Below, in pieces: positions 1-64,000 of a stretch of DNA of 64,000 nucleotides. Made by a program: the position numbers and the translations under genes. The notes beneath the pieces were generated by a model. That model was given only the letters and a program-made list of their open reading frames with translations, had not been told where the DNA came from and made no database searches. The DNA lies in the IMG/VR virus record IMGVR_UViG_3300042305_001773, positions 1-64,000 of that record. The stretch is one strand, 5' to 3'. Positions within the stretch are counted from its first letter, which is position 1. Each line of letters opens with the position of its first letter.

Positions 1-371
1 ATCACGTAGGTACGCAGCTCGTCGACGTCCTTCACAGCGCGGGGCGACACGATCCGGTCAAACATGACGCGGTAGCGCGGGCCACGGATGTAGAAGTTAA
101 TCGGGAGCGTCGCAAACGGGAGCGACACAGCCGCCGGGGAATCGGGCTCCTTGTCCACCACCTTGACGGGCTTGTCAGTGTCAACCTGACGGTCAAGCTC
201 GTCGTTGGTGATGGTCAGCGGCGGCATAATCCGCCGGTAGAACCCGTCTTCACGCATCTTGGTGCGCGTGAAGTCATTAACCGCGTCGATGGCCTGCTTC
301 TGCATGCCGGGGGTATCGAGCTGCTCAAAAAGCGTTTCGTTGAGCAGTTGGATCTCTTGCTGAGTGGGCAT
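1..371 (-). CDS. Major capsid protein, N-terminal part (runs off window)
   Basis: Manual translation MPTQQEIQLLNETLFEQLDTPGMQKQAIDAVNDFTRTKMREDGFYRRIMPP...; GGAGG RBS at 380-384; follows protease, scaffold-like and decoration-like genes. Confidence 0.7.
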   Translation of the reverse strand, partial: MPTQQEIQLLNETLFEQLDTPGMQKQAIDAVNDFTRTKMREDGFYRRIMPPLTITNDELDRQVDTDKPVKVVDKEPDSPAAVSLPFATLPINFYIRGPRYRVMFDRIVSPRAVKDVDELRTYV

Positions 372-411
372 TTTGGGAACCTCCATGTTCCTTATTTAGT
401 TAGGGATTAGA

Positions 412-993
412 TCACGGATCGATTGTGGCCGCAGTACCGGCGGGCAGGTACACGCACCAGAAGGAAAGCGTGTCCACACCGTTGTGGTTCTTCGACGCGC
501 CACTCGAAACAACACCGCAAACCGGGTTTACGTACTGCACAGCGTTGGCCTTCGTCAGCACGCCCTCAACAGCAGCGCCGCCGCTGGTGGGAGCAGTCAG
601 AAGGTCACCCGGAGCATACGTTACCGCGCTACCGCCGGACGTCTTCACGTACTCGGTGGTGGCGATTTCATAACCACCGGTCGCAACAAGACCCGACAGC
701 TTGCCCGAAGGCGAAACCGCTTGGTGCATGAAGTTACCGGCCGCTGTGGTACCCGGATTGCTGACGTCAGCATCCGTCGAACCGTTCAGCAAGAAAATCG
801 CGACGCCCGTAGCGCTGACACCCGGAACGAACACGTCCTTGCCGCCCTCTTTCGAGAGATGCACGACGCGGCCGCGCGGAACGTCATAAGCGACTGTGCT
901 CAGCAGCTTGGCCGAGTAGTCGAGGGACGCCATATCGAACCAGCCCTTTTTAACGTCAAGGCCGTGTTCAAACATAAGATCAGGAGCAGGCAT
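412..993 (-). CDS. Putative capsid decoration/cement protein
   Basis: 193 aa, beta-rich, immediately upstream of the capsid gene; GGAGG RBS. Confidence 0.5.
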   Translation of the reverse strand: MPAPDLMFEHGLDVKKGWFDMASLDYSAKLLSTVAYDVPRGRVVHLSKEGGKDVFVPGVSATGVAIFLLNGSTDADVSNPGTTAAGNFMHQAVSPSGKLSGLVATGGYEIATTEYVKTSGGSAVTYAPGDLLTAPTSGGAAVEGVLTKANAVQYVNPVCGVVSSGASKNHNGVDTLSFWCVYLPAGTAATIDP

Positions 994-1048
994 TGTTAGA
1001 CCTCCGTGTCTTTCTCAATTGGAAACGTGTTCCGTAAGGGGGACGAAC

Positions 1049-1474
1049 TCAGGTAGTGGGCGGGTTAAGACCAAGGCCCGTAAACAGCTTTACGTCGGAA
1101 GCCTTGAGGCGACCATCGCGGGCACCCACATACCCGCTCGTCAGGCTGGCTCCCGGGTCGTAGCTGGCGGCCTTTGTGGTCACCGGCGTACCCAGACGAG
1201 CCATTTCAGCTGCGTTTTTATGTGCAGCTAATTTGATAACAAGTTCCATCGTGCGCACCGGATCTTGAAGAGCGGCGGCAAGCGCCTCCTTCTGGTGGGC
1301 CTCGATCCGCTCGTTCTCCACGCACGCCTTGACGGCTTCGGGGATCAGGTGAGCCAGCTTCTCGCTGGTTTCAACCTGCGCCTTTTCGGCGGCGGCGGCT
1401 TTGGTCATCGCGGCATCGGAGTAACCGATGTAGTCGATGATTTTCTGTACGAGCGCGTTATTTTCGGTAGACAT
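1049..1474 (-). CDS. Head assembly protein (hypothetical, KxA-rich)
   Basis: Helical 141 aa; GGAGG RBS; position in head operon. Confidence 0.45.
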   Translation of the reverse strand: MSTENNALVQKIIDYIGYSDAAMTKAAAAEKAQVETSEKLAHLIPEAVKACVENERIEAHQKEALAAALQDPVRTMELVIKLAAHKNAAEMARLGTPVTTKAASYDPGASLTSGYVGARDGRLKASDVKLFTGLGLNPPTT

Positions 1475-1490
1475 TAAAACCTCCGTGTGA

Positions 1491-2828
1491 TCAACGATTC
1501 ACGAGTTCGATGACGTGCTGCTTCATCATGTCCCGCAGCTGGCGCGAACGCTTTGTGCGAGCTTCTTTGACTTGGAACTTGCCAGCACGCTTAAAGTTTA
1601 CAACAGCACGACCGATGGCGTCTAAATCTTTAGCGGCCGCCATCTTCGGCTCTTCCATCGGCGGCATGGCGGCTTCAGGCGCAGCACCAGCTTCCGGCGG
1701 CATACCGCCTTCGGCGCCACCACCAGCACCGGACAGCGCCTGCAGTAAAGCTTCCGGCGGAATGCCCAGCTCTTCAAGCGCCATTGCCAGCTCTTGAACA
1801 GCTTCGTCTTCAGACGGCTCACCGGCAGCTTCGGGCGACGGTCCGCCTTCGGCACCCATCATGGCCTCAAGACCAGCGGGTGCGCCGCCAGCAGCAGCGT
1901 CATCAGCCGGAGCGTCGCTCATACCAGAAGCGGCGTCTTCAGGCGCAGAGTGATCCTCACCTTCGGTAGCTTCTTCTGTCGGATCAGCCGCGGCGGCCTT
2001 GGAGTTTACAAAGCCGATGAACAGGTCAGCCATCTCGTCAGCTTCGCGAATCGTGTTAGCGCACACGTCGCGAACAGACGCTTCAGCGGCTTCCTTGTCG
2101 AGACCAAGATGCGCGGCCAACTCGTAACCAGCTTTGAACGCGGCAGCCTTGTCGCTGCGAAGCGCGGCAAGATCAGAACCTTCGATCTTGCCATCGTTGT
2201 CGGTGTCGAGTTTGTGCTGGTCGCCCTTCAGCGCGCCGGTCGACTCGCTTTTTTCTTCAGACTTCTCTTCGGTCTTTTTCTTTAAAAAAGCCGGCATCTC
2301 AGCCGCCTTCTCATTGTTCAGCTTGCTGGCGCCGAAGTTGATGAGGTTAGCGAGAATGTCGTTACCGAGGGCGCCAGCGCGATCGCGGGCTTCCTTGAAC
2401 GTGACCGAGCTGTACTTCTCGCCGTCGTTAGCCTTGACCGGCGACGACGTGCCCGGGTCATCCTTATCGCCCTTGAAATCTTTTTCGTTGGAGGGGTCTT
2501 CGCCAGTGGCCTTGGCCGAGACGCCGATGTTCGTTTGAACTTCGTCTTGGCGGCCCTCTTGCGACATCTCCGGTGTGTTGTCTACAGCAAGAGCACCCTG
2601 CTGCTTCTTGACGTCAGCTTCATACTCGCTGGCGCGCGCACCGGTGCTGGCGTTTTGAACGCCGTTGTCAGCGCTAGTCGTCGGATGCGAAGAAGCACCT
2701 TGGTATCCACCCGGATCAGCGGGCACGGGACCGGCAGACTTCTCAGCCGCAGTCTTAACAGGGCTTTGCGCAATCTCGGCGGCGAGAGCGTTGAGTTGAT
2801 CGAACAGTGAACGTTGCATCCGTGCCAT
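1491..2828 (-). CDS. Putative scaffolding protein
   Basis: Acidic, Ala/Pro-rich, low complexity, many KxA motifs; lies between protease and capsid genes. Confidence 0.55.
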   Translation of the reverse strand: MARMQRSLFDQLNALAAEIAQSPVKTAAEKSAGPVPADPGGYQGASSHPTTSADNGVQNASTGARASEYEADVKKQQGALAVDNTPEMSQEGRQDEVQTNIGVSAKATGEDPSNEKDFKGDKDDPGTSSPVKANDGEKYSSVTFKEARDRAGALGNDILANLINFGASKLNNEKAAEMPAFLKKKTEEKSEEKSESTGALKGDQHKLDTDNDGKIEGSDLAALRSDKAAAFKAGYELAAHLGLDKEAAEASVRDVCANTIREADEMADLFIGFVNSKAAAADPTEEATEGEDHSAPEDAASGMSDAPADDAAAGGAPAGLEAMMGAEGGPSPEAAGEPSEDEAVQELAMALEELGIPPEALLQALSGAGGGAEGGMPPEAGAAPEAAMPPMEEPKMAAAKDLDAIGRAVVNFKRAGKFQVKEARTKRSRQLRDMMKQHVIELVNR

Positions 2829-2871
2829 GACTTTCTCCTTTGGGGTCTAACCGTTTCCGATTAGCTTCCGT

Positions 2872-4329
2872 TCATGTGACATAATTTTGCAATACACAGT
2901 GGTTTGCTGTCAACCAATTGTTTCCGTATTTCTCGCAGATGGCGGCGTAAGCAGCGATCTTATACAACGCGTAATGTTGCGCAAGAGCTGTTTCTGCTTT
3001 TCCACTCGCTTGCTTGTCGGACGGAAACTCAATTGCCCGGGCGTTACGAAGCGCAGCTAAGTATGCACGTTTCTCAACGCTGACGGGTAATACGCTATGT
3101 GTGTGGGCTACCTTTTCAGCCCACACGCGCACGCTTTGCGGCGCCGCATCAGCTGGAAAGTATACATTGTTTTCAAGCGTCGTGACGATATCTACGTCGT
3201 TAGCGAGCTTTGAAAACACGTTAGGCAGCGCATACGCAACTGCACTAACAAGTGTGGCGTTAGCTGACTTAACTGTCAACGCTAAAAAATCTCGCAGCGG
3301 CAAGATTACGCCAGCGTCGGCCAGTCCGCGTAACACCTCAGACATTTTAACAGAAGGGGTGTTATTTGTATCAATAGCCGGCTGTACTTCGCCGGAGCTG
3401 GCGAGCGCGGTCTGGGCCCAGTTACCGTTGGCGCCTGCATCCTTCTCCGCCTGCGCGAGCTGTGTTAACGCCTCTAACTGTGTCTGGACCCGCGCGGCGG
3501 GGGTACGGCCGAGGTCAAACCCAAGCGGCGCTGTAATACCCAGTTGCTCGGCTAACTCGGCGCCGGAAACGCAGCTACTTGAAGCGGCTTTTTGCAGTTG
3601 ACCAGATACATAGGCAATACGGTCGGCCGGGCGAAACACGTGGCTGATATCAAAAAACGTCGGATTCGGGTTATCGGCGTGTAGTACGTGGCCGTCTTCC
3701 AGCACCCGCCCCATGTTGTGCTTTAATCCGCCGGCCTTGCAGTGACCGCCGTTTTCAACCGAGTCGCAATATTCAGCGCGGGTCTTCGCCGTGTTGCCGC
3801 AAGATGAACACTTGTCGAACGGGATCTTGCAGGCCATCGACACGGCGATCTCTTTGTCGTTGGCCAGCTTTTCTAGTTCTTTGTCCGCGATCAACCCGCC
3901 GTTCCTGTCCGCGGCTTCTTTGGAGCCGTTTAGCGCCACGACTAACTCAATGCGTTTCATAGGTTCGTGATAGGCGCTGGCCTTTACGATACCGAAACTC
4001 TTAGCGGGGTTTTTGTTGGCGTGATCACGATAAAAGCGGGAGAATTTCTCAAACGTCTGGTGGTAGTTCCGGCAGCAGTCGCGCGTAAAACCGTCGCCGT
4101 TACGATTCGGGCCGTAGTCTTCCGTAGCGCCAATCGCGATCATGTGGACCGGTACTTCGTCTTTGGCAAACTTGATGTTTTCAAGCTTGTGCGCAAACTC
4201 GGCGCCGGCGCGTTTGACGAGGTCCTGCTTGTCGGCGCCGATAATACCGCGGCTAGATACTTTGATCAGCGCGGCAACGGGCTCGCTAAAATCCTGAGCG
4301 TGCGGCTGAATAACCTTGATCATGCTCAT
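2872..4329 (-). CDS. Putative prohead (capsid maturation) protease
   Basis: NRNGDGF, YRDHAN and VSMAC..DKCSSCG motifs (His/Ser catalytic candidates plus Zn ribbon); position upstream of scaffold and capsid. Confidence 0.65.
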   Translation of the reverse strand: MSMIKVIQPHAQDFSEPVAALIKVSSRGIIGADKQDLVKRAGAEFAHKLENIKFAKDEVPVHMIAIGATEDYGPNRNGDGFTRDCCRNYHQTFEKFSRFYRDHANKNPAKSFGIVKASAYHEPMKRIELVVALNGSKEAADRNGGLIADKELEKLANDKEIAVSMACKIPFDKCSSCGNTAKTRAEYCDSVENGGHCKAGGLKHNMGRVLEDGHVLHADNPNPTFFDISHVFRPADRIAYVSGQLQKAASSSCVSGAELAEQLGITAPLGFDLGRTPAARVQTQLEALTQLAQAEKDAGANGNWAQTALASSGEVQPAIDTNNTPSVKMSEVLRGLADAGVILPLRDFLALTVKSANATLVSAVAYALPNVFSKLANDVDIVTTLENNVYFPADAAPQSVRVWAEKVAHTHSVLPVSVEKRAYLAALRNARAIEFPSDKQASGKAETALAQHYALYKIAAYAAICEKYGNNWLTANHCVLQNYVT

Positions 4330-4331
4330 GT

Positions 4332-5315
4332 TTACTCTCCCGCGGACGAGCCGCCTAAACTGTTAAGAAGTGCCGGTACGCCAAGGGCGCCAAGAACTGG
4401 CAGGCCGATGCCAGCCAGCCGTCCACCAACTCGCGGCATACGACGAAAAGCCTGCTGTAGCTGCGCCGCTGTGAGCTTTTTGCCGGCGCCGCCAACGCCA
4501 GACTTACCCTCAGCCGCGATTGCGGCTAACACGTTAGCGACGTCATCAGCGTTGCGACCCAACGAGCCCCCGAGGAAATTACCGCGGGCCGCGCGTGTTG
4601 CTGTGTTGACGCGGCCGGGTACGGAAGCGGGCGTTGTCATACCAGCTGTTTCTAGCGGTAAACTGACGTCTCGCGGCACGTGGGCCGCCCCACGCAAACG
4701 ACGAATGCTGTTCAAAATTGTTTTTGTAAGCGACGGATCGTTTGTCGCTTCAGGCAGCTTGCCGATGTGTTTTGTCAGATTGTTTGTAATGCGCGTGGGA
4801 CCACTGTTTGCGCGCAACTGCTCAATAGTCGGCTTCAACTGTTTGGCAGTAGCGTCGCCGGAGTCAAGGAAACGGTCGAGTTTGCCGTACGCGTCTAGCG
4901 AGTTAGCGGCTTGGTGGCCGCCGTAAGCGCCAGCACCGGCACCAGCGAGATTTAACAGTGCGCCGGCGGACGAACCGTCTTGATTCTTAGCGGCAGCGAT
5001 AGCCGGCGGCGGTTCCGCGCCCGTCAGCAGCATGTTTTTTGCGGCTGTCGCGCCGAGACCGCCAATACCGCCCATCAGCGCATAATCAAGTATGGCGCGT
5101 CGTTTCTTCTTACCCTGTAGCGCACCGACGACGCCGCCAGCGCCAGCACCGATTGCAGCGTTCTGCAGATACGGGTTACTGAGAATCTGCGACAGGTCGG
5201 CCTGTTTGCCAAGAGCCGCCGCTACACTGGCCACCTTTTCGACCGCGGGGTCGGGTGTGCGGGTAGCAATTGCGGAAAGACCGCGAGCGAGTTCGTGTGT
5301 TTCGGTTGTTTTCAT
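4332..5315 (-). CDS. Gly-rich putative internal virion/ejection protein
   Basis: Glycine-zipper hydrophobic segments; EKVA and GKQA near N-terminus; no Cys seen. Confidence 0.45.
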   Translation of the reverse strand: MKTTETHELARGLSAIATRTPDPAVEKVASVAAALGKQADLSQILSNPYLQNAAIGAGAGGVVGALQGKKKRRAILDYALMGGIGGLGATAAKNMLLTGAEPPPAIAAAKNQDGSSAGALLNLAGAGAGAYGGHQAANSLDAYGKLDRFLDSGDATAKQLKPTIEQLRANSGPTRITNNLTKHIGKLPEATNDPSLTKTILNSIRRLRGAAHVPRDVSLPLETAGMTTPASVPGRVNTATRAARGNFLGGSLGRNADDVANVLAAIAAEGKSGVGGAGKKLTAAQLQQAFRRMPRVGGRLAGIGLPVLGALGVPALLNSLGGSSAGE

Positions 5316-5317
5316 AC

Positions 5318-6697
5318 TTACACCAAACCGCGCGTGTGTAATTGAGATTCGAGGTTATTTTTTAACGCCTCAGCGCGGATCTTCTCCATCTCGATCAGCT
5401 GTTTGACGTCAAAGTCGGCTAACTGTCCTGCTTCAAGTCGCTTCCGAAGCAGGGCCTGCATCGCCGCGCCAGAACCCGTGAAGTTCGGAGCGATCTCGGC
5501 GATTTGGTTGTAAGCCGAGGCGATCTCGTGCGGGTCATAACCGGAAATGACAGGATCGTTCAGGATCAGGTCGTTAAGGACGCCGCGCGATTTAATCTGC
5601 TGTAGTTTGTTTTCATGCTCAGCATCAGACATGCGCGTGAACGCTGTTTGTTTCTGACGCAGCGGATCGGTCGCTTTTGCTTCGTTGGCTTCTAGCTCGC
5701 CGGCCATCCCGGCCGGGCTCATAAGCTTACCGAGATGCCCCATCGTGCCGCTGTATGACGTCAGCGGTGGGGTTGAATCTTGTTTTTTTTTATCTTTAAC
5801 CGCAGCTACCTTGAGGGCGAGCGGGGCCGTCTTTGGGTCATGAAGAATCGAACCTGTGATCGGTTCCGGCGCGACTTTAGGTTCTGCAGCGGGCGGATTT
5901 AACGCAGCTAATTTACTGGCGGCGTTGTTATGTAGCTCAACCGCTTTGATCACATTTTCAACCAGTGTTACCACAGGGAGCGCACCAAAGAAGTTTTCGG
6001 CGGTGGCGGCTTGTTTTGTAAAGTGCGGATAAACAGCCGCAATTTTATTTAACGTAGAAACACCGAGGTCGCCGAGGCGCAGACCCACCTCACGGATCGC
6101 ATCCGGGAACGACATGTTGCCGGGTACGCGGAAATACTGCGCTAGCTCTTCCATCGCCGACGCGGCTTTGTGGTGCATCACCGTGGCGAGGCGACGAATC
6201 TCTTCAGCGTCGCGGCGCGCCGCTTGCTTTTCGCTGTAGGCTCGGCGGGCCGCCGAGTGGTCGTCGCGCGGCGGTGGTACGTATTGCGGCGCCGGAAGAA
6301 CGTTCTTTGCCGCGGCGGCCTTACTGAGACTGGCGTTACGCCGATTAATAAACCCCGTCGGCGATACCGCATACTCTGTCGAGATGATGCTGTTGTTTGT
6401 TAACTCAGCCGATGTTTTGACGTGCTTAGGATACAACGCGTCCATGACAACGTTTACATCAGCCAGTTGAAAGTCAGCCGCTTTCTCTAGTGTTGTTTCA
6501 CCCAGCTCGCGCTGCTTGTTGGTCCGACCGGTGTTATACGCGTGCACCATAAGATTAATGTGCCCGGCTGGAATACTGGCGTCACTCGCGCTTTTGATAA
6601 TCGCGTTGTTCGGGGTGGCGCCTTCGTTTACCAACGTGGCCGCACGCTCAATTGCGCTCAGCAATTTTTGCTCAGCTTCTTTACTTAATGCCCGCAT
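5318..6697 (-). CDS. Putative head core protein, KxA-rich
   Basis: 459 aa with about ten KxA motifs; no Cys seen. Confidence 0.45.
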   Translation of the reverse strand: MRALSKEAEQKLLSAIERAATLVNEGATPNNAIIKSASDASIPAGHINLMVHAYNTGRTNKQRELGETTLEKAADFQLADVNVVMDALYPKHVKTSAELTNNSIISTEYAVSPTGFINRRNASLSKAAAAKNVLPAPQYVPPPRDDHSAARRAYSEKQAARRDAEEIRRLATVMHHKAASAMEELAQYFRVPGNMSFPDAIREVGLRLGDLGVSTLNKIAAVYPHFTKQAATAENFFGALPVVTLVENVIKAVELHNNAASKLAALNPPAAEPKVAPEPITGSILHDPKTAPLALKVAAVKDKKKQDSTPPLTSYSGTMGHLGKLMSPAGMAGELEANEAKATDPLRQKQTAFTRMSDAEHENKLQQIKSRGVLNDLILNDPVISGYDPHEIASAYNQIAEIAPNFTGSGAAMQALLRKRLEAGQLADFDVKQLIEMEKIRAEALKNNLESQLHTRGLV

Positions 6698-7628
6698 TGG
6701 TTTTCTCCGGGTAATGCAGTTCTTGGATCAGACCTTGATTTTGTAAAGAACCGCCAGCCGCAATAATCATCATTTCATCGTTGCGTAATTCTGCAGCGCC
6801 GTCATCAAAGGGTAACATTTTTATAGCTGCGGAATCCAGTTTAGTCCCCACTTTGAACGGCAACGTAGCCAACATGGCGCCAATGTTTTCGACGATTGTG
6901 GCCTGCGATTTTGTGGCGTTGTCGCTGTTTTTCTCGATCTCTACATATTTTACAAAAGAATCGATCAGAGGTAACTGGGTGTGGCTGTTTACCGGCACTG
7001 TAAGACTTGCAATAGCGGCCTTGTACTTCATCGAGTGGATGGCAAAATCTTGGAAGAAAGCCGAAACACCGCCCGCTGAGTCCGGTTTGGGAATCTCTAG
7101 GCAGCGATTAATCGCGGCATCCAACACGTATTGCCCGCCCCGGAAACCAAGTAGCTTCCACAGTAGGTCGTAATGCCGCTCTTGAAGACCGCGCGTTACT
7201 GCGTCCGCCATCACAACGTTCACGACATAGTCTGTGTTTACAAGTTTATCACGCACGTCAAAGAACGTATTCGCGTATGCTTCGATCGTCTCGACCTCAG
7301 TGCCGAGCTTATGCGCAATCTCTTGATCAGATTCGCCGGCCAAAATACGCGCCTCGATGGCCCAGCGCGTCGGTTGCTTGTCGGCGGCCCAGAGCGAGTG
7401 CGCCCAGAACATCGCGCCGTCCCGCAGCATGGCGCCGTATGTAGCCGTCGGGTCGTTGTTTGCCTGCTCGAAATGGCGCTTGAGCCGTAAAGCGCGCCGG
7501 ATCCACACAAAGCCGTCAGCGCCATCCAGCGCGCGTGACGCCTTACGGCCGCCGCTGTCGATTTGGACAGCCCGCAGCCAGCGCCAGTTTGGCGGGCGCA
7601 ACGGGTTAGTACGGAACGCGTTTAACAT
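6681..7628 (-). CDS. Hypothetical protein
   Basis: 315 aa ORF overlapping both neighbours. Confidence 0.6.
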   Translation of the reverse strand: MLNAFRTNPLRPPNWRWLRAVQIDSGGRKASRALDGADGFVWIRRALRLKRHFEQANNDPTATYGAMLRDGAMFWAHSLWAADKQPTRWAIEARILAGESDQEIAHKLGTEVETIEAYANTFFDVRDKLVNTDYVVNVVMADAVTRGLQERHYDLLWKLLGFRGGQYVLDAAINRCLEIPKPDSAGGVSAFFQDFAIHSMKYKAAIASLTVPVNSHTQLPLIDSFVKYVEIEKNSDNATKSQATIVENIGAMLATLPFKVGTKLDSAAIKMLPFDDGAAELRNDEMMIIAAGGSLQNQGLIQELHYPEKTNAGIK

Positions 7629-8011
7629 TAGCGCAACGTCGGCGTATCGACGGTAACGGAGAAGACCAGCGTCTTGGTAGCCGACGGCGTGATCTTGAGG
7701 TAAAGATATCTTTGCGGGTTCGAGGGTGAACCGTCGCGATTAAGATACGACACGTTTAAATCGTTTTTGAACGGCGTCGTTTGGTCAAACGACAACACTT
7801 TAAACGTGTCTGCGGGCAGGTCGCTGTTGGGCGCCTTGTCTTGTTTGCTGGAGTACAGCGCAGCCGTAAAGTTACCGGTCGAGCCGCCGGCTGCTTCCAC
7901 AAGGCTGTAACCTTTCAAAACACCGCGGTGCGGCATGGGTACTGCGACAGTAGTCGCTTCGCCGCTGTTGGCTGTAAACGTGACGCTACCGGACCATACT
8001 GTGCTGGGCAT
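7628..8011 (-). CDS. Hypothetical beta-rich protein, possibly structural
   Basis: 127 aa, operonic. Confidence 0.5.
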   Translation of the reverse strand: MPSTVWSGSVTFTANSGEATTVAVPMPHRGVLKGYSLVEAAGGSTGNFTAALYSSKQDKAPNSDLPADTFKVLSFDQTTPFKNDLNVSYLNRDGSPSNPQRYLYLKITPSATKTLVFSVTVDTPTLR

Positions 8012-8020
8012 ATTTCACCT

Positions 8021-10402
8021 TTACGCGTTAGCGATAGCGCCAAGATCAATATCCTGCGCGGCTTCTTCGGGATACGGCTCGATGGTCTTCTGCTTCAGGA
8101 AGAGGATAACGTCGCCAAGCATTTCAAACGCGTTGCGCAGCGAGTCTTCCAGTTCCGGCATGTCGGCTTTGCCGTAACGTTCGGCAAACCGGTCACCGTG
8201 CCAGTAGAACATAAACAAAATGCGGCCTAACTTATCGAGGCCCTTGGTGAGTTCGCCCATGTAACGATCGACAAGCGAGTCGTCACGTACAGCGCGCAAC
8301 ATAGCTCCTACCATCGCCGTGTCGAACACCTCGCGCTGGCCGCTCTGGGCGGCGTCGATTACGGAGCGCACGTCCTTTTGATCGAGCAGCGTGTTCGGGT
8401 TGTAAACGCTGCGGTCGGTCTGGCTAGCGCTCATACCCGGCACCTGCATCGCGGTATCAATACCGAGTTGCGTGGGGACGTTGGTGCCCATAATGCTTTC
8501 GCCGCCCATCACCGGGCCCGGATCTGTCGGCGCAGATGGCGCGCCGTTGATCATCATCGGGCCGCCGTACGGGTCGGCGTACTTAACTCGGCACTCAAAC
8601 TTGCGCTTGGCGGCCGCCTGTTTCAGGATCTCGCGCGCAGCATCTTCGCGCAACCCGTGGTGTTCCACTAGCGTAACGAGCGCTTTGATCGGGCTCAGGT
8701 TGGCTTCTTTGTTAATCGTTACCGACGAGCCGTTGTGATAAACCGTCAGCGCGGCGGTCTTCTGCATAAGAGCCAGCTGCGCGTCAACGAGGTTACCGGG
8801 CATCAGGGCCGGCGGATCGCTCTCGCCACAGCCGCAGGCGCCTTGATCTTCGGCGTTTTCGGCGTCGTCCTCACCTTTGGTGACCTTGAGCAGCTTGAAA
8901 CCCTCTGGTACATAGATGTCGCCCATGCTCGCGCGGAGGCTGGCACCCTTTTTGCCGTTGAGGTGAATCCGCACGCCGTCACGCCACTTGTCGTAGTTCA
9001 GCGGATCGGTGTAGCAGCAGGCGCCGATAGAGCCCTTCGGCGGATACTTTGAGTGATCTTCGAGATGCGCTTCGTAAACAGTGCTGCCGTTGCTGTCGCC
9101 GTACTCTTTGATCACGCGGAACGGCGCAGTAGTATCGCCGCGCTTGCTGAGCGCAATGTAACGAGCATCCTTGCTGGGGACGCTGTTGGCTTCCGGCAGG
9201 CTGTCAAACCACTTGTCGAACTCTTCGCCTTCGATACGGGCGAGAGCAAAAACTTGGTCAGCACGAGTGTTTAACCAGTTACGCGCGCCATCAACACGCA
9301 CAACAGTGATGAAGTTTTCACGCTTAGCGGCGCCTTGCGGATGCACGGCAACGTAACAACGCTCGATGTTGCCCGGTTTGACCAGAATCTCGTACAGGCC
9401 GCTTTCGGTGGGGTTAAACAGCTTCTTCTCGACCTGAATGTGATACGGAACGGATACGTTGTCGCGGTCACGCTGGTCTTGGATGAGCACACCGTCGCGC
9501 AGCAGCTTTTCCTGATCTTCTTCGCTGTGGCCGACCGGAGCTTTGGTCTGAATCGTGACGTCGTACGTGATAACCGTTAGGCCCTTAACAGACGCCGGCT
9601 CCTTGGGCGCTTCGGACAGCACGCTGGCAATCTTGGTGCTGGCGGCAACTTCGCGGGCGGCGGCGTCAGCAATAGCTTGCTTCACGATATCTAAACCGTG
9701 AAATTCTTCGATTGCGGCGGCCATCTGCGGCGCGTGCTTGCAGGAGTTAATAAGCGCGCCGATCATTTCTCGCCCGGCCTGCTTCAGAAACGTCTTCAGG
9801 TTTAGCGCGTCGCCCATTTCTTTGAATGCCTGCGCTGTGTTTAACGTGGCACTCTTGGCGAGAGCAGGCATCGCAGCCGTCATCATCTCTTTGAGCGTTG
9901 GCTGGGCAGAGCCGAACTTAGCCGGGCTGCGCGAAAGCTGCGTGAAATCCGGCTGGCGCTGGCCGAGACCCGCTAGATTGCGTTGTACGCCGCTACCCAG
10001 AATGTTGGGTTTGCGGTTGATCAGATAGTTAATCCAGTTTTCCTTGAGCGGCACGAACATGTCCTGATTTTTGATATACAGGAGTTCGTGACCCTTGAGG
10101 TCGCCGTTCAGGAAGAATACCGGCGCATACAGCCAGTTCGAGCCCACCTTGAACGCAAACACGCCGACCGCCTTGGTGTTTTCTCGGTTGCGGTCGAGGA
10201 GCTGAAAGCCAATTTCGTGGTCAAGCAGCTTAGGCGCCGAATCGCGCAGATAGGCGTGCGCCAGATTGCTAAACGACTGCTCGAAAGAGGTGTCGTCGCC
10301 TTTGCCGCCTAAATCGGCGTATTTGGTCTGGGTGCGGTCATACGACTGCATCACCTTCAGCCAATGCTTAACAGACGACTCTTTCGCTTTTTTGTTATAC
10401 AC
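8021..10402 (-). CDS. Large putative virion protein
   Basis: GTG start at 10402 after GGAGG; KYA, KSA, KQA, KIA and KTA motifs. Confidence 0.55.
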   Translation of the reverse strand: MYNKKAKESSVKHWLKVMQSYDRTQTKYADLGGKGDDTSFEQSFSNLAHAYLRDSAPKLLDHEIGFQLLDRNRENTKAVGVFAFKVGSNWLYAPVFFLNGDLKGHELLYIKNQDMFVPLKENWINYLINRKPNILGSGVQRNLAGLGQRQPDFTQLSRSPAKFGSAQPTLKEMMTAAMPALAKSATLNTAQAFKEMGDALNLKTFLKQAGREMIGALINSCKHAPQMAAAIEEFHGLDIVKQAIADAAAREVAASTKIASVLSEAPKEPASVKGLTVITYDVTIQTKAPVGHSEEDQEKLLRDGVLIQDQRDRDNVSVPYHIQVEKKLFNPTESGLYEILVKPGNIERCYVAVHPQGAAKRENFITVVRVDGARNWLNTRADQVFALARIEGEEFDKWFDSLPEANSVPSKDARYIALSKRGDTTAPFRVIKEYGDSNGSTVYEAHLEDHSKYPPKGSIGACCYTDPLNYDKWRDGVRIHLNGKKGASLRASMGDIYVPEGFKLLKVTKGEDDAENAEDQGACGCGESDPPALMPGNLVDAQLALMQKTAALTVYHNGSSVTINKEANLSPIKALVTLVEHHGLREDAAREILKQAAAKRKFECRVKYADPYGGPMMINGAPSAPTDPGPVMGGESIMGTNVPTQLGIDTAMQVPGMSASQTDRSVYNPNTLLDQKDVRSVIDAAQSGQREVFDTAMVGAMLRAVRDDSLVDRYMGELTKGLDKLGRILFMFYWHGDRFAERYGKADMPELEDSLRNAFEMLGDVILFLKQKTIEPYPEEAAQDIDLGAIANA

Positions 10403-10483
10403 GGCCAGCCTCCATGCTGCGCTCAAAATTAGACACAGCATTAATTTACTGCGTCGAAGTCCCTATATCCTACAAAAACAGGC

Positions 10484-12364
10484 TCACGGCTTCCACCCGC
10501 TTGTTGCGCCTGTTACACCGAATTGCTCGCCTTGGGCTAAAGCAGGCACATAACTGCTGCCCGCGGTATCGCTGCTTAAACCGCGCTGTACGCTGTTCAT
10601 AAGCCCCTTTTCTTGATACGAACCCAGCATGCGGGTCATCCAATCCGGGTCGTTTGAGATGTTTGCCATGCCGCGCACCATTTCGGGCTGGAACGGCGGC
10701 GGTTCTTTGTGGGCCTGAATTGTTTTTACGCCGTATTTGTTTAAGTTTGTCAGCACGTTTTTACCGATCTTTGTGCCAATTGAATAGTGCAGTACCGGCT
10801 TTTCGAGGTAATGCCCTGTTAAAGTGCTGGGCGCGGCCGATACACTTCCTTCGCGCGGCGTCCAATTACGCTCAATAGTCGAATACGGCACCACGTCATC
10901 TGGTACGTAATCACCGTACTCGTCGGTAAGGCGTACGTGATTTACAAGACCGCGCGCTAACAGCTCGATGTTGCGGCGATGGGCCGTAATACCGCTGTTA
11001 CCCATGACTTGCCGCATGGCCTGCACGAAGTAACGACGGCCTTCGCCTACGCCCTTGTGCCTGACAATTTCTGCCGGATTTGGCATACCCTCTGATATAA
11101 CGTCACCAGCTTCAAGCTCATCGCCCTTTTTGACCGAAAGATTTCTCTCTGTCGGAACATAGTGGTCCTGACCGTTAATCTGCACATAGTGGCCGCCCTG
11201 CGGAGCCGGACGAACTTCCTGTACCCGGCCGTCGAGCTGCGCGTGCACGGCGCCGTCTGGATATTTTTTCGGGACCTGTACAAGCGCGTTGAGCGCTTTA
11301 AAACCAGAAATCGCTCCTGCGCCGCCGACACCGCCAGAATGCTTCGAGCTGATCTGGCTTTGCGTGACTGGTTCCGACAGCGCTTGTGCTGCCGCGATAC
11401 CCACATAATCTCCAATAGGCGGTAAACGCCCTTTTTCCCTGTAACCGACGTCTTTCGCATAAACTCCACCGTCTCCCGGACCGCCGACAATCGGGCTGCG
11501 GACTAAGATATCTTTGGCGCCGCTTTCTTTCAGATCCCGCAGAATCTTTGGCGTCAGCATCGTATTGCGCTTGTACGGCCCGACGGCTCGCGCAAGAAAC
11601 GCGCCTTCGTTATCGGGATCGTCTACGTCGGTCGGGTAGCCGCGCTCTTCTGCCGCCATACGCCGTTCTTCGTCCGTGTCGTCATCATCGTCAGCTGTCA
11701 CAAGCAGGCGGTGCGTCATCTGCGCCAGTTGTTTACCGTAGAAACCGGCGTCAGCTGTAGCCGTCTTGAGGTCGATAACGCCTTTGCGTGTACCGAACGC
11801 GCCGGCGAAATACTCCACCGGGCGCAAACCTTGACTGTAGCCGCGCAGCACCGGAATTGGAATCGGGTCGCCGCGGTGGTCGAGATACTGCATGTCGGCG
11901 CCGAGGATTGAATTCAGCTGAAACTTATTACCGACACCCGACCCGGCAATCTGATGCGCTAAAGGGTTATCTTGGCCCTCAGCTTCCTTGTATACCTTGT
12001 CGAGCAGTTCTTGTTGCGCCGTCTGCGCCAATTCAAGCAGTTTGATATTGCGCTGTTTTTCGTCAAGCCGTTTGTCAGCAAAGATGTCGCGCATCTGACT
12101 CTGTACGCGCAGCTGAACATGCCGCGCGGCCAAAGTCGGCCGAATATCTTTTAACCCAAAAGACAGGCCGTTCGTTGTATATCCGGCGTCACGACCGATA
12201 TCGTGAAGTCGTTTCATAACTTCGCGATATTTTTCTGGGTGATTCTTCGCCAGATCGGTGGCGACGTTTGACATAGTTTTTTTGGTCAATACGCGATCGT
12301 AATCGCGCATCTCTGGCGGCAACGCTTCGTTAATCAGAAGTTGTCCGAGCGTTGTCTTCAGCAT
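10484..12364 (-). CDS. rpoC: RNA polymerase beta' C-terminal subunit
   Basis: Bridge helix (GTRKGVIDLKTATADAGFYGKQL), trigger loop (GIAAAQALSEPVTQSQISSKHSGG), HRRNIELL. Confidence 0.92.
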   Translation of the reverse strand: MLKTTLGQLLINEALPPEMRDYDRVLTKKTMSNVATDLAKNHPEKYREVMKRLHDIGRDAGYTTNGLSFGLKDIRPTLAARHVQLRVQSQMRDIFADKRLDEKQRNIKLLELAQTAQQELLDKVYKEAEGQDNPLAHQIAGSGVGNKFQLNSILGADMQYLDHRGDPIPIPVLRGYSQGLRPVEYFAGAFGTRKGVIDLKTATADAGFYGKQLAQMTHRLLVTADDDDDTDEERRMAAEERGYPTDVDDPDNEGAFLARAVGPYKRNTMLTPKILRDLKESGAKDILVRSPIVGGPGDGGVYAKDVGYREKGRLPPIGDYVGIAAAQALSEPVTQSQISSKHSGGVGGAGAISGFKALNALVQVPKKYPDGAVHAQLDGRVQEVRPAPQGGHYVQINGQDHYVPTERNLSVKKGDELEAGDVISEGMPNPAEIVRHKGVGEGRRYFVQAMRQVMGNSGITAHRRNIELLARGLVNHVRLTDEYGDYVPDDVVPYSTIERNWTPREGSVSAAPSTLTGHYLEKPVLHYSIGTKIGKNVLTNLNKYGVKTIQAHKEPPPFQPEMVRGMANISNDPDWMTRMLGSYQEKGLMNSVQRGLSSDTAGSSYVPALAQGEQFGVTGATSGWKP

Positions 12365-12365
12365 G

Positions 12366-12605
12366 TCACGGCGTCCACATTATTTTTTGCATCGACTTCG
12401 GTTGAAACTCTGACACAACAACCGTTTTGTCGACACCCAGTGCGCGCAGCAGCGAGTGAAATTCTTTTTCGCCGACTGTTGAATAAACAATGGCTTCGTC
12501 AACCTGAATAGCGACAAACAGCGGATTGCCGAGATCGTCTTCGACAATCACGCTGTGTGCTTTTTTTTCAGTCGGCTGCAGACTGTGTTGCGTTTTAACC
12601 AGCAT
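12366..12605 (-). CDS. Hypothetical protein
   Basis: 79 aa, tightly packed. Confidence 0.55.
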   Translation of the reverse strand: MLVKTQHSLQPTEKKAHSVIVEDDLGNPLFVAIQVDEAIVYSTVGEKEFHSLLRALGVDKTVVVSEFQPKSMQKIMWTP

Positions 12606-13323
12606 TGTCCGCTATGCTCCGAATCATGGCGGCGATAGCGTTTGCTTTGATCTGCATTTGCGTCGGCGCATTCGGATTGGAGTAGCCGGGGCCAAAGGGG
12701 CGCCCTATCGAAGAAGCCGACTTTTCGGGGCGGTCCCACCACGCGGCTTTCGACGGGTCGCCTTCCGGCGGCGCGGCATTCGGCGGCATCGGTCCGCCCG
12801 GAGGCATCGGGCCGCCGGGTGGTTGCATGCCACCTTGCGCGTTCGGGTCCTGCGGCGGCGGGGCCATCGGGCCGCCCGGAAGAGCTGTTTCGGCCGGTGG
12901 GGCGCCCGTCGTACCCGGCGGTAGCACCAACGACTCTGGCGGTACCTGAACGCCCATCGCGTTCATGATGGCCGTAAGCTGCTGCTGCATGTTGTACAGC
13001 CGATAATCGAGCATTTGCATCATCTGCTCCGGCTTGAGCTTTTGCTGCGCGCCGGCAGGAGCTGCGCCCGGAGCGGCGGGTGCGGCGGGCGCTGCGGGAG
13101 GTGCAGCGGGAGGCGCCATTCCCATAGCCGCAGGATCCGCTGGCGGTGCGGCTGCTGCAGCAACAGCAGACGGATCGGCCGGCGGCACAGCCCCCATGGC
13201 GGCTGGGTCAACCGGCGGAGCACCACCAGCAGCAGCGGGATCCACCGCCGCTCCGGGCACTAATGCGGATTTCTCAAAACGCGCCTTCGCCAGCGCAATA
13301 AGCTCGGGGTTTACCGTAAACAT
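12595..13323 (-). CDS. Pro/Ala-rich putative virion protein
   Basis: PADPAAMG-like repeats; EKSA twice; GGAGG RBS. Confidence 0.55.
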   Translation of the reverse strand: MFTVNPELIALAKARFEKSALVPGAAVDPAAAGGAPPVDPAAMGAVPPADPSAVAAAAAPPADPAAMGMAPPAAPPAAPAAPAAPGAAPAGAQQKLKPEQMMQMLDYRLYNMQQQLTAIMNAMGVQVPPESLVLPPGTTGAPPAETALPGGPMAPPPQDPNAQGGMQPPGGPMPPGGPMPPNAAPPEGDPSKAAWWDRPEKSASSIGRPFGPGYSNPNAPTQMQIKANAIAAMIRSIADNAG

Positions 13324-13343
13324 ACAACCTCCATGTTTAACAC

Positions 13344-16300
13344 TTACGTATTATCTTCCACAATATGCACCGGGGTGTCCACCTCTATTTCGCCGCGTCG
13401 GTATGCCTGTACGGCATCCTGCTTGCTACGAAACACGCGGGGTTTGGCTTTTTTACTGATCCGACTGGACGCCAAGTATAACCCAGTCTGGTAGTCTTTG
13501 TTCGGAACGTAGTGCGCGCGAAAGGTAGACGCAGCAAACAAATTTTTGCTCGGCAGCATCTTTTCAACGGCTTCTTTCGCGGCGTCTTCTGTACTTGGGA
13601 CGTGATACTGCATCGCGTCTCCGTCGAAGTCGGCGCCAAACCCCTTGGTGATCACGGGGTTTACTTCCATAACTTTGTTCTTCGTCAGCTTAGGGTAAAA
13701 CGCCATCATGCCGTAACGGTGTAAAACAGGCGCGCGATTAATAACAATCGGTCGCGACGACATCTGACGGTCAAGCTCGGCGAACGCTTCTTTATTCTTA
13801 TCTTCAACCGCCTGCATCGCCTGCATGCGCGGGAGGCCCCGACGGACGAGGCCGCGGACGACAAACGGTTTGTAAATGTCCCACGCTTTCTCTTCCGGTA
13901 GCGCAACCTCGTCCATATCCAGATCGGGGTTTGGTGTGATGACAGCGCGGCCGACGAGATCTACCGTCGAGCTAAGCAGTTTGCGCTGAACGGTGCCGTA
14001 CTTTGGCGAGTTACCGAACACGTGCCGCAGGAAACCTTTGACATTACGCTCGACGTTCTTGGGCTGCTGCGGCTCGCCTAACCCGGTAACAGCCTTCATT
14101 GAGTCGTACACACTTAGCCGCTCGTCGCCGTAATCAGTTAGCGCGCCAGATGCTTCTTTCAGCGTGTCGTTGGCGTCGAGCAGTTCTTTGTACAAATAGT
14201 TAGCATCAGCTACGAGCGGGAGCTTTTTACTTCCCATTGTGCTCACGGGACGGAAGAGCGGCGGCAAGACTGGTACTTTACTGATCATCCAGTCTTTAGG
14301 GTGCACGCCGGTTGTTTCAGCACTCTTCAAAAAACCCAGCCGGCGCACGGCAGCGTCGCGTAGCGTCTTGCGCCCGGACTTGATATCTAAACGAGCCTGC
14401 TCAATTGCCTTCGGTAAGTTAATTCTTTCGAGCGCGGCTTTGATCGCTGTCGGGCCGGTTTTATCGCCCAGCTGCTCTCGGCCGGCCAGCACACCGCGGA
14501 ACTGCTTCTCGGTCAGGCCAAGCACACGGCGAATCGGGTCTTCCATGACGGGGTTAGGCAGCGGCTCGTGCAACGTGATCTTGCTCCACCGATTACCGCC
14601 GTGACCGCCTGTTAATGTCTCGTCAAACAGCCCGCCTGCAATAGGCTTGAGCCGCCCTTTCCAGTCCACGGTCTCGGAACTCTTTAGCTCGCGCGCGCCT
14701 GCCAGCTCGTCGACGTCTTTGTCGGTCATCGCCATCAAGTTTGAGCGCGTACCCTTGCGCACAACGTTGATACCCGACGCCTTGAGTTGGGTGACAAACT
14801 TCTCGTAAACGTGCGGTACTTTAGGCAGCGGCGGCGTATATCCGGCCATGAACTGCGACCAGTATTCGGGGTTAGCTTGGCCGCGCACCATCTTGGCATC
14901 GCGAATAACCTTGCCGGCACCGTGTGACAGTAACGCGCCCAGATCCAACATGCCGATGCGCTTGGCGCCTTCGCTGCCACCTTTTGCTGGTGTACCTTCG
15001 GCGGTATACGCGCCCATCGACCGGCCTTGCGCCTTTGACTCGCTGGTGTGGTGCAACTTCATGAAGAACCGGTTGCCAGTGAGGACGCCGCCGATTTTAC
15101 GTCCAGTTTCTGGATCGATAACGTCTTCGGTATCTGACAGGCCGTGCGCTGCTAATTCTTTCTGCGCAAACTCAATCAGGTCGCGTTTGTTATCAAAGTC
15201 CTTGAGCTTGTACGGTTTGCCAGTCTTTGCCGCAACTTTACCCAGCGCAGCCTCGATAACTTGCGTCGGGTTAATGCGGCTGATCAGACCCAGCGGCGAG
15301 ACAAGAACTTCAAACGGGTTACCATCGCGATCCTTGGGCATCTGGTCGTCAGGTACGATCTCGGCAACGACGCCCTTATCACCGAAGCGCCCCGTGAGCT
15401 TATCGCCGACGTCCATGGGTGCTTGGTTCTTCACTACAACGCTCACACCCTTCTTGGTGTGCATAACGTCGGTCACGATACCGGGGGCATGATGCTCCCA
15501 CGTGATTGTCTCGTTGGTGAAGTTACCGGCACGCCCACGATGCACTTTGCCGTACACCGTGTCTTTCTTCTTTGCCACAAGCACAAGTGGATCACCAAAC
15601 TTAACCTCAGTGCCCTTTTTGATGGCGCCGTCGTCGTCAAAGTTGTCGAGATACTTTTTGTCGTACTCAGTCGGGAACAAACTCACGAACGCCTTCTTGC
15701 CAACGTGAGTGTTGTCGTCCCACTCGGCTTCGTGCTGATACATGTGCTCAGACGTCAGCCGCTTGGATGCAGATTCAGAAATAACTACCGCGTCTTCGTA
15801 GTTCTTGCCGCGAAACGGCAGATACGCCGTACGTAGATTAAGCCCTAGCGCGGCGCTGCCGTTTTGGTCAGTAAAGTTTGACCGCGCCAGCAGCTGTCCG
15901 GGTTCGACTGTGTCACCCGGTTTCACAAGCGGCGTCTGGTGTAAAAACGTTTTACGGTTGTACGGCATTTCGTTGTACAGATCGATCGTCTTCTTGTTAC
16001 CATCTTTGTCGCGCAGCACGATACCGTCAGGTGTCACGTCCACTACTTGTGCCCGCTCAGTAGCCCGTGTGGCGCCCAGCTTCTCGCCCATCTCGTCTTC
16101 GTGCGACACGCTTTCGTCGTCAGCCTTGGCAGACTGCAACAGCGGCGCCTCGGCGTTTACGAGCGGAAGCGCCTGCGTAAACATTCGGCTACCCATGATC
16201 ACGCGATGACCTTTGATCATGGATTTAATCGGCACCATGTTTGTGAGCGCCGAAAACGTCGTGTCCATGTTGGGCAGACTGAACTGCGCTTCTTTTTTCG

Positions 16301-17747
16301 GCACGTATTTCAGCTTGCCGTTTACGAGCGCGGCTACAACAGGCAGGTTGTTATCTTCTTCGCCCGGAAATACTAGCGGTGTGTCGGCCAGCTCTTGTGG
16401 TGTCTTGTACACCTTCTCGCCGGTTTTCATATCTATAACCGGCGTATACACCTTGCCGTCGGAGCCCTTCATGGCGCCGCGAGCAAACCGCATGTCGACA
16501 CCCACTTTTCCAGACTCGGGCGTGCGAAGGTAGTCGATAAACCCAAGGTGGCTGGGCTGCACAGAACGCGACTCAGCGGGCACGGCGTCGAGCGAACCGA
16601 TGCCGCCCTCACCCATGCGCGTTACACGGGTCTGGTGGTCAAAGATCTCAGCCGGGTTGATTTCTTCAAGACTCGACCCCAAACCGCTGCCAATAAGCGC
16701 AGCTGAGATTGCCTTGTCGAATACACCCGACGGAATGTGATCAATTGACTTCTTCGCCGTGGCTTTCCAGAGTAGCTTGTTAAGAGACTGCCGGTCTTTG
16801 GTAAACCGCTCGGCAATGAGGTCTTCCGGGCCGACGACGGACTGATACACCATGTTGTCTCGGTCGTCGCTCTCGGCCTCGCGGCGATTCACTGCGATTA
16901 ATTTCTTAGTGATCGCCAGAATCGTCTCCGGCGTCATGTTCTTGTATTCAGAACCCAGTGTGCGCCGGGTGACTTCCGGGTCGAGTTCGGTCTTGGCAAA
17001 CTCGGCCGCGATCGCCTGCGCTTTGGCAATGGCGTCTGCGCCCGCGACTGGTTTATTTACAAGCCGGGCGTAAATTTTATCCAGCGTACCCGCATCGCCC
17101 TTCTCCATGTTGACCGCGGTGATCTCGTTGCCCCATGCTTTGCGAATGTCCTGATCCGACACGCCCATAGATTTGAGCAGCGGCATGAGCGGGATCTGCG
17201 CCTGCCCGATGCTGATCTTAAACACGCCAGTCTTGGGGTCGAGGAAGTACCGGTGCGAGCGACCCTTACCCGGAAGCGTGTTTACATGCGCCTCGATTTC
17301 GCCGTTGTCTTTTTCGCGGGTAAACACGCCGGGACGCAACCGCATTTGGTGCGCAAGGGTGTACTCCACACCGCCGTTCACAAACGTGCCAGAGTCGGTG
17401 AGGTACGGCACGTGAGCGATCGTGGCGCGGCGCTGGCCTACAGGCTGGCCGGTTTTGTTATCTGTAAGCGTCCACGTACCTTGCAATCGCCGGGCGAGTG
17501 TCCCTCTAGAAAGGACAGCTTTCTTTTGATCTGCCCTCGTGAAACGTTCAGGTCCTGTGTACCCGACGTCTTGAAGCTGCAGCGTATACAGGTCGTTCTG
17601 CAGCGGCTTGAGACTCTGCGCGCTGTTCAGCGCCTGATTGAAAATGTTATCGCGCATCATGCCAACATCGCCGAATGTGCGCATTGTGGGCGCAACGGGC
17701 GCGGGCATCATCGACGACTTTAGCTCGGGCAGCTCGGGGGCTGGCAT
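13344..17747 (-). CDS. rpoB: RNA polymerase beta fused to beta' N-terminal half
   Basis: beta motifs RTPESGKVG, NYEDAVVIS, GDKLTGRFGDKGVV, MKLHH; beta' motifs VPVLPPLFRP, NRAPVLHR and catalytic GADFDGDAM. Confidence 0.95.
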   Translation of the reverse strand: MPAPELPELKSSMMPAPVAPTMRTFGDVGMMRDNIFNQALNSAQSLKPLQNDLYTLQLQDVGYTGPERFTRADQKKAVLSRGTLARRLQGTWTLTDNKTGQPVGQRRATIAHVPYLTDSGTFVNGGVEYTLAHQMRLRPGVFTREKDNGEIEAHVNTLPGKGRSHRYFLDPKTGVFKISIGQAQIPLMPLLKSMGVSDQDIRKAWGNEITAVNMEKGDAGTLDKIYARLVNKPVAGADAIAKAQAIAAEFAKTELDPEVTRRTLGSEYKNMTPETILAITKKLIAVNRREAESDDRDNMVYQSVVGPEDLIAERFTKDRQSLNKLLWKATAKKSIDHIPSGVFDKAISAALIGSGLGSSLEEINPAEIFDHQTRVTRMGEGGIGSLDAVPAESRSVQPSHLGFIDYLRTPESGKVGVDMRFARGAMKGSDGKVYTPVIDMKTGEKVYKTPQELADTPLVFPGEEDNNLPVVAALVNGKLKYVPKKEAQFSLPNMDTTFSALTNMVPIKSMIKGHRVIMGSRMFTQALPLVNAEAPLLQSAKADDESVSHEDEMGEKLGATRATERAQVVDVTPDGIVLRDKDGNKKTIDLYNEMPYNRKTFLHQTPLVKPGDTVEPGQLLARSNFTDQNGSAALGLNLRTAYLPFRGKNYEDAVVISESASKRLTSEHMYQHEAEWDDNTHVGKKAFVSLFPTEYDKKYLDNFDDDGAIKKGTEVKFGDPLVLVAKKKDTVYGKVHRGRAGNFTNETITWEHHAPGIVTDVMHTKKGVSVVVKNQAPMDVGDKLTGRFGDKGVVAEIVPDDQMPKDRDGNPFEVLVSPLGLISRINPTQVIEAALGKVAAKTGKPYKLKDFDNKRDLIEFAQKELAAHGLSDTEDVIDPETGRKIGGVLTGNRFFMKLHHTSESKAQGRSMGAYTAEGTPAKGGSEGAKRIGMLDLGALLSHGAGKVIRDAKMVRGQANPEYWSQFMAGYTPPLPKVPHVYEKFVTQLKASGINVVRKGTRSNLMAMTDKDVDELAGARELKSSETVDWKGRLKPIAGGLFDETLTGGHGGNRWSKITLHEPLPNPVMEDPIRRVLGLTEKQFRGVLAGREQLGDKTGPTAIKAALERINLPKAIEQARLDIKSGRKTLRDAAVRRLGFLKSAETTGVHPKDWMISKVPVLPPLFRPVSTMGSKKLPLVADANYLYKELLDANDTLKEASGALTDYGDERLSVYDSMKAVTGLGEPQQPKNVERNVKGFLRHVFGNSPKYGTVQRKLLSSTVDLVGRAVITPNPDLDMDEVALPEEKAWDIYKPFVVRGLVRRGLPRMQAMQAVEDKNKEAFAELDRQMSSRPIVINRAPVLHRYGMMAFYPKLTKNKVMEVNPVITKGFGADFDGDAMQYHVPSTEDAAKEAVEKMLPSKNLFAASTFRAHYVPNKDYQTGLYLASSRISKKAKPRVFRSKQDAVQAYRRGEIEVDTPVHIVEDNT

Positions 17748-17750
17748 GGA

Positions 17751-18611
17751 TCACCCCGCCTGCGATTGCTCAACTTGCTTCTTCAACGCGATGATTTCGT
17801 CGGGGTCTACGTATGTCGGCAAAATACCGGAAATACGGGCCTTCGACTTCGCGGCCTCTTCGACTGCCTTTGCGCGAGAACGCTCGCGAGCGCGGTCATA
17901 CATGAGTTTTGCTGCCAACCCGCCCAAACCGAGCCCAGCTCCGACGTACGCGCCGCCAACAGTAGCCGGCACACGCTTTGCAACGTCGTACGCGCCGGTA
18001 ATCCAATCGAGCAGCGCTGTTTTTTCTGCCGCCGCTTTTTCACTGGCGGTATCGTAAACACTGTCGAGCTGCTTGGCGCCGCCGCCGGTCAGCGCGTCGT
18101 AATATTCTTTTTCGGCTTCGGCAATGGCTGCTTGCTGGTCGCGGCGTTTCTTCCGTTTGTGCATCGCGTCGATCAGTTTGTAACCGCCGTACAGTCCCAG
18201 CGCGCCAGCGCCAACAGTCGCGCCGGTTCCAAACGACGACCGAATCACGTTAGGGTCGTACGAGTTTGGTTTCTTCGGGGCCGCGTCGGGTGTAAACGGG
18301 CGCAAAAAGCTCAAGACAGAATCGGGCAGCGCTTTACCAACGCCTTCCGCCACGGTGTCGTACATCCCGGCGGCTTTCGTTTCAGTAACCTTTGGCAGCT
18401 CTTCCTCGTCTTCTTCTTTGTACTTTGGCTGGTTTAACGCCTGAGACAGCCCGCGGGCCAGATAATAAAGACTAGCGGCGCCAGCACCAAGACCAAGCCC
18501 GCCAAGGCCAGTACGCATAATACGATCGCCCCAAAAACGCTGGTAGTCTTGGGCGGTAGGTTTGCCAACAGGGGCAGCGGGTGGGATGGCATTGTTTGCT
18601 AGTTTTTCCAT
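17751..18611 (-). CDS. Gly-rich putative ejection/membrane protein
   Basis: Three Gly-rich hydrophobic segments; MEKLA, TKAA, EKAA and EKTA motifs. Confidence 0.5.
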   Translation of the reverse strand: MEKLANNAIPPAAPVGKPTAQDYQRFWGDRIMRTGLGGLGLGAGAASLYYLARGLSQALNQPKYKEEDEEELPKVTETKAAGMYDTVAEGVGKALPDSVLSFLRPFTPDAAPKKPNSYDPNVIRSSFGTGATVGAGALGLYGGYKLIDAMHKRKKRRDQQAAIAEAEKEYYDALTGGGAKQLDSVYDTASEKAAAEKTALLDWITGAYDVAKRVPATVGGAYVGAGLGLGGLAAKLMYDRARERSRAKAVEEAAKSKARISGILPTYVDPDEIIALKKQVEQSQAG

Positions 18612-18623
18612 TGGTCACGCTCA

Positions 18624-18971
18624 CTAGTGTTTGGGCGGGATCATGCCATAAACCTGTGCCCACTCAAGCCAGACACGAAAATGCTTATGCTCGTCGTCCC
18701 AGTTGTCGGTTCTTTTTAATAGCCGATACCAGCCGTTGACTATCTTATCATTTATGTCATCAAATTCTGATTTTTGCGCCGGATCCCACAGTTCAAACAT
18801 GTGCGATTTAAAGTCATACTGGATATCAATGTTTTCCAGTTCATCTTGCTTTAAATCTGGCCGTTGACCGCTTCCCAGCACCGGAAACCCGTCGAGTGTT
18901 CCGGGCCAGTTTAACTGGGCGTTGTTGTGCTGCGGACCGCCAATTTCGCCGTGATATTTTCGCAGGCTCAC
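18624..18971 (-). CDS. Hypothetical protein
   Basis: 115 aa operonic ORF. Confidence 0.55.
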   Translation of the reverse strand: MSLRKYHGEIGGPQHNNAQLNWPGTLDGFPVLGSGQRPDLKQDELENIDIQYDFKSHMFELWDPAQKSEFDDINDKIVNGWYRLLKRTDNWDDEHKHFRVWLEWAQVYGMIPPKH

Positions 18972-18974
18972 AGA

Positions 18975-19334
18975 TTACCTTTCTGGCCGGTAGAGACGTA
19001 ACTTCCTGTTTGTCTTGGCGCGGGCCGCGTACGCTTTGTAAGCAGCAGCCAATTCGCGGGCTTTCAGGTCTTCCTCGTCCACGTCGGGCTCCGTCATCTT
19101 GCCGGCAAGATGCCCGGCTAGGCCACCGCCAACCGTGGCTAGCATGAGCGGCGCGTACGCGACGTTACCGAGAGCCTGCCAAGAATCGGACATCGTTGGC
19201 AGCTGGAGCGCGGCGCCCTTTACAAAAGCCTCAGCCGCTTTGATGCGCGACTCCAGCGCAAGACCTGTCAATTGTTCTTCTGCGCAACGCTGAAGAAACC
19301 CCAGCTTGAACGCTTCTTTTTCCGTGACATCCAT
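18975..19334 (-). CDS. Small Gly-rich putative virion protein
   Basis: AFKLGF leader, VKGA, Gly-rich segment. Confidence 0.5.
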   Translation of the reverse strand: MDVTEKEAFKLGFLQRCAEEQLTGLALESRIKAAEAFVKGAALQLPTMSDSWQALGNVAYAPLMLATVGGGLAGHLAGKMTEPDVDEEDLKARELAAAYKAYAARAKTNRKLRLYRPER

Positions 19335-19335
19335 G

Positions 19336-19827
19336 TCAGAAATCTCCGGGCAAAATAAGTTTTTTGGTTGGCGCGCCGACGGCAAAGTCGGGTGTTACAT
19401 GCTTGCCGGTATCCTTACCAAGCGGTAACGCGCCCGGCAGCGCTGATGTAAAATTAGCGCCGCTGGCCAAAGATATCTTACTCTTTCTGCCCGGTCGGTG
19501 TCGCCTAAACCACTCGTCTACTACGGGGTCATTCCGGTCGCCCTGCTCTTTTGCTTCGTGCGTGACGGCAACCATGTTTTCAATCGCCTGCTGTAGCTCA
19601 GCCCTGTCGGCCGATAACCACGCGGCTTTTCCGGGGTTTTCCGCTGCCATGTGGCGCAGGCGCTTAGCCTCGTCACTAATGGCCTGCGCCCGCTGTAAAA
19701 ACTCTTTGCGGGTGAGCACAAAGAATTCGCCTGTCTGCTCGTCGTGCAGGCAGATGAAGCCGTTCTTTGCGTAAAACTTCAACCCCCGATACGAATAGCA
19801 TTTACCTGTTGAACCAGCGGCAGACAT
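19336..19827 (-). CDS. Hypothetical protein
   Basis: 163 aa operonic ORF. Confidence 0.55.
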   Translation of the reverse strand: MSAAGSTGKCYSYRGLKFYAKNGFICLHDEQTGEFFVLTRKEFLQRAQAISDEAKRLRHMAAENPGKAAWLSADRAELQQAIENMVAVTHEAKEQGDRNDPVVDEWFRRHRPGRKSKISLASGANFTSALPGALPLGKDTGKHVTPDFAVGAPTKKLILPGDF

Positions 19828-19835
19828 TCAACACC

Positions 19836-20195
19836 TTACTTACGTGGGAGCGGGCAGCCGTTTTCGTCGCAGTCGGTAGATTTTACTGGCGGCAGCGGAT
19901 GGGCCTGCAAACGCATCGACGGCTTGGGGCCGGTGTTTTTCATTTCGCCAGTCGCGGCGCCTGTCTTAGATTCACAGTCCGGGCAGTCAGTCCACGGGTG
20001 ATTACTGTCGCCCGTGGGAATCTTACCGGTACGATTACACCGCGCGCAATCTTTGGTGTCAATAAGAGGTTTTACTGCCGGCGTATCAGGAAGCAGAGCA
20101 GCGTAAGCAACCTCTGCAGCGACCACCCCGACAAAGTCTTTTTTGGGGGGTTCGACATGCGTCACCGGGGCTAGCGCTAAAAGCCATTCGAACAT
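19836..20195 (-). CDS. Zn-finger protein (CxxC..CxxC)
   Basis: CARCNRTGK...CPDC, DnaJ-like Zn repeat. Confidence 0.55.
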   Translation of the reverse strand: MFEWLLALAPVTHVEPPKKDFVGVVAAEVAYAALLPDTPAVKPLIDTKDCARCNRTGKIPTGDSNHPWTDCPDCESKTGAATGEMKNTGPKPSMRLQAHPLPPVKSTDCDENGCPLPRK

Positions 20196-20220
20196 GGGGT
20201 CACCTATTAAAGTTTACCAA

Positions 20221-21246
20221 TTAGATCCGACCGAGCGCGCCGTAACTGCGCAGCTTCTTCGGCGGCCAACCGTTCACGCCCGAAATCGCCACCATGTAGC
20301 GGTTTTTGATATCAGACCACTTAGCCCAGAATGCGCCGACAGGAATGTCTACTACAGTTCCAAAAATACGGCGACTTCCGGCATTCCACGCACCCCAGCT
20401 GTTTTGGACTAATATCAACGGCTCGCCATATAACTTTTTAATCTCGTCGCGATCGTCGACGCCGAGGTAAGCCATGGCGTGCGCCCAAGAGCCTTTACGC
20501 TTACTGACGCCGTTTAAATCGCGCTCTGATGAAAAACCTTCGCTCCCGCAGCTACTTACGCAGTAACCATTGGCAAGAAGATCTCGAAGCGCTTCAAACT
20601 CTTCGATCTCGGTGATCGTCTGTACAAGATGTGACTTTCCGATAGCGCGCCACGAGTCGGGCGGCGTACGCGAACCATATAGCCCGGCGTTGCGCGACGA
20701 GTATTGCGTAAAGTCGACATCAATCTCGTCATACTTTTTTCGGAGCCACAGGCCGCTGTCGTTAAGCAACACTTGCGCCGCGGCCGCACAGCTCCACCCG
20801 TCGCCGCCATGCCGGCGCCAATTGTAGATAGCTTCAGTCGAGAGCACGCCGTTGAGTCGCGCTGTGTCGCTGACGTCTGGCGCGCCCTCTAACCGGCCGC
20901 TATCGGGGTCAGGTACGCCGCTCGTGATCTCGCAGCACATCGTGCCGAGCGCAGCGTTTCGGCTCGACCAACTGACACAATCACCACGACCTTGTGCTCC
21001 ACCCGGCAGGCAATCCGGGTAGAGCTTCAAGATCTCCAGCACGGGAAGACTTAATTTTCCTTTGCCTGTTTCTTCCAGCGCATATGCCGAGCATGCCATG
21101 GCGCCGTCGGGGATACCACCAGCGGCTTTAATTTGATCGCGGAGCGCTTCAGCGGCCGTGGGATCGCCGTACGCGCCCACAAAGCCCTTTTCATACGCTG
21201 CCACAACGTCATAGACGTTTTCAAAAAACTGCTCGGTATCGGCCAT
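20221..21246 (-). CDS. Papain-like (C1) cysteine peptidase
   Basis: QGRGDCVSW, WAHAM and QNSWG catalytic motifs. Confidence 0.85.
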   Translation of the reverse strand: MADTEQFFENVYDVVAAYEKGFVGAYGDPTAAEALRDQIKAAGGIPDGAMACSAYALEETGKGKLSLPVLEILKLYPDCLPGGAQGRGDCVSWSSRNAALGTMCCEITSGVPDPDSGRLEGAPDVSDTARLNGVLSTEAIYNWRRHGGDGWSCAAAAQVLLNDSGLWLRKKYDEIDVDFTQYSSRNAGLYGSRTPPDSWRAIGKSHLVQTITEIEEFEALRDLLANGYCVSSCGSEGFSSERDLNGVSKRKGSWAHAMAYLGVDDRDEIKKLYGEPLILVQNSWGAWNAGSRRIFGTVVDIPVGAFWAKWSDIKNRYMVAISGVNGWPPKKLRSYGALGRI

Positions 21247-21266
21247 GGTTACTCTCCGGCTTTAAG

Positions 21267-21722
21267 TCACGCAGTCGGTTCTTCGCCCTTGGTTTCGGCA
21301 ACCAACGTCACACCCAACGAACCCGGCTGCGCAGGCGGGAGTGTGTCTTCCGCTACGAACGCCAGTACGGCCGGCTCCGAGCGATTACCCGCGTCGTCAA
21401 TATCAACAACACGCAACTCAACCGATGAACCCTGCTCGACCAGCACGTCACCAAGCTCTGTCACCGTCGGCTCGTACGCGCGGACCTCGCGGGCAACGTC
21501 GGCACCATTTACGTATACAGACAGCTCGCGCGTGACGACGTCCGCATCAACAACCGGCCCGACCGAAACACGATACGTCAGAATATCAGCCATGTTTGTA
21601 TTACTCCTGATTTGAACAACTCTTAACTTTGCGGGCGATAACGGCGCGGCTAAAAATTGCGCCATCACCACCAACAACCACACCACCAAGCACAGTAAAA
21701 CAGCGGCGAGGATAGCGCCCAT
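21267..21722 (-). CDS. Hypothetical protein with Fn3/Ig-like domain
   Basis: DDAGNRSEP motif; N-terminal hydrophobic segment; alternative start at 21593 with AGGAG. Confidence 0.5.
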   Translation of the reverse strand: MGAILAAVLLCLVVWLLVVMAQFLAAPLSPAKLRVVQIRSNTNMADILTYRVSVGPVVDADVVTRELSVYVNGADVAREVRAYEPTVTELGDVLVEQGSSVELRVVDIDDAGNRSEPAVLAFVAEDTLPPAQPGSLGVTLVAETKGEEPTA

Positions 21723-21723
21723 G

Positions 21724-22176
21724 TTATTTGGCCGTCACGACTGAACTCGCGATAATATCGCACGCCTCTCCTAGTTTTTTAAGCGTTTCCGGGGTGCCGG
21801 GCATGACGTCATCAGTGCCGATGGCTGTTTTGAATACGCGCTCGATCGCGGCGTCGAGCCCCGGATACTTGTTGACCTGCTCAATCGCCAGATCAAGTGT
21901 GTGCCCGTGCACTTCTTCCCACTTTTCTGTCGTTGTGATGCGAGCAGGCGCTGTCGGGCGCTGCAACACCTTTTTTAACGACGTATAAACATCGTAGATA
22001 CGCGCGCGGTCGGCCGCGTCGCTGCCCGTGAGCAGCTTCACGATTTCCGCGTCAACCGGAGCCGACGCCACGACCGGACGTACGACCGGCGGTTTGACTA
22101 CGGGTAACTGCGGCCCATTCGGAAAAACGAGCGACAGGAACAGTAGTAGACCAGCCGCAAGCACAAGCTTTTTCAT
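21724..22176 (-). CDS. Membrane-anchored/secreted protein
   Basis: Signal-like N-terminus. Confidence 0.55.
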   Translation of the reverse strand: MKKLVLAAGLLLFLSLVFPNGPQLPVVKPPVVRPVVASAPVDAEIVKLLTGSDAADRARIYDVYTSLKKVLQRPTAPARITTTEKWEEVHGHTLDLAIEQVNKYPGLDAAIERVFKTAIGTDDVMPGTPETLKKLGEACDIIASSVVTAK

Positions 22177-22457
22177 ACAACACCCTTCGACGGTTGTTCG
22201 TACTCCACAATAACACGAAGCAATGCGGTGCAGGCGTCAACACCTTCTTTGCATCCTTCGGCGGCCAGCTTGTCGCGCAGCTTAGTCACCGCCATGATGT
22301 CTTCAACAAGCGGGACCGCAATCGACGACTGCACGTTGGGTGTCGCGGCTACCAACGTGGGGCGCACCCACTTAAGCCGGGTGGCGATTTCTTTACGATA
22401 CGCCACAACTGCAAGCACAACAAACAGAGCAGCACTAAAAAGTTGAAACGATGTCAT
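22173..22457 (-). CDS. Membrane protein
   Basis: N-terminal TM segment; GGAGGAG RBS. Confidence 0.55.
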   Translation of the reverse strand: MTSFQLFSAALFVVLAVVAYRKEIATRLKWVRPTLVAATPNVQSSIAVPLVEDIMAVTKLRDKLAAEGCKEGVDACTALLRVIVEYEQPSKGVV

Positions 22458-22492
22458 AACTCCTCCAGTATGAATTCACTTTTGCTATTTTA

Positions 22493-23320
22493 TCACGTTT
22501 GCGGCACAAGCACATACGGACGGCCGTTAATTACTAACGTGCCGTTTATCTGCAGACCGGCGTCTTTAGTGATGGGATATGCCGTGGTGCGCTTACCATA
22601 TAATTTGATGATTTCAGCCGTGTCGCCGTCTTGTGGCTTTGTTACGTTGGGGTCGTAGTACGGCGCCATCAGGTTACCGTTAGCCAGATGCGGTAAACCG
22701 AGCGCGTGACCAAGTTCGTGGCAAATAACCGCCACAGCCATGTTGAACGACCAGTCTTCGGCTTCGTCAAACATCTGGTCGAGCTGTACGTTTTCTGCGA
22801 CGCCACACGGCAGCTCGCTCCACGCCAGCGTGCCGCCTTTGTTATCTAAACCGCTTTTCTTGCCGGTCCCAGAACGAGCGTAGATATTAGCTTTTTTGTG
22901 CGTGTCAACGCGCACGGGATCAATCGCGCACACCTCAGCCCACTGCGAAAACGCAATGTCGTAAGCCTCGGCCACCTGCGCCGTTGTTAATCCCGGTAAA
23001 TGAATCTCGTGGTAGTACGAGATGTTGGGCATCGGCCATTTGCACGGATCGCCGCCGGGCGCTGTGATGTTGAAATCCGGCAACCCGCAGCGCCGCCGAT
23101 TGATACGATGCGCGGTCTTCGGGCCAACGGTACCTGTCGGATTCAGCCCGTTGAATTCCTGAAACGCCCGAATCGCTTTCTGCAGCTCAGCGCCTTTGAG
23201 CTTTTTAACCTGCGTAAGCGTCTTGTCGCCAAAATACCCCAGCGCATGAAGCCGCCGTAAAATTTCACTAATCGGCAGAACGTGCGGCTCGGGGGTGTGG
23301 TGTGTTGGCTTCCGTGCCAT
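22493..23320 (-). CDS. Matrixin (M10) metallopeptidase with PG-binding-like prodomain
   Basis: AIRAFQEFNGLNPTG, cysteine switch RRCGLPD, HELGHALGLPH, Met-turn LMAPYY. Confidence 0.88.
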   Translation of the reverse strand: MARKPTHHTPEPHVLPISEILRRLHALGYFGDKTLTQVKKLKGAELQKAIRAFQEFNGLNPTGTVGPKTAHRINRRRCGLPDFNITAPGGDPCKWPMPNISYYHEIHLPGLTTAQVAEAYDIAFSQWAEVCAIDPVRVDTHKKANIYARSGTGKKSGLDNKGGTLAWSELPCGVAENVQLDQMFDEAEDWSFNMAVAVICHELGHALGLPHLANGNLMAPYYDPNVTKPQDGDTAEIIKLYGKRTTAYPITKDAGLQINGTLVINGRPYVLVPQT

Positions 23321-23340
23321 AATGCGCTTCCTTGCAGAGG

Positions 23341-23745
23341 TTATTGCGCGGCAGCCAACTCCATAAGCCCTGTTGCCGCGGCGTCATCGATTGTATCACT
23401 CAGCGTATAGACGGCGCCAACAACTGGGTTATCCCGCTGATATTCGACACCTGTTTTTGCGCAGTGTTCACGCCACACGTTATTTAAACGCCGACGTAAA
23501 CGCATCAGCTTGCGCGGGGGCAGGGTACGCAGCTCACGCATGCTCTGCTGAATAGCGTCATCCGTGTTCTGCTCTTTGCAGTGAATGATTACCTGCACAA
23601 TGATCGAGATGATCATGATGATGGTAATCGGATCAAACTGATACGAGTTGTTACCCTGAGCGACAAGCTCGTCCGTGAGCTTGTCTCTCAGGGCTGCCAG
23701 CGCAGGCGACTCGTTCACGCGGCGCTGCAGTTCTTCTGTAGTCAT
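23341..23745 (-). CDS. Membrane protein
   Basis: Ile-rich TM segment. Confidence 0.55.
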   Translation of the reverse strand: MTTEELQRRVNESPALAALRDKLTDELVAQGNNSYQFDPITIIMIISIIVQVIIHCKEQNTDDAIQQSMRELRTLPPRKLMRLRRRLNNVWREHCAKTGVEYQRDNPVVGAVYTLSDTIDDAAATGLMELAAAQ

Positions 23746-24116
23746 CAGTTGGCCGTCCGTTCGGCGCGCATCTTCTCGACGGCAACCGCTTCCATGTAGC
23801 GATACCGCGCGTCAATCATCTGGGCGCGGATCTCGGTCCGGCCGGCGATGTACTTCCAAATCAGCGCGCTGTTGAGCACGACAATCTGCGTAGCGCCGAT
23901 AATTGCGGTAATCGCCTTGGTCAGCGTCTCGGCTTGCGATTGATCCACCCAGCCAATGAGCACAGCTACCGCCACCAGATTCGTCAGCGCACCGACAGCC
24001 ATCGTCCAAAACTCGGGCGTCAACCAGTTACCGGAGTCAACGTTGGCGTCATCGGCGGCAGCGTTTAAAACACGAAGCTCTTCGCGAACAGTCTCAACAC
24101 TTTTTTTGGTAGCCAT
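23745..24116 (-). CDS. Holin-like membrane protein
   Basis: Two TM helices after TPEFW motif; AGGAG RBS. Confidence 0.5.
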   Translation of the reverse strand: MATKKSVETVREELRVLNAAADDANVDSGNWLTPEFWTMAVGALTNLVAVAVLIGWVDQSQAETLTKAITAIIGATQIVVLNSALIWKYIAGRTEIRAQMIDARYRYMEAVAVEKMRAERTAN

Positions 24117-24179
24117 AACTTCTCCTAGAAAAAAGACGTGGTCGTATTGTACCGAACCCAAAATAACATGCAACACAAG

Positions 24180-25220
24180 TTACCGGCCGAATAAACTAGG
24201 TACAATTGCGTGCATCATTCCGCCCCACAGGCCCATATCCTGTAATTTCGCCTGCCCGGCTGGTGTTAAGCCGGCCATGGCCGAAAGCGCTTTCCCGGCA
24301 ACCGTCGCCGTGGCCAGCCCGACACCGGCGGAGGCAATGCCGTTAATAACGTCTACGGGGCGGATAATGGGCGACCGCATATTTGTACTGATCCCGCTCA
24401 TCAGCCCGGTAGTGGCCGCAGCAAACTGCGGCGGCGTATGGTTTTGAAACCCGCGATACATGCCCATGTTTACGTCCTGCCACGCCGCGCTATTGAACTG
24501 CGGCACTGACACCGTCGGCGCAAACATCGGCTCGTTTGAAAACGCGCCCGTCTGCCCGCCAAGCGGTGAAAAAGATTTTTTCATCATCTCTTCTTCGTAC
24601 GGGTACGTGACGGGTGTTTTGTTATTTGTAAGCAATCCGCGCAACATGCTTGTGCGCAGCGCTTTGGCGTTGGCGTACGAGTTGAGCCCGGCCAACCCTA
24701 CGCCGCTCAACGCGCCCATCAACCCCAGCGTGCGGCGCAATTTCCCGCGCTCCAGATAGCGCTCCGGGAAAAATTGTTCAGCGAGGGTGCCGGCGCCGTA
24801 ACCCAACCCACCCGCCAGTAAACCAGTCATCAACCCGTTAGATAGCGGCGTCGGACCCCCGAGCAGCTTATTGCCGGTGTTCCAGACCGTAGATAAGCCC
24901 GGAATCATTGACCCGACTTTAATAATGATTTCTTCTGCCGGATCTGGCTGCGCCGGGCCGTACGTCACAACAGCAGAACTATAACCAGCGTCGCGCATCG
25001 AAGAGATGTAGTTCTCTGCCGCCTGTTTCGTCGTGCACTCGGGCGCGTACAGCGTCACAAGCCCGACATCTGGTTCCCACGTAGCAACCGTGGTGGCCAA
25101 AAGCCCGGTATTTAGTGCAGATCGTTCGTGCGCTGCTTTCAACTGCAAGGCGACCGGCAAGAGCGTTACAACGCGCTCTGGTACAGCCTGCCACTCGTAA
25201 ATCGTTGGCGTCACGTTCAT
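24180..25220 (-). CDS. Gly-rich putative virion protein
   Basis: Gly-rich hydrophobic segments; LKAA and TKQA motifs. Confidence 0.45.
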   Translation of the reverse strand: MNVTPTIYEWQAVPERVVTLLPVALQLKAAHERSALNTGLLATTVATWEPDVGLVTLYAPECTTKQAAENYISSMRDAGYSSAVVTYGPAQPDPAEEIIIKVGSMIPGLSTVWNTGNKLLGGPTPLSNGLMTGLLAGGLGYGAGTLAEQFFPERYLERGKLRRTLGLMGALSGVGLAGLNSYANAKALRTSMLRGLLTNNKTPVTYPYEEEMMKKSFSPLGGQTGAFSNEPMFAPTVSVPQFNSAAWQDVNMGMYRGFQNHTPPQFAAATTGLMSGISTNMRSPIIRPVDVINGIASAGVGLATATVAGKALSAMAGLTPAGQAKLQDMGLWGGMMHAIVPSLFGR

Positions 25221-25224
25221 TGCG

Positions 25225-25494
25225 TCAGCTTAAACCCATTAAAAACCGCACAAACACAAAAATCCACGCAAGCAAGCCGCTAATAGCAAAAAAAACCACA
25301 ACCGCGCTCAGGCTGACAACACGCCCGAGCTGCTGAATCGGAATTTCGCGCAACAACCGCCACGCTTTGAGGTAATCAATCGCGCCCGGTTGTTTAGGTG
25401 GCTCCGGCGTAGGTTCGGGGTTCGGTTCCGGCGTTACCGGATCTTTTTTACGCCCAAGGAGGTCACGTAATTTATCAAACAGCGCGTTAGCCAT
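25225..25494 (-). CDS. Membrane protein
   Basis: PE-rich linker, C-terminal TM segment. Confidence 0.5.
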   Translation of the reverse strand: MANALFDKLRDLLGRKKDPVTPEPNPEPTPEPPKQPGAIDYLKAWRLLREIPIQQLGRVVSLSAVVVFFAISGLLAWIFVFVRFLMGLS

Positions 25495-27325
25495 TCTTTT
25501 TACTCCAGCTTTGAATGGTGTCAAAGACGTCGTTGCCGTACAGCTGCGTCGCTTTGTCCAGCATGTTCATCTGCGGCAGTGTTCCAGTCGCGGCAGCCTG
25601 CGCCATTTGATATCTGTACTGCGGATCGAGCATCGAGCGATACAGGTGCGACTTCTGACGCGCGGCCAGAATGAAATCGCCGCGCTGCTTGGCCTTAAGC
25701 AGGTGATCGGTCACGTTTGCAAAGACCGGTTTGTTGTGGTCGTAGACAAACGGCGTCCGCAAATCGAGCAGGTTGCGGAACTGCTGCGCATATACGCTGC
25801 CTGTTGCTGCTTTCACGTGCGAACCTACGACTCCGGCCGGCGCATGAAACCGAAACTTCGTCGGTGTGTGCGTGATACCCTTGTATTTCGGCTTTGGATC
25901 GTCCACGTGCCAGTCTTGCGGTGATTGCGCAATTAATCGCCGCAAGATCTCGTGCTTTCGGTCATATTCGCGGCGATCAGAGTGCGTTTTCGCCGCACGT
26001 AACTCGTCCAGCGTGTTTGGTTTCTTTGTGCTGGGCTCTTCTTCTGCGCCCTTCTCTATTTCTTTGACTTTTTCGTAGTACAGGGGGTCTTCTTGCAGAT
26101 GATCCTTGGCAATTTCTTTGGCGACTTGATCGTTTCTTGTGTGCTCGTGCTCATGTTTAGCTCCTTCGGCTAAAGCTGGGGCAGAAAAATCCCGATCGGG
26201 TAAATTATCGGCTTCACCGCCCGGTAACAGGTCTTTTTGTCCCGAGCGGGAAAGTTCGGTGGCGGCTGTCTTAGCGACCACGGGCGCAAGCAGCTTTTTG
26301 ATGTCGGGGCCGATGTAGTCGTCGCCTTCGGGCAGGCCGGGCGCCAACGTGATGTAAGGATCGGAGCCGACTGTCGCTTTAAACACTCCCGGCTTGAGTT
26401 TGTGTTTTGCCAGCTCTAAGTAATGCTCATGCGTTTTTGACGGGTCGTTGCCCAGTGCGCGAAACGCGGTCGGTTTTACTTTGACGCCAAGTTCTTCGAA
26501 CAACTCGCGCGCCGCGGCTTGCTCCGGCGTCTCTCCTGTTTCCACGCCACCGCCGATAAAACGCCGTTTTCCGAGATTGTCGGGCCATTTTGGATTAGTA
26601 AGCGTTTCAAGCAAGTACTTATTTTCGTACGGTAACACAACGCGCACGCGAGGTTGTGGTGCGTCGGCAGCGGCTTTTAGCTCCCCCCTACTGATGGGGT
26701 TACTAAACCTATGCTCTTCCGTCGTTTCGGCAGGGGTTTCGTAACCCTTGGACTTACCGTTGTCGAGCAACACGCCTTTGCGGCGGGCGGCGACGGTAAT
26801 GTGGAACGGATGGTCGTCGTTGGGAAGTGCGGATAGGCCGTAACTCTTGCGCAGCGCCGAAAGCGCCGGACTGCTGACTTGCACGGCCCAGACTTTGCTT
26901 ACGCCATCTACGTTTTTGACGTCGATTTCTTTCAGGCCGCCCAGCGTGTAGCCGAACATGTGGCCGCGCTCATTGATCTTGTCAGCACCGATAGATGCTA
27001 CCTCATCCGCCGTCATCACCGATATATGCGCATTTACGAGATCGCCCTTAACGTTTGGAACGTTAAACACGCCCGCTGTCGGTAATTCAGCGCCGGGCTC
27101 GGTCAGGGCGTCGAACACACCGCGGACGAGCGCGTTCGGTACAGATAACAAAAGCCAGCCAGATTTGGCGAGATAGAGACGGCCGGCGAGCGGATAACTC
27201 GTGGCGGCCTGCTTGTTGCCGCTGCGATAGAGCCAGCCGAGCGCGTTACCGGCAATATAGGCAGGATGCTCGCGAAAGTAATGCGGTTCCCAAGCGAGCG
27301 GGTCGAGTGCTGAGAGGCTATCCAT
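25487..27325 (-). CDS. Multidomain protein: 2H phosphoesterase + Nudix hydrolase + DUF5661-like + unknown domains
   Basis: HISV/HITV pair; Nudix box GGVETGETPEQAAARELFEELG; EHEH...EIAKDHLQEDPLYY; domains separated by KQA, KAA, KTA, KGA, KAA. Confidence 0.8.
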   Translation of the reverse strand: MDSLSALDPLAWEPHYFREHPAYIAGNALGWLYRSGNKQAATSYPLAGRLYLAKSGWLLLSVPNALVRGVFDALTEPGAELPTAGVFNVPNVKGDLVNAHISVMTADEVASIGADKINERGHMFGYTLGGLKEIDVKNVDGVSKVWAVQVSSPALSALRKSYGLSALPNDDHPFHITVAARRKGVLLDNGKSKGYETPAETTEEHRFSNPISRGELKAAADAPQPRVRVVLPYENKYLLETLTNPKWPDNLGKRRFIGGGVETGETPEQAAARELFEELGVKVKPTAFRALGNDPSKTHEHYLELAKHKLKPGVFKATVGSDPYITLAPGLPEGDDYIGPDIKKLLAPVVAKTAATELSRSGQKDLLPGGEADNLPDRDFSAPALAEGAKHEHEHTRNDQVAKEIAKDHLQEDPLYYEKVKEIEKGAEEEPSTKKPNTLDELRAAKTHSDRREYDRKHEILRRLIAQSPQDWHVDDPKPKYKGITHTPTKFRFHAPAGVVGSHVKAATGSVYAQQFRNLLDLRTPFVYDHNKPVFANVTDHLLKAKQRGDFILAARQKSHLYRSMLDPQYRYQMAQAAATGTLPQMNMLDKATQLYGNDVFDTIQSWSKKNG

Positions 27326-27339
27326 AGCGCGCTTTCAAA

Positions 27340-27411
27340 CTGCCTGAGTAGGACTCGAACCTACAACCCCAGCATTAACAGTGCCGTGCACTACCATTGT
27401 GCTATCAGGCA
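27340..27411 (-). tRNA. tRNA-Asn(GUU)
   Basis: Cloverleaf; TGCCTGA/TCAGGCA acceptor; CTGTTAA anticodon loop; GTTCGAG T-loop; CCA not encoded. Confidence 0.92.
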
Positions 27412-27548
27412 ATGCGTGTCACGGGGTCGCGCTAATACTTGGTGTCGTCATACCCCTGACAGCGTGATGTGAAACTGCCGCGTAGGCCGACACTAGCAGC
27501 AAGAGGCAAAACACAGCGGAAGCGCCCCAAGCGGCTACGCTCAATTGT

Positions 27549-27905
27549 TTACGGACGGTCATTGTCATGCTCGTGCTCCAGTTCGCGGTCACGTTCGTGC
27601 ACAATGGTTACTTTAATTCCGGCTCCAGCTAACAAAGAGATAGCAAGATCAGTTAAAGTGGACCCGCCCATGCCCGCCAGCACGCAAATGCCGATCAGGC
27701 CGTAGACGTTTTCGGATTTCCGATAGTTTTGATACCAAATCAGAGCGATAGCCAAGCCGAGAAATCCGGCGTTTAGCATCGCGCTGACTATCGCTAGTTT
27801 AGACAGTTTCTTGGCAAACCGCAAAAGGGTTGCCAACCCGGCAAACGCAGCTGCGCCAAACGCGCTCAAAAGCACCGACAACGAATGTAATGTTTCGTCG
27901 CCCAT
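27549..27905 (-). CDS. Putative holin
   Basis: Three TM helices, GICVLAGMGG, charged C-terminal tail. Confidence 0.6.
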   Translation of the reverse strand: MGDETLHSLSVLLSAFGAAAFAGLATLLRFAKKLSKLAIVSAMLNAGFLGLAIALIWYQNYRKSENVYGLIGICVLAGMGGSTLTDLAISLLAGAGIKVTIVHERDRELEHEHDNDRP

Positions 27906-27939
27906 GGTTTTAACCGCCTGTAATTGTTAGTGTTGTAAA

Positions 27940-28163
27940 TTGTGTCAAAAGCCCCTGCGATCCCCTGTCCGCAGGACCTATCACGGCCGAAGCCGCGATT
28001 CTGCAGCAACTTTCAAGGACATAATTTCGTCCCGTGTGGCATTTGCTGCTCCTCCGCCCGTGAGCCCGACAAAATCTGACCACGGAACCTGTAACCCCCG
28101 CGGCATCCCTGCCTTAGAAGCTACGCCTAACCAGCCGACCACCACGGCTAACTTTTGACACAA
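27940..28163 (-). ncRNA. Structured ncRNA candidate
   Basis: 12-bp terminal stem TTGTGTCAAAAG/CTTTTGACACAA; UUCG hairpin; several internal stems. Confidence 0.55.
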
Positions 28164-28178
28164 CTCTAGTTTAACATG

Positions 28179-28211
28179 TTTTATCCGGCACAAGATAATG
28201 CCGGATAAAAC
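28179..28211. terminator. Perfect 13-bp hairpin, likely terminator
   Basis: GTTTTATCCGGCA-loop-TGCCGGATAAAAC. Confidence 0.5.
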
Positions 28212-28241
28212 TGCAGCGACAAATTGTCAAAGAGCGCGCTG

Positions 28242-28694
28242 CTAAATGTACCGTGCCGGAGAATTGCTGCACAGACCAGCTGGTTCAAACTGGTCGAGCC
28301 AGCCCGGGGCGTTTTCAGGAAGAAACGCAATCGCTCGCGGCGGCAATTCTCTTGGCGCCGGAGTCCAAATAAATTGCGCGCTAGTCAGCGTCGGCGTTTC
28401 GCTGTCGAAGAACGCGTGCGCGCCAACATTGCACAAAGCGTCGAGTGTGTCGCCGTCAAAGCACCGCGACCAGACGCGCTGCTTGGAGAAAAACCCGGGC
28501 GGGGCAATGTTAAACCCGCCGTCAAAAGGCAGCAGAAAACTACCCTGATGAAACACGACGTTTACGCACACATGCCAACCAGCGTTTAACGTCGCGGTAA
28601 CGTACGCCAGCCGATTTTCTTTTTCGGGCTGTGCGCCATGAATGTTGCCGAGATTGGCAATTAAAATACCATCAAACCGCGTGTTGCGCGCCAT
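28242..28694 (-). CDS. Degenerate glycerophosphodiester phosphodiesterase-like protein
   Basis: IANLGNIHG..EN..Y...LNAGWHVCVNV aligns with HRGN..EN..Y..AL..G.DVEID. Confidence 0.55.
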   Translation of the reverse strand: MARNTRFDGILIANLGNIHGAQPEKENRLAYVTATLNAGWHVCVNVVFHQGSFLLPFDGGFNIAPPGFFSKQRVWSRCFDGDTLDALCNVGAHAFFDSETPTLTSAQFIWTPAPRELPPRAIAFLPENAPGWLDQFEPAGLCSNSPARYI

Positions 28695-28781
28695 ACCGAC
28701 TTCCTTGACTTGTTAACAATTGCCACGTGTTTGTATGTGGCGTATCGTACCCGTGACCACGATCAGTGTCCACGAGTTGCG

Positions 28782-29816
28782 TCAAAGAATCTTGGCGGCG
28801 ATCAGGCAGCCCCGCGCGACAGCGTGCAGCGGATCTTTGGCGTGGCGAACTTCTTTCACCGGCAGCGGAAAACCATTCTCCGCAAGTTTCTTAGTGAACA
28901 TCTCCACGAAACCTTTGGCACGCGTTGTTCCGCCGGCTAGAGATATCAAAATCGGCTCTTTGAACTTGGGCAGCGCCTTGTGGTCACGGAGCGCAGAGGC
29001 GAGCTGCTTTGTCGTGTAATCGATTAAACGCTCGTAGTACACGCTCACGGCAGCAAGGATCGCGTTGTCTCCGCCGCCCTCACCAATCACAAACGTGCCG
29101 TGCTCTTTCTCCGCCTGAACTACCGAGTCCGGCTCGTTAGTTGCCACCGCGGTCATGCGGTCGATCCAGTCACCTGACTTGGTCGTCGAGAACAGCACCG
29201 TGGGCTCGCCGTTGAGCATCACGCACACGTTCACCATACCGGCGCCCCACGACAGGCCGATGCCGGTATAGTCGTCGTGCTCTAGCTCCGAGTAGCACAG
29301 CGCTTCGGCTTCGTTGATAGCCCGGGCGGCGTATCCCTGCTCAGCCAGCACCGTGCGCACCACGTCTTCGTGATACGCCACGTCGAAGTCGTCGTCTTCT
29401 TGGTCGACGGGCTGTGCCGGCACACAGAAGATCAGCTTTTCGTGGGGTGTGCTAGCCGTGCCGACCACTTCCTTGAGGATAAACGCCAGCACGCGCTTGG
29501 CTTCCTTTTCCTTGGGGCTGACGACACCACGGTACATGGGACGCTTGGCCGAGTCATTGCGCTCGACAGCTTTCTCGATGGCGTCTTGGCCGAGAATGAT
29601 AAAACTCCCGTCGGCGTCCTTTACGAAGACTTTGCCCTGCAGCCCCTTTTCGATCATCTTCGTGGCCACGGGCGTCGTCGGCTTGATGACGTAGAACGCA
29701 TCGCGAAAGTCTTTGTACTGCACGTTGCCGACCGTGTGCGGATCGGTCGTGGAGTTTGCGGTGGCGTCTTGGGCCAGCACGATAAACGATGTTCCGACGT
29801 CTAAACCTTTAGCCAT
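28782..29816 (-). CDS. Actin-like ATPase (MreB/MamK-related fold)
   Basis: Phosphate-1 GLDVGTS, connect INEAEA, phosphate-2 SWGAGMVN, adenosine LAGGTT. Confidence 0.85.
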   Translation of the reverse strand: MAKGLDVGTSFIVLAQDATANSTTDPHTVGNVQYKDFRDAFYVIKPTTPVATKMIEKGLQGKVFVKDADGSFIILGQDAIEKAVERNDSAKRPMYRGVVSPKEKEAKRVLAFILKEVVGTASTPHEKLIFCVPAQPVDQEDDDFDVAYHEDVVRTVLAEQGYAARAINEAEALCYSELEHDDYTGIGLSWGAGMVNVCVMLNGEPTVLFSTTKSGDWIDRMTAVATNEPDSVVQAEKEHGTFVIGEGGGDNAILAAVSVYYERLIDYTTKQLASALRDHKALPKFKEPILISLAGGTTRAKGFVEMFTKKLAENGFPLPVKEVRHAKDPLHAVARGCLIAAKIL

Positions 29817-29818
29817 GA

Positions 29819-29935
29819 TTACTTACCTTTTCGTTTAAGATTCTTCTCTAACTTTTTGATGTACTTCTCTTGCTCGTGCAATTTTTTACACTGCTGTTTG
29901 ACCTTCTTTTTCGTCCACTTGTCCCAGAAGCCCAT
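29819..29935 (-). CDS. Small basic protein, 38 aa
   Basis: MGFWDKWTKKKVKQQCKKLHEQEKYIKKLEKNLKRKGK; fills the gap with TGATG coupling. Confidence 0.5.
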   Translation of the reverse strand: MGFWDKWTKKKVKQQCKKLHEQEKYIKKLEKNLKRKGK

Positions 29936-30297
29936 CACTTTCCCTTTAGCTGCGCAAGCTTCGACACGGACGAACTAATATCATCCTGTGTCTGCGTTGT
30001 TTTGCCAAGTTCGAGTTGTTGCGTTTTTTGCAACGTCTCGGTGTTAATTGCGCCCACGTATTTACCAGTGTCGATTTCAATCTTACCTTTGCCGGACGCA
30101 CTTTCTTTCATGGCCGCGCGCAGAGTATTTGTCGCGGGAAGTACAGATGTTGTCGGCGCGTATGTCGGCACAATACCGGCCATGCGTGCCACGAGCCAGT
30201 CCAGCCGGCCGATTGCGTAACCCAGCGCCACGCTTCCGGCGACAATTAACGCGACAACAGAGTAAGGCAGAATTAACATGTTTCCGGCTTGCGCCAT
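29935..30297 (-). CDS. Membrane-anchored protein
   Basis: N-terminal TM segment; just upstream of the actin-like gene. Confidence 0.55.
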   Translation of the reverse strand: MAQAGNMLILPYSVVALIVAGSVALGYAIGRLDWLVARMAGIVPTYAPTTSVLPATNTLRAAMKESASGKGKIEIDTGKYVGAINTETLQKTQQLELGKTTQTQDDISSSVSKLAQLKGK

Positions 30298-30977
30298 CCC
30301 CGGTGTGATTTGATGCGCCCGGCGTTCACACTGCGCATATGACAGTCACTGAGTCCGTTATGGCGACAAAAGTCTTTCAGATTGTGAATGATAACGACGT
30401 CGCCGTCTGGGTTGAGAAAGTTGTAGGTCTTGGCGTACTTTTCGCGAATCACGTTGCGCCCGCGCTCACGCAACTCTTCCATGCGCTGTTCGGGAATGCC
30501 GTGCACACCCGTTTTCATTTCGACTGATTTGGTGCCGCCAATGCTCGCCCATTTTTGCCGGGTTTCTGCGTCCATGCCCGCAAACCCAGACCCGTTGTCG
30601 TGCGAGCGCTGAGTGGCTAGTTTGCGCTGCGCGGGCGTGAGCAGAAATCGCCCGGCCGCGTTGCGATTTAAACAGACCTCTGGGCCCAAATGATCGGTGT
30701 CGGCGTGCGCTGTTTTAATCAGTTCTGTTTCTGCTTTTGATAACTCCACCGCGGCTTTTTTCGACTCCCGACGATATTGCGCCTGTAGCACAACTTTCAC
30801 GGCGTCTGCCTGATATTCGGCGTGCTCGGGATCGTTGTAGTGCGCAAACGTAACCGGCGACCCAAAGTAATAATGGTCATCTTCGGGGCTGCGGTCGGTA
30901 ATGCGCGAGCCGTAATAGAACTTGTACCCCAGCGACGGGTACAGGATTACGTACAAATAGTACCAGCGTTTACGCAT
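30273..30977 (-). CDS. Free-standing GIY-YIG/Seg-like homing endonuclease
   Basis: YLY...YYGSR...YFGS, CLNRN, C-terminal NUMOD-like NLKDFCRHNGL...HRGW. Confidence 0.7.
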   Translation of the reverse strand: MRKRWYYLYVILYPSLGYKFYYGSRITDRSPEDDHYYFGSPVTFAHYNDPEHAEYQADAVKVVLQAQYRRESKKAAVELSKAETELIKTAHADTDHLGPEVCLNRNAAGRFLLTPAQRKLATQRSHDNGSGFAGMDAETRQKWASIGGTKSVEMKTGVHGIPEQRMEELRERGRNVIREKYAKTYNFLNPDGDVVIIHNLKDFCRHNGLSDCHMRSVNAGRIKSHRGWRKPETC

Positions 30978-31051
30978 ACACTGAATCCGTTCAGTGCTGG
31001 TTTTCAGCCAAATCCGTTTGGCTGCCGATAACTTACATCACCGGACTGCGG

Positions 31052-31264
31052 CTATTGTAACAATTTACGGACAATAAACGGAATTGTTGTATAGGTAAAC
31101 ACGCCGGCAAATAACCACAAAATAGAAAACACCGCGCGCCGAATACGCATATTTGTGTGCCAATAGCGCGCGCGAATCTCGTCAGGATCGTGGAGCTGCA
31201 TGCACCGCGCGTTATGCTCAATACGCTCTTCAACCGTTCGAAATACGGGCGGCTCCCAAGGCAT
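31052..31264 (-). CDS. Small membrane protein
   Basis: C-terminal TM segment. Confidence 0.45.
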   Translation of the reverse strand: MPWEPPVFRTVEERIEHNARCMQLHDPDEIRARYWHTNMRIRRAVFSILWLFAGVFTYTTIPFIVRKLLQ

Positions 31265-31267
31265 AAC

Positions 31268-31756
31268 TCACACTTCAATCTGCTGACCATCGCGCAACAC
31301 AAAGACGCCCAGCTTTTCTTCCAGCCGGCGATACACCACGCCCGCTTCGCGCAACATCTCGTCGCCGCGGTCGCAGCTCTCTTGCCACGGGCCGTGTGCG
31401 GGTGGATGCGCGAGCCCAATAACTTCGGTGATTCCGGCGCAGATAATCGCCCGCGCACAGTCGGCACAGGCAAACCACGGGCAGTACAGCGTGGCATGCT
31501 TCGTCGGCATACCCATCTTGGCGGCGCGATAAATAACGCTGCGCTCGGCATGCTCGATGTACGAATACTTGAGCGGGCGCTGGAGTCGGTCGGTGTTTTT
31601 GATGACGTCCAGCGGTAGGCGATTGGCCTCGGAGACAATTTCGCCGCGTGGCGTGACCAGCACAGCGCCGTTTTGCGTGTGAATGTCGTCCGATTGTGTC
31701 GTCGCGACGTGGCATGCAATGCGCAGATAAAACAGTGGATTAACGACGTTTGACAT
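31268..31756 (-). CDS. dCMP deaminase
   Basis: EHAER and PWFACADCARAII motifs. Confidence 0.88.
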   Translation of the reverse strand: MSNVVNPLFYLRIACHVATTQSDDIHTQNGAVLVTPRGEIVSEANRLPLDVIKNTDRLQRPLKYSYIEHAERSVIYRAAKMGMPTKHATLYCPWFACADCARAIICAGITEVIGLAHPPAHGPWQESCDRGDEMLREAGVVYRRLEEKLGVFVLRDGQQIEV

Positions 31757-31766
31757 AGATATAAAA

Positions 31767-32015
31767 ACGCGGGCTGGATACTGGCAGCAGAACCGCTCGT
31801 GTTCTGCTTGTGCTCGTGTGACGTTGGGGCGAAGGAGGCGCTTGGAAACGTTTGAAACCCAGCAACCAGTATCCGGCACCACGGCTAACCAAGTGTGGTG
31901 CGAACACCGGGAGGACGACCGGTGTTCTGCGGCGTCACGTCCGGGATGGCGCAGAACGGACGGGAGTGATCCGTTCGCAGCGCATTCCGACCACCATGCC
32001 GCAACTCTCCCGCAT
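31767..32015 (-). ncRNA. Structured ncRNA or leader candidate
   Basis: Closing stem plus stems GGATACTGGT/GCCAGTATCC and GAACACCGG/CCGGTGTTC; G-U pairs favour the minus strand. Confidence 0.5.
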
Positions 32016-32017
32016 GT

Positions 32018-32560
32018 TCAGCTCCGTGAGTCCATGTTGTTTAACTTCCGTGCTTGCCGCAGATCGACGTCGGCCAGAATGCGCTGGATGTGCCGAGCGT
32101 CTTCGTAGCTATCCTGCAACTGATCTTCGTAGAACACTTCGAGATACGCTGCGGCGACTTTGTCGTCGAGCGACTTGAGTTGTTCAAGCCGTTTGGCGTA
32201 GGTCACAACCACTTGGCGTTCCAGCGTGTGCGCCTCAATTAAGATATCTTCGACGCGCGTGTACGTCTGGAACGGATGGCCGCCGGCACAAGGCTGAACG
32301 AAGTTAAACCCGTACAAGCAGTCCAGAAACTGCTGCACGTGATTTAGCTCGCCTTTGGCTGCTTCTGTGAGGAATTCTTTGTACTCTTCAGCGTGCAGGC
32401 CAGTGACAGCGCTGGCGTGATACAGATAGAACTGCAGATGCGTCCACTCGTTCTGCAGGTCTTCATTAATTAGTGTGACGAACTGGCCAATTGTGTATAC
32501 GCCCGGCTCGCCTTCGGGTCCGGGTTCGCCACTGTGGTTCGTTACTCCTGCGTCGGACAT
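32018..32560 (-). CDS. Ferritin-like/bacterioferritin-like protein
   Basis: NEW...Y, ELNH, LE..Y and EDARH diiron pattern. Confidence 0.75.
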   Translation of the reverse strand: MSDAGVTNHSGEPGPEGEPGVYTIGQFVTLINEDLQNEWTHLQFYLYHASAVTGLHAEEYKEFLTEAAKGELNHVQQFLDCLYGFNFVQPCAGGHPFQTYTRVEDILIEAHTLERQVVVTYAKRLEQLKSLDDKVAAAYLEVFYEDQLQDSYEDARHIQRILADVDLRQARKLNNMDSRS

Positions 32561-33084
32561 AGCAACTGCTCCTTCAGGTAAGCCGCAAGGCGTTGGGCCT
32601 GCGGTGTTTCTTCACGAATGATTTGTTCGTAACAGACTGCGCCGTACTGCCGAAAGATCTGCACGTTATTGACGAACCAGCCCATATGGTAACCAGCACG
32701 CATAAAGTTGACCAGATGATTTGTGGCCTCTTCGTCATACACATAGTTCTGACAGCCGAACTTGTGCGCCCAGTACTCTTTGGGTTGGCAGTTAATGTGC
32801 CCGTGTCCGCCCTGCCCCGGAAGTGCCGCGCTAAAGATAATCGTGGGCGCCGTCTGCACTAACTTCTGCACAAACAGGTCCGCGAGTTCCGGGTTAATAT
32901 GCTCAGCAACTTCAAGGCATAGGCAGATATCATAACCCCGGCACATGTCGAACTGCGGGTCAAACACGCTGAACTTATCGTGCGGACAGGCTGGATCAGG
33001 GTCGACGCCGTCTACGATGAAACCAGCGGCGCGGAGTGCGTCGACGTAAATACCGGGACCGCAGCCGACATCAATAATTTCCAT
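32542..33084 (-). CDS. SAM-dependent methyltransferase
   Basis: DVGCGPG, CLEVAEHI, PGQGGHGHIN. Confidence 0.85.
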   Translation of the reverse strand: MEIIDVGCGPGIYVDALRAAGFIVDGVDPDPACPHDKFSVFDPQFDMCRGYDICLCLEVAEHINPELADLFVQKLVQTAPTIIFSAALPGQGGHGHINCQPKEYWAHKFGCQNYVYDEEATNHLVNFMRAGYHMGWFVNNVQIFRQYGAVCYEQIIREETPQAQRLAAYLKEQLLCPTQE

Positions 33085-33685
33085 GCGTGTACGTCTCCGG
33101 CAGCTGATGTAATCCGGGCAGATCAACAGGCGGCCGGATCACCTTAGACACCGGCACGTTCCAGCAGTCCCACTTGTACTTCCAGCCGTTGTGGCTCGTG
33201 GGGTCGACCTCGCCTTTGCGCCCGAACGTGGCGATATCAAAGAACGCTTTTTTAGGCATGAATCCCAGCAACCACGCGCGCTCGCAGTCTTTGTGAATGC
33301 GCGCAAAACAGTACCAGTCACAGAGCTGCCGGACATTCGCGTCGCAGACCGTGCAGTTGTAGAAGTCCCGCGGAACCTCGTCATAGTTCTGCAGCTTCGT
33401 TTTGACGTCAATACGCCCCAAGAGCGTGTCGCGCAGATCCCAGTGATATACATCGTCGCCAGTCGAGCGTTCCCACTGTTGCGCATAGAAGTCATGCACA
33501 ACTTCCTCGCCCAAGAGTCCCGTAAACACGCCGTAGCCAGCGCGAATCGAGTCGTTTAAATGCGCGCGGCCGTATTTTTTCAGCAGCCGCGCCTCCATCT
33601 CGTCCACCCGCGCCAGTGCCCGCTCTAGCTGCTCGGATGTAATAAACACTTCAATAACATGCTGCGTTAATACAGCAGAAGTCAT
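33071..33685 (-). CDS. Hypothetical protein, PD-(D/E)xK-like
   Basis: GLLGE...D...IDVKT pattern. Confidence 0.5.
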   Translation of the reverse strand: MTSAVLTQHVIEVFITSEQLERALARVDEMEARLLKKYGRAHLNDSIRAGYGVFTGLLGEEVVHDFYAQQWERSTGDDVYHWDLRDTLLGRIDVKTKLQNYDEVPRDFYNCTVCDANVRQLCDWYCFARIHKDCERAWLLGFMPKKAFFDIATFGRKGEVDPTSHNGWKYKWDCWNVPVSKVIRPPVDLPGLHQLPETYTHGNY

Positions 33686-33749
33686 ACGCGTCCTTTCACT
33701 TCGGGGTGGGCGAAGTGTAGCGCGTATATTCACCGCGTGCAATACGCCG

Positions 33750-34457
33750 CTACAGCTTTTTAAGCATGGCAGCGACAAGCGGATGACGCACGACGTCACT
33801 GTGGGCAAACTGCACAACATCAATGCCCGCGATGCCCTTGAGTTTCGTCACCACTTCATTCATCGGCGGCGGTGAGATTGGTAAGTCCGTCTGCTGCGGA
33901 TCACCGGTCACGATAATCTTCGAGTTCTGCCCGAAGCGCGACAGAAACAGCTTGAACTGCGTATACGTGGCGTTTTGGGCCTCGTCAAATACGCAGATTG
34001 AATCATTGAATGTCCGGCCGCGTAGATAACATAACGGCGCGAGCACCACCGCCCGATTTACAAACTCACGCTTGGGGCCGAACTTGCCGAGTAGCGTGTC
34101 CATGGCGTCGTACAGCGGTTGCATGTACGGATTGACCTTCTCACCAAACGAGCCCGGAAGATAGCCGAGCTTTTCGCCGGCGTCCACGATTGGCCGGGTG
34201 AGCACGATTGAGGTGGCACGTCTGGCCAGCACCTCATTGATAGCAAAAGCCATCGCCAGAAACGTCTTGCCAGAACCAGCCGAGCCGAGCAAGAACGTGA
34301 TGTCGTTTTCGTTTAATGTTTTCCACGCGCGGCGCTGTGTTTCCGTGCGCCATTCAATATCACACGGCGTCAGCGCAGCTTTAACTTTTTCTTGCTGGTC
34401 TTGGCGTTTCTTCTCTTTTTTCTCGGCGCGGCGGGTAGGCCGTGATTTGGGCGCCAT
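33750..34457 (-). CDS. phoH: PhoH-family ATPase
   Basis: GSAGSGKT, LGYLPG, RGRTF, DEAQN, TGDPQQTD, RHPLV. Confidence 0.95.
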   Translation of the reverse strand: MAPKSRPTRRAEKKEKKRQDQQEKVKAALTPCDIEWRTETQRRAWKTLNENDITFLLGSAGSGKTFLAMAFAINEVLARRATSIVLTRPIVDAGEKLGYLPGSFGEKVNPYMQPLYDAMDTLLGKFGPKREFVNRAVVLAPLCYLRGRTFNDSICVFDEAQNATYTQFKLFLSRFGQNSKIIVTGDPQQTDLPISPPPMNEVVTKLKGIAGIDVVQFAHSDVVRHPLVAAMLKKL

Positions 34458-34516
34458 AGAGTAGTGCCTTCCTTGGTGTAGTGCGTGTAGAACTGCGGCG
34501 TGAAGACTCCTCTAGA

Positions 34517-36781
34517 TTACAGGTCGGCGAGATCGCTCACGCGGCCGGACTGAAGCGGTTCAACACCGCCGGCCGGAGCTTGATTCGGCTGCGGCGATTG
34601 CGGGCCGTAGTAGAACGGGTTTCGTACGTTGGGCACGTATGACCGCGCTGTTTGAGCGGCATTCGTCACGCCACGACGGACGTCATTGGCTGTATTTACT
34701 ACAGTGTTTCGCGCCGTGCCGTAGGCTGTACCGACCGCGTCGCCCATCGCAGATCCGGCGTCGTGAACGCCTTGGCCGATAGCGCGCGGAACAGCCATCG
34801 CGGCTTGTCCGGCCTGCTGTAAACCAGCGCCGGCGCGGTTGGCCATGTCCGAACCAAACTGCTGCGCAGAGCTAACATAAGGATCCACGGCCGGCGCTGT
34901 GGCACGATATGCGCCGTAGGTAGCTCCAGCCGCAATCGGCATGGCCACGGCTGTGCGAGCGGCGTTCATGGCTGTGCTGCCCGGAACCTGTGTGCCGGCC
35001 CAGCGCGCGACGTTTCCAGCGCCGCGAGCGACTTGCCCAGCGCCGTACATACCAGCGCCAGTCGCCGCACGAATACCGCCGCCGACAGCGTTACCCACAC
35101 CGCCGCGCATCATTTGTTGTGCGCCGCCGGTCGCCATCTGAGCGCCGCGATTTACAGCCGCATTACCAAGTTCGCCGGCCGCCGCGCCGGTAGCGCGACT
35201 TACTGTGCGAGCGCCGCCAGCAACGGCACGACCGCCGCCACGAGCCATCGCGCCGAGCCCTTTGGCGCCAGCGCCGATTAAACCACTCACGAGCCCAGCA
35301 GCTTCTTTTTCGCCGTGCGGCTGTTGCGCGTTCGCTGCGTCTGTCGGTACGGGGTTGGGCGCCGAGCGTTGCTTGTCGTCGATGATCTTGTTACTGCCGC
35401 GCGCACTCGGTGTGCAGCTCATCTCGGTCTTGCCGCGAGGCGCACTGGAGACAGCTTTCTTTTCTTTCTTGTCTTTCTTGTCTTTCTTTTTCTTGCTGCC
35501 GCCCGGTCGGCACGAATCGTTGCTGTACGGCTTCTTGCCCGGCACCGGTTCATAACCAGTCCAGCACCGGCCCGCTGCTTTACCGAACTCCAGCGCCGAG
35601 CCCTGCTTCATACCGTTCGTGCTCGCATTCTGCAGCTGCGGCATAAGCTGTTCAATGATATTTCTATTGTGGGTCAAAAAGTCATACATCTGCCGCCCCT
35701 GTCCGCTGCTCATGTTAGGATCGCGCCCCATGAGCATTGTCGTGCCAAACTCAGGGCTCAACTGGCTCAGCGCGTTGATCTGATCCATCGGGTTCCCGCC
35801 ACCACCGCCAAGCATGCTGTACAACCCGTTGGCGCCCTGACCGACCATGCGCCGGGGCCCGTCACCAAACATGCCGGCACCCGCGGCGCCAAGACCAGCG
35901 GCGCCGAGACCCAGTGCGCCCATACCGGCACCCAAACCAGTGTTGCCGCGCCCGCCCATGAACGCACCAGCTAGCGCCAGCGGAACACCGGCGCCGATAG
36001 CGTAGCGGGCTTCGATCGGCAGGCTGTTCCACATGCCCATCAAGCCGCCGTTGTTGGGATTTGCTTCAGCGTGCTGCGCCATAGACATCTGCGTATTCAT
36101 CTGCTGCGCATCGACGTTTTCCGGCGTCGGTTCGCTGCCAATGCCCATGGCTTTTCCGGCGTAGTGCATGCCAGCAGCACCGGTACCAGCACCCACAGCG
36201 AGATTTAGCGGATTGCGCGCATTCGTCATCGCCGACGAACCGCCGCCCATCCACTCGGGCAGATTCTTCGCCGCAGCCTGTGTCCGGCCGATTGTCTGAT
36301 CGCCGAAACGCTGGCCGGCAGCACGCGGATCTAACCCGCGCACGCCCTGCACCATGTCGTCAGCCTTGTTAAGCCCGCGACGCATGACATTCATTGTGCC
36401 GCGGCCGAGCCCGCCGACAGCGTCTACAGCTTGGCCTGCGAGTCGGCCGGGTGCGCCGTGATACAAAGAAGCGGCCTGACCTTGCGCAGCGCGGGCAGCA
36501 GCATCGAGCCGGCTGGGCCCTGTCGGTTTTGCCGTGAGCGGCACTGCTTTGTAACGATCCTTGAGCGGAATAGTCAGCGGATCAACAACGTTTTGTTGCA
36601 TGCCGCGCTGATAGCCGCGCGTGGCGCTCGTGCCGCGATTGACGAGCTGTTTTCCGCCGCGCACCGCATCATCGGCAAGACCTTTTACGGCTTTAGTACC
36701 CGCGCCAAGCAAGCCGCTGAGTAATTTATTGGCTTCTTTTTCGTGGCCGCCGATGTGCTGACCAAACTCATATGCGTTCAT
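34517..36781 (-). CDS. Gly-rich putative virion polyprotein
   Basis: MNAYEFG..EKEA leader; repeated KEA-xxL.SGL.GAG modules; CWTGY..C micro-domain. Confidence 0.6.
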   Translation of the reverse strand: MNAYEFGQHIGGHEKEANKLLSGLLGAGTKAVKGLADDAVRGGKQLVNRGTSATRGYQRGMQQNVVDPLTIPLKDRYKAVPLTAKPTGPSRLDAAARAAQGQAASLYHGAPGRLAGQAVDAVGGLGRGTMNVMRRGLNKADDMVQGVRGLDPRAAGQRFGDQTIGRTQAAAKNLPEWMGGGSSAMTNARNPLNLAVGAGTGAAGMHYAGKAMGIGSEPTPENVDAQQMNTQMSMAQHAEANPNNGGLMGMWNSLPIEARYAIGAGVPLALAGAFMGGRGNTGLGAGMGALGLGAAGLGAAGAGMFGDGPRRMVGQGANGLYSMLGGGGGNPMDQINALSQLSPEFGTTMLMGRDPNMSSGQGRQMYDFLTHNRNIIEQLMPQLQNASTNGMKQGSALEFGKAAGRCWTGYEPVPGKKPYSNDSCRPGGSKKKKDKKDKKEKKAVSSAPRGKTEMSCTPSARGSNKIIDDKQRSAPNPVPTDAANAQQPHGEKEAAGLVSGLIGAGAKGLGAMARGGGRAVAGGARTVSRATGAAAGELGNAAVNRGAQMATGGAQQMMRGGVGNAVGGGIRAATGAGMYGAGQVARGAGNVARWAGTQVPGSTAMNAARTAVAMPIAAGATYGAYRATAPAVDPYVSSAQQFGSDMANRAGAGLQQAGQAAMAVPRAIGQGVHDAGSAMGDAVGTAYGTARNTVVNTANDVRRGVTNAAQTARSYVPNVRNPFYYGPQSPQPNQAPAGGVEPLQSGRVSDLADL

Positions 36782-36928
36782 GAGTGTTCTCTTCCTGTTT
36801 TGTTATTTGTGTCGGCGCTGGGTAATCACACCGGCCGCCTTCGCAACATGTTTCCAGAATAATGCGGCAAAACGGACAAACTAGCTTGCCGCGAATCTCA
36901 ATTCCCGGGCTTTCGCACTGCGGGCACA

Positions 36929-37561
36929 TTACCACTCAAACTCCACTGGCTTGCGCGTCTTGTAGCTGAAGTCGACATCGAGCGGCGACTGAAACCGTAC
37001 GTTGGGAAGCGGCAGCTTGGGGGCTACCGCCGCTGTACCGCCAAGTAACCCAGCAGCTGCAAGTGTCGGTACGCCAAGCGGCGCGTCGCCTACCGCGCGC
37101 ACGCCCTTGCCAACAGCCTGCAGCCCTTCGCCGGCCAAGTTCACGGCATGACCAGCGCCGCGCACAGCCGACCCGCCGAGTCGCATGCCGTGGCCAAGCA
37201 CGCCGCGAATGTCTCGCGTGGTGCGTGTGCTGCCGCTGCCAATATTGTTAATCATGCTCTTGCCGGTCGTCTGCATGCCGCGGCCGGTACCCAACAGCAG
37301 GCCGCCAAGTCCAGTCGAGTTCCCAAGGCTGGTGCCGTCTTTAGGGCTAAATGTGGGCCGCGCCTTGGAGCCAATGATCTCGCCAGCGCCCTGCAAACCG
37401 CGCCCGAAACCCTTGACGATATGCTGCGAGCCGCGATTGATCGTCTGCGCGCCGCGACCAATACCAGACGCCGCGTTGGCAAGCCGCGCGACAATCTTTT
37501 CAAAGCCGGCGCCCTGCTTTTCTAGCTGGCCGACGTTGTATCCAAACTCATACGCGTTCAT
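36929..37561 (-). CDS. Gly-rich putative virion protein
   Basis: MNAYEFGYNVGQLEKQG leader. Confidence 0.6.
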   Translation of the reverse strand: MNAYEFGYNVGQLEKQGAGFEKIVARLANAASGIGRGAQTINRGSQHIVKGFGRGLQGAGEIIGSKARPTFSPKDGTSLGNSTGLGGLLLGTGRGMQTTGKSMINNIGSGSTRTTRDIRGVLGHGMRLGGSAVRGAGHAVNLAGEGLQAVGKGVRAVGDAPLGVPTLAAAGLLGGTAAVAPKLPLPNVRFQSPLDVDFSYKTRKPVEFEW

Positions 37562-37581
37562 ACTTCCTGCTCCTTTTGATA

Positions 37582-38268
37582 TTAAAAGCTGGCCAGCGGG
37601 GTGTTGGCCTGTCCGCCGCCGTAGATGCCGGGGCCGCTAGGCTGGAACTGTTGTGCCGGCTGCCCGCCGCCAATGCCCATCGCGCTCATGCCCAAACTTC
37701 CGGCTGCGCCGGCAATCGGCAGAGCAATCGGGGCAGACTGCAGCGGATTTTTAATTCCGGCGTTATACATTTTGCCCATCATGCCCGGGTTTTGAACTGT
37801 CGGCATTACCTTCTGAATACCACCGCTGAGCGCGCGATTGGCGTTCGTGACCGCGGTGGTGCCCTTGGTCAAAAACTGCTGCGAACCGCGGGTAAGCGCT
37901 TTGCCTGTGTTCGTAAAACCGGCGCGGGCTAGCTGCTTACCGCCGCCAGCAATCGCGCGGCCGACGCCCTTGGCAGCAAAACCCCATCCGGGAATGAAAC
38001 TCAGCGCGCCGCTCAAGCCAGACATACCTGCGTCCATAAGTCGGCCGTTATACAGATGGCGCGATACGTCATTAATCGCTGTGGGTACGCCCGTAAACGG
38101 ATTCGAATACAGCGCCGTGTCAGCAACCAACCCGCGCTGCGTCGGGTCGCCTAGCGGGTTGATTTGACCCATTGCTGACCCCGTACCAAGTACTGCATCG
38201 CCAAGGGCGTTCTGCGCACGCTTCTCTGTCGCCAGCCCGACGCGATATCCAAACTCATACGGCTGCAT
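37582..38268 (-). CDS. Gly-rich putative virion protein
   Basis: MQPYEFGYRVGLATEKRA leader. Confidence 0.6.
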   Translation of the reverse strand: MQPYEFGYRVGLATEKRAQNALGDAVLGTGSAMGQINPLGDPTQRGLVADTALYSNPFTGVPTAINDVSRHLYNGRLMDAGMSGLSGALSFIPGWGFAAKGVGRAIAGGGKQLARAGFTNTGKALTRGSQQFLTKGTTAVTNANRALSGGIQKVMPTVQNPGMMGKMYNAGIKNPLQSAPIALPIAGAAGSLGMSAMGIGGGQPAQQFQPSGPGIYGGGQANTPLASF

Positions 38269-38298
38269 ATTAAAACTCCGCGCCAACGCGATGACGGA

Positions 38299-38835
38299 TT
38301 ATTTGTTTGAGCATTCCCGACTGCACCGAAATACCAGCGAATAGCGTGTATCCGCGACTGGGAGTATTTCATGGTTCCAATTGTAGCGAATTTCGTCGCG
38401 CAGTTGTACAAGACTTCGGGGCGGCAGTTCTACGGAAAACGCACGCTTCTGTAACGTAAATACCATCGTGGCCGGCGTAAGTAAGCTTAATACTGTGATT
38501 ACCGCGCCGCCTTCCGGTAAATCCACGTGCGGTTTGATCACCTGTTTTTCCAAATATTGATTCAGCGTAATGGAGTCCGGGCGCTGTTCTACAAGGTTCT
38601 GCGCCACAAGCCTGTCCAGCACAAACTGAAAATGTTCTGGAATCGTGTCCGACAAAATATCATTGGGATACGGAACTGGCGAACCCCAACGCTGAATCAC
38701 ATTTCGTGTACGGACGTGTCGGCGTGTGTGCCCTGTTGGAATACCGGCCTCGATGTGCGCGAGTAATACCTGCTCCTCAGCCGGAGACAAAAACTCGTTT
38801 ATTAGCGTGAGCGTGCTGACGTCGGATGGAAGCAT
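38299..38835 (-). CDS. AlkB-family 2OG-Fe(II) oxygenase
   Basis: NQY, HVD, WNHEI and RYSLVFR motifs. Confidence 0.88.
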   Translation of the reverse strand: MLPSDVSTLTLINEFLSPAEEQVLLAHIEAGIPTGHTRRHVRTRNVIQRWGSPVPYPNDILSDTIPEHFQFVLDRLVAQNLVEQRPDSITLNQYLEKQVIKPHVDLPEGGAVITVLSLLTPATMVFTLQKRAFSVELPPRSLVQLRDEIRYNWNHEILPVADTRYSLVFRCSRECSNK

Positions 38836-38850
38836 GGCTGGCGCTGACGT

Positions 38851-39225
38851 TTATTTGTTTGGCTTGACCGGGCAGCGACGATTGTTAAGCATTTCTCGGC
38901 GAAACGCTGCCGCCGTTTTGCGTACGTTCTTGTTGTAGCAATGATAGTTAAAAAAGTGCCCAAACATAAAGTGACACGGCGACTCACACAACGTCATGAG
39001 ATTGCTTTCAGTCAATTCCAACTCCGGCGCAACACTCACCGGAAAAACATGGTGCACGGCAAGGTTTTTTGTCCGCCCGCAAACTTCACACGCCGGATGT
39101 TTTTTTAAATGTTCGGCTCTGACTCGCCGCCACTCGCCTGCTCGCTGCCGCAGATCGAGGATGTATTTGGGGCGCAACCAGAGCGGCAGGCCGCGGTAGA
39201 AATAGCCGAAAAGTTTTGCAAACAT
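38851..39225 (-). CDS. HNH endonuclease
   Basis: CEVCG..VHH...NLMTLC..CH..GH. Confidence 0.85.
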   Translation of the reverse strand: MFAKLFGYFYRGLPLWLRPKYILDLRQRAGEWRRVRAEHLKKHPACEVCGRTKNLAVHHVFPVSVAPELELTESNLMTLCESPCHFMFGHFFNYHCYNKNVRKTAAAFRREMLNNRRCPVKPNK

Positions 39226-39347
39226 GGCCGGACTTTCGTGCTGCCGCGAACATACGGCGGATCATAGGGGCAGTTTTTACATTTTTTGCCGCAGCACATA
39301 CGCTGCGCCAGAAGGATGTCGCGAGACAAGGGCTGATACTTACTCAC
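39105..39347 (-). CDS. Small Cys-rich protein (CCG..C..CPY)
   Basis: MCCGKKCKNCPY; tail overlaps the HNH gene. Confidence 0.5.
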   Translation of the reverse strand: MSKYQPLSRDILLAQRMCCGKKCKNCPYDPPYVRGSTKVRPCLQNFSAISTAACRSGCAPNTSSICGSEQASGGESEPNI

Positions 39348-39603
39348 ACTCGTTGTACTTCACGACAAGATACGTCCCGAGAAATGCGCCCAACGCCAAC
39401 GGAACCACATAGAGCGGATTCTTGGAGTACGAGATCACGCCGTATGCGCCGAGGCTATACAAAAAAGAACTCACCACGGCGGCATTGATTGGTTGCCGCT
39501 TGCTGACGCAGATCACGTACATGGCATACAAGATATCAATGACCACATAGGTCACGAAGATTACGCCGGCCGTGCCCCAGTGAAAGTCTTGCCACATGTT
39601 CAC
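39340..39603 (-). CDS. Membrane protein
   Basis: Three TM segments. Confidence 0.6.
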   Translation of the reverse strand: MNMWQDFHWGTAGVIFVTYVVIDILYAMYVICVSKRQPINAAVVSSFLYSLGAYGVISYSKNPLYVVPLALGAFLGTYLVVKYNECE

Positions 39604-39604
39604 C

Positions 39605-39958
39605 TCACTTCACTGTTGCGGCGTGAGTGAACTTCTTCTCGTAGTGGGAGTAAATTTCCGCAAACGCAACGCCCCACGCAGCGTCATGGGCTAACTTATT
39701 AAACGCTTCGTCCGTCGTGGCTTCGTCAAGCCGATGGTTCCACGCCCGCGCATGTGCCCACTCGTGGATCAAGACGTCCATGGCGCGGGATTCATCCAGA
39801 CTCTTGTCGATCTGGATGTGGAACTTCTTGCCCTGTTTCCAGCAGCGGCCCTCTAATTTAGATAGCTTTACCCGGCGTACGCTCACGGGAAAAGCCGCGG
39901 GACACTCGTTTTTGAGCATCCGCAGGAGGGCTTGATAATATTTAAAACGAGCCGCCAT
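39605..39958 (-). CDS. SprT-like HExxH metallopeptidase
   Basis: LIHEWAH...HDAAW. Confidence 0.65.
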   Translation of the reverse strand: MAARFKYYQALLRMLKNECPAAFPVSVRRVKLSKLEGRCWKQGKKFHIQIDKSLDESRAMDVLIHEWAHARAWNHRLDEATTDEAFNKLAHDAAWGVAFAEIYSHYEKKFTHAATVK

Positions 39959-40033
39959 GCTCTATCCTCCTGAAGGGCGTCCTTGCCACAACGGAGTGAT
40001 TATACTTGAGCCGGCGGAGTTTGGCGGCAGCGA

Positions 40034-41218
40034 TTATTTCGCGTTATTTTGCAGCTGCGCTAACACAGCCGCGGCGCTTTCTTTAACTTCCTCGTCACCC
40101 GAGTCTTCCGACTTTTCCTCGGACTTTTCTTCTTTTTCGTCGCTCTCGGGCTTTTTCTTTTTCTTACCGATACTGGAGCCGATGTTACTGCCCAGATGCG
40201 CGCCGGCACCCAGACCAGCAGCGCCGCCGGCTAACAGGCCAATACCGGCACCCGGACCGCCGCCCAGCGCGCCGCCAGCGAGAGCGCCCATGATGCCACC
40301 GCCAGCGCCGCCAGCCAGCCCACCAATACCACCGCCCGCGACACCCCCCAACGTAGAAAGCAGCGACGATTGTTTTTGCGCGCCACGAAGCCGCATGGGC
40401 TCGGGTGTGCCGCTCAAAAATCGCAGCGCCGGGGCCATCATCTGTTCAAACGACGACGAGCCGTCGCGGTCGAGACCGGTGAAAACGGTTGGTCCAAGTT
40501 TTGGTTTTTGCAGCGGCGTTTTATTTACAGGCGCGGCGGGTGTTGCCTTTGGTTTGTTAAGCGATCGGTAGGCTTCGCTCGCGGCCAGCGCCCCGCTGGC
40601 CCCAATAGTGCCGCCAATAGCCGGATAAAACACGTCATCACTGGCTAACGTTTTTGCCGCAGTGCCCAATCCTTTGCGGATGCTATTTAAAACTGACGAG
40701 GCGGCCCCGGCTTCTTTATTTTCCCACGACGGCTTGCCAATGGCAGCGCTGGCGCCGGCATAGCCCAGCCCGGCACCACCGACCGCGCCTGTCGTACCGC
40801 CGCGCACAATCGCGTTGCGCAGATACGCGTCGGTGTACGGCGACAGCGAGCCCGGGCTGCGAATCGGGACCTTCTTGCCGCCGCGTGACATCGTCCGACC
40901 ACCGCGCTGTACAAACCGCTTGAGCGCGTCGGCTAATTGCGCTGCGCTCGGGCCAAAGAGTGTTTTGCCGATACGAGGACTTGCCGCCGCGAGCGCAAGA
41001 GCCCCCAGCGCTCCGCCTACACCACCGCCAATCATGCCAGCACCTGTGCCAGTGCCTTTGACAGCCCCACGGCCCAGTCCTTCCATGCGGTGTCCAGACG
41101 GCGACGTGACTGCGCCCAGACCAGCGCCCACACCCGCTGTGATCGGCAGCGTCACGAACGCCTGCTTGCCGACCTGTTTCCCAACCTGCATGCCAAATTG
41201 TTCGGGCGTAACACTCAT
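40034..41218 (-). CDS. Glycine-zipper putative virion polyprotein (alternative start 41344)
   Basis: PEQFGMQVGKQVGKQA leader; long GxxxG tracts; KEA and KQS sites. Confidence 0.55.
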   Translation of the reverse strand: MSVTPEQFGMQVGKQVGKQAFVTLPITAGVGAGLGAVTSPSGHRMEGLGRGAVKGTGTGAGMIGGGVGGALGALALAAASPRIGKTLFGPSAAQLADALKRFVQRGGRTMSRGGKKVPIRSPGSLSPYTDAYLRNAIVRGGTTGAVGGAGLGYAGASAAIGKPSWENKEAGAASSVLNSIRKGLGTAAKTLASDDVFYPAIGGTIGASGALAASEAYRSLNKPKATPAAPVNKTPLQKPKLGPTVFTGLDRDGSSSFEQMMAPALRFLSGTPEPMRLRGAQKQSSLLSTLGGVAGGGIGGLAGGAGGGIMGALAGGALGGGPGAGIGLLAGGAAGLGAGAHLGSNIGSSIGKKKKKPESDEKEEKSEEKSEDSGDEEVKESAAAVLAQLQNNAK

Positions 41219-41321
41219 GCGAGCACCTGTGGCTTGAATATGGTTTTGAAGTTTGCGCGTAGTCACGTGCTGCATGATCTTTTCAAACAGCTTGCGCCGC
41301 GACAGCGCCAACTCCGTTAGT

Positions 41322-43511
41322 TTACTTACTGGAATCGGCGGCATCGTCGTCGTCCAGAATGCTTTTGCTGGCTTGGGGTTTGGCGTCTGGATATTTTAAC
41401 AGCCGCCGCTTCTTCTTTGAAAGCGGGCGTTTGGGCGGCGTTAATTTGAGCGTTTGAAACACAGCGCTCGCCTTTTCTTGCACTTCTTTGTCTTCTGTTA
41501 ACTCTCCTCGCCGCCGCTTGAGATACTTCTTTAATTCCTGCTCCTGATAGGCTTGGAGCATAGTTTTTACTTTGTCAGACCGGGTGCGCGCAACTAACTT
41601 CGCGGGGTCAATCGCCCAGTGCTGCAGCGCCCAGCCTCGTCTTGGCGTAGGATTAGTCATAAACGGCCCGCCATGACGCGCTTTGAAGCTCGCCCAGCGC
41701 TTGATCTGGCGCGCATCTTCGTCGGGAAGCCTGCGGCCCGAATTGTAGTTCTGGTACCACTCCAGCCAGCCCTTCGGGTCATGTTCTGTCACCCATTCCG
41801 GCTTCCATTCGCCTAAACTCGCGAGCCGTGGGCCCTCTTTTTCGTATAACGACTTGTACACACCCATGCGATGCAGCTGGCCGGGCGTGAAGTCAGGCTG
41901 AAACTCAGGAAGATCCGCGCTCTGCTTCTCCTGCTCTCTTTGCTTGCGGTATTTATCGCCCTCGTCTTGCAGGATCTTGCGGAAGATCTCGTTGAGCTGT
42001 TCTTTCTCGGCGGTAAGGTGTTCAAGTACTTCGTCACCTGTGCGCTCGCGCTTGTACCCCATGAGCTTGCCGATGAAGCTCGGGTCTTGGCTGGCACTTA
42101 GATATCTTTGCACTTGGACGTTCTTGAGTTCTTCAGGGAGATCTCGATGCGAGTCAAAGCGCAGACCACGACCACGAGCTTGCTGGCTGCGCGACTCATG
42201 CCAGTGCGGATCTAAAAGCTGAATGAGACTGGTGCCCTTGGTAGACAAACCCTCGGCGCCAGCAGGGCCAATTAAGAGCGCCCGGAGCTTGCCTTGGTTG
42301 TATGCGTCCACAGCGGCTTGGCGCGCCTTTGAGCTAACGCCGCCATGGAAAAACGCATGCGGGATCTTGGCTTTCTCTAGACCAGCTGCGTAGGGCGCCA
42401 AGCCAGAGTCAATGAAGTTGGAATAGATAATCGCCTTCTTGCGCTTGTCTTCACCCAGTGTCTTCTGCAGGTTCTGAAACGCGGCTTGTAATTTGGCGCT
42501 CTGCTGAAACGCCTTGGCCGGATCTTTGTCGGCGCGGAACGGCTGCGTGGATAAGCTCACTTGGCGCAGGCCCGTGAGAAAGCTATTTAACTTGGCCAGC
42601 TCGTCGCGGGACAACGGAAACTCTTGATCCAGCTTCCACAAAAACCCCGGCGGAATCTTCGTGCGAATAGCTTTTTGAATCTTGTCCTGCGCGTTGGACA
42701 ACGGTACGCGCACGACCTCTTCTTTAACATTTACACCTTCGGGCGTTTTGCTGGGCTGGTAATCTACTTTGCCTGCAAGCAACTGCCGCAGTTCTTTTTC
42801 GTTCTTGACGACTGGCTTGACGCCGGGCTTCACGCCACGCAGCCAACCAAACAAACCCGGCCGCACGGTTTTGTAGTCGATATACCGCTTCTCGAATTCT
42901 TCCGGCGTAATCTCTTTGTTATGGAGCATCGAGAGCAGATTGGCGAGATCCGTAGGCGAATTCGTGATCGGCGAACCAGTAAGTAACATTAAACGCTTCG
43001 CCTGCGCGGCGGCTTCAGCAGCTCCGGCCGAACTCGCGCTCCCCGGATTACGGAGCCTGTGCGCCTCGTCCATGATCAGCGTGCTGGGCGGCTTTTGAAA
43101 CTTCTTGCCCAGCGCCAGCCCCGTGTAGCTCATGATCTCGGGGTTAGAGTTCTGCGTGAACTTCTTGATTTCTTTGTCGAAATTACCCCTGAGACTAGCC
43201 GGGACTACCACGCCATACTCTTCGCCGTCTTGCTTCTTCGCTTCTTCAGCGGCGGCCAGTGAAGACAGCGATTTACCAGAACCTAAGCCGTGATAGACCA
43301 GTAAGCGCGGATCAGTGGTAGAAATACGGTCGGCGATTCTCTGCTGATGTTCCTGCAGCTGGATCTCGGGAAGAAGTTCAGCTTGTTTTTCGCTGCCGTT
43401 TTGGCGCTCGGAATTCCCGGCTGCCAAATTGGCCACTTTGTGCCATACGCTATCGGGCAGTGCGGATGGCTTGGGAGTGCTGCCGAGAATGCTATTTATT
43501 TCTGCGCTCAT
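41322..43511 (-). CDS. SF2/SNF2-like helicase of D6/D11 type with C-terminal W-rich domain
   Basis: LLVYHGLGSGKS, DEAH, TGSP, GAEGLS, DPHW..SR..QARGRGLR.DSH..LP. Confidence 0.88.
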   Translation of the reverse strand: MSAEINSILGSTPKPSALPDSVWHKVANLAAGNSERQNGSEKQAELLPEIQLQEHQQRIADRISTTDPRLLVYHGLGSGKSLSSLAAAEEAKKQDGEEYGVVVPASLRGNFDKEIKKFTQNSNPEIMSYTGLALGKKFQKPPSTLIMDEAHRLRNPGSASSAGAAEAAAQAKRLMLLTGSPITNSPTDLANLLSMLHNKEITPEEFEKRYIDYKTVRPGLFGWLRGVKPGVKPVVKNEKELRQLLAGKVDYQPSKTPEGVNVKEEVVRVPLSNAQDKIQKAIRTKIPPGFLWKLDQEFPLSRDELAKLNSFLTGLRQVSLSTQPFRADKDPAKAFQQSAKLQAAFQNLQKTLGEDKRKKAIIYSNFIDSGLAPYAAGLEKAKIPHAFFHGGVSSKARQAAVDAYNQGKLRALLIGPAGAEGLSTKGTSLIQLLDPHWHESRSQQARGRGLRFDSHRDLPEELKNVQVQRYLSASQDPSFIGKLMGYKRERTGDEVLEHLTAEKEQLNEIFRKILQDEGDKYRKQREQEKQSADLPEFQPDFTPGQLHRMGVYKSLYEKEGPRLASLGEWKPEWVTEHDPKGWLEWYQNYNSGRRLPDEDARQIKRWASFKARHGGPFMTNPTPRRGWALQHWAIDPAKLVARTRSDKVKTMLQAYQEQELKKYLKRRRGELTEDKEVQEKASAVFQTLKLTPPKRPLSKKKRRLLKYPDAKPQASKSILDDDDAADSSK

Positions 43512-43513
43512 GC

Positions 43514-43759
43514 TCAGTTCACCATGAGATTGCGCGCAGTTTGATACATCGCCCACAGCCCCAAGCCGGCGGACACCAAGCCCAGATATTTAAACGACGT
43601 GTACACCGTGACAAAGAAGTAAATGCCGAGCCAACACGCCAACGCACCCGTCACAACTGCGGCGATTATCCATTTTTTCACCGCAAACAATGCGGCGATT
43701 GGCCCGCACAGCAGCACGGCGCACACGATGAAAAAGACCAGTAACGCCAGACTTTCCAT
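43514..43759 (-). CDS. Membrane protein
   Basis: Three TM segments. Confidence 0.6.
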   Translation of the reverse strand: MESLALLVFFIVCAVLLCGPIAALFAVKKWIIAAVVTGALACWLGIYFFVTVYTSFKYLGLVSAGLGLWAMYQTARNLMVN

Positions 43760-43766
43760 GTCGTGC

Positions 43767-44615
43767 CTATTCCGCAGGAGTGCTGTTTACGCTGGCTTTC
43801 GGCTCTGGCCCTAATGTAGCCTGACCGACCAGCGCGTGCTCGTGTTGTCGGATCTGCAATTCTACCCAATCCCGGTACATACTCACACGCGTAAATGCGC
43901 TGTCGTCGCCATAGGTCCCGTCTGGTTTTCCGTCGGCGTGCGCCAAAAAAGAGTTAATCCCGGCCAGTTCGTTGCCGATAAACATGCCGCCCCCTGAATC
44001 TCCGGGCGCAATCATGAACTCCAGCGGAAACCGCCCATCTCGCCGTGGTGAGCAGGCCACCACCGAGAGAAACGCTGACGAAAGTTTGTTTTGCCCCGCG
44101 CGCCGTTTGTTGTCGGACGTGGTAGCGCCTGTAGTAAAATTCCCCGTTGAACCCCAGCCCGCAATGGTGACCGACTTCCCGTTTTCATCTGCTTTGCTGT
44201 ACAGCGGCACGTAAAAGTCCAGTTTGAAATCTTCTTCCACGTAGCACAGCGCGATGTCGTGCAGGCCCACTTTGTCTTCGTTGTAATCTTTGTGCCGAAC
44301 TTTGTATGCCACCGGGTGTTTCTTCTCGCCAACGTAAATCACATCGTGTTTTGATTCGTTAATAACATGCGCCGCGGTCAATGCCCAATGCGGTCGAATA
44401 ATCACCGCCGACGCTAGTTGCTCGTGGGTTTTCTCGCACTTCTTGCAGTCCACAATGTTCGTGATGCGGACGACAAAGGGAAACTGCTTGCCAAATTCGA
44501 CGTACTTGGCGTCCGGCGTGTTGGGGTCGATCGTGCCAGCCATCGCTACCCGAGAGGCAGCGATCAGAATAATCACGTAGCGTAGCAGGCGGGCGAATAG
44601 TTCTTGCGCGTTCAT
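43767..44615 (-). CDS. Secreted trypsin-like (S1) serine protease
   Basis: Signal peptide, LTAAH, DIAL, GDSGG. Confidence 0.9.
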   Translation of the reverse strand: MNAQELFARLLRYVIILIAASRVAMAGTIDPNTPDAKYVEFGKQFPFVVRITNIVDCKKCEKTHEQLASAVIIRPHWALTAAHVINESKHDVIYVGEKKHPVAYKVRHKDYNEDKVGLHDIALCYVEEDFKLDFYVPLYSKADENGKSVTIAGWGSTGNFTTGATTSDNKRRAGQNKLSSAFLSVVACSPRRDGRFPLEFMIAPGDSGGGMFIGNELAGINSFLAHADGKPDGTYGDDSAFTRVSMYRDWVELQIRQHEHALVGQATLGPEPKASVNSTPAE

Positions 44616-44653
44616 GGCAAGCCCCCAGTCTTTGATATGTAAGTGTTGCTATC

Positions 44654-46669
44654 TCATGCTTGTGGTTGTTGTGGTTTCAAGAGTGTCATGGCCTTGGCAA
44701 ACATGTGCGGATCGAGCTTGGGCCGCGGCGGAAGCTTGGGCGAGCGCCACAGGCTCTGATTAAACCCAGTCAAACCGTAACCAGCGGCGCCCATCAGGCC
44801 CATGGCGCCAATCCCGGCGCCCACGCGGCCTCGGAAGCCCTTGGCGAGGTCTTTCATCGCTTGGCCTTTGTGCGTGACTAGCACCGGCTCGAAGATATCG
44901 CTGAGCGCCACGCGATTGGGCAGCCACGCATTGGGATCGCCTTTGAATTTGCCGCCAATCAGGCGTTCATACAAGCTCGCTGGGCCGCCGCCGCAATGTG
45001 TACCATAGCAGTTGGTGCGGCCAAACATGCGGCGGAATGTATTTAATCCAGCAACTTCGCCCACCGCGGTCTGACCAGCAGCGACGCCAGCGTAGGGATC
45101 AACACCCATACGCTTGGCGGCCTGTAAAAACTCTGCCTCGTTGTTAATCTTGGCGCGATACGGCTCTTTGACGCGCATCCATAACGTCGGCTTGTGTCCG
45201 ACTGGCTCTTTCTTGCCGCGATAGTATCCACGCGGATTCTGGCTGGAACCCTCAGTCACCGTGTGCTTGTACACCGTGTCGGCGCCGTGCGGGACCAGTC
45301 TTTGCGGGCGCTCTTCTAATTGGCGCTCCACGGTTTTGATCCAGCCGTCGTCATGTAACCCGGTGTTGTCGCGAAAGCCGTCCAGCCAGTCACGCACAGC
45401 ATCGCGCGCGCCGCCCAGACCCTTTTGCCACCAGCCCTTGATGGCGTCTTTGGGTAAGTCAGCGCCGTGCGCAGCGATGTAATCAGCCGGCGTGCGCCCA
45501 GCATTCGTGGCGCTCATGCCGCCGTGAAGCAAGCTCGGCACGAACGTCTCAAACTGCTTGGGTTTAAATAGCTTTGACTTGGGGAGCGCAGCAGGATTAC
45601 CACCGGCGGCTTCTAAGAGCGCTTCCACCGTGCGCTTCTGCGTCGGCGTCTGTGGGCCGCGTGCTTCCATGCTGCGCGCCAGATTATCCCACCGCTCTGG
45701 AGCTGTACGCCTGAGATCCTGTGCGATCTGCTTGAACTTGGGATTCTTCGCAGCCATCTCATCGAAGCGCTTCGCCAGTGCTTCTTGACGGTCTGCGCTG
45801 CCTGTTAACTGTGTTAATTCACGCTCAAAGTTCTGCGCTTTTGTATCTGGCCCGTCAAAGAAGCCGCCTTCAAACGTCGGCGACCATGTCTCGCGTAAGC
45901 CACCACGCGGGCCAGTTTTTAACTCGCCGGTCTGTGTCTTACTGGCATCTTCTGAGACCCGTGCAAGAAAACGCTTGAAGCCTTTGACAGCTTTTGTCTT
46001 GGCGCCGACAGCTTTGTTTACTTCGGCGAGATCAGGGCGCGGGACTTTTGGCGGCGTGGCAGATTTCCCAGCACTGACCGCTGCGTCATAGGCGTCCCAC
46101 GCTTTCTGTCGGGCTTGGAGCTGCGCTAACTGTTTTGTTCGGCCCCGCAAGCGTTCCTTTGCGTTGCCGTAGGACTCTGTGCCCTGCATGTTCTCTTTGG
46201 CATCAGCAGCGACAGACTTGCGCCACGCTTCCGGGTCACGCATCTGGGGAGAATACAGCTCGCCGCGGTCGTTGATTAAGTAGGGCAGTGGCGCGCCTAA
46301 CTCACCCTTGGGTACGCCCGTGACGCTCCAATGTGGACGCACGTAGGGCCCGGCGACTTGGCCGTGGGCGCCCGGGCCGCCAGATGCTGCATGCGACCCA
46401 CGCACCAGCGTGTTCGTAAATAAATCGCCGCCGCCCTGTAAGCCAGACAGGCCAAAGTCGCCCGGCTGGACTTCTTTCATGACCTTTTTGAGGTCCACGA
46501 GGCCGTTGGCGAGCGTAGCATCTGGGGCTGATTCGAGAATCTTGCGGTACTGCGGGTACTCGCGAAAGATGTATTCCAGCAGGCTCACGCCGGGCGGAAG
46601 GGCGGCGATACCGGCGCCAACGGGGCGGTAGTCAAACGGCGCTTTGGAGGAAGACTCTTGTGCGGGCAT
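44654..46669 (-). CDS. Large hypothetical protein, possibly permuted papain-like amidase with insertion
   Basis: PGD...H near the N-terminus and Y...HCGG...LP near the C-terminus; Gly-rich tail. Confidence 0.4.
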   Translation of the reverse strand: MPAQESSSKAPFDYRPVGAGIAALPPGVSLLEYIFREYPQYRKILESAPDATLANGLVDLKKVMKEVQPGDFGLSGLQGGGDLFTNTLVRGSHAASGGPGAHGQVAGPYVRPHWSVTGVPKGELGAPLPYLINDRGELYSPQMRDPEAWRKSVAADAKENMQGTESYGNAKERLRGRTKQLAQLQARQKAWDAYDAAVSAGKSATPPKVPRPDLAEVNKAVGAKTKAVKGFKRFLARVSEDASKTQTGELKTGPRGGLRETWSPTFEGGFFDGPDTKAQNFERELTQLTGSADRQEALAKRFDEMAAKNPKFKQIAQDLRRTAPERWDNLARSMEARGPQTPTQKRTVEALLEAAGGNPAALPKSKLFKPKQFETFVPSLLHGGMSATNAGRTPADYIAAHGADLPKDAIKGWWQKGLGGARDAVRDWLDGFRDNTGLHDDGWIKTVERQLEERPQRLVPHGADTVYKHTVTEGSSQNPRGYYRGKKEPVGHKPTLWMRVKEPYRAKINNEAEFLQAAKRMGVDPYAGVAAGQTAVGEVAGLNTFRRMFGRTNCYGTHCGGGPASLYERLIGGKFKGDPNAWLPNRVALSDIFEPVLVTHKGQAMKDLAKGFRGRVGAGIGAMGLMGAAGYGLTGFNQSLWRSPKLPPRPKLDPHMFAKAMTLLKPQQPQA

Positions 46670-46764
46670 AGTGCGGCCGTCGCGTTGCTAACAATATTCC
46701 GCCATTCTACTGCGCTTTATTCTATTACAAAAGCTGCGTTGGGCTGAAAACTCATTACGGCGCT

Positions 46765-46802
46765 GTAAAAACAGTTACCAGAGGTAAAAACAGTTACCAG
46801 AG
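46765..46802. repeat. 19-bp tandem direct repeat, 2 copies
   Basis: GTAAAAACAGTTACCAGAG twice. Confidence 0.9.
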
Positions 46803-46855
46803 CGCTGATAGCTAAAAAAACGCTTAGCAGCCGGGAGTGGTTAGCTCCCGGCTGC
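46802..46855 (-). terminator. Hairpin plus T-tract fused to boundary motif
   Basis: GCAGCCGGGAG/CTCCCGGCTGC stem, then TTTTTTTAGCTATCAGC on the minus strand. Confidence 0.7.
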
Positions 46856-46870
46856 GTCTGCGTTCTTCGC

Positions 46871-47485
46871 TCACACTTCGGCGTCGTCGGGAAACAGGTC
46901 GTGTTCCGACCGTTCCCAATCGTTGTCGAAGCAGTTATCCTCGATCAGCTGCTCGAACTCGGCCTCGGCATCGTCTTCGTCTGCGGCGCCGTACAACTCT
47001 TCTTCGAGTTCACGGCGGGCGCGGGCGAAGCGAGCCTTGACCTTTTCCAGACCCTCGGCGTCGGTTTCCTGCACACCGTTGTTGGGGTACAGGCCGCCGT
47101 ACTGGGCCGCGCGGTCTTCGATCCGCCGGAGGTAGACCACAGCGGCACGGTAACTGGTGAACGTTGCGTCCCAGTCGCCATAGCCGTCGTAGTTCGTGCC
47201 TTCGGAGATGTAGAAGAAACCAGCGCGGTCCTCGACGTCGAGCGCAGCTTCGTAGCTGCTGGCCTCGCCATCGGACTTGGCGAGGCAGTCATCGCAGTAG
47301 TAGACGGGCTCCCATCCGAAGGAGTCCGTTTCACCTTTTACGATGACAGTCGCGTCGTTTGTGCACAGGCAGTTGTAGCCCTCGCACTTTTCGGTGGCGA
47401 CGACGAAAGTACCACCGGGGCCGGCTCCGAACTGCAAGGTTTTGCCATTGTCAGCGGGGATGCGGGCCTTAATCGTCAGTGCCAT
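46871..47485 (-). CDS. Acidic putative early protein
   Basis: AGGAG RBS; own promoter and terminator. Confidence 0.7.
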   Translation of the reverse strand: MALTIKARIPADNGKTLQFGAGPGGTFVVATEKCEGYNCLCTNDATVIVKGETDSFGWEPVYYCDDCLAKSDGEASSYEAALDVEDRAGFFYISEGTNYDGYGDWDATFTSYRAAVVYLRRIEDRAAQYGGLYPNNGVQETDAEGLEKVKARFARARRELEEELYGAADEDDAEAEFEQLIEDNCFDNDWERSEHDLFPDDAEV

Positions 47486-47565
47486 GGTTATCTCCTTTGG
47501 AGGTTATGGCGATGAAACGGCTGGAGACACAACACGTGGCTTACCAGCAAAGAGCTAGGCTCCTT

Positions 47566-47598
47566 ACTAGATATACCCGGTTTTGGCCGTTTATTTAG
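47566..47598 (-). promoter_or_regulatory. Phage promoter P1
   Basis: CTAAATAAA-N14-TATATCTAGT. Confidence 0.75.
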
Positions 47599-47601
47599 AT
47601 A

Positions 47602-50199
47602 TCAGCGCCCGGGCTTGCCGGCCGGCTGTTGTCTGGCCGCGGCGTCAGCTTTAAAGCCGCCCAGTGTCTTCTTGCCATAGTGCGCGAGCAGAGGCGCAGA
47701 AGACGCCAGCATGTACGTGGGCAGGCCAATGAACGCCGACCGGCCGCCCTTGAGCTTCATCTGGCGCATGAGCTTGGCGCCCCGACGAGACGCATCAAAC
47801 TCAGACGCTAACATCGGCATAGAACCGACTGTGCCCGCAATCGCCGAGTTCCGAGAGTTGTCCTCGTTGTTTGAAAGCAGCGCGCCGGCCGTACCTAATC
47901 CAAGCGCGGGCCGGCCGATTTGATTACCGCGCATGAGCCACTTGCCGCCCATGTGGTGTCCCAGCTCGTGCGCCAAAACACCCGGATTTTTCATTCGCCA
48001 GATGTGCCCAATCGTGGGTTTTGATATCCCGATTCCCGGATTCGCTGGTGTATAAAACGCTGGAGAATTACGCACAATATCAGCAGCTGACCGGCGCATT
48101 CTGTACTTGATGTTATTCATGAGATCGCCAATCCAGTTGCCCGTTGTTTTAGGCGCTATTTTCGGGTCAATCTTGCTGGCGACGGTCAAATTATCTACGA
48201 CATCTACGCCCTGACTCTTCGCGTAGTCACTGATTTGCTGCCACGCTCTGTTCCTTTCCATCGTTACCGGGGTGTCAAACAATTCAGGGCGCGCCACACG
48301 GTTCATGTACGCAGTTAATGGCAAGCCAATCGCAGCATTTGTCGCGGGCATGCCACCGAGATACCAGCCCATCGAGTGCCCTAGACCGGGCTTAGCGGGT
48401 TCTTTTTTTTTAACTTCGGCTGCGCTTTTTTTACCAAAGCGCGCGGCAAAATCTGCGGGCGAGACCGGGCGCAATTGAAACGGCGCGGCGGGTGTAGCGG
48501 GTGCTGGGGTTGCTGCGGGCGGGGCTGGTGGTGCAGTAACCGGAGCTGCCGGGCGCTGAACAACCGGCGCAGGTTTAGCCTGCGGCGCAACAACCGGGGC
48601 CTGACGAACTGCTTGAACTGGCGCTGGTTTCGGCTGGGTTACGGCGGGGGCAGCAGGGCGTGGCGTCGGGGCTTGTGACGGCAAGCTCGTCGCGGCACCG
48701 CGTTGACTCATGTAAACGTCGCGCATTTTTTGATAAGTTTGCATTTTTTGCCATTCCGGCACGCCGTTGTTTACGTTTACCACATTCTTCATGTAGTTAG
48801 TGAGGTCTGCGGACGTGGGTCTGGCGGGCATCTTGAACGCTGTCTGCGCGGCGGCGGCCACCGGCTTTTTCGCAACCCCGCTGACCGCTTTACCGGCCAT
48901 GCGACCAATTGAGCCGAGTAAACCGGCCAGCTTCTCGCCGCCGACAGAATTAGCCGTCCCAAACGCTGCGTTACCTGTAATATCACCCGTCGAAGACAAC
49001 GCGCCGTATGAATTAATGGGATTGGCGTTGGGAGACGATCCGCCGCCAACAGGGGGTAGTTGGCCAGACGGGGCCGGGGAGCCCATGTTTGCTGGCTGGG
49101 CGGCGGGAGCCTGTGGTTGGGCCTGTGGCGCCTGTGCCTGCATGCCCATAGGCAGCGGCGTACCCATCGCAGGCATGGCGTAACGTTTAATTCCGGCGTT
49201 TGCAGGCATGCGGGCAGCCTCTCGGGCCTCAATTTCAGCCCTTTCATTCTCTATCGCCTGCATAATGGGCTGCGACAAAACCGCTGAGATCTTCGCTAAC
49301 AAGGGATTTATTACGTTATTTGGCTTTGTTTCCGAGTTACACCTTTCGCCCTTGGTTTTGACGACCTTGGGTGGATTTTCGCCTGCAACTGTTGGCTTAT
49401 CACTGGCCGGCTGCTCGATATAGACCTCTTTAGTATCCGCTTGCTTGGATAATTTCCTGTAAATATCGAGGGCTACAGAGTTTACAGCCGATTGTTTATA
49501 AGTTGTCATATTGGGTTTATTTGCAAAGGCTGCGTTAATGGGGGATTGGCTTGCGGTACCGGTGACATGGGGCAAAAACCCGACAACTCCACCAACACCA
49601 AGGTTCATGACACCGTTTGCGACCCCGATACCCTTCTCTAATGTCTCGGTGGGGAGTTCGCCGTACTGTGTGACATAGCGCTGGGTCTGATTCTGAAGCT
49701 GCTGGACGTCATTGAAGGCTTTAGTGGCCTTGTTGACGGTACTTTTATTAACGCCAGCGATTGTTTTAGGTAGTTTCGCGTTTACGAGCTTATCGGAGAG
49801 TTCTAATTGGCGCGCAGACAGAACAGCGGCGTTTGGGAGGCGCTTGAGTAGCCTGTACGAGCGCATGGGGTTAAAGAACAGCACGCTTTCCCTTGCCGCG
49901 TTGTTAAATAACTGCTGCAACATCGGCGAGCCAACCCGTTTTGATAGCATTCCGGCAGCTGCAAGGCCGGCGGTTGTGCCCAGAGTGCTTAATCCGGCGG
50001 CAGCGGCAGTGTCTCGGGCTGCGGCACCGGGAGAAAAGTCGGCTTTTTTGCTATCTGTATCTGACTCGGGCTCTTTTTTACTGTCAGACGCGTACATGGG
50101 GAGTTTCTTTTTGGTCGGATACTCATGCGCCCAGCGTTTAGCGATCTCTGGATGCTCGGCCCACAGAAACCTACGCTGTTTTTCAGACTTAAACGGCAT
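47602..50199 (-). CDS. Putative virion polyprotein with C-terminal Zn-metallopeptidase
   Basis: MPFKSEKQRRFLWA N-module; KKA, KQSA, KQA, KLA and KSA sites; LAHELGHH...EFDAS. Confidence 0.65.
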   Translation of the reverse strand: MPFKSEKQRRFLWAEHPEIAKRWAHEYPTKKKLPMYASDSKKEPESDTDSKKADFSPGAAARDTAAAAGLSTLGTTAGLAAAGMLSKRVGSPMLQQLFNNAARESVLFFNPMRSYRLLKRLPNAAVLSARQLELSDKLVNAKLPKTIAGVNKSTVNKATKAFNDVQQLQNQTQRYVTQYGELPTETLEKGIGVANGVMNLGVGGVVGFLPHVTGTASQSPINAAFANKPNMTTYKQSAVNSVALDIYRKLSKQADTKEVYIEQPASDKPTVAGENPPKVVKTKGERCNSETKPNNVINPLLAKISAVLSQPIMQAIENERAEIEAREAARMPANAGIKRYAMPAMGTPLPMGMQAQAPQAQPQAPAAQPANMGSPAPSGQLPPVGGGSSPNANPINSYGALSSTGDITGNAAFGTANSVGGEKLAGLLGSIGRMAGKAVSGVAKKPVAAAAQTAFKMPARPTSADLTNYMKNVVNVNNGVPEWQKMQTYQKMRDVYMSQRGAATSLPSQAPTPRPAAPAVTQPKPAPVQAVRQAPVVAPQAKPAPVVQRPAAPVTAPPAPPAATPAPATPAAPFQLRPVSPADFAARFGKKSAAEVKKKEPAKPGLGHSMGWYLGGMPATNAAIGLPLTAYMNRVARPELFDTPVTMERNRAWQQISDYAKSQGVDVVDNLTVASKIDPKIAPKTTGNWIGDLMNNIKYRMRRSAADIVRNSPAFYTPANPGIGISKPTIGHIWRMKNPGVLAHELGHHMGGKWLMRGNQIGRPALGLGTAGALLSNNEDNSRNSAIAGTVGSMPMLASEFDASRRGAKLMRQMKLKGGRSAFIGLPTYMLASSAPLLAHYGKKTLGGFKADAAARQQPAGKPGR

Positions 50200-50416
50200 G
50201 GCGTAGCTCAAACGATAGTGAACTCAGAGGAATTCCCGGATAGTTGGAGTTCGAACTAGTCGGAAAAACCTACGAGTTGGGCGGCGCGGCTGTTCCCAAG
50301 CTGAATACGCCCCATTTTGGCATACAAGGGCTGAGAAGAAAAGGGCGCTCGACGCGTCTGATACACTAGAGGGTGGCTTGGGGAATGCAATCAGGCGTTT
50401 CGACAAGGAGGTCGCC

Positions 50417-50746
50417 ATGAAAGTTCTAAGAATTATGTTATTTAGCCTGCTGTGCGTGCTGAATACGGGACTAGCCTGCGCCGATACCGTGTTAATGTTC
50501 TCCGCAGAATGGTGCAAATACTGCCAGATCGCCAAAAGGGATCTCTTGGAGAACAAAGACGAGGTGGCAGAGTGGAATGTTGAGGTGGTCGATGCTGATG
50601 CGAGCCGAGAAATGGTGCAGCAGTATGGCGTGAAAACGCTCCCGACGTTTATCTATCTAAATGACGCCGGGGAAGAAGTCGACCGGGTGGCTGGCTATAA
50701 GGGCTACAACCGGCTGAAGCGCTGGGTCGAGCGAAATAAGCGCTGA
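50417..50746 (+). CDS. Secreted thioredoxin-family protein
   Basis: Signal peptide, WCKYC, LPTF; AAGGAGG RBS; only convincing plus-strand gene. Confidence 0.9.
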   Translation: MKVLRIMLFSLLCVLNTGLACADTVLMFSAEWCKYCQIAKRDLLENKDEVAEWNVEVVDADASREMVQQYGVKTLPTFIYLNDAGEEVDRVAGYKGYNRLKRWVERNKR

Positions 50747-50844
50747 TATCTAAAGAAAGCGCTCGCAGCCCCGGGGCTTAGGCGGCACCCGGGGCTGCAA
50801 TACGCTTCCGCGCAGCAGTTAAGTTATTAACTACTGCGCACACA

Positions 50845-51501
50845 TCAGGTCGTCGCCGTGGCGAGGGCGGTGGCGGCCTTCACGGCCCGCCGGCCCTTGC
50901 TGTTCTTGATCGCCGTGGCGCGGGCCTTGGCGATCTCCTCTTTGTCCACACCCGCTGTGAAGAGGGTGTAGCAGGTCTCGGCGAGGACGCCGGCGGTGAC
51001 CGCGCAGGTGAGCACGCTCACCAGCTTGGCCGTGCCGACCGTCGCGCCAGCAGCGACCGCGAGGCCGCCGATGGTCGAGCCGACGATCACACCGCCGGTC
51101 ACGGCAACGCCGATGGCCGCGGCGCCGCACAGGATCTTGATGGCGTAGGTGTTCACCTTCAGCCAGTCCACGCTCTTCGTCGAGACGAGGTTGCGGACAT
51201 AGGCCAACGCCAACTTGGCATCCCCGGCGGCGCGCTTCATCTGGGTACCGATCCACGAGACGACCGAAGCCGCCCATTCGTAGATGGTGCTGAAGATGCG
51301 CCCCATGAACTCCCAGACCGACCGCCCGACCGCCAGCAGCGAGTCGAGCAGATTGTCGAGGGAGGAACCGAGACCCTTGCCGGCCGTCTCGCAGAAGCCC
51401 GGCTCGCGCCGCGGTGCTCGGGTGATCTTGCCAGTCTTGGACTTGGCTTTCACACCAGCGTGACCACCGACAGCGGGAGCAGCAGAAACTTGAACCGTCA
51501 T
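50845..51501 (-). CDS. Putative early membrane protein
   Basis: Hydrophobic Gly/Ala segments; own promoter and terminator. Confidence 0.65.
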   Translation of the reverse strand: MTVQVSAAPAVGGHAGVKAKSKTGKITRAPRREPGFCETAGKGLGSSLDNLLDSLLAVGRSVWEFMGRIFSTIYEWAASVVSWIGTQMKRAAGDAKLALAYVRNLVSTKSVDWLKVNTYAIKILCGAAAIGVAVTGGVIVGSTIGGLAVAAGATVGTAKLVSVLTCAVTAGVLAETCYTLFTAGVDKEEIAKARATAIKNSKGRRAVKAATALATATT

Positions 51502-51594
51502 CGCAACCTCTTCTTTCTATGGAGAGGAGTAAAGCTACACCTTACCCGGGTAACATGCGGGAGTATCGACAACACGCCGATACCAGAGAGGGTC

Positions 51595-51627
51595 ACTAGA
51601 TATACCCGGTTTTTCGGGTTTATTTAG
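51595..51627 (-). promoter_or_regulatory. Phage promoter P2
   Basis: CTAAATAAA-N14-TATATCTAGT. Confidence 0.75.
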
Positions 51628-51630
51628 TTA

Positions 51631-52140
51631 TCAGCCGTCCACGGTCTCCAGCGCGGGGGTGTTCTTGCTTCCCACGCGCATGTAGACCGCTTCCACCTGC
51701 AGTTCCGCTGCAGCCCGGACGTCGGCGACTTCCCTGCGGAGGTCACTGACGTTCTGCTGGATGGCAACCAGCATCTTGGCGATGTCCGACAGGCTCAGCT
51801 GATTGTTATCAGCCGGCGCTTGCGGATTGATCACCGAGAGCGTGTCCACCACCGACTCCAGCGCAGTCGTCACGGTCTCCGTCATCTCGGCGCGGGCGCG
51901 CTGTTCCCACGTCGCGATCATCTGCTTGGTCTCGGCCGCGTGAATGAACACGGCGCCGATACCCGCCTCGCTCGCCCGGCGAATCAGCTTGTACGCCGAC
52001 AGCTTGCCTCTTCGCTGCGCCGTCGACAGGTACTGCAGAATCGTCGACCGCTTGGGGTAATCCGCCGGGACCGCGTCGGCCAGCCGGATATACCCTGCGG
52101 GGACAGCATCAACACTCGTCACGATCTGTGCGCCATTCAT
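51631..52140 (-). CDS. Hypothetical protein, possible DNA-binding plus coiled coil
   Basis: AAGGAG RBS. Confidence 0.6.
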   Translation of the reverse strand: MNGAQIVTSVDAVPAGYIRLADAVPADYPKRSTILQYLSTAQRRGKLSAYKLIRRASEAGIGAVFIHAAETKQMIATWEQRARAEMTETVTTALESVVDTLSVINPQAPADNNQLSLSDIAKMLVAIQQNVSDLRREVADVRAAAELQVEAVYMRVGSKNTPALETVDG

Positions 52141-52219
52141 GCGCTCGTTCTCCTTAACAGAAAGATCCAGACCACACCCTGAAAACACATCAGGGCGTTC
52201 CCGGCGGCTGATTTAGATA

Positions 52220-53362
52220 TCAACCTAGAGACCGGGTCTTTAGCACCAGCTTTTCCTGCGCGGGCCATAACAGCATCTGCTGCATGGTGTCCGTGCTGGT
52301 GACATCCTTGAGCAGCTTGAGGGCTGCCTGCGGATTCGCCTGTATTACCTCGGGAGCTGGCTTCTCTTCTTTGCACGCCCGAGATAAGTCTTCATACCGC
52401 GTATACGTATCCCACACCCAATCCTCGCCGTTCTCGGGGTTGTGTTTTTTCAGCTCCCCGGTCACGTAATGATTGGTTTGCACAAGGCCGTGTTTCCTTG
52501 TGCGAATGTAGGTATGTTCCCCGGTATGTGTTACGACCGCGTGTTCTTTACTCTCGGTACCGACCACGTGCGCGAAGAATGGCACCATGGTTTGCTGCGT
52601 ACGGAGATGAAAGACAAGCTTCTCGTAACTTGGCATCTTGTCGCAGACTGCTCGGACCCGGTGTAACGCAGGCCACGCTTGGAGCAGGTCTTTAACAGAT
52701 GCCGCGGTGTTTGTCACGTAGGCAAACGCCGAAGTTAACGAACGCCACCAGCTCGTGTCTGTGTCGTCTTCGTCTTCTTCTTCGACGAGCGACTTCACAA
52801 TCGGAGCTTGGTTGACCACCAGCCCCCACTGGTCTGACATCGCGCTGACGACGCCCACCATGCCCGCTACGCCCACCGAAGTGTAGCTTTTGCGGCCACG
52901 ATGAAAGCGAATCAGCTTGGTGTGCTTCCCAGTGGAGGGAGGCGTCACCCAGTCCATGTTGCGCACAATGACTGGGCTAGAATTCACATCGAAGCTGGCG
53001 GAACTGCAGCCACAACCATACATCTCTGCGAGAGACGTAAAGTCGTAGATTAAGTTTCCCAGCAGGAGCTTGCCGACAGGAACTTCGGCGTGCCGCGCAA
53101 TGCACTGAAGTTCCTGCGGATACTCAAGGTCTGTACCCGTAAGGATCCAGCCCCCGAGTCGTCCGCCGCCGCTTGTCACGCTCTTTACGACACTTTTCAT
53201 GGTGTCAGAAAGGTGTGGCAGGATTTCCTCGTCGACATGGGTTTCCACGTCTTCAAGGATGGCCTGAATCGCGTCGCCGTTCTGACGCGCGAATCCAGCC
53301 CAGCGTTCGTCTGGAGGAGCATCCAGATCGATGTCGTGAATCTTCCCGGTGTAAAGTTTCAT
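52220..53362 (-). CDS. Acid ceramidase/NAAA-like Ntn hydrolase
   Basis: IDLDAPPDERW, nucleophile GCSS, RNMDW, VQTNH. Confidence 0.8.
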   Translation of the reverse strand: MKLYTGKIHDIDLDAPPDERWAGFARQNGDAIQAILEDVETHVDEEILPHLSDTMKSVVKSVTSGGGRLGGWILTGTDLEYPQELQCIARHAEVPVGKLLLGNLIYDFTSLAEMYGCGCSSASFDVNSSPVIVRNMDWVTPPSTGKHTKLIRFHRGRKSYTSVGVAGMVGVVSAMSDQWGLVVNQAPIVKSLVEEEDEDDTDTSWWRSLTSAFAYVTNTAASVKDLLQAWPALHRVRAVCDKMPSYEKLVFHLRTQQTMVPFFAHVVGTESKEHAVVTHTGEHTYIRTRKHGLVQTNHYVTGELKKHNPENGEDWVWDTYTRYEDLSRACKEEKPAPEVIQANPQAALKLLKDVTSTDTMQQMLLWPAQEKLVLKTRSLG

Positions 53363-53757
53363 GACTCGGCCTGCTCTTTCTTGGGCTTGGGCGACAGACC
53401 GAAGTCGTCGTCTTGGCCCGGAAAGGGGACAGGGATGTCGAGCTTGGCACAGCACTGCGCGACCAGATTTTCCAGCCGCTCGATGTACGCCAAGTGCAAC
53501 GCAGCCCGAGCGTCCACGATTTTTTGGAAGCGTTCTTCCAGCAGCCGTCGTGCGACCATCAGCTCTTCCGCTGACACGAGACTCAGCCGCAACCGATTAG
53601 TCGCTTCTTCGGCTTGCTCGATCCGCTCGAAGGCTTTGTTCAGCGTGACGGTTAGAAAACCGACCACTCTGCCCAACTCTTCGACCCTGTCCTCTGCCGG
53701 CTTCGACGGGTCTTCCGGCAACCACTTGTTGATGTCCGTCTCAAATGTCTGGCTCAT
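53359..53757 (-). CDS. Coiled-coil hypothetical protein
   Basis: AAGGAG RBS; ATGA coupling to the next gene. Confidence 0.65.
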   Translation of the reverse strand: MSQTFETDINKWLPEDPSKPAEDRVEELGRVVGFLTVTLNKAFERIEQAEEATNRLRLSLVSAEELMVARRLLEERFQKIVDARAALHLAYIERLENLVAQCCAKLDIPVPFPGQDDDFGLSPKPKKEQAES

Positions 53758-53826
53758 CGGTCATTCTCCTTGGCCGCGCAAAGCGGCGAAAAGACACAGA
53801 ACACCCCGACACACTACCGGGGTACC

Positions 53827-53859
53827 AGTAAATATGACGCGAATTACGCGTTTATTTAG
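53827..53859 (-). promoter_or_regulatory. Phage promoter P3
   Basis: CTAAATAAA-N14-CATATTTACT. Confidence 0.7.
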
Positions 53860-53919
53860 CTGCCGCTGATAGCTAAAAAAAGCGCCCGCAAGCGGCGGTC
53901 AAACCTGCGGGCGCTCTGC

Positions 53920-54144
53920 CTACTGGGCCGAGAGGGTAGTCCACTCGCCGCTGTAGGTCTCTTCCAGCGGATTGATGATCCGCGGCTTGGCTGCGTGGGA
54001 GACAGGCTTGGCGACAGAACGAGGCGCCGTGAGCGGAGCCGTCATTCTGTGCTGCATGTCGCGCCACGCCGGCGAGGGTTGGAGCTTGTCAGAGATCCAG
54101 CCGATCGCCGCAAGACCGCCAAAGATCATGAGGGCCGTGGTCAT
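53920..54144 (-). CDS. Small membrane protein
   Basis: N-terminal TM segment; own promoter and terminator. Confidence 0.6.
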   Translation of the reverse strand: MTTALMIFGGLAAIGWISDKLQPSPAWRDMQHRMTAPLTAPRSVAKPVSHAAKPRIINPLEETYSGEWTTLSAQ

Positions 54145-54208
54145 GGCTATTTCCTTTCCTATTAAGCACGACGGGCAAAGCGTAATTTTTGGCTTACGCC
54201 TATCCGTC

Positions 54209-54241
54209 ACTTAATATGACCGGAAATAGCATGTTATTTAG
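54209..54241 (-). promoter_or_regulatory. Phage promoter P4
   Basis: CTAAATAAC-N14-CATATTAAGT. Confidence 0.65.
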
Positions 54242-54329
54242 TGCGCATCCAGATGATGATATCTAAACCCGTATCTTCTTCTTCGTCGTCGTATTCGGTG
54301 GTCAGGATGTTGGGGCCGGCGTAATTCAT
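54234..54329 (-). CDS. Small acidic ORF, 31 aa
   Basis: MNYAGPNILTTEYDDEEEDTGLDIIIWMRTK; AGGAGG RBS. Confidence 0.4.
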   Translation of the reverse strand: MNYAGPNILTTEYDDEEEDTGLDIIIWMRTK

Positions 54330-54435
54330 CTGTACCTCCTGACGACATAAACGCAGAACGTGGCGCAATTATACGATTTTGATAACACGTCCCCTATTCT
54401 GTAAGAAAAAGCGATCAAATTTCTTACAACTAATT

Positions 54436-54520
54436 GACGTAACATATTGATACATAAGGACTTAGAGTATCTAAGCTTTTCTTGGTTGTTCTAAGTCCTT
54501 ATTTGACAGGTAGTTACGTC
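54436..54520. repeat. Pair of inverted 31-bp sites in an AT-rich gap
   Basis: GACGTAAC-N10-ATAAGGACTTAGA at 54436-54466 and its reverse complement at 54490-54520. Confidence 0.75.
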
Positions 54521-54764
54521 TAATAGCTAAAAAAAGGAGCGGCTGGCTTGTGCCGTGCGCGCTCCTGAGAACCGCTCATTACTGAACGGCTCTTGTTTGG
54601 AGGGCGCATGGCCCACCTCCTTTCTGCTGAAAGGTAAAAAACCTCGCCGGGAATTGCACCCGGCCTGCCACAAGCTTTTAAGGCTCGCTGTCGCGCACCG
54701 AACGTGGGCGACTGGCAGTGTCTCTAGTGAGATTCAGCCGCGTGGCCACGCAGCTTGACTAGCT

Positions 54765-54992
54765 CTAGACGGACTCGAACTCGGCGTCGATGACAGTGCA
54801 GTGCTCGAACTCGTCATCGTTGAGAATCGCGCGCTCGGCCGGAATGCACTCGCACACTCCGATCTCGCGGTGGCAGTGACAGCAGCGCTCTGTGTCGGTG
54901 TCGGGCACCGGCATTGCAAGCGCCACCATCCAATCCCGGTAGTCGTCCACGTTGACTTTGACCTTCGGGTTATTGCGCAACTGAGCCATCAT
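54765..54992 (-). CDS. Small Cys-containing hypothetical protein
   Basis: AAGGAGG RBS; CCHC..CEC. Confidence 0.6.
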   Translation of the reverse strand: MMAQLRNNPKVKVNVDDYRDWMVALAMPVPDTDTERCCHCHREIGVCECIPAERAILNDDEFEHCTVIDAEFESV

Positions 54993-55161
54993 CTCGTCCT
55001 CCTTGAGGAGATAAAACGCCACCGTTCTCGTTGGTGGCCTACGCTTGCAGGTCGTCTGCAAGACCGCCCTGTTAGACCCGAACAGGAGACAGGTAGGGAT
55101 TGCTTAGCGAGTACGTAAAGCACGTGGCTATACCACGGCCGCGGCACCGCTATAGGTCCCT

Positions 55162-55194
55162 ACTAGATATGCCCGCTTTTTTGGGTTTATTTAG
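55162..55194 (-). promoter_or_regulatory. Phage promoter P5
   Basis: CTAAATAAA-N14-CATATCTAGT. Confidence 0.75.
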
Positions 55195-55306
55195 CTGGGC
55201 CGGGATAGCTAAAAAAAAGCCGGCAGGGGAGCGCACCCCTGCCGACTCTTGGCGAATTAACGAGTCGCCACCCGTGCCGAAGCGACCAACCGGTCGCCAA
55301 AAGAAT

Positions 55307-55657
55307 CGTTAGCACATGTCATGCCTGTAAGGACAGGTATCACTACCCGCCTACGGTCTGCAGCCGTTTGTTAGGTCACAGACAAACAGGTGGTGTACGG
55401 CCACTTGTTTTTGTTATTTAAAACTAGTCTGGCAGGTCTTTCACCTGCACCGCTCGCTCCCCTAGCCATAATGTTAGCGTAGTCGAACGGAGTCGCTTGT
55501 AGTAGCCACGAGGCCCGGGCGGGGCTGCCCGCTACTACGTAATCTACCCTAACGGTTCCTGCAAAACATTTCACCGCGCCTGCTCGTTACAAACGCGTAC
55601 GTGCACCTAGAGATAGGTTCATACACACGCTTCTTACAGGCATGACATGTGCCAACG
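55307..55657 (-). ncRNA. Large structured ncRNA candidate, about 350 nt
   Basis: 27-bp terminal inverted repeat with 2 mismatches; internal stems GTAGTAGC/GCTACTAC and GCAGGT-GAAAG-ACCTGC. Confidence 0.6.
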
Positions 55658-55681
55658 TCTGGATTCTAGCATCCATGTTGG

Positions 55682-55966
55682 CTACGTCAACGTGTCAATA
55701 TAGTGCTGTAGGGCACAGGCATGACGCGTGACGATATCCTCGGCTTCGCTTCCGGGGCACTTCTGATCCAGCTCTTGGACCAGACTGACAACTGAACGCC
55801 GAATGTTTAACAACGCCCGGCGCAGTTGTTTCACTTCCACCTCGGTGTCAGTTTTGTATCTATTCCCTTCCTTCGTCGTCACCATCGGTTCTAGCGCCTC
55901 CTTCTTGTGTACAACCTCGTCCCACCACTGATTGTTCCACTTCACTGCTGCCGGTCTCGCTGGCAT
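55682..55966 (-). CDS. Hypothetical protein
   Basis: ORF track; AAGGA RBS. Confidence 0.55.
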   Translation of the reverse strand: MPARPAAVKWNNQWWDEVVHKKEALEPMVTTKEGNRYKTDTEVEVKQLRRALLNIRRSVVSLVQELDQKCPGSEAEDIVTRHACALQHYIDTLT

Positions 55967-56135
55967 TGGTTTCCTTTTTTAACTCTTCAAACGTTAGCTC
56001 TGTGACACGATCGACAAGATCGTTCGCAAGCCCGTCAACCCTGCGGCGAAGATAGTTGATCTTTGATTCCATCTCCGCTAGCTCGTCTCTGGTTTTAATC
56101 AGACTTCTGACCAAGTCAAGCATGTAGCTGCTCAT
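55860..56135 (-). CDS. Coiled-coil hypothetical protein
   Basis: ATGA coupling; AAGGAG RBS. Confidence 0.55.
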   Translation of the reverse strand: MSSYMLDLVRSLIKTRDELAEMESKINYLRRRVDGLANDLVDRVTELTFEELKKETNASETGSSEVEQSVVGRGCTQEGGARTDGDDEGRE

Positions 56136-56428
56136 GTCGGCTCCTTCAGGTCGTCGAGCGTTGTCTTCAAACCAAAACCACGATCGGTCAGATATCGCCC
56201 GACCAGATCGCCGACATCCATGACGCTCAGGTTTTCATACACCCGCTGCGACTCCGTCGGGCTGTATGCGCCAAAGCACGTCACCTTCAGCATGATGGGT
56301 GATCCATTGTCAGTCACTTCGATATCCTCGATGTGCCCCAGCTGGTCGCCCACCATGCCGTCTTCCAGCGCGTGATTGCAGGCGTCACGCAGCGCCTCCA
56401 CGAACCAACGAACTGTGTGCTTGCTCAC
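56132..56428 (-). CDS. Hypothetical protein
   Basis: GTGA-coupled start VSKHTVRWF. Confidence 0.55.
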   Translation of the reverse strand: MSKHTVRWFVEALRDACNHALEDGMVGDQLGHIEDIEVTDNGSPIMLKVTCFGAYSPTESQRVYENLSVMDVGDLVGRYLTDRGFGLKTTLDDLKEPT

Positions 56429-56712
56429 AGCGCCGCCTCTTTGGGTTTGGGATTCGCCTCGTTCTCCAGCTGCTGCCGGATCTGGTACATCCGGTCGATC
56501 AGCAACTCGGCCACGCCGCCGTGAGTTGAACACATTTGCAGGAAGTCCATCACCTCGGGCATGAGCGCCGTGAACGCCAGCACCGCCTCGTTGACCGTGG
56601 CGTGGTTGTGGAACTCCAGCAAGGTATTGCCGGTCTTGGGGTCTTCCACCCAGCCGCGTAGATGGGCCGGCGTGGCCTGACTTCCGAGCGGTTTGAGCCG
56701 AATATTGAGCAT
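56425..56712 (-). CDS. Hypothetical protein
   Basis: ORF track; operonic. Confidence 0.6.
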   Translation of the reverse strand: MLNIRLKPLGSQATPAHLRGWVEDPKTGNTLLEFHNHATVNEAVLAFTALMPEVMDFLQMCSTHGGVAELLIDRMYQIRQQLENEANPKPKEAAL

Positions 56713-56730
56713 AATTATTCCTCTTTAAAA

Positions 56731-57390
56731 TCACCCGATCGGTCCAATTGCCTGCTGCACGCGAGCAGGCAACACGACGTACTTCAGCATATTGATAGCT
56801 TTGTAGTCGTAACCTTCGACCTTCGGTTCTTCGTAGTTCAGCAGCCACAAAAACGGCTGATGAAACCAGTTGGCCAGAAAATGCCCGTGCTCGCGCAACT
56901 GCTTGAGATGCGTGAGTAGTCCTTCCCGGCCGTCGTAATATCCGGCCCACACCATCGTGCCGTCGGCCATCTCTTCGTATTCGCCAGATGACGTGTACTG
57001 ATACGCGCCATCCAGACTGGTCGGCACCCAGTTGTAATACACCTGAATTTTGTTAACAACAAATCTGTGGTTCATCTCAAACGATTCAGACGTTAACAAT
57101 AAGCCGGCTGGGTGCCACCAAATTTCGAACACATCTTCCGCGTAGTTGTGCGTCTCGTGGTATACCTTGTCAAACCCGTTGCGCTCAAACAGCTGCTGCG
57201 CGCCGGCGTAGCTCATGCTGAAGTGCGTGTCGCCCAACACAGAAAGCGCGTCTTCTTTTTCCTGCGCCAGCTGCTGCATCATGACAATGCCCAGCTTCGT
57301 GGCGTCATCACCGGGGCCGACGATCTTTTCTGCCTCGTCAAGCGTATCGCGCTTCAGCAGCTCCAGCGCATGTGTTTCCAATGCGTTCAA
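56731..57390 (-). CDS. Hypothetical protein
   Basis: 219 aa; AAGGAG RBS. Confidence 0.65.
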   Translation of the reverse strand: MNALETHALELLKRDTLDEAEKIVGPGDDATKLGIVMMQQLAQEKEDALSVLGDTHFSMSYAGAQQLFERNGFDKVYHETHNYAEDVFEIWWHPAGLLLTSESFEMNHRFVVNKIQVYYNWVPTSLDGAYQYTSSGEYEEMADGTMVWAGYYDGREGLLTHLKQLREHGHFLANWFHQPFLWLLNYEEPKVEGYDYKAINMLKYVVLPARVQQAIGPIG

Positions 57391-57393
57391 TTT

Positions 57394-57612
57394 CTACTCC
57401 TTTGTGAAAAGAAACGTATCGTTCACCAATTCAATCTTTGACGGCATGTTTGTATTGTTAACAAGCCGTACACTTGGGTCGTCCACCATCTGACCGTTGA
57501 TCTTGCACCGACCCGTCACAATCTCGCGCCGAATCAACGACTCCGGCATGTCTGTCTTTGTCGCCAGCCAGTCCACGAGCGACACCCCGACAATCGGCTC
57601 TGCTTCGCTCAT
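57394..57612 (-). CDS. S4-like RNA-binding small protein
   Basis: IRREIVTGRCKINGQMVDDP resembles an S4 motif. Confidence 0.5.
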   Translation of the reverse strand: MSEAEPIVGVSLVDWLATKTDMPESLIRREIVTGRCKINGQMVDDPSVRLVNNTNMPSKIELVNDTFLFTKE

Positions 57613-58226
57613 TAGTCCCACAACCCCTGATAGTACTTACCGAACAGAGTCGTCCCGCGGCGGATACGCTCCTCGTGGGCTTTCAAACCTTCGATATCGA
57701 CCTTCAAATTGCTGTAGTGCTTTTCAAAGTTATCAATATCGGCCAGCTCCTCGCGGCCAGTGTAAAACGGGTCGTCGTGGTCTGGGTCATTGAGCTGTTC
57801 AAACGCCCAGATCATTTCGCCTAAAATCCAGTTCCACCGCGCCTCGTGGTTAGCGTCGGTGGGGTCGTAGCGCTGCTCTTTCGCTGTACGAGGCGTGGCA
57901 GCTGTTGACCGAAGCTCTTCAGGCACATCGTCGTCGTCCGTAAACGGGCTGCCATGCTGGGTATCCCGCAGCTGCTTGAGCAGCGGCAGGATAATTGGCG
58001 CCAGCGTGGCATCGACACTCCACGTGTCGTAGTAGTGGAGTTTTATGACTTTCTTCTGCTCGCGGAACCGACCATGAAACCACTCGCAGAACGGGCCGAA
58101 CCACGTTTTGTTCAAGCGTTCGCCGAGCTTGTCGCAGCGGTCTTCCGAAAAGCCGACGTACTGCAGCAAGTTTGCCAGCTGATATGGACCCCACCATTTC
58201 TTGGGCGGGCCGATGTAAACTTTCAC
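57612..58226 (-). CDS. Phage hypothetical protein
   Basis: YDTWSVDATLAPII..., LFGKYYQGLWD. Confidence 0.7.
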   Translation of the reverse strand: MKVYIGPPKKWWGPYQLANLLQYVGFSEDRCDKLGERLNKTWFGPFCEWFHGRFREQKKVIKLHYYDTWSVDATLAPIILPLLKQLRDTQHGSPFTDDDDVPEELRSTAATPRTAKEQRYDPTDANHEARWNWILGEMIWAFEQLNDPDHDDPFYTGREELADIDNFEKHYSNLKVDIEGLKAHEERIRRGTTLFGKYYQGLWD

Positions 58227-58525
58227 GATGCACTCCTTGCGGGTTTACTAAATCTTGGAAACGCGTGCTTACAGTCCGGGCACATCCAGTACGAAACACC
58301 GTCGTAGTGATCTGGATGGTCGTAGGGCAACTCGACGCCAATGATGCGCGAGAATTTGTGCGGCGGCGGATAGCACTCTTGAATGTACGCCCGCAACTCG
58401 TCGTCACTCTTGTCCTTGCACCAGTCCTGCGGGCGCAACACGTCAAAGATATCTCCGGCGCACCAGTTAGCGCCGCACTCGGGACACCGACCGTGGTGAT
58501 CAAGTTTTAGAGGTTCAACTGACAT
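58223..58525 (-). CDS. Zn-ribbon hypothetical protein
   Basis: CPECG...YDGVSYWMCPDC. Confidence 0.65.
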   Translation of the reverse strand: MSVEPLKLDHHGRCPECGANWCAGDIFDVLRPQDWCKDKSDDELRAYIQECYPPPHKFSRIIGVELPYDHPDHYDGVSYWMCPDCKHAFPRFSKPARSAS

Positions 58526-58784
58526 TTGCAGCTCCTTCTTCTTTGGGAAGCACTACGTAGTTATCGACTCCCGGCAGCAGCATCAGCCGTCTGCCGTTAT
58601 CCCACGCGACACCAATCTGATGCCACTCTTTTGGCCCGTCCATATTGACAAGCGTTATCGTGCCCTCCAATCCCGCAGACATGCCCTCTTCTTCAGGCAT
58701 CCACGTCGAGTTGGCATTAATCATTTTGCTTAGCAGTCTTATCCGCCGGCCTACTAACGGATGATCTTGTCCGTCCAGAATCAT
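58515..58784 (-). CDS. DUF4314-like protein
   Basis: GRRIRLLSM-like start, GLEGTI, QIGVAWDNGRRLMLLPGVD. Confidence 0.6.
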   Translation of the reverse strand: MILDGQDHPLVGRRIRLLSKMINANSTWMPEEEGMSAGLEGTITLVNMDGPKEWHQIGVAWDNGRRLMLLPGVDNYVVLPKEEGAANVS

Positions 58785-58794
58785 GACGCGCTCC

Positions 58795-59097
58795 TCACTC
58801 GGTTTCGCCAAAATCACACAGATCTTCCAGCGGCACGCGCGCGCCGTACCCGGTTTCTTTTGTCAGATCCTCAGTGATACCCACGTCGCCAAAGCGCGAA
58901 ACCATCACAATTTTGACGCGGGTACCGGCTGGGCACATGACCTTATCAAACTGCGGTTCGTTGCCAACCCACCTCTGTTTGTAGTTCCACATCTCCACGG
59001 GTTTGCGGAGCGTGGCAAACTTGTACTGCCACGTGTCGGGCTTGTGCGGCACCCAACCCTGATCCATCGCGTGTCCTTCCAGCGTTTCAGCAGGCAT
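58795..59097 (-). CDS. Hypothetical protein
   Basis: AAGGAG RBS. Confidence 0.6.
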   Translation of the reverse strand: MPAETLEGHAMDQGWVPHKPDTWQYKFATLRKPVEMWNYKQRWVGNEPQFDKVMCPAGTRVKIVMVSRFGDVGITEDLTKETGYGARVPLEDLCDFGETE

Positions 59098-59133
59098 TGC
59101 GCCCTCCTTGGTTACAGCCAATAGAAAAAAAGA

Positions 59134-59265
59134 AACCGGGCTGGGCCATTTACGCCCCGGCCCATTATCTAAGCCCAGCTGCAGCTGTTCTTAGTACTCC
59201 CCCACGTCGGCAGCACGCCACGAGATTCCCCGCAGCGGTATCCGAAGGCAAGGAGTCACCCGGTT
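59134..59265 (-). ncRNA. Structured ncRNA candidate (multi-way junction)
   Basis: AACCGGG/CCCGGTT closing stem, three internal stems, followed by a T-tract. Confidence 0.5.
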
Positions 59266-59466
59266 AAACAACGTTGTGCTCAGGTATGCTAGCTGGCACG
59301 GGATATCGGTCTTGGGGCTCGGGCATACCATACCACCCTAGTTTCCTAATCCGCTACGTTGTGTGTTCTAAATGCCGATGCTGGGCACTACTCCAGCAGT
59401 TTTAATCGCGTGCTCGGCATTCACACACACGACGATAAAGGGCAACGCTAGCTAGTCGTGCCCTCA

Positions 59467-59807
59467 TGGAGGCGGCGGGAATCGAACCCGCGTCCAGAAT
59501 GGTTTCCACGTAAACGTCTACATCGTTAGCGCGTTGTTCTCACACTACGCGCAAAGCCAGCCGATTATCGGCGTCAGGTGGGCTACCACCATCTTTGGCT
59601 GTCTCTCCAGCCTGTCCGCCGTCTTCCCGGCTTCCAGCGTGATGGGCGATAACGTCACGCGCGTTACCCGGTCACTGCTCAGGCAGCGAGAGCGGGGACA
59701 CTGTTGAAAGTGCCAATTAACATGTAATCGATTTTTATGCTGGCCCTTCGATCAACCAGCCGATGCAATCTACGCTTCTCTCCATCTGTCGATACCAGTA
59801 CGCCCCC
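59467..59807 (-). ncRNA. ssrA: tmRNA; tag (A)GTFNSVPALAA*
   Basis: GGGGGCG/CGCCTCCA acceptor with G3-U70; GGACGCGGGTTCGATTCCCGC T-arm; tag ORF ending ALAA-TGA. Confidence 0.93.
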
Positions 59808-60031
59808 TTAAGTTGTTGGCTGTATTCCCATTGTGAGCTTACGGCGGGTAGACCCGCCTTCATTTACCGCTGGCTCTTTTGTACGTAATTTATCCAGCAG
59901 CACCAACAACTAAATCGAAAAAGCCTCGCCGCAGGGCTGTGGTCATATCGAGTATGTTGTACCCTCCCACAATTTAAGGTAGTTAACTTTCCCCTGCATT
60001 TCGCAGCGCTGTACACACGCTGCCGAGACAA

Positions 60032-60105
60032 TAACCCGGGTGGGAGTCGAACCCACAACAAGTAGATCCTAAGTCTACCGCCTCTGCCAGTTGGGCTACC
60101 GAGTT
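60032..60105 (-). tRNA. tRNA-Leu(UAG), short variable loop
   Basis: Cloverleaf; GTAGA-CTTAGGA-TCTAC. Confidence 0.88.
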
Positions 60106-60109
60106 ATAT

Positions 60110-60182
60110 TGACCCCACGGGGATTCGAACCCCGGTAAACGGAACGAAAATCCGTTGTCCTAGGCCACTAGACGATGGGGCC
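60110..60182 (-). tRNA. tRNA-Glu(UUC)
   Basis: Cloverleaf; ACGGA-TTTTCGT-TCCGT. Confidence 0.9.
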
Positions 60183-60190
60183 GCGTGCGC

Positions 60191-60331
60191 CTAAGTATTG
60201 TCCGCGCACTCTTTCTTTTCAAGCAGCCGCTCTGTTTTCCAGAACAGACGCTTTCCGAACTTCTTCATGTGCTTGTTCCAGCCCATAATTTTTGGGCGCA
60301 CATGCAGCAGTCCGCGCTTTTTTGTGGTCAT
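60191..60331 (-). CDS. Small basic protein, 46 aa
   Basis: MTTKKRGLLHVRPKIMGWNKHMKKFGKRLFWKTER...; AAGGA RBS. Confidence 0.5.
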   Translation of the reverse strand: MTTKKRGLLHVRPKIMGWNKHMKKFGKRLFWKTERLLEKKECADNT

Positions 60332-60357
60332 GCTGTTCCTTTGATAACAAAACCCAG

Positions 60358-60428
60358 TAGCCCGCCGAGGAGTCGAACCCCGCGTTGCGAGTTAATAAGA
60401 CTCGCTTGCCAACCGGTTTCCGCGGGCC
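60358..60428 (-). tRNA. Atypical tRNA-like RNA, anticodon UAU (Ile?)
   Basis: Good acceptor stem and T-arm; 6-bp anticodon stem; U37; degenerate D-arm. Confidence 0.55.
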
Positions 60429-60491
60429 GCGTGGGTGGGGCGCCAGAGGCTTGGGCTACCTCCAGCGCCCCACCGTCAGCGAGTCTAACGC

Positions 60492-60854
60492 TTACCGGTA
60501 GCGCTTGCACGCATACCAGCGGCCATCCCTGCCACGCGCGACCCCTTGGTCAACGACCGCTCTGCCGCTATTGCTGTAGCAGCAGTTTCCCAGCGCCTGC
60601 TCGGGTGTTGAGCCCATGCCGACGCCCTCCATTCCAGAGTTTCCCCCGTAATGTCCCATGCGGCCATTGCTGGCCTGCAGCTCGGCTACGCCCTGCGCCG
60701 AACCGGTGTGCCCGGCATAAGACGTAGCGTACGAGTAGGACTTTGCAGGAGCCTGAACCTGAGACGGTGTGTAGGAACGACGGTGTCGCGGGGCAGCATG
60801 CGCAACGCTGACCAGCGAAAGAACGACGGCTACACACATGAGAAAACGGAACAT
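60492..60854 (-). CDS. Secreted protein with minimal CAP/SCP-like domain
   Basis: Signal peptide; MGH...EGVG...CCY...WYACKRY. Confidence 0.6.
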   Translation of the reverse strand: MFRFLMCVAVVLSLVSVAHAAPRHRRSYTPSQVQAPAKSYSYATSYAGHTGSAQGVAELQASNGRMGHYGGNSGMEGVGMGSTPEQALGNCCYSNSGRAVVDQGVARGRDGRWYACKRYR

Positions 60855-60921
60855 AACGATCCTCCGTGACCCCGCTGCGGGTGTGCGCAGCGTGAAAAGA
60901 AACAGGCCCCACACCGGGCAG

Positions 60922-60995
60922 TAGGCGCAAAGGGACTCGAACCCCTAACCCCCTGCGTGTAAAGCAGGTGCTCTGACCAATTGAGCTATGCGCCT
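60922..60995 (-). tRNA. tRNA-Val(UAC)
   Basis: Cloverleaf; CCTGC-TTTACAC-GCAGG. Confidence 0.92.
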
Positions 60996-61001
60996 ACAGG
61001 T

Positions 61002-61388
61002 CTAGCTGTACTTGCCACGCCATTTGTCAAAGCGCAGCATGTACCAGTTCCACCGGTCACGAACGCGCCGACCCTGTCGTCGGAGGCCACGGCAAAACCG
61101 CAGCCACGGCGTGTTCAAGCCGTTTTCGGTGAGGTACTTTCGGTACGACCATTGAACAGCCTCGTCTGATCCGGCATCAGTTATCGCCAGATCACACGCG
61201 TCGCAACGCAGGCACGGCACAGCATACACCGGTACCTGATGTATCTTACCGTCAATGCGCATGTCGTACACGTCTTTGAACGTATACGCTCTCATGGTCT
61301 CGCCGCACTGGTAACAGCAAACCGGCCTGTATACACAGGTGGACTGCTTTAACAAGTTGGGCGACAGAATGTTTTGATCCACTGACAA
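61002..61388 (-). CDS. MqsA/YgiT-type Zn-ribbon protein
   Basis: CYQCG...VPCLRCDAC. Confidence 0.55.
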   Translation of the reverse strand: MSVDQNILSPNLLKQSTCVYRPVCCYQCGETMRAYTFKDVYDMRIDGKIHQVPVYAVPCLRCDACDLAITDAGSDEAVQWSYRKYLTENGLNTPWLRFCRGLRRQGRRVRDRWNWYMLRFDKWRGKYS

Positions 61389-61404
61389 CTCCTTTCTATC
61401 AGAT

Positions 61405-61477
61405 TAGGATCGGTGGGACTCGAACCCACACTGGGAGGATTTTAAGTCCTCTGCCTCTGCCATTGGGCTACGATCCC
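61405..61477 (-). tRNA. tRNA-Leu(UAA), short variable loop
   Basis: Cloverleaf; GAGGA-CTTAAAA-TCCTC. Confidence 0.9.
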
Positions 61478-61487
61478 CCGCCGCTGT

Positions 61488-61775
61488 TCACACCAGCGTG
61501 GTTTCTTCGGGCGCCGGGTACTGCTCAGGATGAGCGATGTGCCGGAACAACGCACGCCCAGTGTCGCTGTGCGTGCCGAACATATCCCGGCGGTGCATCG
61601 TCTGCTCAACCATCTCGAACGCCTGCCGCAGGTGCAGGTATTGCGAGTAGGTTAACGGCATCCCGTTATCCAGCAGCGGCTCCAGCGCGTCGCGCAGTTT
61701 GCGCAGCTCGACGGGCAGGCGGTCGTTGTAATAGCTCGCCGTTCGTTCAAATTCATCGCGTTCGTGTGTCACCAT
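61488..61775 (-). CDS. Hypothetical protein
   Basis: ORF track. Confidence 0.5.
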   Translation of the reverse strand: MVTHERDEFERTASYYNDRLPVELRKLRDALEPLLDNGMPLTYSQYLHLRQAFEMVEQTMHRRDMFGTHSDTGRALFRHIAHPEQYPAPEETTLV

Positions 61776-61986
61776 TCCAGACGTACCTCTTGTCGCCAAT
61801 CTGGCACCACCACCGCTGCCCGTCGTTCCAGTAGACGGGAGTCACAGACGGCGATGGGGGTTGCAGCGTTGTCGGCGCGGGATGCGCCTTCTGATACTCT
61901 TCATAGCTCTGCCACGCGATTCCCGCAAGCATCAGCAACGCCGTCACCAAACCAATCACATTGCCCTTGATTTCAATACCCTTCAT
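61753..61986 (-). CDS. Small membrane protein
   Basis: AAGGAGG RBS; TM segment. Confidence 0.6.
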   Translation of the reverse strand: MKGIEIKGNVIGLVTALLMLAGIAWQSYEEYQKAHPAPTTLQPPSPSVTPVYWNDGQRWWCQIGDKRYVWNGDTRTR

Positions 61987-62031
61987 TTCAAAACCTCCTT
62001 GTTTGGAAATGACCTTCAAACAACAAAACAT

Positions 62032-62102
62032 TGGGACCGCTGGGAATCGAACCCAGACCGAGGGATTAAAAGTCCCCTGCTCGACCTTCGAGCTACGGTC
62101 CC
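62032..62102 (-). tRNA. tRNA-Lys(UUU)
   Basis: Cloverleaf; GGGGA-CTTTTAA-TCCCT. Confidence 0.9.
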
Positions 62103-62108
62103 CCGCGT

Positions 62109-62693
62109 TTAACGCACGCGTGCGTTCGTGAGTCGGCACGACCCGTCCGCGCAGTCACGGCCTTCCGATTGCGCCTGCAAAGCTTCACGCGTCACTTCTT
62201 GCGGCATGCTACCCATTTCGTGGATGCGCCACTTACCGCGGACCTTGTGCATGATCAGTTTGAACTCGCACAACTCCCACGGCGGCAGCATAGCGCTCCG
62301 CTCCCGAAACTCCGAGTACGGCAGTTCTTCGCCGTCTTTGCCGGCCATTGTTTCTTGGACGACATTGACGACCACAACCTGACCGCGATCATCAGCCTCG
62401 ACGAAATCGACGCGCACGACGCGCATGTAGCAGTCGACTTCGTCAAAGAACTGCTTCAGCTCGTCGGTGAACTGTTCCTGATTCGGAAAGTTCGGAGTCA
62501 TCGTACCAATCACACCCTCAACACTTTCCATGTTGCTGGCGTGAAAGTTCTCCTGCACGACGGTCTCGATCAACTGCATTTCTTTGCGGCCGCGGGCGTT
62601 CAGCTCGCCACCGAAAGAGATGCCTGACCACATCATGAAAACCGCGAACGTCAACAAAACCACAGAACCCATGAGCTTGAACAACTTAATCAT
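62109..62693 (-). CDS. Membrane-anchored NTF2-like protein
   Basis: N-terminal TM segment; ..HKVRGKWRI end motif. Confidence 0.55.
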   Translation of the reverse strand: MIKLFKLMGSVVLLTFAVFMMWSGISFGGELNARGRKEMQLIETVVQENFHASNMESVEGVIGTMTPNFPNQEQFTDELKQFFDEVDCYMRVVRVDFVEADDRGQVVVVNVVQETMAGKDGEELPYSEFRERSAMLPPWELCEFKLIMHKVRGKWRIHEMGSMPQEVTREALQAQSEGRDCADGSCRLTNARVR

Positions 62694-62874
62694 CTCGCTG
62701 ACTCCTTGTTAAGCACATCTCAGCAAAACCGCCTAAAGCGGCCCAACCAAGAAATGCACCTGTTAGGTCTACTGCGTCTCCCATTTGGAAGGACCGCGCC
62801 GCAAATAGCCCAAGTACGGCGCCGGCCACAGTACACGTAACAATCAAGATCTCACGCATAATCGGGTATGGCAT
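62686..62874 (-). CDS. Small membrane protein
   Basis: Two TM segments; GAGGAGG RBS. Confidence 0.55.
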   Translation of the reverse strand: MPYPIMREILIVTCTVAGAVLGLFAARSFQMGDAVDLTGAFLGWAALGGFAEMCLTRSQRDD

Positions 62875-62975
62875 GGCATCCTCCTCGCATAGCCCGAATG
62901 TGTGTGCTCAATCCCGCAAACACGTATTTGCGGGGCACAAAGAATATGCCTTGATATTGCCAGATATTTAGGCAA

Positions 62976-64000
62976 TCAGGCGGGGGCGCAAACAGGCCCG
63001 TCACAGCGTTTTTGCTCAACCCAATTGGGCGGCAACGTATACCAGCCTTTGTCGTAAAGCTGGTAGATCTTTTGAAACGCTTCGTCATACATAGCGCCGC
63101 ATGCTTCAAGACTGTAGGTGCTGCGGGCGGCTTTTGCAATTGCAGCGCGGTCAAGGTCGCGTACTTTGGTGAGGGCCTGCATCCAGTCAGCCAACGTCTT
63201 GCAGCGAAATCCGTTGACGCCGTTTTGTACCGTTTCAGTGAACGCGCCGTAATCTGTTGCGATGAGCGGCGTACCGCACAGCAGACCCTCGACACCAGAG
63301 CCGCCAAACGGCTCAATAAAGTTAGTGGGCATGAGCGAGCAAATAGCGTTGCGCATAAAATCACTGCGCTCGCGACCAGCCAGCGGACCCTTGTACACGA
63401 TGTTCGGGTGCGCCCAACGTGTGTGATCGCCCTGCCCGCACAGCACGATCTTGGCGCTGCGATCTATGTTGGGTAAAAACTTGGCAATTTCATATAGCGT
63501 GTCGAGCCCTTTGCAAGCGTCAATACGACCGAGAAACGCGTAATACGAGCCGGGCTTGAAGCTGGGCTGCCAGTCTTCGATATCAAAATAGTTCGGGATC
63601 ACGAACTCGTAGTGCGCACCTTGCCGCCCATCTTTACCGGCGTGATAGTGCCGCCACGCGTAGCTCTCAAATATCTTAATCGTGCCGTCAACCAGTGTGG
63701 GGTAGCCAATGCCAGTTTCAACGTGAGTGTTGTCAGGGAAGTCTTGCAGCAGCCGTGAGTGCGCGTGGCCGAACGGGTGGCAGATGATGTCGCGCGGTTT
63801 GACCCGTTGCTTCATCGCCGGAACAAGGCGTTCTTCAAACAACCGATGATGCGGCGCGCCGACTGTGGCGTTGTCTCCATGAAACGCTTTCTTGTCACGA
63901 TTGCCCAGCATGTTTTCAAATTCGTCATGCGTGAGCATTTCTACTTTCTCGTCAGCCAGACTTTCACTGCCGGCGTTCGCGTACTCAATGACGCGATACC
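62976..64000 (-). CDS. GT4-family glycosyltransferase (starts outside window)
   Basis: FLGRIDACKG; EPFGGSGVEGLLCGTPLIATDYGAFTETV. Confidence 0.9.
   Translation of the reverse strand, partial: YRVIEYANAGSESLADEKVEMLTHDEFENMLGNRDKKAFHGDNATVGAPHHRLFEERLVPAMKQRVKPRDIICHPFGHAHSRLLQDFPDNTHVETGIGYPTLVDGTIKIFESYAWRHYHAGKDGRQGAHYEFVIPNYFDIEDWQPSFKPGSYYAFLGRIDACKGLDTLYEIAKFLPNIDRSAKIVLCGQGDHTRWAHPNIVYKGPLAGRERSDFMRNAICSLMPTNFIEPFGGSGVEGLLCGTPLIATDYGAFTETVQNGVNGFRCKTLADWMQALTKVRDLDRAAIAKAARSTYSLEACGAMYDEAFQKIYQLYDKGWYTLPPNWVEQKRCDGPVCAPA

What the first reader, a model, noticed from the sequence alone, without database searches (positions are those of the whole stretch)
25487..27325. 2H-phosphoesterase + Nudix polyprotein: candidate injected anti-defence kit
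Seen: leader-KQA-[2H domain with HISV/HITV]-KAA-[Nudix]-KTA-[DUF5661-like]-KGA-[unknown]-KAA-[unknown]; no Cys seen. Established: phage Acb1 is a 2H phosphoesterase that destroys CBASS cyclic nucleotides, and Nudix enzymes cleave nucleotide signals and caps. Inference: signal-degrading enzymes delivered with the DNA before any gene expression.
Basis: partly seen in the sequence, partly recalled or inferred. Interest (0 to 1): 0.75.

Follow-up and report, generated by a model that had tools for sequence, protein, structure and literature searches.

The report
Phage multi-enzyme polyprotein with cut-here junctions
An uncultured 205-kb lake phage encodes a string of small enzymes (a 2H phosphoesterase, a Nudix hydrolase and others) joined by a conserved Lys-x-Ala motif that looks like a protease cut site, probably a swappable counter-defence kit; that it travels inside the virus particle is inferred, not shown.

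Summary
Window 25487-27325 (-) is one 612-aa, cysteine-free ORF. Its order is 40-aa leader, 2H phosphoesterase (HIS/HIT), Nudix (perfect Nudix box), DUF5661, then two unnamed modules, with K-x-A at all five junctions.

Five KxA is only the chance count for this protein (5.1 expected). Placement and conservation are not chance:
- Cutting 121 relatives at every KxA gives discrete modules.
- A 92%-identical relative lacks exactly the Nudix module plus one KxA.
- Codons at the sites vary.
- KxA is about 25-fold depleted inside the 2H and Nudix cores.
- The structure model puts the sites at domain borders.
- KxA is the most enriched of all 400 a-x-b patterns in the phage's head-assembly genes, which include a prohead-protease-like gene.

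The 2H module belongs to Pfam 2H-SAK. That is a large family (890 clusters at 50% identity) seen only in uncultured phages, at one syntenic site, with very variable partner domains.

It fits the published "polyvalent protein" concept. The K-x-A junction code appears unreported in my searches.

Capsid packaging, cleavage and substrate are inferred. Acb1 cannot be told from LigT (Z 5.7 versus 4.7). An RNA-end-repair role is the main rival.

The parts
25487..27325 (-). Whole ORF, 612 aa plus stop: the modular 'Swiss-army-knife'/polyvalent polyprotein
27206..27325 (-). Leader, aa 1-40, ending in K38-Q-A40. Predicted helices aa 9-34, then an 11-residue coil that holds the KQA. Candidate propeptide or targeting peptide.
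   Evidence: Conserved as a 39+/-2 aa unit in 126 proteins. In distant family members a K-x-[A/G] lies exactly 13 residues before the GRLY strand in 82 of 111. No paralogue in this genome. Model.
26669..27205 (-). 2H phosphoesterase module, aa 41-219. Folded core about aa 46-183, disordered tail aa 184-220, ending in K217-A-A219.
   Evidence: Pfam 2H-SAK. Invariant residues. The top 25 structural matches are all 2H proteins, best Z 5.7. pLDDT is below 50 for aa 184-220.
27020..27028 (-). First catalytic H-x-S motif (H100-I-S102)
   Evidence: N98, A99 and H100 invariant; I101 and S102 at least 90% conserved
26795..26803 (-). Second catalytic H-x-T motif (H175-I-T177)
   Evidence: F134, H135 and T137 of the module alignment (aa 174, 175, 177 of the protein) are invariant
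26264..26668 (-). Nudix module, aa 220-354, ending in K352-T-A354. Optional in the family.
   Evidence: Pfam NUDIX. Foldseek E 1.9e-5, probability 1.0, to MutT, ADPRase and RppH. Present in about half of the close relatives, and absent as one precise unit in P0002.
26483..26551 (-). Nudix box G259-V281 (GX5EX7REUXEEXGU), complete
   Evidence: Read from the translation and aligned to MutT-type boxes
26045..26263 (-). DUF5661 module, aa 355-427, ending in K425-G-A427. A three-helix unit with a conserved E-x-E-H-T ... A-K-E-I-A-K-D-H-L core.
   Evidence: Pfam, invariant residues, model. The same domain occurs inside the 2039-aa polyvalent protein of virus Rctr197k, together with InPase, DUF7178 and a LigT-like 2H domain.
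25805..26044 (-). Unnamed module U1, aa 428-507, ending in K505-A-A507
   Evidence: Conserved even in 25-30%-identical family members (P0218, P0239). No Pfam, Atlas or PDB relative found.
25490..25804 (-). Unnamed helical C-terminal module U2, aa 508-612
   Evidence: 134 copies, 103+/-8 aa. Model helices aa 534-610. No relative found.
2872..4329 (-). Candidate maturation (prohead) protease. The N-terminal ~250 aa carry invariant H103 and S164. K247-A-A is invariant at the domain end. The tail has further conserved KxA sites.
   Evidence: Atlas feature hits to Peptidase_S77, S78 and S80 clusters score 0.90-0.92, and the model of the nearest cluster matches HK97-type proteases at TM about 0.6. 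This is a lead only. KxA 12 versus 4.7 expected. Conservation.
1049..2828 (-). Two scaffold-like acidic proteins (141 and 445 aa) dense in conserved KxA
   Evidence: 6 versus 2.0 and 10 versus 5.8 expected. In the 445-aa protein, 10 of 10 KxA lysines are at least 90% conserved against 10 of 22 other lysines.
27339..27412 (-). tRNA-Asn(GTT) gene, 14 nt upstream of the ORF on the same strand (context only)
   Evidence: ARAGORN

Best explanation
The ORF is the hallmark polyvalent ('Swiss-army-knife') polyprotein of a large clade of uncultured freshwater ~200-kb myophages.

Shown from sequence: it is a string of autonomous modules (leader, 2H phosphoesterase, Nudix, DUF5661, U1, U2). Each junction carries a K-x-A(/S) motif that is selected at the protein level, and modules are inserted and deleted at these motifs during evolution.

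Inferred:
1. K-x-A is the recognition site, in a P3-x-P1 register, of the phage's assemblin/HK97-type maturation protease (candidate ORF 2872-4329).
2. The precursor is taken into the prohead by its conserved leader and/or its constant C-terminal modules.
3. It is cut into separate small proteins inside the capsid.
4. These proteins leave with the DNA.
5. At the very start of infection the 2H enzyme opens cyclic or 2'-5' phosphodiester species, and the Nudix enzyme splits nucleoside-diphosphate-X compounds. Candidate substrates are cyclic-oligonucleotide or ADP-ribose-derived defence signals, NAD-derived products, and RNA 5' caps or ends. This would blunt host nucleotide-based immunity before phage genes are expressed.
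For: Modularity at KxA:
- Splitting 121 relatives at every KxA gives clean module families with narrow length ranges (leader 39+/-2 aa, Cys-rich 35+/-2, kinase 189+/-1, U2 103+/-8) and about 40 different architectures.
- Q and P0002 are 92% identical and differ by exactly one Nudix module plus one KxA.

Selection on the peptide, not the DNA:
- Lys and Ala codons vary between sites and between genomes.
- Inside the 2H and Nudix cores, KxA is seen 6 times against 156 expected. RxA and KxS are similarly depleted.
- The KxA sites are conserved islands in otherwise variable linkers.

Independent domain borders:
- The AlphaFold model has pLDDT below 50 at aa 184-220, 353-362 and 430-432.
- All five KxA sites lie in or within 5 residues of inter-domain coil.
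- Extrapolating the Pfam profiles to their ends places the Nudix N-terminus near aa 221 and the DUF5661 C-terminus near aa 426.

Link to head maturation:
- In the head gene block 1049-10441, KxA is the most enriched of all 400 a-x-b patterns (56 versus 29, z=5). It is not enriched in the rest of the proteome.
- Across 36 related loci, KxA lysines are more conserved than other lysines (42/61 versus 102/227, p=0.0014).
- The block contains a prohead-protease-like gene whose catalytic domain ends in an invariant G-x-L-x-K-A-A, much like the G-E-L-K-A-A after the 2H module.

Precedent:
- T4, phiKZ and SPN3US prohead proteases use P3-x-P1 motifs.
- They remove N-terminal propeptides from ejected head proteins, trim their own C-terminus and shred the scaffold (PMC10052503).

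Polyvalent kinship:
- DUF5661 is shared with a 2039-aa InPase/2H protein that lies beside a structural gene in virus Rctr197k.
- Long family members carry InPase, LigD_N, SNF2, GNAT and C39-like peptidase domains.
- Published work predicts that such 2H domains are injected to degrade nucleotide signals (PMC5512222 section 20; PMC9503650).

Other points:
- The locus is constant while its content is hypervariable. Distant members (1188 and 2913 aa) sit at the same place upstream of the fused RNAP.
- No RNA ligase, RtcB, ATP-dependent ligase or KptA was found in this genome.
- The protein is Cys-free, as are the RNAP subunits and a 1566-aa protein.
Against: - There is no direct evidence of cleavage, virion presence or any substrate.
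- No cultured relative exists, so no proteome can be consulted.
- The gene lies about 15 kb from the head block. Its immediate conserved neighbours look like a lysis cassette (M10 peptidase with a PG-binding domain, small membrane proteins), not head genes.
- The protease assignment is only a lead: no Pfam, PHROG-function, NCBIfam or PDB sequence hit.
- The major capsid protein was not identified, so the classic capsid-propeptide site could not be checked.
- The leader has no paralogue in the genome, unlike shared capsid-targeting sequences.
- The leader is modelled with fair confidence (pLDDT 76-89) and could be part of the 2H fold.
- KxA enrichment in the variable tails of distant family members is modest (333 versus 279, z=3.2).
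- Related sequences are not independent samples, so the depletion and enrichment figures overstate significance.
- The 2H model is mediocre (pLDDT 70) and all matches have Z below 6.
Confidence: 0.45

Rival explanations
1. It is an intracellular nucleic-acid end-healing or RNA-repair kit that is not packaged. The 2H module acts as a 2',3'-cyclic phosphodiesterase, the optional P-loop kinase as a 5'-OH kinase, and the Nudix module as a 5'-end or cap pyrophosphohydrolase. Together they restore tRNAs or the phage's own tRNA and tmRNA after attack by host anticodon nucleases. K-x-A would then be cut by a phage or host protease in the cytoplasm, or serve only as a linker.
For: - The Pfam family is named for the 'Swiss Army Knife' proteins (2H-SAK).
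- Partner domains in the wider family include LigD 3'-phosphoesterase (8/46), ATP-dependent ligase (4/46) and a shikimate-kinase-like P-loop kinase. From my own knowledge, this mirrors the kinase plus 2H pair of Trl1.
- The phage carries 9 tRNAs and a tmRNA, and a tRNA-Asn lies 14 nt upstream of the ORF.
- The structure comparison does not separate CPDase or LigT from Acb1.
Against: - This genome has no RNA ligase (PF09414), RtcB, ATP-dependent ligase or KptA. The Rnl1 search is uninformative because its control found nothing.
- Iyer et al. note that polyvalent-type 2H domains never associate with RNA ligases (PMC5512222, section 20).
- This reading does not explain why every junction, including those beside non-enzymatic modules, keeps the same tripeptide, or why the head-assembly proteins share it.
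Confidence: 0.25
2. It is an uncleaved multidomain enzyme. K-x-A is a conserved structural linker or helix-capping element, or a binding motif, and not a protease site. The protein works as one chain.
For: - K352-T-A354 and K425-G-A427 sit at the C-terminal ends of predicted helices.
- The number of KxA in the protein equals the chance expectation.
- No cleavage data exist.
Against: - The same tripeptide ends unrelated folds: 2H, Nudix, a Cys-rich knot, a kinase and helical modules. It also ends disordered linkers such as aa 184-220.
- It is strongly avoided inside domains.
- It is enriched specifically in scaffold-like, protease and other head proteins.
- Module indels are bounded by it.
Confidence: 0.15
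3. Domain 1 is a true Acb1 orthologue: a dedicated anti-CBASS nuclease that cleaves 3'3'-cGAMP and related signals.
For: - Acb1 (7T26/7T27) is the top structural match: Z 5.7 and 5.6, 104-106 aligned residues of 137-140.
- Both have the two H-x-S/T motifs.
Against: - A profile of 55 family sequences finds no Acb1, nor any other 2H chain, in the PDB at E up to 10.
- Foldseek gives E 0.075 and TM 0.31-0.38.
- Eight other kinds of 2H enzyme score Z 4.2-5.1.
- The module is larger, about 140 folded residues plus a leader, and belongs to a separate Pfam family.
Confidence: 0.12

Closest known systems
Polyvalent proteins of phages and conjugative elements (Iyer, Burroughs, Anand, de Souza, Aravind 2017, PMC5512222); Pfam PF22547 'Swiss Army Knife, 2H phosphoesterase domain'
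   Same: - Several unrelated enzymatic domains sit in one phage polypeptide, with hypervariable architectures.
- 2H, Nudix, InPase, SNF2, GNAT and papain-like peptidase domains occur in the family.
- DUF5661 is shared with a classic 2039-aa polyvalent protein.
- The published prediction is that such 2H domains are injected and degrade nucleotide signals.
   Different: - Here the modules are separated by one short, conserved K-x-A(/S) motif that also marks the head-assembly proteins. This points to dicing by the maturation protease rather than by an embedded peptidase.
- This protein has no peptidase domain and no MuF or portal fusion.
- It has a constant frame (leader plus 2H at the N-terminus, U1-U2 at the C-terminus) around a variable middle.
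- My literature searches found no description of the junction motif.
Prohead-protease-processed internal/ejection head proteins (T4 IPI-III and Alt; phiKZ and SPN3US E proteins; PMC10052503)
   Same: - A P3-x-P1-style tripeptide motif (L/I-x-E in T4, A/S/G-x-E in phiKZ and SPN3US).
- N-terminal propeptides of 20-250 aa.
- The protease trims its own C-terminus.
- The scaffold is cut at many sites.
- Enzymes are delivered with the DNA.
   Different: - The motif is K-x-A, which I have not seen reported for a phage.
- The substrate would be cut into five or six separate functional modules, like a viral polyprotein, rather than losing one propeptide.
- Nothing has been demonstrated experimentally.
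Acb1 anti-CBASS nuclease (PDB 7T26) and other viral 2H phosphodiesterases (poxvirus cGAMP PDE 9BKQ, MHV ns2, rotavirus VP3, Burkholderia phage BCSR5 PDE 9Q2G)
   Same: The 2H fold and two H-x-S/T motifs, encoded by a virus, and the nominal best structural match.
   Different: - No detectable sequence relationship.
- It is part of a polyprotein with a leader.
- The substrate is unknown.
- The structural score does not stand above CPDase, LigT or Usb1.
Herpesvirus assemblin and HK97/T4-type maturation proteases
   Same: - The candidate protease's features and the nearest model resemble the S77, S78 and S80 families.
- From my own knowledge, assemblin cuts V/L-x-A|S, that is, small P1 and small P1'. 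This is like K-x-A followed by A, S or G here.
   Different: - Lys at P3.
- Family membership is unproven, with no profile hit in Pfam, PHROGs, NCBIfam or the PDB.

Membership tests
2H phosphoesterase superfamily / Pfam 2H-SAK (PF22547) | Two H-x-[S/T] catalytic motifs | tested here: met
   H100-I-S102 and H175-I-T177. Both His are invariant in the 55-sequence module alignment; in the 75-sequence full-length alignment they are at least 90% conserved.
2H phosphoesterase superfamily / Pfam 2H-SAK (PF22547) | Profile match above the curated cut-off | tested here: met
   36.8 bits against a cut-off of 27. All 46 long family members that were scanned also match.
2H phosphoesterase superfamily / Pfam 2H-SAK (PF22547) | 2H fold (two pseudo-symmetric lobes) | tested here: inconclusive
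   The top 25 VIA-align matches are all 2H proteins, and unrelated folds score Z of 2.8 or less. The best Z is only 5.7, and the model pLDDT is 70.
Acb1 anti-CBASS nucleases | Sequence homology to the Acb1 family | tested here: not met
   A family profile searched against all PDB chain sequences finds no Acb1 at E up to 10. tblastn against 50,697 phage records finds nothing for the 2H part.
Acb1 anti-CBASS nucleases | Structure closer to Acb1 than to other 2H clades | tested here: inconclusive
   Acb1 Z 5.7, against CPDase 5.1, phage BCSR5 PDE 4.9, LigT 4.7 and Usb1 4.6.
Acb1 anti-CBASS nucleases | Hydrolysis of 3'3'-cGAMP, cA3 and related signals | not testable with these tools
   Needs an enzyme assay.
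Nudix hydrolases (PF00293) | Nudix box GX5EX7REUXEEXGU with the catalytic Glu residues | tested here: met
   G259-V281 fits at every position.
Nudix hydrolases (PF00293) | Profile and fold match | tested here: met
   42.7 bits against a cut-off of 21.1. Foldseek gives probability 1.0 and E 1.9e-5 to MutT, ADPRase, RppH and NudC. The subfamily and substrate cannot be assigned, because all NCBIfam equivalog scores are far below their cut-offs.
Polyvalent proteins (Iyer et al. 2017) | Two or more biochemically disparate domains in one polypeptide of a phage or conjugative element | tested here: met
   2H, Nudix, DUF5661 and two further modules in a 205-kb virus record that CheckV rates 100% complete. 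Relatives add a kinase, InPase, LigD_N, SNF2, GNAT and C39-like domains.
Polyvalent proteins (Iyer et al. 2017) | Genomic or fusion link to the virion packaging apparatus (MuF, portal or capsid genes) | tested here: inconclusive
   There is no fusion. The gene is about 15 kb from the head block, with lysis-like genes and the RNAP in between, though the order is conserved across the clade. The link to the head block rests on the shared KxA motif.
Polyvalent proteins (Iyer et al. 2017) | Embedded peptidase for self-processing (frequent but not obligatory) | tested here: not met
   There is no peptidase domain in this protein. C39-like or C70 peptidase domains occur in 4 and 2 of 46 distant members.
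Maturation-protease substrates of phage heads (T4 IP/Alt, phiKZ/SPN3US E proteins) | Protease motif shared with scaffold, protease and other head proteins | tested here: met
   KxA is the top-enriched of 400 patterns in the head block (z=5), and KxA lysines are extra-conserved (p=0.0014).
Maturation-protease substrates of phage heads (T4 IP/Alt, phiKZ/SPN3US E proteins) | Presence of processed fragments in purified virions | not testable with these tools
   No cultured member exists. Only lake metagenome DNA runs hold the sequence.

The most novel reading that the evidence does not exclude
A whole clade of freshwater jumbo phages uses a 'cassette polyprotein'. Any small protein module flanked by K-x-A can be spliced into a constant frame of leader plus 2H at one end and U1-U2 at the other. 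The precursor is loaded into the capsid, cut into free modules by the head maturation protease and injected with the DNA. This would be a eukaryotic-virus-style polyprotein strategy in a tailed phage, giving a plug-and-play, rapidly evolving injected counter-defence arsenal.
Probability: 0.35. Interest if true: 0.8.

Novelty: new variant of a known kind. Interest (0 to 1): 0.62.

Why it matters
- If K-x-A is the maturation-protease code, it becomes a simple sequence rule for predicting which proteins of this large uncultured phage group are processed and probably carried in the capsid. The same rule would delimit hundreds of small modules: 310 segment clusters in 264 proteins. Many have no known function, and all are candidates for counter-defence activities.
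- It would extend the 'polyvalent protein' idea with a concrete, testable processing mechanism.
- It would add 2H and Nudix enzymes to the short list of activities delivered before phage gene expression.
- The enzyme modules are small, Cys-free and self-contained. That makes them easy to express and to assay on CBASS, Thoeris, Pycsar and type III CRISPR signals.

Tried and rejected
- **DNA-level recombination signal at the junctions.** Rejected, because codons for K and A differ between sites and between genomes.
- **The window's trypsin-like S1 protease (43767-44615) as a Lys-specific processing enzyme.** Unlikely. It has an N-terminal membrane or signal segment, and the residue six before the catalytic Ser is Met, not Asp.
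- **The M10 matrixin as the processing enzyme.** It carries a peptidoglycan-binding domain and sits among small membrane proteins, so it reads better as a lysis enzyme. This was not tested further.
- **Gene-fusion link between the neighbouring Gly-rich 346-aa protein and the Gly-zipper module inside P0218.** No detectable similarity.
- **Leader shared with other proteins of the genome, as a common capsid-targeting sequence.** A leader HMM finds only the ORF itself.
- **Function for U1 and U2.** Pfam, the ESM Atlas (best score 0.65) and a full-model Foldseek search gave nothing usable.
- **Firm identification of the protease, portal or capsid protein.** Pfam, PHROGs, NCBIfam, PDB sequence and profile searches and the Atlas gave only the protease lead and a tail-sheath hit.
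- **Cultured relatives.** None in 50,697 phage records.
- **Module-skipping variants in lake metagenomes.** No joints were seen, only co-occurring strains.
- **Literature on DUF5661, 2H-SAK or the SAK proteins.** Nothing is held. The 2016 NAR paper could not be fetched under the DOI and PMC id I recalled from memory, so I could not read it.
Full report
**What is there**

Window 25487-27325 on the minus strand is a single 612-aa ORF with an ATG start. A stop lies three codons upstream, so it cannot be longer.

Pfam finds three domains above their gathering cut-offs: 2H-SAK (aa 95-182), NUDIX (aa 244-290) and DUF5661 (aa 388-425). The two H-x-S/T motifs of 2H enzymes (H100-I-S, H175-I-T) are invariant or nearly so in relatives. 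The Nudix box G259-V281 is complete.

The protein has no cysteine. At the genome's 1.4% Cys frequency that has probability about 1.6e-4.

K-x-A occurs five times, at K38, K217, K352, K425 and K505. This is the number expected from composition (5.1), so the count itself is unremarkable.

**Where it is**

The window is the first 64 kb of a 205,044-bp IMG/VR virus record that CheckV rates 100% complete. The first 113 nt recur 131 nt from the end, as in a circular assembly.

The genome has these features:
- Genes are almost all on one strand.
- There is a tail-sheath gene.
- There is one multisubunit RNA polymerase with fused beta and beta'.
- There are nine tRNAs and a tmRNA.
- No close relative exists among 50,697 deposited phages.

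The same sequence occurs in lake and freshwater metagenomes from several studies.

**The junction motif is real**

More than 436 homologues exist, many on contigs of 192-208 kb. Their architectures differ: with or without Nudix, with a second Nudix, a P-loop kinase, a 36-aa Cys-rich unit, and others.

Five lines of evidence support K-x-A as a junction signal.
- *Clean modules.* Cutting 121 of these proteins at every K-x-A yields module families with narrow length ranges and about forty architectures. All follow the plan leader - 2H - [variable] - DUF5661 - [variable] - U1 - U2.
- *Exact indels.* A relative 92% identical to the query lacks exactly the Nudix module and one K-x-A.
- *Protein-level selection.* Codons at the sites vary, so selection acts on the peptide.
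- *Avoidance inside domains.* Inside the 2H and Nudix cores K-x-A is nearly absent (6 against 156 expected). R-x-A and K-x-S are also among the four most depleted patterns. At one junction many relatives have K-x-S or K-x-G instead.
- *Independent borders.* The AlphaFold model (pLDDT 78, pTM 0.36) shows separate domains joined by low-confidence linkers. All five sites lie in or within five residues of inter-domain coil.

These statistics use related sequences, so they overstate independence. The qualitative pattern is nonetheless unambiguous.

**Link to head maturation**

The block 412-10441 is syntenic in 36 related virus contigs. It runs on into the genes at the other end of the contig.

In that block, K-x-A is the most enriched of all 400 a-x-b patterns (56 against 29, z=5). 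It is not enriched in the rest of the proteome. Lysines within K-x-A are more conserved than other lysines (42/61 against 102/227, p=0.0014). In the acidic scaffold-like protein the figures are 10/10 against 10/22.

ORF 2872-4329 has invariant His103 and Ser164. Its protein-language-model features point to the T4, HK97 and phiKZ prohead-protease families, and the model of its nearest cluster aligns to HK97-type proteases. Its domain ends in an invariant G-x-L-x-K-A-A, very like the G-E-L-K-A-A after the 2H module. This assignment is a lead, not a proof; profile searches found nothing.

The precedent comes from T4 and from phiKZ and SPN3US. Their maturation proteases recognise a P3-x-P1 tripeptide, remove propeptides from ejected head proteins, trim themselves and shred the scaffold (PMC10052503).

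**The wider family**

A profile of the 2H module finds 890 clusters (at 50% identity) among 1.8 billion proteins. In almost all of the 150 listed hits the module starts 25-45 residues from the N-terminus of proteins of 156-2913 aa.

In 82 of 111 distant members a K-x-[A/G] lies exactly 13 residues before the first strand motif. Examples at 25-30% identity are again strings of modules ending in K-x-A, and they keep U1 and U2 at the C-terminus.

Partner domains include InPase, LigD 3'-phosphoesterase, ATP-dependent ligase, Nudix, SNF2, GNAT and C39-like peptidases.

Two distant members sit at the same place upstream of the fused RNAP. The gene is therefore a hallmark of the clade, in a fixed position with hypervariable content.

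DUF5661 also occurs in a 2039-aa InPase/2H protein that lies beside a structural gene in virus Rctr197k.

**What the enzymes are**

The 2H module has no sequence-detectable relative of known structure. Structurally, its 25 best matches are all 2H enzymes. Acb1 is first (Z 5.7), but CPDase, a phage phosphodiesterase, LigT, Usb1 and viral 2'-5' phosphodiesterases follow at Z 4.2-5.1. The Acb1-versus-LigT question therefore cannot be settled here.

The Nudix module matches MutT, ADP-ribose pyrophosphatase, RppH and NudC about equally.

The genome encodes no RNA ligase, RtcB, ATP-dependent ligase or KptA. That argues against a complete RNA-repair pathway in this phage but does not exclude end-healing.

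**Verdict**

Its key idea, modules shuffled at K-x-A, is strongly supported.

The most likely reading is a capsid-loaded, protease-diced polyvalent protein whose 2H and Nudix modules act on nucleotide or RNA-end species at the onset of infection. I put this at about 0.45 for the whole chain and about 0.7 for 'K-x-A is a protease site'.

Packaging, the cleavage register and the substrate are all inferences. The concept of injected polyvalent 2H proteins is published (PMC5512222, PMC9503650). The junction code and its link to the head protease appear unreported in my searches, so I rate this a new variant of a known kind.

Noticed in passing
window 13344-17747 (-) and 10484-12364 (-): The multisubunit RNA polymerase has beta fused to the N-terminal part of beta' (1467 aa), plus a separate beta' C-terminal part (626 aa). 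Both have no Cys at all (P about 8e-10 and 1e-4). It is the only RNAP set in the genome and lies next to the head block, so it may be a virion RNAP.
   Followed up: partly
window 59467-59807 (-) and 60031-62102 (-); 27339-27412 (-): The phage encodes a tmRNA (tag GTFNSVPALAA) beside a cluster of five tRNAs. A lone tRNA-Asn lies 14 nt upstream of the polyprotein ORF.
   Followed up: no
window 28782-29816 (-): An actin-fold protein matches Pfam Volactin (an archaeal actin) at E 8e-62. It is conserved near the polyprotein in a relative (L004).
   Followed up: no
window 21267-24176 (-): An M10 matrixin-type metallopeptidase with an N-terminal peptidoglycan-binding domain (22493-23320) sits among small membrane or signal-peptide proteins. 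This is probably the lysis cassette. It is conserved downstream of the polyprotein in relatives.
   Followed up: partly
window 43767-44615 (-): A trypsin-fold S1 serine protease with an intact H/D/S triad and an N-terminal membrane or signal segment. It appears to lack an Asp at the base of the S1 pocket.
   Followed up: partly
genome C1:158320-159564 (+) = L006:3321-4565: A plus-strand 414-aa ORF has 14 K-x-A against 3.4 expected (p about 1.5e-5), the strongest single-protein enrichment in the genome. Its function is unknown and it was not examined further.
   Followed up: no
whole genome; window 4332-6697, 40034-41344; C1:68062-70602, 187353-192053: A set of large proteins completely lacks Cys: 1566, 1467, 846, 626, 612, 459, 436 and 327 aa. 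Most other proteins have several. This may mark proteins that pass through the tail or work outside the cytoplasm.
   Followed up: partly
relatives, e.g. P0008 aa 220-255: A 35+/-2-aa module with 7 Cys, bounded by K-x-A on both sides, is present in 51 family members. It gives a weak, sub-threshold resemblance to squash-type knottin inhibitors (E 0.049).
   Followed up: no
window 1-113 and genome C1:204914-205026: The first 113 nt of the contig are repeated near its end. This is consistent with a circular or circularly permuted complete genome, although IMG/VR lists it as linear.
   Followed up: yes
window 32018-34457 (-), 41322-43556 (-): Auxiliary genes are present: ferritin-like, SAM methyltransferase, PhoH and an SNF2 helicase. 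Relatives carry ThyX, dCMP deaminase and sugar-modification genes at the same place.
   Followed up: no

What the first reader, a model, noticed from the sequence alone, without database searches (positions are those of the whole stretch)
27940..28163. 224-nt structured RNA upstream of the holin-like gene
Seen: perfect 12-bp end pairing; C-UUCG-G hairpin (27981-27998); GCAGCAA/TTGCTGC, CCTGCG/CGCAGG and AGCCG/CGGCT stems; preceded by a 13-bp hairpin. It could be a trans-acting ncRNA or a lysis-timing leader (inference).
Basis: partly seen in the sequence, partly recalled or inferred. Interest (0 to 1): 0.6.

Follow-up and report, generated by a model that had tools for sequence, protein, structure and literature searches.

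The report
New jumbo-phage leader RNA before holin-like gene
A 224-base stretch in a 205-kb uncultured freshwater phage is a real, strongly conserved, intricately folded RNA of a previously undescribed family that sits as the leader of a small holin-like membrane-protein gene, and may be a new way for phages to control that gene.

Summary
Window 27940-28163 encodes, on the minus strand, a ~224-nt RNA with seven helices closed by a 14-bp end helix, plus a pseudoknot. In 53 distinct homologues, 97.5% of cells pair and 47 of 65 pairs show compensatory changes; slid controls give 34-44% paired. No Rfam 15 family matches. The 70-aa ORF is not conserved.

The RNA occurs once per genome in about 100 viral or metagenomic contigs, mostly ~200-kb phages, and in no bacterial genome. 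An extended -10-like box precedes it at a fixed distance in 46 of 53 copies. A conserved 118-aa three-helix holin-like gene follows 20-70 nt later, with no conserved terminator between. The association is one-to-one in every locus tested.

An invariant apical hairpin, CA(G/U)GGA(U/C)G, fits the CsrA/RsmA recognition motif. This phage and five of five diverse relatives encode a CsrA homologue.

Best reading: a new cis-acting leader RNA that sets expression of the holin-like gene, possibly through phage CsrA. The mechanism is inferred. A stable trans-acting RNA remains a serious rival.

The parts
27940..28163 (-). The structured RNA domain (~224 nt; the covariance model hit is 27937-28166): P1-P7 plus a pseudoknot
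   Evidence: Folds. Alignments A1/A3 and RNAalifold. Covariance model R1 scores 235 bits here and finds a single copy in the 205-kb genome. Pair counts.
28150..28163 (-). P1 5' strand. It pairs with 27940-27953 (the consensus P1 is 28150-28161 / 27942-27953).
   Evidence: I2. helix 1: 12 pairs, 10 with compensatory changes. Coordinates.
28133..28149 (-). P2 hairpin AGCCG-UGGUGGU-CGGCU with a conserved loop
   Evidence: helix 2: 100% paired, 4 of 5 pairs compensatory..
28138..28142 (-). Pseudoknot 5' side (GUGGU in the P2 loop). It pairs with GCCAC at 28036-28040 in the P5 internal loop.
   Evidence: Mutual-information scan: columns 29/132 give CG 27, UA 16, UG 10. helix 3: 100% paired, 3 of 5 pairs with double changes.
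28126..28132 (-). J2/3, invariant GGUUAGG
   Evidence: Invariant columns in A1. Coordinates.
28090..28125 (-). P3, a long stalk that is hypervariable in sequence. Its apical octamer CAGGGAUG (28104-28111) is invariant as CA(G/U)GGA(U/C)G.
   Evidence: P3 forms a 10-17-bp hairpin in every homologue. Octamer counts are 44/8/1. The motif fits A(N)GGA in a loop (PMC4066749).
28058..28085 (-). P4 hairpin CCGUGGUCAG...GUCG.G..CACGG, nearly invariant
   Evidence: (helix 5).
28050..28057 (-). J4/5 with the conserved GG(A/U/G)GG (GGAGG here)
28003..28049 (-). P5a/P5b, with conserved internal loops AAUGCCACAC and UGAAAG
   Evidence: helices 6 and 7: 11 of 13 pairs compensatory..
27982..27997 (-). P6, a variable hairpin, mostly capped by UUCG
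   Evidence: helix 8: 6 of 6 pairs compensatory..
27954..27975 (-). P7 hairpin with a conserved loop A(N)AGGGGA and invariant GGGGAUC
   Evidence: helix 9..
28168..28176 (-). Extended -10-like box TGTTAAACT. It ends 4-7 nt before the first P1 pair, so it is the probable promoter of the RNA.
   Evidence: TGnTAnAAT-type box at this distance in 46 of 53 distinct loci. In the other 7 a TGATAAAT-type box lies about 25 nt further upstream. The pattern is rare in the window.
28178..28211 (-). 13-bp hairpin just after the stop codon of the upstream 150-aa gene. It is a probable terminator or insulator of upstream transcription.
   Evidence: I1. A hairpin of varying sequence lies at the same place in relatives.
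28223..28234 (-). Conserved box CTCTTTGACAAT of unknown role, too far from the -10-like box to serve as its -35
   Evidence: Conserved in most loci that carry the 150-aa gene. Unique in the window beyond chance matches.
27906..27939 (-). A+U-rich, poorly conserved linker with a weak Shine-Dalgarno (AGGCGG). No terminator.
   Evidence: T-run of 4 or more in only 28%. Predicted unpaired for 27914-27939.
27866..27913 (-). Predicted imperfect 18-bp hairpin that encloses the start codon of the 118-aa gene
   Evidence: about -18 kcal/mol on top of the RNA domain. A comparable hairpin is predicted in about half of the lineages, with one synonymous double change, GAC/UCG to GAU/UCA.
27549..27905 (-). 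118-aa protein with three helices and a charged C-terminal tail, holin-like. It is always the gene downstream of the RNA.
   Evidence: linkage. (30 invariant residues). (Atlas 0.90-0.91 to holin superfamily III clusters). (three helices; best BFVD matches are named Holin, E 7e-3 to 1). No Pfam or PHROG family.
27419..27568 (-). 49-aa overlapping ORF with one transmembrane segment, conserved in many relatives
   Evidence: tblastn gives 40-98% identity at the same place in many loci.
27339..27412 (-). tRNA-Asn(GUU), next on the same strand

Best explanation
SHOWN. Window 27940-28163 (minus strand) encodes a member of a previously uncatalogued family of about 225-nt structured RNAs. The family is confined to a clade of roughly 200-kb uncultured freshwater jumbo phages.
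- The RNA folds into seven helices closed by a long P1.
- A 5-bp pseudoknot joins the P2 loop to the P5 internal loop.
- About 70 nucleotides in loops and junctions are invariant.
- It lies directly behind an extended -10-like box.
- It lies 20-70 nt in front of a highly conserved 118-aa three-helix membrane protein, with no conserved terminator between. As read from the DNA, it is therefore the 5' leader of that mRNA.

INFERRED. It acts in cis as a folded sensor or docking domain that sets when and how much of the holin-like protein is made.

The most concrete version of this is as follows. The invariant apical hairpin C-A-(G/U)-G-G-A-(U/C)-G is displayed on a stalk that is hypervariable in sequence. 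Further conserved GGA-containing loops (L7 GGGGAUC, J4/5 GGAGG) lie nearby. Together they bind a CsrA-family protein, which this phage and its relatives encode. Occupancy would change ribosome access to the A+U-rich linker and to the start codon. In about half of the lineages that start codon is buried in a local hairpin.

A small-molecule ligand (a riboswitch) in place of, or in addition to, the protein is equally compatible with the data.
For: Structure and strand.

New family:
- No Rfam hit at gathering thresholds, nor at E<=10, on three divergent copies.
- No cultured-phage match by DNA or by protein.

One-to-one linkage with the 118-aa gene:
- All 75 loci fetched with the protein have exactly one copy upstream, on the same strand.
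- All 14 further viral loci and 27 metagenome loci fetched with an RNA pattern, and having enough sequence, carry the gene downstream.
- A profile search for the protein added one new contig, also RNA-positive.
- The upstream neighbour varies, being either the 150-aa gene or the volactin-like gene directly.

Promoter-like box at a fixed distance: 46 of 53 copies.

No conserved terminator after P1.

Start-codon hairpin.

CsrA link:
- L3 octamer counts are 44/8/1, all CANGGANG.
- CsrA homologues bind A(N)GGA, and a dimer bridges sites 10-63 nt apart (PMC4066749).
- The phage's own genome encodes a CsrA (PF02599, 71 bits), and so do 5 of 5 diverse complete relatives.
- The phage CsrA aligns end to end with RsmE and E. 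coli CsrA. By my reading of that alignment the residues aligned with L4, R6 and R44 are kept; that these are RNA-binding residues is from memory.

Transcription: pieces of two freshwater metatranscriptome assemblies lie on the RNA. One 185-nt contig lies wholly inside it. Another runs from the RNA into the 118-aa ORF.
Against: - No conserved expression platform was found. P1 is long and stable, and does not overlap the ribosome-binding site.
- The linker is unconserved.
- GGA lies within -30..+8 of the start codon in only 12 of 48 copies.
- The start-codon hairpin is absent or weak in about half of the lineages (mean z -1.3).
- Complementarity between P1 and the ORF is weak and was not corrected for relatedness.
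- The whole neighbourhood is syntenic in this clade, so linkage alone is weaker evidence of coupling than it looks.
- Only L3 is a full A(N)GGA hairpin. The elaborate fold and pseudoknot are not needed for CsrA binding.
- Co-occurrence of CsrA and the RNA within one clade is not independent evidence.
- GGA-loop hairpins are not enriched genome-wide.
- The 185-nt metatranscriptome contig confined to the RNA fits a separately stable RNA just as well.
- Contigs cannot show RNA ends, and DNA carry-over is possible.
- The holin assignment is weak.
Confidence: 0.45

Rival explanations
1. A stable, trans-acting noncoding RNA or RNP component. It would merely share a promoter with the 118-aa gene and be released from the transcript by processing. 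Possible roles are a decoy or sponge for phage or host CsrA, or a self-assembling 'ornate' RNA.
For: - The closed P1 brings the 5' and 3' ends together, as in stable RNAs.
- Sequence conservation is very high: 98% between genomes whose neighbouring 150-aa protein is 83-90% identical.
- The fold is far more elaborate than a leader needs.
- In the small lake metatranscriptome the only piece on this 1.6-kb stretch is a 185-nt contig wholly inside the RNA.
- A short T-run follows P1 in 57% of copies.
- There are GGA loops, the phage encodes CsrA, and one copy gives a weak rsmX-like hit at 17 bits, E 0.35.
Against: - No conserved terminator or recognisable processing site follows P1.
- The linker is too short (20-70 nt) to hold a separate promoter, so the ORF's mRNA must start with this RNA.
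- The strict one-to-one adjacency to a single gene is not expected of a free-standing RNA.
- There are only about 3-5 unpaired GGA motifs, roughly what composition alone predicts by my own rough estimate, far fewer than in CsrB-type sponges.
Confidence: 0.3
2. An mRNA-processing or stabilising element. It could be a self-cleaving or capping ribozyme. It could also be a 5' 'lock' that must be cut away to free a ribosome standby site, as in type I toxin mRNAs. A third option is a nuclease-resistant 5' domain that protects the mRNA of a toxic membrane protein.
For: - It sits at the very 5' end of an mRNA for a small membrane protein.
- In the window an unpaired A+U-rich linker is followed by a start codon buried in a hairpin. 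Such a hairpin is predicted in about half of the lineages.
- It has a pseudoknot and many invariant nucleotides, as catalytic RNAs do.
- A 2H-phosphoesterase/Nudix protein gene lies two genes downstream.
Against: - No match to any ribozyme family in Rfam.
- No cleavage site can be inferred.
- A simple stabiliser would not need about 70 invariant loop nucleotides.
- Nothing was tested directly.
Confidence: 0.12
3. Not a functional RNA: a protein-coding stretch (the 70-aa or 72-aa ORFs), a DNA-level element such as a MITE with terminal inverted repeats, or chance structure.
For: ORFs of 70 aa (minus strand) and 72 aa (plus strand) overlap the region. There is a 12-bp terminal inverted repeat.
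Against: - The ORF is interrupted at different places in homologues and shows no codon periodicity.
- Compensatory changes occur in 47 of 65 pairs, and strand-specific G-U pairs are invariant.
- It is single-copy in the genome, so it is not a mobile repeat.
- Its position is fixed in all relatives.
Confidence: 0.02

Closest known systems
Riboswitch-type 5' leaders of small membrane-protein genes (for example yybP-ykoY/Mn2+, fluoride and guanidine classes; recalled from general knowledge)
   Same: A conserved multi-helix domain closed by P1, with invariant junction and loop nucleotides and variable stems. It always sits in the 5' leader of one gene family that encodes a small membrane protein.
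   Different: - No Rfam family matches.
- At 224 nt with seven helices it is larger than most aptamers.
- P1 is 12-17 bp and does not overlap the ribosome-binding site.
- No conserved terminator or sequestering alternative was found.
- The ligand is unknown.
CsrA/RsmA-bound RNAs: leaders such as hcnA, and the sponges CsrB and RsmX/Y/Z
   Same: An invariant hairpin CA-NGGA-NG, further GGA in loops and junctions, and a CsrA homologue encoded by the same genome (PMC4066749).
   Different: - Only one full A(N)GGA hairpin.
- No conserved GGA at the Shine-Dalgarno or start codon (12 of 48 copies).
- The rsmX hit is 17 bits against a cut-off of 56, on one copy only.
- A rigid pseudoknotted fold with many other invariant nucleotides is not a feature of the known sponges.
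- I found no report of a phage-encoded RNA partner of a phage CsrA in the papers I read (PMC7366521, PMC11879866).
GOLLD and ROOL, large ornate phage-associated RNAs (from memory; both are Rfam families)
   Same: Phage-encoded, complex, highly conserved folds of unknown function, often near tRNA genes. Here tRNA-Asn lies about 530 nt downstream.
   Different: - They are several times larger and are not tied to one protein gene.
- The Rfam scan of the window, which would include their models if they are in release 15, gives no hit in the region.
- This RNA is strictly the leader of one gene.
Phage lambda PR' leader ('6S' transcript) and HK022 put RNAs (from memory)
   Same: A promoter-proximal RNA, some 200 nt long in lambda, lying directly in front of the lysis cassette. 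The put RNAs act in cis on the transcribing polymerase.
   Different: - No terminator follows here.
- There is no sequence or structural similarity.
- The gene downstream is only holin-like, and the genes further downstream include RNA-polymerase subunits rather than a late structural operon.
Type I toxin mRNA leaders (tisB, hok; from memory)
   Same: An mRNA for a small membrane-damaging protein with a structured 5' region. There is an unpaired stretch that could serve as a ribosome standby site, and a start codon in a hairpin.
   Different: - The protein is larger (118 aa).
- No antisense RNA was looked for.
- The structured domain has conserved loops that such locks do not need.

Membership tests
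Any Rfam 15 family (4227 models) | Score at or above the family's gathering threshold | tested here: not met
   No hit in 27700-28400 at gathering thresholds or at E<=10. On two divergent copies there are only chance-level hits; the best is rsmX at 17.1 bits against 56.
Riboswitch (generic) | Conserved, covarying aptamer in the 5' leader of a consistent gene family | tested here: met
Riboswitch (generic) | Expression platform: a terminator, or Shine-Dalgarno/start sequestration that competes with the aptamer | tested here: inconclusive
   No conserved terminator. A start-codon hairpin is predicted in about half of the lineages. Alternative pairing with P1 is weak. No consistent RNA partner of the translation-initiation region was found.
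Riboswitch (generic) | Direct, specific ligand binding | not testable with these tools
   Needs in-line probing, ITC or a similar assay.
CsrA/RsmA-binding RNA | A(N)GGA motifs in loops or single strands, at least two, 10-63 nt apart (PMC4066749) | tested here: inconclusive
   L3 is CA(G/U)GGA(U/C)G in 53 of 53 copies. L7 GGGGAUC is invariant but lacks the A. J4/5 has GGA in most copies but not all.
CsrA/RsmA-binding RNA | A site overlapping the Shine-Dalgarno or start codon (for repressed mRNAs) | tested here: not met
   GGA within -30..+8 in 12 of 48 copies; A(N)GGA in 9 of 48.
CsrA/RsmA-binding RNA | A CsrA-family protein present in the system | tested here: met
   PF02599 scores 71 bits in the phage's own genome, and is over the cut-off in 5 of 5 relatives. 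The alignment to RsmE/CsrA covers residues 1-48 or more.
CsrA/RsmA-binding RNA | Measured binding | not testable with these tools
   Needs EMSA or ITC. The complex predictor offered here takes proteins only.
Retron msr-msd RNA | Adjacent reverse transcriptase | tested here: not met
   No PF00078 match anywhere in the 205-kb genome. The downstream gene is a membrane protein.
Bacterial Y RNA / YrlA | A Ro60 (TROVE) protein partner in the genome; an Rfam match | tested here: not met
   No PF05731 match. No Rfam hit.
GOLLD / ROOL | Match to the family model; length over 500 nt | tested here: not met
   No Rfam hit. The length is 224 nt.
Small protein-coding gene (70-aa ORF 27981-28193) | ORF kept open and codon-periodic substitution in homologues | tested here: not met
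Holin (for the downstream 118-aa protein) | Small protein with 1-4 transmembrane helices and a charged C-terminal tail | tested here: met
   Three helices, 2-30, 36-60 and 67-94, in a model of modest confidence (pLDDT 64.5). The tail is rich in D/E/H/R.
Holin (for the downstream 118-aa protein) | Membership of a curated holin family | tested here: not met
   No Pfam or PHROG family. There are only leads: Atlas feature score 0.90-0.91 to Phage_holin_3_x clusters, and BFVD fold matches named Holin at E 7e-3 to 1.
Holin (for the downstream 118-aa protein) | Lysis function; an adjacent endolysin | not tested
   No endolysin was recognised among the neighbours scanned. The function needs an expression assay.

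The most novel reading that the evidence does not exclude
This is the first RNA partner of a phage-encoded CsrA, or alternatively a new riboswitch class. On this reading it is a dedicated, pseudoknotted leader domain through which jumbo phages gate translation of a holin-like membrane protein, in effect an RNA-based lysis or membrane-remodelling clock.
Probability: 0.25. Interest if true: 0.85.

Novelty: new variant of a known kind. Interest (0 to 1): 0.68.

Why it matters
Large RNAs with a pseudoknot and this much covariation are rare. Historically they have turned out to be riboswitches, ribozymes or RNP cores.

This one is confined to a widespread clade of uncultured, roughly 200-kb freshwater phages and is welded to a single small membrane-protein gene. 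If that protein is the holin, the RNA would be a new kind of control over the timing of lysis.

The invariant CsrA-type hairpin, together with a phage-encoded CsrA, gives a directly testable link. It bears on an open question: what phage CsrA homologues do. PMC11879866 says their role had not been tested before its own knock-down.

Even if the mechanism proves different, the alignment and model give a ready-made new RNA family for structural and biochemical work.

Tried and rejected
- **Rfam.** At gathering thresholds, and at permissive thresholds on three copies, nothing matched.
- **tRNA/tmRNA scan.** Nothing in the region.
- **Cultured phages.** No match by DNA or by the 118-aa protein.
- **Bacterial genomes.** Eleven pattern hits, none confirmed by the model, so there is no cellular or prophage copy.
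- **Coding reading.** Rejected.
- **Mobile-element reading.** Rejected, since the element is single-copy.
- **Retron and Y-RNA readings.** Rejected: no RT and no Ro60.
- **Intrinsic terminator after P1.** Not conserved.
- **The sigma-70 scan.** It found no canonical promoter for the minus strand here. The extended -10-like box emerged only from comparison.
- **The TTGACA-containing box.** It lies 45-60 nt from the -10-like box and is not a -35. A 'hairpin-interrupted promoter' idea did not hold, because the spacing is not constant.
- **RNA-to-initiation-region pairing.** Duplex predictions scatter, with only a loose preference for the P2 region.
- **P1 5' strand against the ORF.** A small excess of complementarity (p 0.01, uncorrected for relatedness), strong only in some lineages.
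- **Genome-wide enrichment of GGA-loop hairpins.** None: 161 against about 225 in shuffles, by a crude test.
- **L3 as a GNRA tetraloop.** Unlikely, because 9 of 53 copies have UGGA.
- **Fold search for the 118-aa protein.** Only weak matches from a model of modest confidence.
- **Literature searches.** No description of this RNA was found.
- **Reads.** Only assembled contigs were on hand, so RNA ends, strand and abundance could not be read.

Full report
**Setting.** The window is the first 64 kb of a 205,044-bp IMG/VR virus record rated complete. Essentially all long ORFs lie on the minus strand. The phage carries the following:
- a tmRNA and six tRNAs;
- split multisubunit RNA-polymerase beta-like genes;
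- a helicase and a PhoH-like protein;
- a volactin-type actin-like protein, and a 612-aa 2H-phosphoesterase/Nudix protein.

The finding lies in the 336-nt gap between a 150-aa ORF (28242-28694) and a 118-aa ORF (27549-27905), both on the minus strand.

**The observation.**
- As single sequences, both strands fold better than all shuffles.
- The minus strand is much the more stable: -98.2 kcal/mol, z -4.86, with the centroid close to the MFE. The plus strand gives -69.3 kcal/mol.

**Relatives.** The 118-aa protein retrieved 75 viral loci.
- blastn finds the 224-nt element upstream of the gene in nearly all of them, at 68-99% identity.
- A covariance model built from 39 distinct copies finds exactly one copy in each of the 75 loci. 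The copy is always on the gene's strand, upstream of the gene.
- The model finds one copy in the phage's own whole genome.

A DNA pattern made of three invariant segments gave these results:
- 93 viral stretches. The 16 new loci are all model-positive, and all 14 with enough downstream sequence carry the same gene.
- 43 metagenome stretches. 29 are model-positive, and all 27 with enough sequence carry the gene.
- 11 stretches in 185,579 bacterial and archaeal genomes, none model-positive.

A profile search for the protein returned about 92 viral loci, matching the 93 RNA stretches. Its one new contig also has the RNA. The protein has 270 clusters of relatives. All are unnamed or carry generic names, and many lie on contigs of about 200 kb. 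Nothing similar is in 50,697 deposited phage genomes.

**Structure.** RNAalifold on the first alignment gave 57 pairs, 39 of them with compensatory changes. A mutual-information scan on 53 distinct copies placed nearly all top pairs in the predicted helices. It extended P6 and revealed a pseudoknot between the P2 loop (G-U-G-G-Y) and the 5' internal loop of P5 (R-C-C-R-C). Two positions of that pseudoknot covary: 29/132 gives CG 27, UA 16, UG 10, and 26/135 gives UA 38, UG 10, CG 5.

With the pseudoknot included, the counts are:
- 65 pairs are 97.5% paired, and 47 carry double changes.
- None of 500 column shuffles reaches any measure.
- Sliding the partners by 1-3 columns drops pairing to 34-44% and double-change pairs to 17-20.

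P3 is hypervariable in sequence yet forms a 10-17-bp hairpin in every copy. Invariant G-U pairs would be A-C mismatches on the other strand, so the RNA is read from the minus strand. About 70 positions are invariant. They are concentrated in the P2 loop, J2/3 (GGUUAGG), the P3 tip, P4, J4/5 (GGAGG), both P5 internal loops and the P7 loop.

**Not coding.** In the frame of the 70-aa ORF, homologues have stops at widely different places. Variable columns are spread evenly over codon positions, 0.71/0.69/0.64.

**Not a known family.** No Rfam 15 model matches the region at gathering thresholds, or at E<=10 on three divergent copies. The only curiosity is a 17-bit, E 0.35 match of one copy to rsmX, whose cut-off is 56. 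Four literature searches and one targeted look found no description of it.

**Transcription-unit anatomy.**
- In 46 of 53 distinct loci a TGnTAnAAT box (an extended -10 type) ends 4-7 nt before the first P1 pair. In the window it is TGTTAAACT at 28168-28176.
- In the remaining seven loci a similar box lies about 25 nt further upstream.
- Upstream of the box lies a hairpin of variable sequence, at 28178-28211 in the window. Where the 150-aa gene is present there is also a conserved CTCTTTGACAAT box, unique in the window.
- The upstream gene differs between lineages: the 150-aa gene, or the volactin-like gene directly.
- Downstream of P1 there is no conserved hairpin-plus-U terminator. A T-run of 3 or more occurs in 57% of copies and of 4 or more in 28%.
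- The A+U-rich, unconserved linker of 20-70 nt is too short for a separate promoter.

As read from the DNA, the RNA is therefore the 5' leader of the 118-aa gene's mRNA.

In the window the full leader folds with the RNA domain unchanged and the linker open. The start codon sits inside an imperfect 18-bp hairpin worth about -18 kcal/mol. Comparable hairpins are predicted in about half of the lineages, with z of -2 to -6 in two large groups. They include a synonymous double change, GAC/UCG to GAU/UCA. In other lineages they are weak or absent.

**Transcript evidence.** Only assembled contigs of two freshwater metatranscriptomes from two studies were available.
- In one, the only piece on the 1.6-kb stretch is a 185-nt contig at 27955-28139, wholly inside the RNA.
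- In the other, a relative's contig runs from inside the RNA through the linker into the ORF (27686-28089). Another contig joins the RNA's 5' end to upstream sequence.

This shows presence in RNA libraries. It does not show RNA ends or strand.

**The downstream protein.** It is unusually conserved, with 30 invariant residues among 17 diverse members. It has three predicted helices and a charged tail and no Pfam or PHROG family. Two weak leads point to holin superfamily III: feature similarity of 0.90-0.91, and fold matches that are mostly named Holin, at E 7e-3 to 1 from a pLDDT-64 model. A 49-aa single-transmembrane ORF overlapping its 3' end is conserved in many relatives. 'Holin-like' is a reasonable label, not a finding.

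**A mechanistic lead.** The P3 tip is C-A-(G/U)-G-G-A-(U/C)-G in all 53 copies, with counts of 44, 8 and 1. The flanking CA and UG pair around an NGGA loop.
- This fits the A(N)GGA core bound by CsrA/RsmA proteins (PMC4066749). From memory, it also fits the hcnA/SELEX hairpin consensus.
- Nine copies have UGGA, which argues against a GNRA tetraloop role.
- GGGGAUC in the P7 loop is invariant, and GG(A/U/G)GG in J4/5 is conserved.

Prompted by this, I searched the phage genome.
- It encodes a CsrA-family protein: PF02599, 71 bits, at G000:C1:160301-160447. That lies outside the window.
- The protein aligns end to end with RsmE and E. coli CsrA. By my reading of that alignment the residues aligned with L4, R6 and R44 are kept; that these are RNA-binding residues is from memory.
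- Five of five diverse complete relatives that carry the RNA also encode one.
- csrA genes occur in about 1% of sequenced phages (PMC7366521). Their role in phages was called untested before one knock-down (PMC11879866).

Against a classical CsrA-repressed leader:
- GGA lies near the start codon in only 12 of 48 copies.
- The co-occurrence is within one clade.
- The rest of the fold is unexplained by CsrA.

**Weighing.**
- *Shown:* a real, conserved, pseudoknotted RNA of a new family on the minus strand. It is phage-specific, single-copy, placed behind a promoter-like box, and welded to one gene.
- *Inferred at about 0.45:* it works in cis on that gene's expression, by protein (CsrA) and/or ligand binding. 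This would act on ribosome access to an open linker and an often-buried start codon.
- *Rival at about 0.3:* a stable trans-acting RNA or RNP released from the same transcript.
- *Rival at about 0.12:* a processing, ribozyme or stabiliser element.
- *Excluded in practice:* coding, mobile-element and chance readings.

Noticed in passing
G000:C1:160301-160447 (outside the window; locus L314:1357-1647, minus strand): The phage encodes a CsrA-family RNA-binding protein (PF02599, 71 bits). Homologues are present in 5 of 5 diverse complete relatives. Its targets are unknown.
   Followed up: partly
window 59464-59807 (-): Phage-encoded tmRNA (Rfam 97.5 bits; ARAGORN tag peptide GTFNSVPALAA). It lies next to a cluster of five tRNA genes at 60031-62102.
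   Followed up: no
window 28782-29816 (-): A 344-aa actin-like protein matching Pfam Volactin (E 8e-62). It is 74-98% identical across the clade, directly upstream of the RNA or one gene removed from it.
   Followed up: no
window 25487-27325 (-): A 612-aa protein combining a 2H phosphoesterase ('Swiss Army Knife' type), a Nudix domain and DUF5661. It follows tRNA-Asn and is conserved in synteny. It may be an RNA-repair or decapping enzyme.
   Followed up: no
window 13344-17747 and 10484-12364 (-): Large ORFs matching PHROG families annotated as RNA polymerase beta subunit. They suggest a phage multisubunit RNA polymerase, as in phiKZ-like jumbo phages.
   Followed up: no
window 28223-28234 (-): The box CTCTTTGACAAT is conserved in relatives between the 150-aa gene's stop codon and the hairpin. 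It is unique in the window and its role is unknown.
   Followed up: partly
window 27419-27568 (-): A 49-aa ORF with one transmembrane segment overlaps the 3' end of the 118-aa gene in another frame. It is conserved at 40-98% in many relatives. It may be a second membrane or lysis protein.
   Followed up: partly
window 27866-27876 and 27945-27955: A 10-of-11 direct repeat (minus strand GG(U/G)GCUUUUGA) is shared by the 3' strand of P1 and codons 10-13 of the 118-aa ORF. Both can pair with the P1 5' strand or with the UUAAAA just before the start codon. It could be an alternative pairing, but it is not conserved outside the window's group.
   Followed up: partly
loci L084, L106, L108, L138, L144, L158, L167 (upstream of the RNA): In this subgroup the -10-like box (TGATAAAT type) lies about 25 nt further upstream. 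Their RNAs may therefore carry an extra 5' extension or helix.
   Followed up: no
window 30273-30977 (-): A 234-aa ORF with PHROG matches to HNH/homing endonucleases lies about 2 kb upstream of the RNA.
   Followed up: no
protein P0055: A relative of the 118-aa protein lies on a 202,923-bp contig filed under Sphingorhabdus sp. This is probably a phage genome binned with a MAG, and is a weak hint at the host group.
   Followed up: no

What the first reader, a model, noticed from the sequence alone, without database searches (positions are those of the whole stretch)
28782..30297. Phage actin-like ATPase with adjacent membrane-anchored partner
Seen: all actin-fold motifs, preceded by a TM protein and a 38-aa basic ORF; both upstream proteins end in KGK. 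Established: phiKZ-like jumbo phages use tubulin PhuZ; actin-like proteins in phages are less characterised. Inference: membrane-tethered filament for positioning DNA or capsids.
Basis: partly seen in the sequence, partly recalled or inferred. Interest (0 to 1): 0.6.

Follow-up and report, generated by a model that had tools for sequence, protein, structure and literature searches.

The report
Jumbo-phage volactin-type actin with membrane anchor
A 205-kb bacteriophage carries a two-gene cassette, a small membrane-anchored protein followed by an actin relative of the archaeal "volactin" family. The same pairing occurs in hundreds of large phages, in some bacteria and in salt-loving archaea, so it probably builds membrane-tethered filaments inside the infected cell.

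Summary
Window 28782-29816 (-) encodes a 344-aa actin-fold protein. It is preceded by a 120-aa single-pass membrane protein (29935-30297) and a 38/39-aa basic ORF (29819-29938).

The actin is a full-length member of Pfam Volactin (210 bits). It is not MreB, ParM, MamK or FtsA. Its model (pLDDT 91.5) is closest to filament formers: MamK Z 27.5, BeeR, MreB, F-actin.

The membrane protein lies directly upstream of the actin in all 80 related loci held (78 at E<=1e-4), many on ~200-kb phage contigs. It keeps an invariant C-terminal helix, SVSKLAQLKGK. Complex prediction gives weak support for binding (0.53, best control 0.02).

The small basic ORF is facultative (8 of 81 loci). The shared KGK ending is largely the actin gene's ribosome-binding site: AAAGGR at -14..-9 in 51 of 51 junctions.

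Two further phage clades, sampled Pseudomonadota and haloarchaea also place a partner gene upstream of a volactin-family actin. The haloarchaeal partner is the CdpA-like protein.

The genome has no tubulin or chimallin match. The filaments' cargo and function are inferred, not shown.

The parts
28782..29816 (-). Volactin-family actin homologue, 344 aa
   Evidence: Pfam PF25216 210 bits, full length. AlphaFold pLDDT 91.5. MamK Z 27.5, BeeR 26.5, MreB ~25, F-actin ~25. 33-36% identical to haloarchaeal volactin-family proteins. 73-98% identical in 80 related phage loci.
29935..30297 (-). Bitopic membrane partner, 120 aa (114 aa if started at the ATG at 30279). It has an N-terminal TM helix, a disordered cytoplasmic tail and a conserved C-terminal helix.
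   Evidence: tblastn match directly upstream of the actin in all 80 loci held at E<=10, 78 at E<=1e-4. The gap is 1-3 nt in 53 loci. Invariant G26, R31 and SVSKLAQLKG. The model shows helix 3-40, a disordered tail and helix 112-118. No Pfam, PHROG or NCBIfam family. Complex prediction gives weak support.
30208..30276 (-). Transmembrane helix of the partner (about residues 8-30), followed by the GYxxGRxD juxtamembrane motif
   Evidence: Hydrophobic stretch with pLDDT ~90 in the model. Conserved columns in A3. N-out/C-in topology is inferred from the positive-inside rule (Arg31 and Arg38 after the helix, no charge before it).
29938..29985 (-). C-terminal amphipathic helix of the partner (DDISSSVSKLAQLKGK), the proposed actin-binding peptide
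   Evidence: The most conserved part of an otherwise fast-evolving protein. A terminal KLxx[LMI][KQ]G-type ending is also seen in bacterial partners, and a GL[RK]GL[RK]GG motif in haloarchaeal CdpA-like partners. Profile comparison aligns the motifs but is not significant (E 0.059).
29819..29938 (-). Facultative 38/39-aa lysine-rich ORF inserted between partner and actin
   Evidence: Start overlaps the partner stop (TGATG). Intact with substitutions in L002, L008 and L009-L012, and present with a different 3' neighbour in L018. Absent from the other ~70 loci. One copy lies elsewhere in L027.
29825..29830 (-). Shine-Dalgarno-like AAAGGT for the actin gene, formed by the K-G codons of the upstream ORF's KGK ending
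   Evidence: AAAGGR at -14..-9 in 51 of 51 distinct junctions. This holds whether the bases encode the partner tail, the small ORF tail, or are non-coding AAATAGGAGA.
28242..28694 (-). Conserved downstream neighbour, 150 aa, no family. Not shown to belong to the module.
   Evidence: Found downstream of the actin on the same strand in 46 of 77 loci with enough flank. No Pfam or NCBIfam hit.

Best explanation
This is a translationally coupled two-gene cassette of a 205-kb lytic-type jumbo phage of bacteria. The second gene is a member of the volactin family of prokaryotic actins. It most likely binds ATP and polymerises into filaments in the infected cell. The first gene is a bitopic inner-membrane protein with one N-terminal TM helix. 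Its cytoplasmic tail is disordered and ends in an invariant amphipathic helix (SVSKLAQLKGK). That helix most likely docks on the actin, so that filaments, probably their ends, are tethered to the cytoplasmic membrane. The same logic, a partner gene just upstream of a volactin-family actin, recurs elsewhere. Two other huge-phage clades have a small or mid-sized upstream protein with a clade-specific conserved C-terminal peptide. Some Pseudomonadota have a single-pass TM partner of 131-155 aa. Haloarchaea have the 4-TM CdpA-like DUF7139 protein. Shown: family membership, fold, gene linkage and the conservation pattern. Inferred: polymerisation, the binding site, the topology and the purpose. The purpose could be organising phage replication or assembly at the membrane, or reshaping the host cell.
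For: Family: PF25216 at E 8e-62 over its full length, against MreB_Mbl at 20.5 bits, below threshold. NCBIfam BeeR and MamK score only ~27 bits. Against plasmids, tblastn finds only haloarchaeal megaplasmid genes at 33-36% identity, and those score 436 bits on PF25216. Fold: pLDDT 91.5. Best solved matches are all filament formers: MamK Z 27.5 (rmsd 2.9 A, 290 residues aligned), BeeR 26.5, MreB ~25, F-actin ~25, crenactin 24. Linkage: the partner is immediately upstream in all 80 loci held (78 at E<=1e-4), usually 1-3 nt apart. Identity is 26-98% for the partner against 73-98% for the actin, yet the partner's C-terminal 11 residues are invariant. Complex prediction of actin with partner residues 60-120 gave 'weak support': score 0.53, best of 3 controls 0.02. 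That mark was reached by 58 of 80 solved complexes and 2 of 110 mismatched pairs. At 0.60 or under it was reached by only 7 of those 80, and by both mismatches that passed. The runs agree in at least 43% of contacts, and partner pLDDT is at least 40. My own alignments were used, so the counts hold only roughly. Parallels: an upstream partner with a conserved C-terminal peptide in two other phage clades. Bacterial three-gene clusters carry an N-terminal-TM partner ending KLxSMQG. Haloarchaeal volactin genes are preceded by a DUF7139 4-TM protein. The literature notes that CdpA-like HVO_2016 is adjacent to volactin HVO_2015 (PMC12126565), and that volactin forms dynamic filaments whose tips touch the membrane (PMC10869688). 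An intein sits in the conserved STTK|SGDW site of one relative, as expected for a constrained site.
Against: No experiment on any phage member exists in the library searched. The phosphate-2 Asp of canonical actins is Ser here and in the rest of the family sampled, so the ATPase chemistry may differ. The complex score is in the weak band, no interface was returned, and the partner's own fold is uncertain. Homology between the phage partner and the bacterial or archaeal partners is not demonstrable (hhalign E 0.059 and 0.089; hmmsearch found nothing). Part of the C-terminal conservation (KGK) is explained at the nucleotide level by the ribosome-binding site. Host, timing of expression and cargo are unknown.
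Confidence: 0.6

Rival explanations
1. The protein is a membrane-associated, non-filamentous or only oligomeric actin-fold scaffold of the PilM/FtsA type. It clamps the terminal peptide of a bitopic membrane protein (as in PilM-PilN or FtsA-FtsN) to assemble or regulate an envelope machine, for example one for lysis, DNA entry or exclusion, rather than a cytoskeleton.
For: The anatomy, an actin-fold protein plus a conserved terminal peptide of a single-pass membrane protein encoded next to it, matches PilM:PilN and FtsA:FtsN. Both appear among the Foldseek hits (5eou, 7q6i). The phosphate-2 Asp is Ser. A multi-pass 118-aa membrane protein is conserved nearby in 60 loci.
Against: PilM and FtsA are clearly worse structural matches (TM 0.47-0.56, rmsd 10-13 A) than MamK, MreB and actin (TM 0.6-0.7; Z 25-27.5). 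The model has the canonical four-subdomain layout, with no extra subdomain reported. The experimentally studied member of the family forms long dynamic filaments (PMC10869688).
Confidence: 0.15
2. It is a ParMRC/AlpAC-type DNA-segregation or DNA-transport system. The actin pushes or pulls phage DNA, and the upstream protein is the adaptor between DNA and filament.
For: Phage- and plasmid-borne actins of known function mostly move DNA, such as ParM and AlpC of prophage CGP3 (PMC4446434). The partner-plus-actin operon logic is similar. The partners of phage clade 2 are small soluble proteins that could bind DNA.
Against: The window's partner has a TM helix and no recognisable DNA-binding domain. 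No iteron or centromere-like repeats lie near the cassette. There is no sequence similarity to ParM (blastp E 65). Gene order (partner first) differs from parMR. Nothing in the ORFs scanned points to a plasmid-prophage lifestyle.
Confidence: 0.1
3. The cassette acts on the host rather than on the phage. It copolymerises with or competes against a host cytoskeletal system, either the host's own volactin-type module or MreB. The effect would be to block division or change cell shape and size during infection.
For: Volactin controls cell shape transitions in Haloferax (PMC10869688). About 7% of sampled genomes of one bacterial phylum carry a chromosomal volactin-type cluster with membrane partners, so some hosts may have a cognate system.
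Against: Phage clade 1 is a separate deep branch, not nested in the bacterial clade. Identity to the bacterial proteins is only 29-32%. The phage brings its own anchor, which suggests a self-contained system. The host is unknown.
Confidence: 0.12

Closest known systems
Volactin (VolA, HVO_2015) of Haloferax volcanii with its neighbour, the CdpA-like membrane protein HVO_2016 (Pfam PF25216; PMC10869688, PMC12126565)
   Same: Same Pfam family over the full length (210 bits). 33-36% identity to haloarchaeal family members. Shared S-[FWYC]-G-[AS]-G-[ML] phosphate-2 signature. A membrane protein with a long disordered or acidic linker and a conserved helical tail is encoded directly upstream (haloarchaeal megaplasmid loci).
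   Different: The carrier is a bacteriophage of bacteria, not an archaeon. The partner has one TM helix and 120 aa, against four TM helices (DUF7139) and ~300 aa. Partner homology is not demonstrable (E 0.059). The phage actins form their own deep clades.
MamK / MreB / BeeR bacterial actins
   Same: These are the closest solved structures (Z 27.5, ~25 and 26.5). They have the same four-subdomain actin fold, and all are filament formers.
   Different: Sequence relationship is marginal: MreB_Mbl 20.5 bits (below threshold), MamK 26.5 bits against a cut-off of 400, BeeR 27.8 against 530. No membrane-binding helix is evident in the phage protein itself, and the partner is different.
AlpC/AlpA of Corynebacterium prophage CGP3, and the ParM/ParR type II partition systems
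   Same: A mobile-element or phage-encoded actin with a dedicated small adaptor encoded next to it.
   Different: Those adaptors bind DNA and follow the actin gene. Here the adaptor is a membrane protein and precedes it. There is no detectable sequence similarity to ParM.
PhuZ tubulin spindle and chimallin nucleus of Chimalliviridae jumbo phages
   Same: A phage-encoded cytoskeletal polymer in a jumbo phage that also encodes multisubunit RNA-polymerase-like proteins.
   Different: The polymer is actin-type, not tubulin-type. The genome has no PF00091 match and no phiKZ gp54 match. The nearest cultured relatives by RNAP are Salmonella phage Arash and Vibrio phages D181, D148 and D69 at ~32%.
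PilM-PilN and FtsA-FtsN
   Same: An actin-fold protein captures a short conserved terminal peptide of a bitopic membrane protein.
   Different: Those peptides are N-terminal. PilM and FtsA have a rearranged subdomain and are poorer structural matches.

Membership tests
Volactin (Pfam PF25216) | Profile match above the gathering score over the whole domain | tested here: met
   210 bits against a cut-off of 35, E 8e-62, residues 1-341 on profile positions 1-321/321. Confirmed on the genome.
Volactin (Pfam PF25216) | Direct similarity to haloarchaeal family members | tested here: met
   tblastn/blastp 33-36% identity over 342 residues, E 3e-57 to 6e-68. Those proteins score 436 bits on PF25216.
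Volactin (Pfam PF25216) | Dynamic polymerisation into filaments whose tips contact the membrane (as shown for VolA) | not testable with these tools
   Known only for Haloferax VolA (PMC10869688). No data exist for any phage member.
Volactin + CdpA-like module | Adjacent CdpA-like partner with a 4-TM DUF7139 domain | tested here: not met
   The phage partner has one TM helix and no Pfam hit. The haloarchaeal partners hit DUF7139 at 124-163 bits. hhalign aligns only a 22-residue tail motif, E 0.059.
Filament-forming actin superfamily (actin/MreB/MamK/ParM) | Four-subdomain actin fold | tested here: met
   Model pLDDT 91.5. MamK Z 27.5 with 290 residues at 2.9 A. MreB and F-actin Z ~25.
Filament-forming actin superfamily (actin/MreB/MamK/ParM) | Canonical nucleotide-binding motifs, including the phosphate-2 Asp | tested here: inconclusive
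   Phosphate-1 DxGT, connect-1 Glu and adenosine GG are present and invariant. The phosphate-2 Asp is Ser189, in all 63 aligned phage sequences and nearly all cellular members examined.
MreB/Mbl | Family profile above threshold | tested here: not met
   PF06723 20.5 bits against 27, partial. TIGR00904 13 bits against 366. On the tree MreB lies on a branch of 5-10 changes per site.
MamK | NCBIfam NF040964 above cut-off | tested here: not met
   26.5 bits against a cut-off of 400. The similarity is structural only.
ParMRC type II partition | ParM-like sequence, DNA-binding adaptor and centromere repeats | tested here: not met
   blastp to R100 ParM E 65. The partner is a TM protein without a DNA-binding family hit. 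No iterons.
Nucleus-forming (Chimalliviridae-type) jumbo phage cytoskeleton | PhuZ tubulin and chimallin shell protein | tested here: not met
   No PF00091 match and no match to phiKZ gp54 in the 205-kb record. The chimallin search had no positive control, so very distant homologues cannot be excluded.

The most novel reading that the evidence does not exclude
Volactin-type actins with a dedicated tethering partner form a cross-domain cytoskeletal module shared by haloarchaea, some Pseudomonadota and at least three lineages of jumbo or huge phages. In the widespread ~200-kb aquatic phage lineage of this window it would form a membrane-anchored actin apparatus that organises phage replication or virion assembly. 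That would be an actin-based counterpart of the PhuZ spindle in phages that lack tubulin and chimallin. The short C-terminal helix of the partner would be the common volactin-docking element.
Probability: 0.25. Interest if true: 0.8.

Novelty: new variant of a known kind. Interest (0 to 1): 0.62.

Why it matters
Phage cell biology currently rests on one cytoskeletal paradigm, the PhuZ tubulin with the chimallin nucleus. This finding points to a second, actin-based system. It is abundant in environmental jumbo and huge phages: 271, 112 and 33 IMG/VR loci for the three clades, and 1984 proteins in the word search. It comes with its own membrane tether.

It also links three observations that have not been connected: volactin filaments touching the membrane in Haloferax, the unexplained adjacency of a CdpA-like membrane protein to volA, and uncharacterised three-gene clusters in bacteria. 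The proposal it yields is directly testable, namely that a short C-terminal helix docks on a volactin-type actin.

The small, well-predicted phage protein and its peptide-sized partner motif would be convenient material for the first structure of a volactin-family filament.

Tried and rejected
- PHROGs gave no hit for the actin, the partner or the small ORF.
- megablast of the region against INPHARED found nothing. tblastn found only two uncultured huge phages.
- A PDB sequence search with the family profile gave nothing better than E 0.06.
- The genome-contig scan returned only short, evidently mis-binned phage contigs in MAGs of five different phyla, so there is no host clue.
- The ESM Atlas look-alikes of the partner were uninformative: unnamed clusters and a TraJ cluster at 0.92-0.93, with no structural hit.
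- Partner homology across lineages was tested three ways and rejected as unproven. hhalign against the haloarchaeal partners gave E 0.059, with the expected motif aligned. hhalign against the bacterial small partners gave E 0.089 on a different segment. An HMM of the phage partner's last 49 residues, run against 2150 stop-to-stop ORFs of the cellular loci, did not pick out the upstream partners.
- Centromere-like repeats were not found.
- Sigma-70 promoter and terminator scans were uninformative, as expected for a phage that encodes its own RNAP-like proteins.
- The tree with MreB, FtsA and ParM as outgroups cannot be rooted reliably. Branches are 5-10 changes per site and ParM is misplaced by long-branch attraction, so no donor or order of events is claimed.
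There is therefore no expression or environment evidence from reads.
- Two genome-search runs failed on a syntax point and were repeated correctly.
- The claim does not rest on absence of relatives.
- KGK as a shared protein motif linking the two upstream ORFs was rejected in favour of the embedded ribosome-binding site.
Full report
**What is there.** The window is the first 64 kb of a 205,044-bp IMG/VR virus record that CheckV rates as complete. Almost all genes are on the minus strand, and the window holds six tRNAs and a tmRNA. At the finding's coordinates there are three consecutive minus-strand ORFs.
- A 120-aa ORF at 29935..30297. Its second ATG at 30279 gives the 114-aa form that most database entries use.
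- A 39-aa ORF at 29819..29938. The ATG at 29935, which overlaps the upstream stop as TGATG, gives 38 aa.
- A 344-aa ORF at 28782..29816.

**The actin.** Pfam places the 344-aa protein in Volactin (PF25216): 210 bits, E 8e-62, matching the whole 321-position profile. MreB_Mbl reaches only 20.5 bits on a fragment. NCBIfam gives weak partial matches to BeeR and MamK (~27 bits, far below cut-offs). PHROGs gives nothing.

With a 63-sequence alignment the AlphaFold model is confident (pLDDT 91.5, pTM 0.89). Its best solved neighbours are all filament-forming actins:
- MamK, Z 27.5 (2.9 A over 290 residues)
- BeeR, Z 26.5
- MreB, Z ~25
- F-actin, Z ~25
- crenactin, Z 24

PilM, FtsA and EutJ are clearly worse. 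In the viral structure library only Hsp70s and a few uncharacterised phage proteins appear, at TM <=0.6.

The nucleotide-binding motifs are present with one exception. The phosphate-2 Asp is Ser189 (LSWGAGM). S-[FWYC]-G-[AS]-G-[ML] turned out to be a signature of nearly all the phage, bacterial and archaeal members I examined.

**The partner.** tblastn of the three window proteins against 80 related IMG/VR loci showed two things.
- The 120-aa protein has a match directly upstream of the actin in every locus held (78 at E<=1e-4), usually 1-3 nt away.
- It evolves much faster than the actin: 26-98% identity against 73-98%.

The conserved parts are the TM helix with a GYxxGRxD juxtamembrane motif, an I-x-I-D...V..I.T segment, and an invariant C-terminal SVSKLAQLKG(K). 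Alone it is predicted as a long N-terminal helix (3-40), a disordered tail and a short C-terminal helix (112-118). The positive-inside rule puts the tail in the cytoplasm; this is an inference. No library names the protein.

- Score 0.53 (runs 0.53, 0.39, 0.56); best of three controls 0.02.
- The mark was reached by 58 of 80 solved complexes and 2 of 110 mismatched pairs.
- At 0.60 or under it was reached by only 7 of those 80, and by both mismatches that passed.
- The runs agree in at least 43% of contacts, and partner pLDDT is at least 40.
- My own alignments were used, so the counts hold only roughly.

**The small ORF and the KGK coincidence.** The 38-aa lysine-rich ORF is present, intact and with substitutions, in only a few loci: L002, L008, L009-L012, and L018 with a different downstream neighbour. 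One copy lies elsewhere in L027. It is absent from about 70 loci, where the partner abuts the actin. It is a facultative insert, not part of the conserved module.

I aligned the 25 nt before the actin ATG in 51 distinct junctions. AAAGGR is conserved at -14..-9 in all 51. This holds whether those bases encode the K-G of the partner tail, the K-G of the small ORF tail, or are non-coding AAATAGGAGA. The shared KGK ending is therefore best read as the actin gene's Shine-Dalgarno element embedded in whatever ORF precedes it. The eight residues before it in the partner are conserved at the protein level.

**The phage.** The window encodes the following:
- a 1467-aa fused multisubunit-RNAP beta-like protein and a second RNAP-like protein
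- PhoH
- a ferritin-like protein
- dCMP deaminase
- a NUDIX/2H-phosphoesterase fusion
- an M10 peptidase with a peptidoglycan-binding domain
- an HNH endonuclease

The nearest cultured relatives by RNAP are Salmonella phage Arash and Vibrio phages D181, D148 and D69, at ~32%. The tmRNA and the peptidoglycan-binding domain argue for a bacterial host. There is no tubulin-family match and no match to phiKZ chimallin. The chimallin search had no positive control.

Close relatives of the actin lie on many contigs of 193-211 kb. They also lie on short contigs mis-binned into lake and ocean MAGs of five phyla.

**The wider family.** Five groups of volactin-family actins emerged.
1. *Two further phage clades.* These are ~32-35% identical to the window protein and lie on contigs of 240-530 kb.
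   - The L089-like clade has an upstream 70-87-aa soluble protein ending W-A-I-P-D-F...K-I-N/K-F-G-K.
   - The L090-like clade has an upstream ~180-240-aa protein. It ends either A-L-K-A-L-R-K-like or H-E-E-F-V-Y-L-L-Q-Q-R-like.
2. *Haloarchaea.* Against plasmids, tblastn finds only haloarchaeal megaplasmid genes.
   - These are strong Volactin members (436 bits).
   - Each is preceded by a ~300-aa DUF7139 protein with four TM helices, an acidic linker, a V-x-G-L-R/K-G-L-R/K-G-G motif and a C-terminal helix.
   - This is the CdpA-like family, whose Haloferax member HVO_2016 has been noted to sit next to volactin HVO_2015 (PMC12126565).
3. *Bacteria.* A PF25216 search found ~235-246-bit genes in 20 of 300 further genomes from the phylum of a Pseudomonadota MAG, plus one truncated 100-bit match. 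It found matches in 18 of 200 further genomes from the phylum of an archaeal MAG, 14 of them full-length at ~375-415 bits.
   - In 18 of the 20 bacterial genomes with a full-length gene, the gene is the last of a three-gene cluster; the other two (L209, L210) lack these partners.
   - The first gene encodes a 530-610-aa protein with a TM helix near its C-terminus.
   - The second encodes a 131-155-aa protein with an N-terminal TM helix and a tail F-I-P-x-I-Q...R-T-V-x-R-S-x-E-D-V-A-x-K-L-x-S-M-Q-G.
   - The third is the actin.

The terminal KLxx[LMI][KQ]G resembles the phage tail, and the spacing of an upstream aromatic motif is similar. However, profile-profile and HMM tests do not establish homology. 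I therefore treat the resemblance as architectural.

A maximum-likelihood tree recovers five separate clades (phage 1, 2, 3, archaea, bacteria), three with SH-aLRT of 95 or more and two at 89-93 in at least one tree. The deep order is unresolved, and MreB, FtsA and ParM sit on very long branches. No direction of transfer can be claimed.

**Mechanism.** The best-supported reading is a self-contained, membrane-tethered actin system. The phage makes a volactin-type polymer and a bitopic anchor whose C-terminal helix docks on it. The one characterised family member forms dynamically unstable filaments that span the cytoplasm and touch the membrane with their tips (PMC10869688). That is the geometry a terminal-peptide anchor would produce.

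What the filaments do in infection is not addressed by any evidence here. Organising replication or assembly at the membrane, and remodelling host shape or division, are both open. A ParMRC-like DNA-segregation role is disfavoured for this clade because the adaptor is a membrane protein and there are no iterons. A PilM/FtsA-like non-filament scaffold is disfavoured by the structural ranking but not excluded.

**Novelty.** Phage and prophage actins are known (AlpC, PMC4446434), and so is volactin. I found no paper in the library that reports volactin-family actins in phages or their pairing with a tether. I rate this a new variant of a known kind. The actin meets the family's profile and similarity tests, while the partner and the viral setting are new.

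Noticed in passing
L088:2061-4175 (+), a relative of the window's actin; corresponds to window residues K213|S214 (about window 29175-29180): The actin homologue is a 704-aa open frame. A ~360-aa intein (Cys1 ... His-Asn / Ser+1, with a LAGLIDADG-type endonuclease motif) interrupts the invariant STTK|SGDW site. The genome search saw the same split match with no stops (G005:C50).
   Followed up: partly
It comprises a 530-610-aa protein with a C-proximal TM helix, a 131-155-aa N-terminal-TM protein ending ...EDVAxKLxSMQG, and a volactin-family actin. It is present in 18 of the 300 further genomes sampled; two more genomes (L209, L210) carry the actin without these partners.
   Followed up: partly
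window 30273-30977 (-): An HNH/homing-endonuclease-like gene (PHROG 2081) overlaps the 5' end of the partner gene. It is present at this position in only 25 of 80 related loci, so it is probably a mobile insertion.
   Followed up: partly
window 13344-17747 (-) and 10484-12364 (-): A 1467-aa fused multisubunit RNA-polymerase beta-like protein and a 626-aa RNAP-like protein. The nearest cultured relatives (~32%) are Salmonella phage Arash and Vibrio phages D181, D148 and D69. One Vibrio copy is split by a homing endonuclease.
   Followed up: partly
window 59467-59807 (-), and tRNAs at 27339, 60031, 60110, 60921, 61405 and 62032: A phage-borne tmRNA gene (tag GTFNSVPALAA) and six tRNA genes. tRNA-Asn lies just downstream of the actin neighbourhood.
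   Followed up: no
window 25487-27325 (-): A 612-aa fusion of a 2H phosphoesterase ('Swiss Army Knife'), NUDIX and DUF5661 domains. It is conserved downstream of the cassette in 54 loci.
   Followed up: no
window 27549-27905 (-) and 28242-28694 (-): A multi-pass 118-aa membrane protein (60 loci) and a 150-aa protein without a family (46 loci) are conserved just downstream of the actin. They may or may not work with it.
   Followed up: partly
window 22493-23320 (-); 52220-53455 (-); 32018-32560 (-): An M10 metallopeptidase with a peptidoglycan-binding domain, an acyl-CoA:6-APA acyltransferase/NAAA-like Ntn hydrolase, and a ferritin-like protein. These are auxiliary genes of unclear role.
   Followed up: no
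L018:3738-4000, between partner and actin: In this relative the small basic ORF is followed by a further short hydrophobic ORF and a canonical AGGAG before the actin start. The partner-actin junction is therefore a hot spot for small insertions.
   Followed up: no
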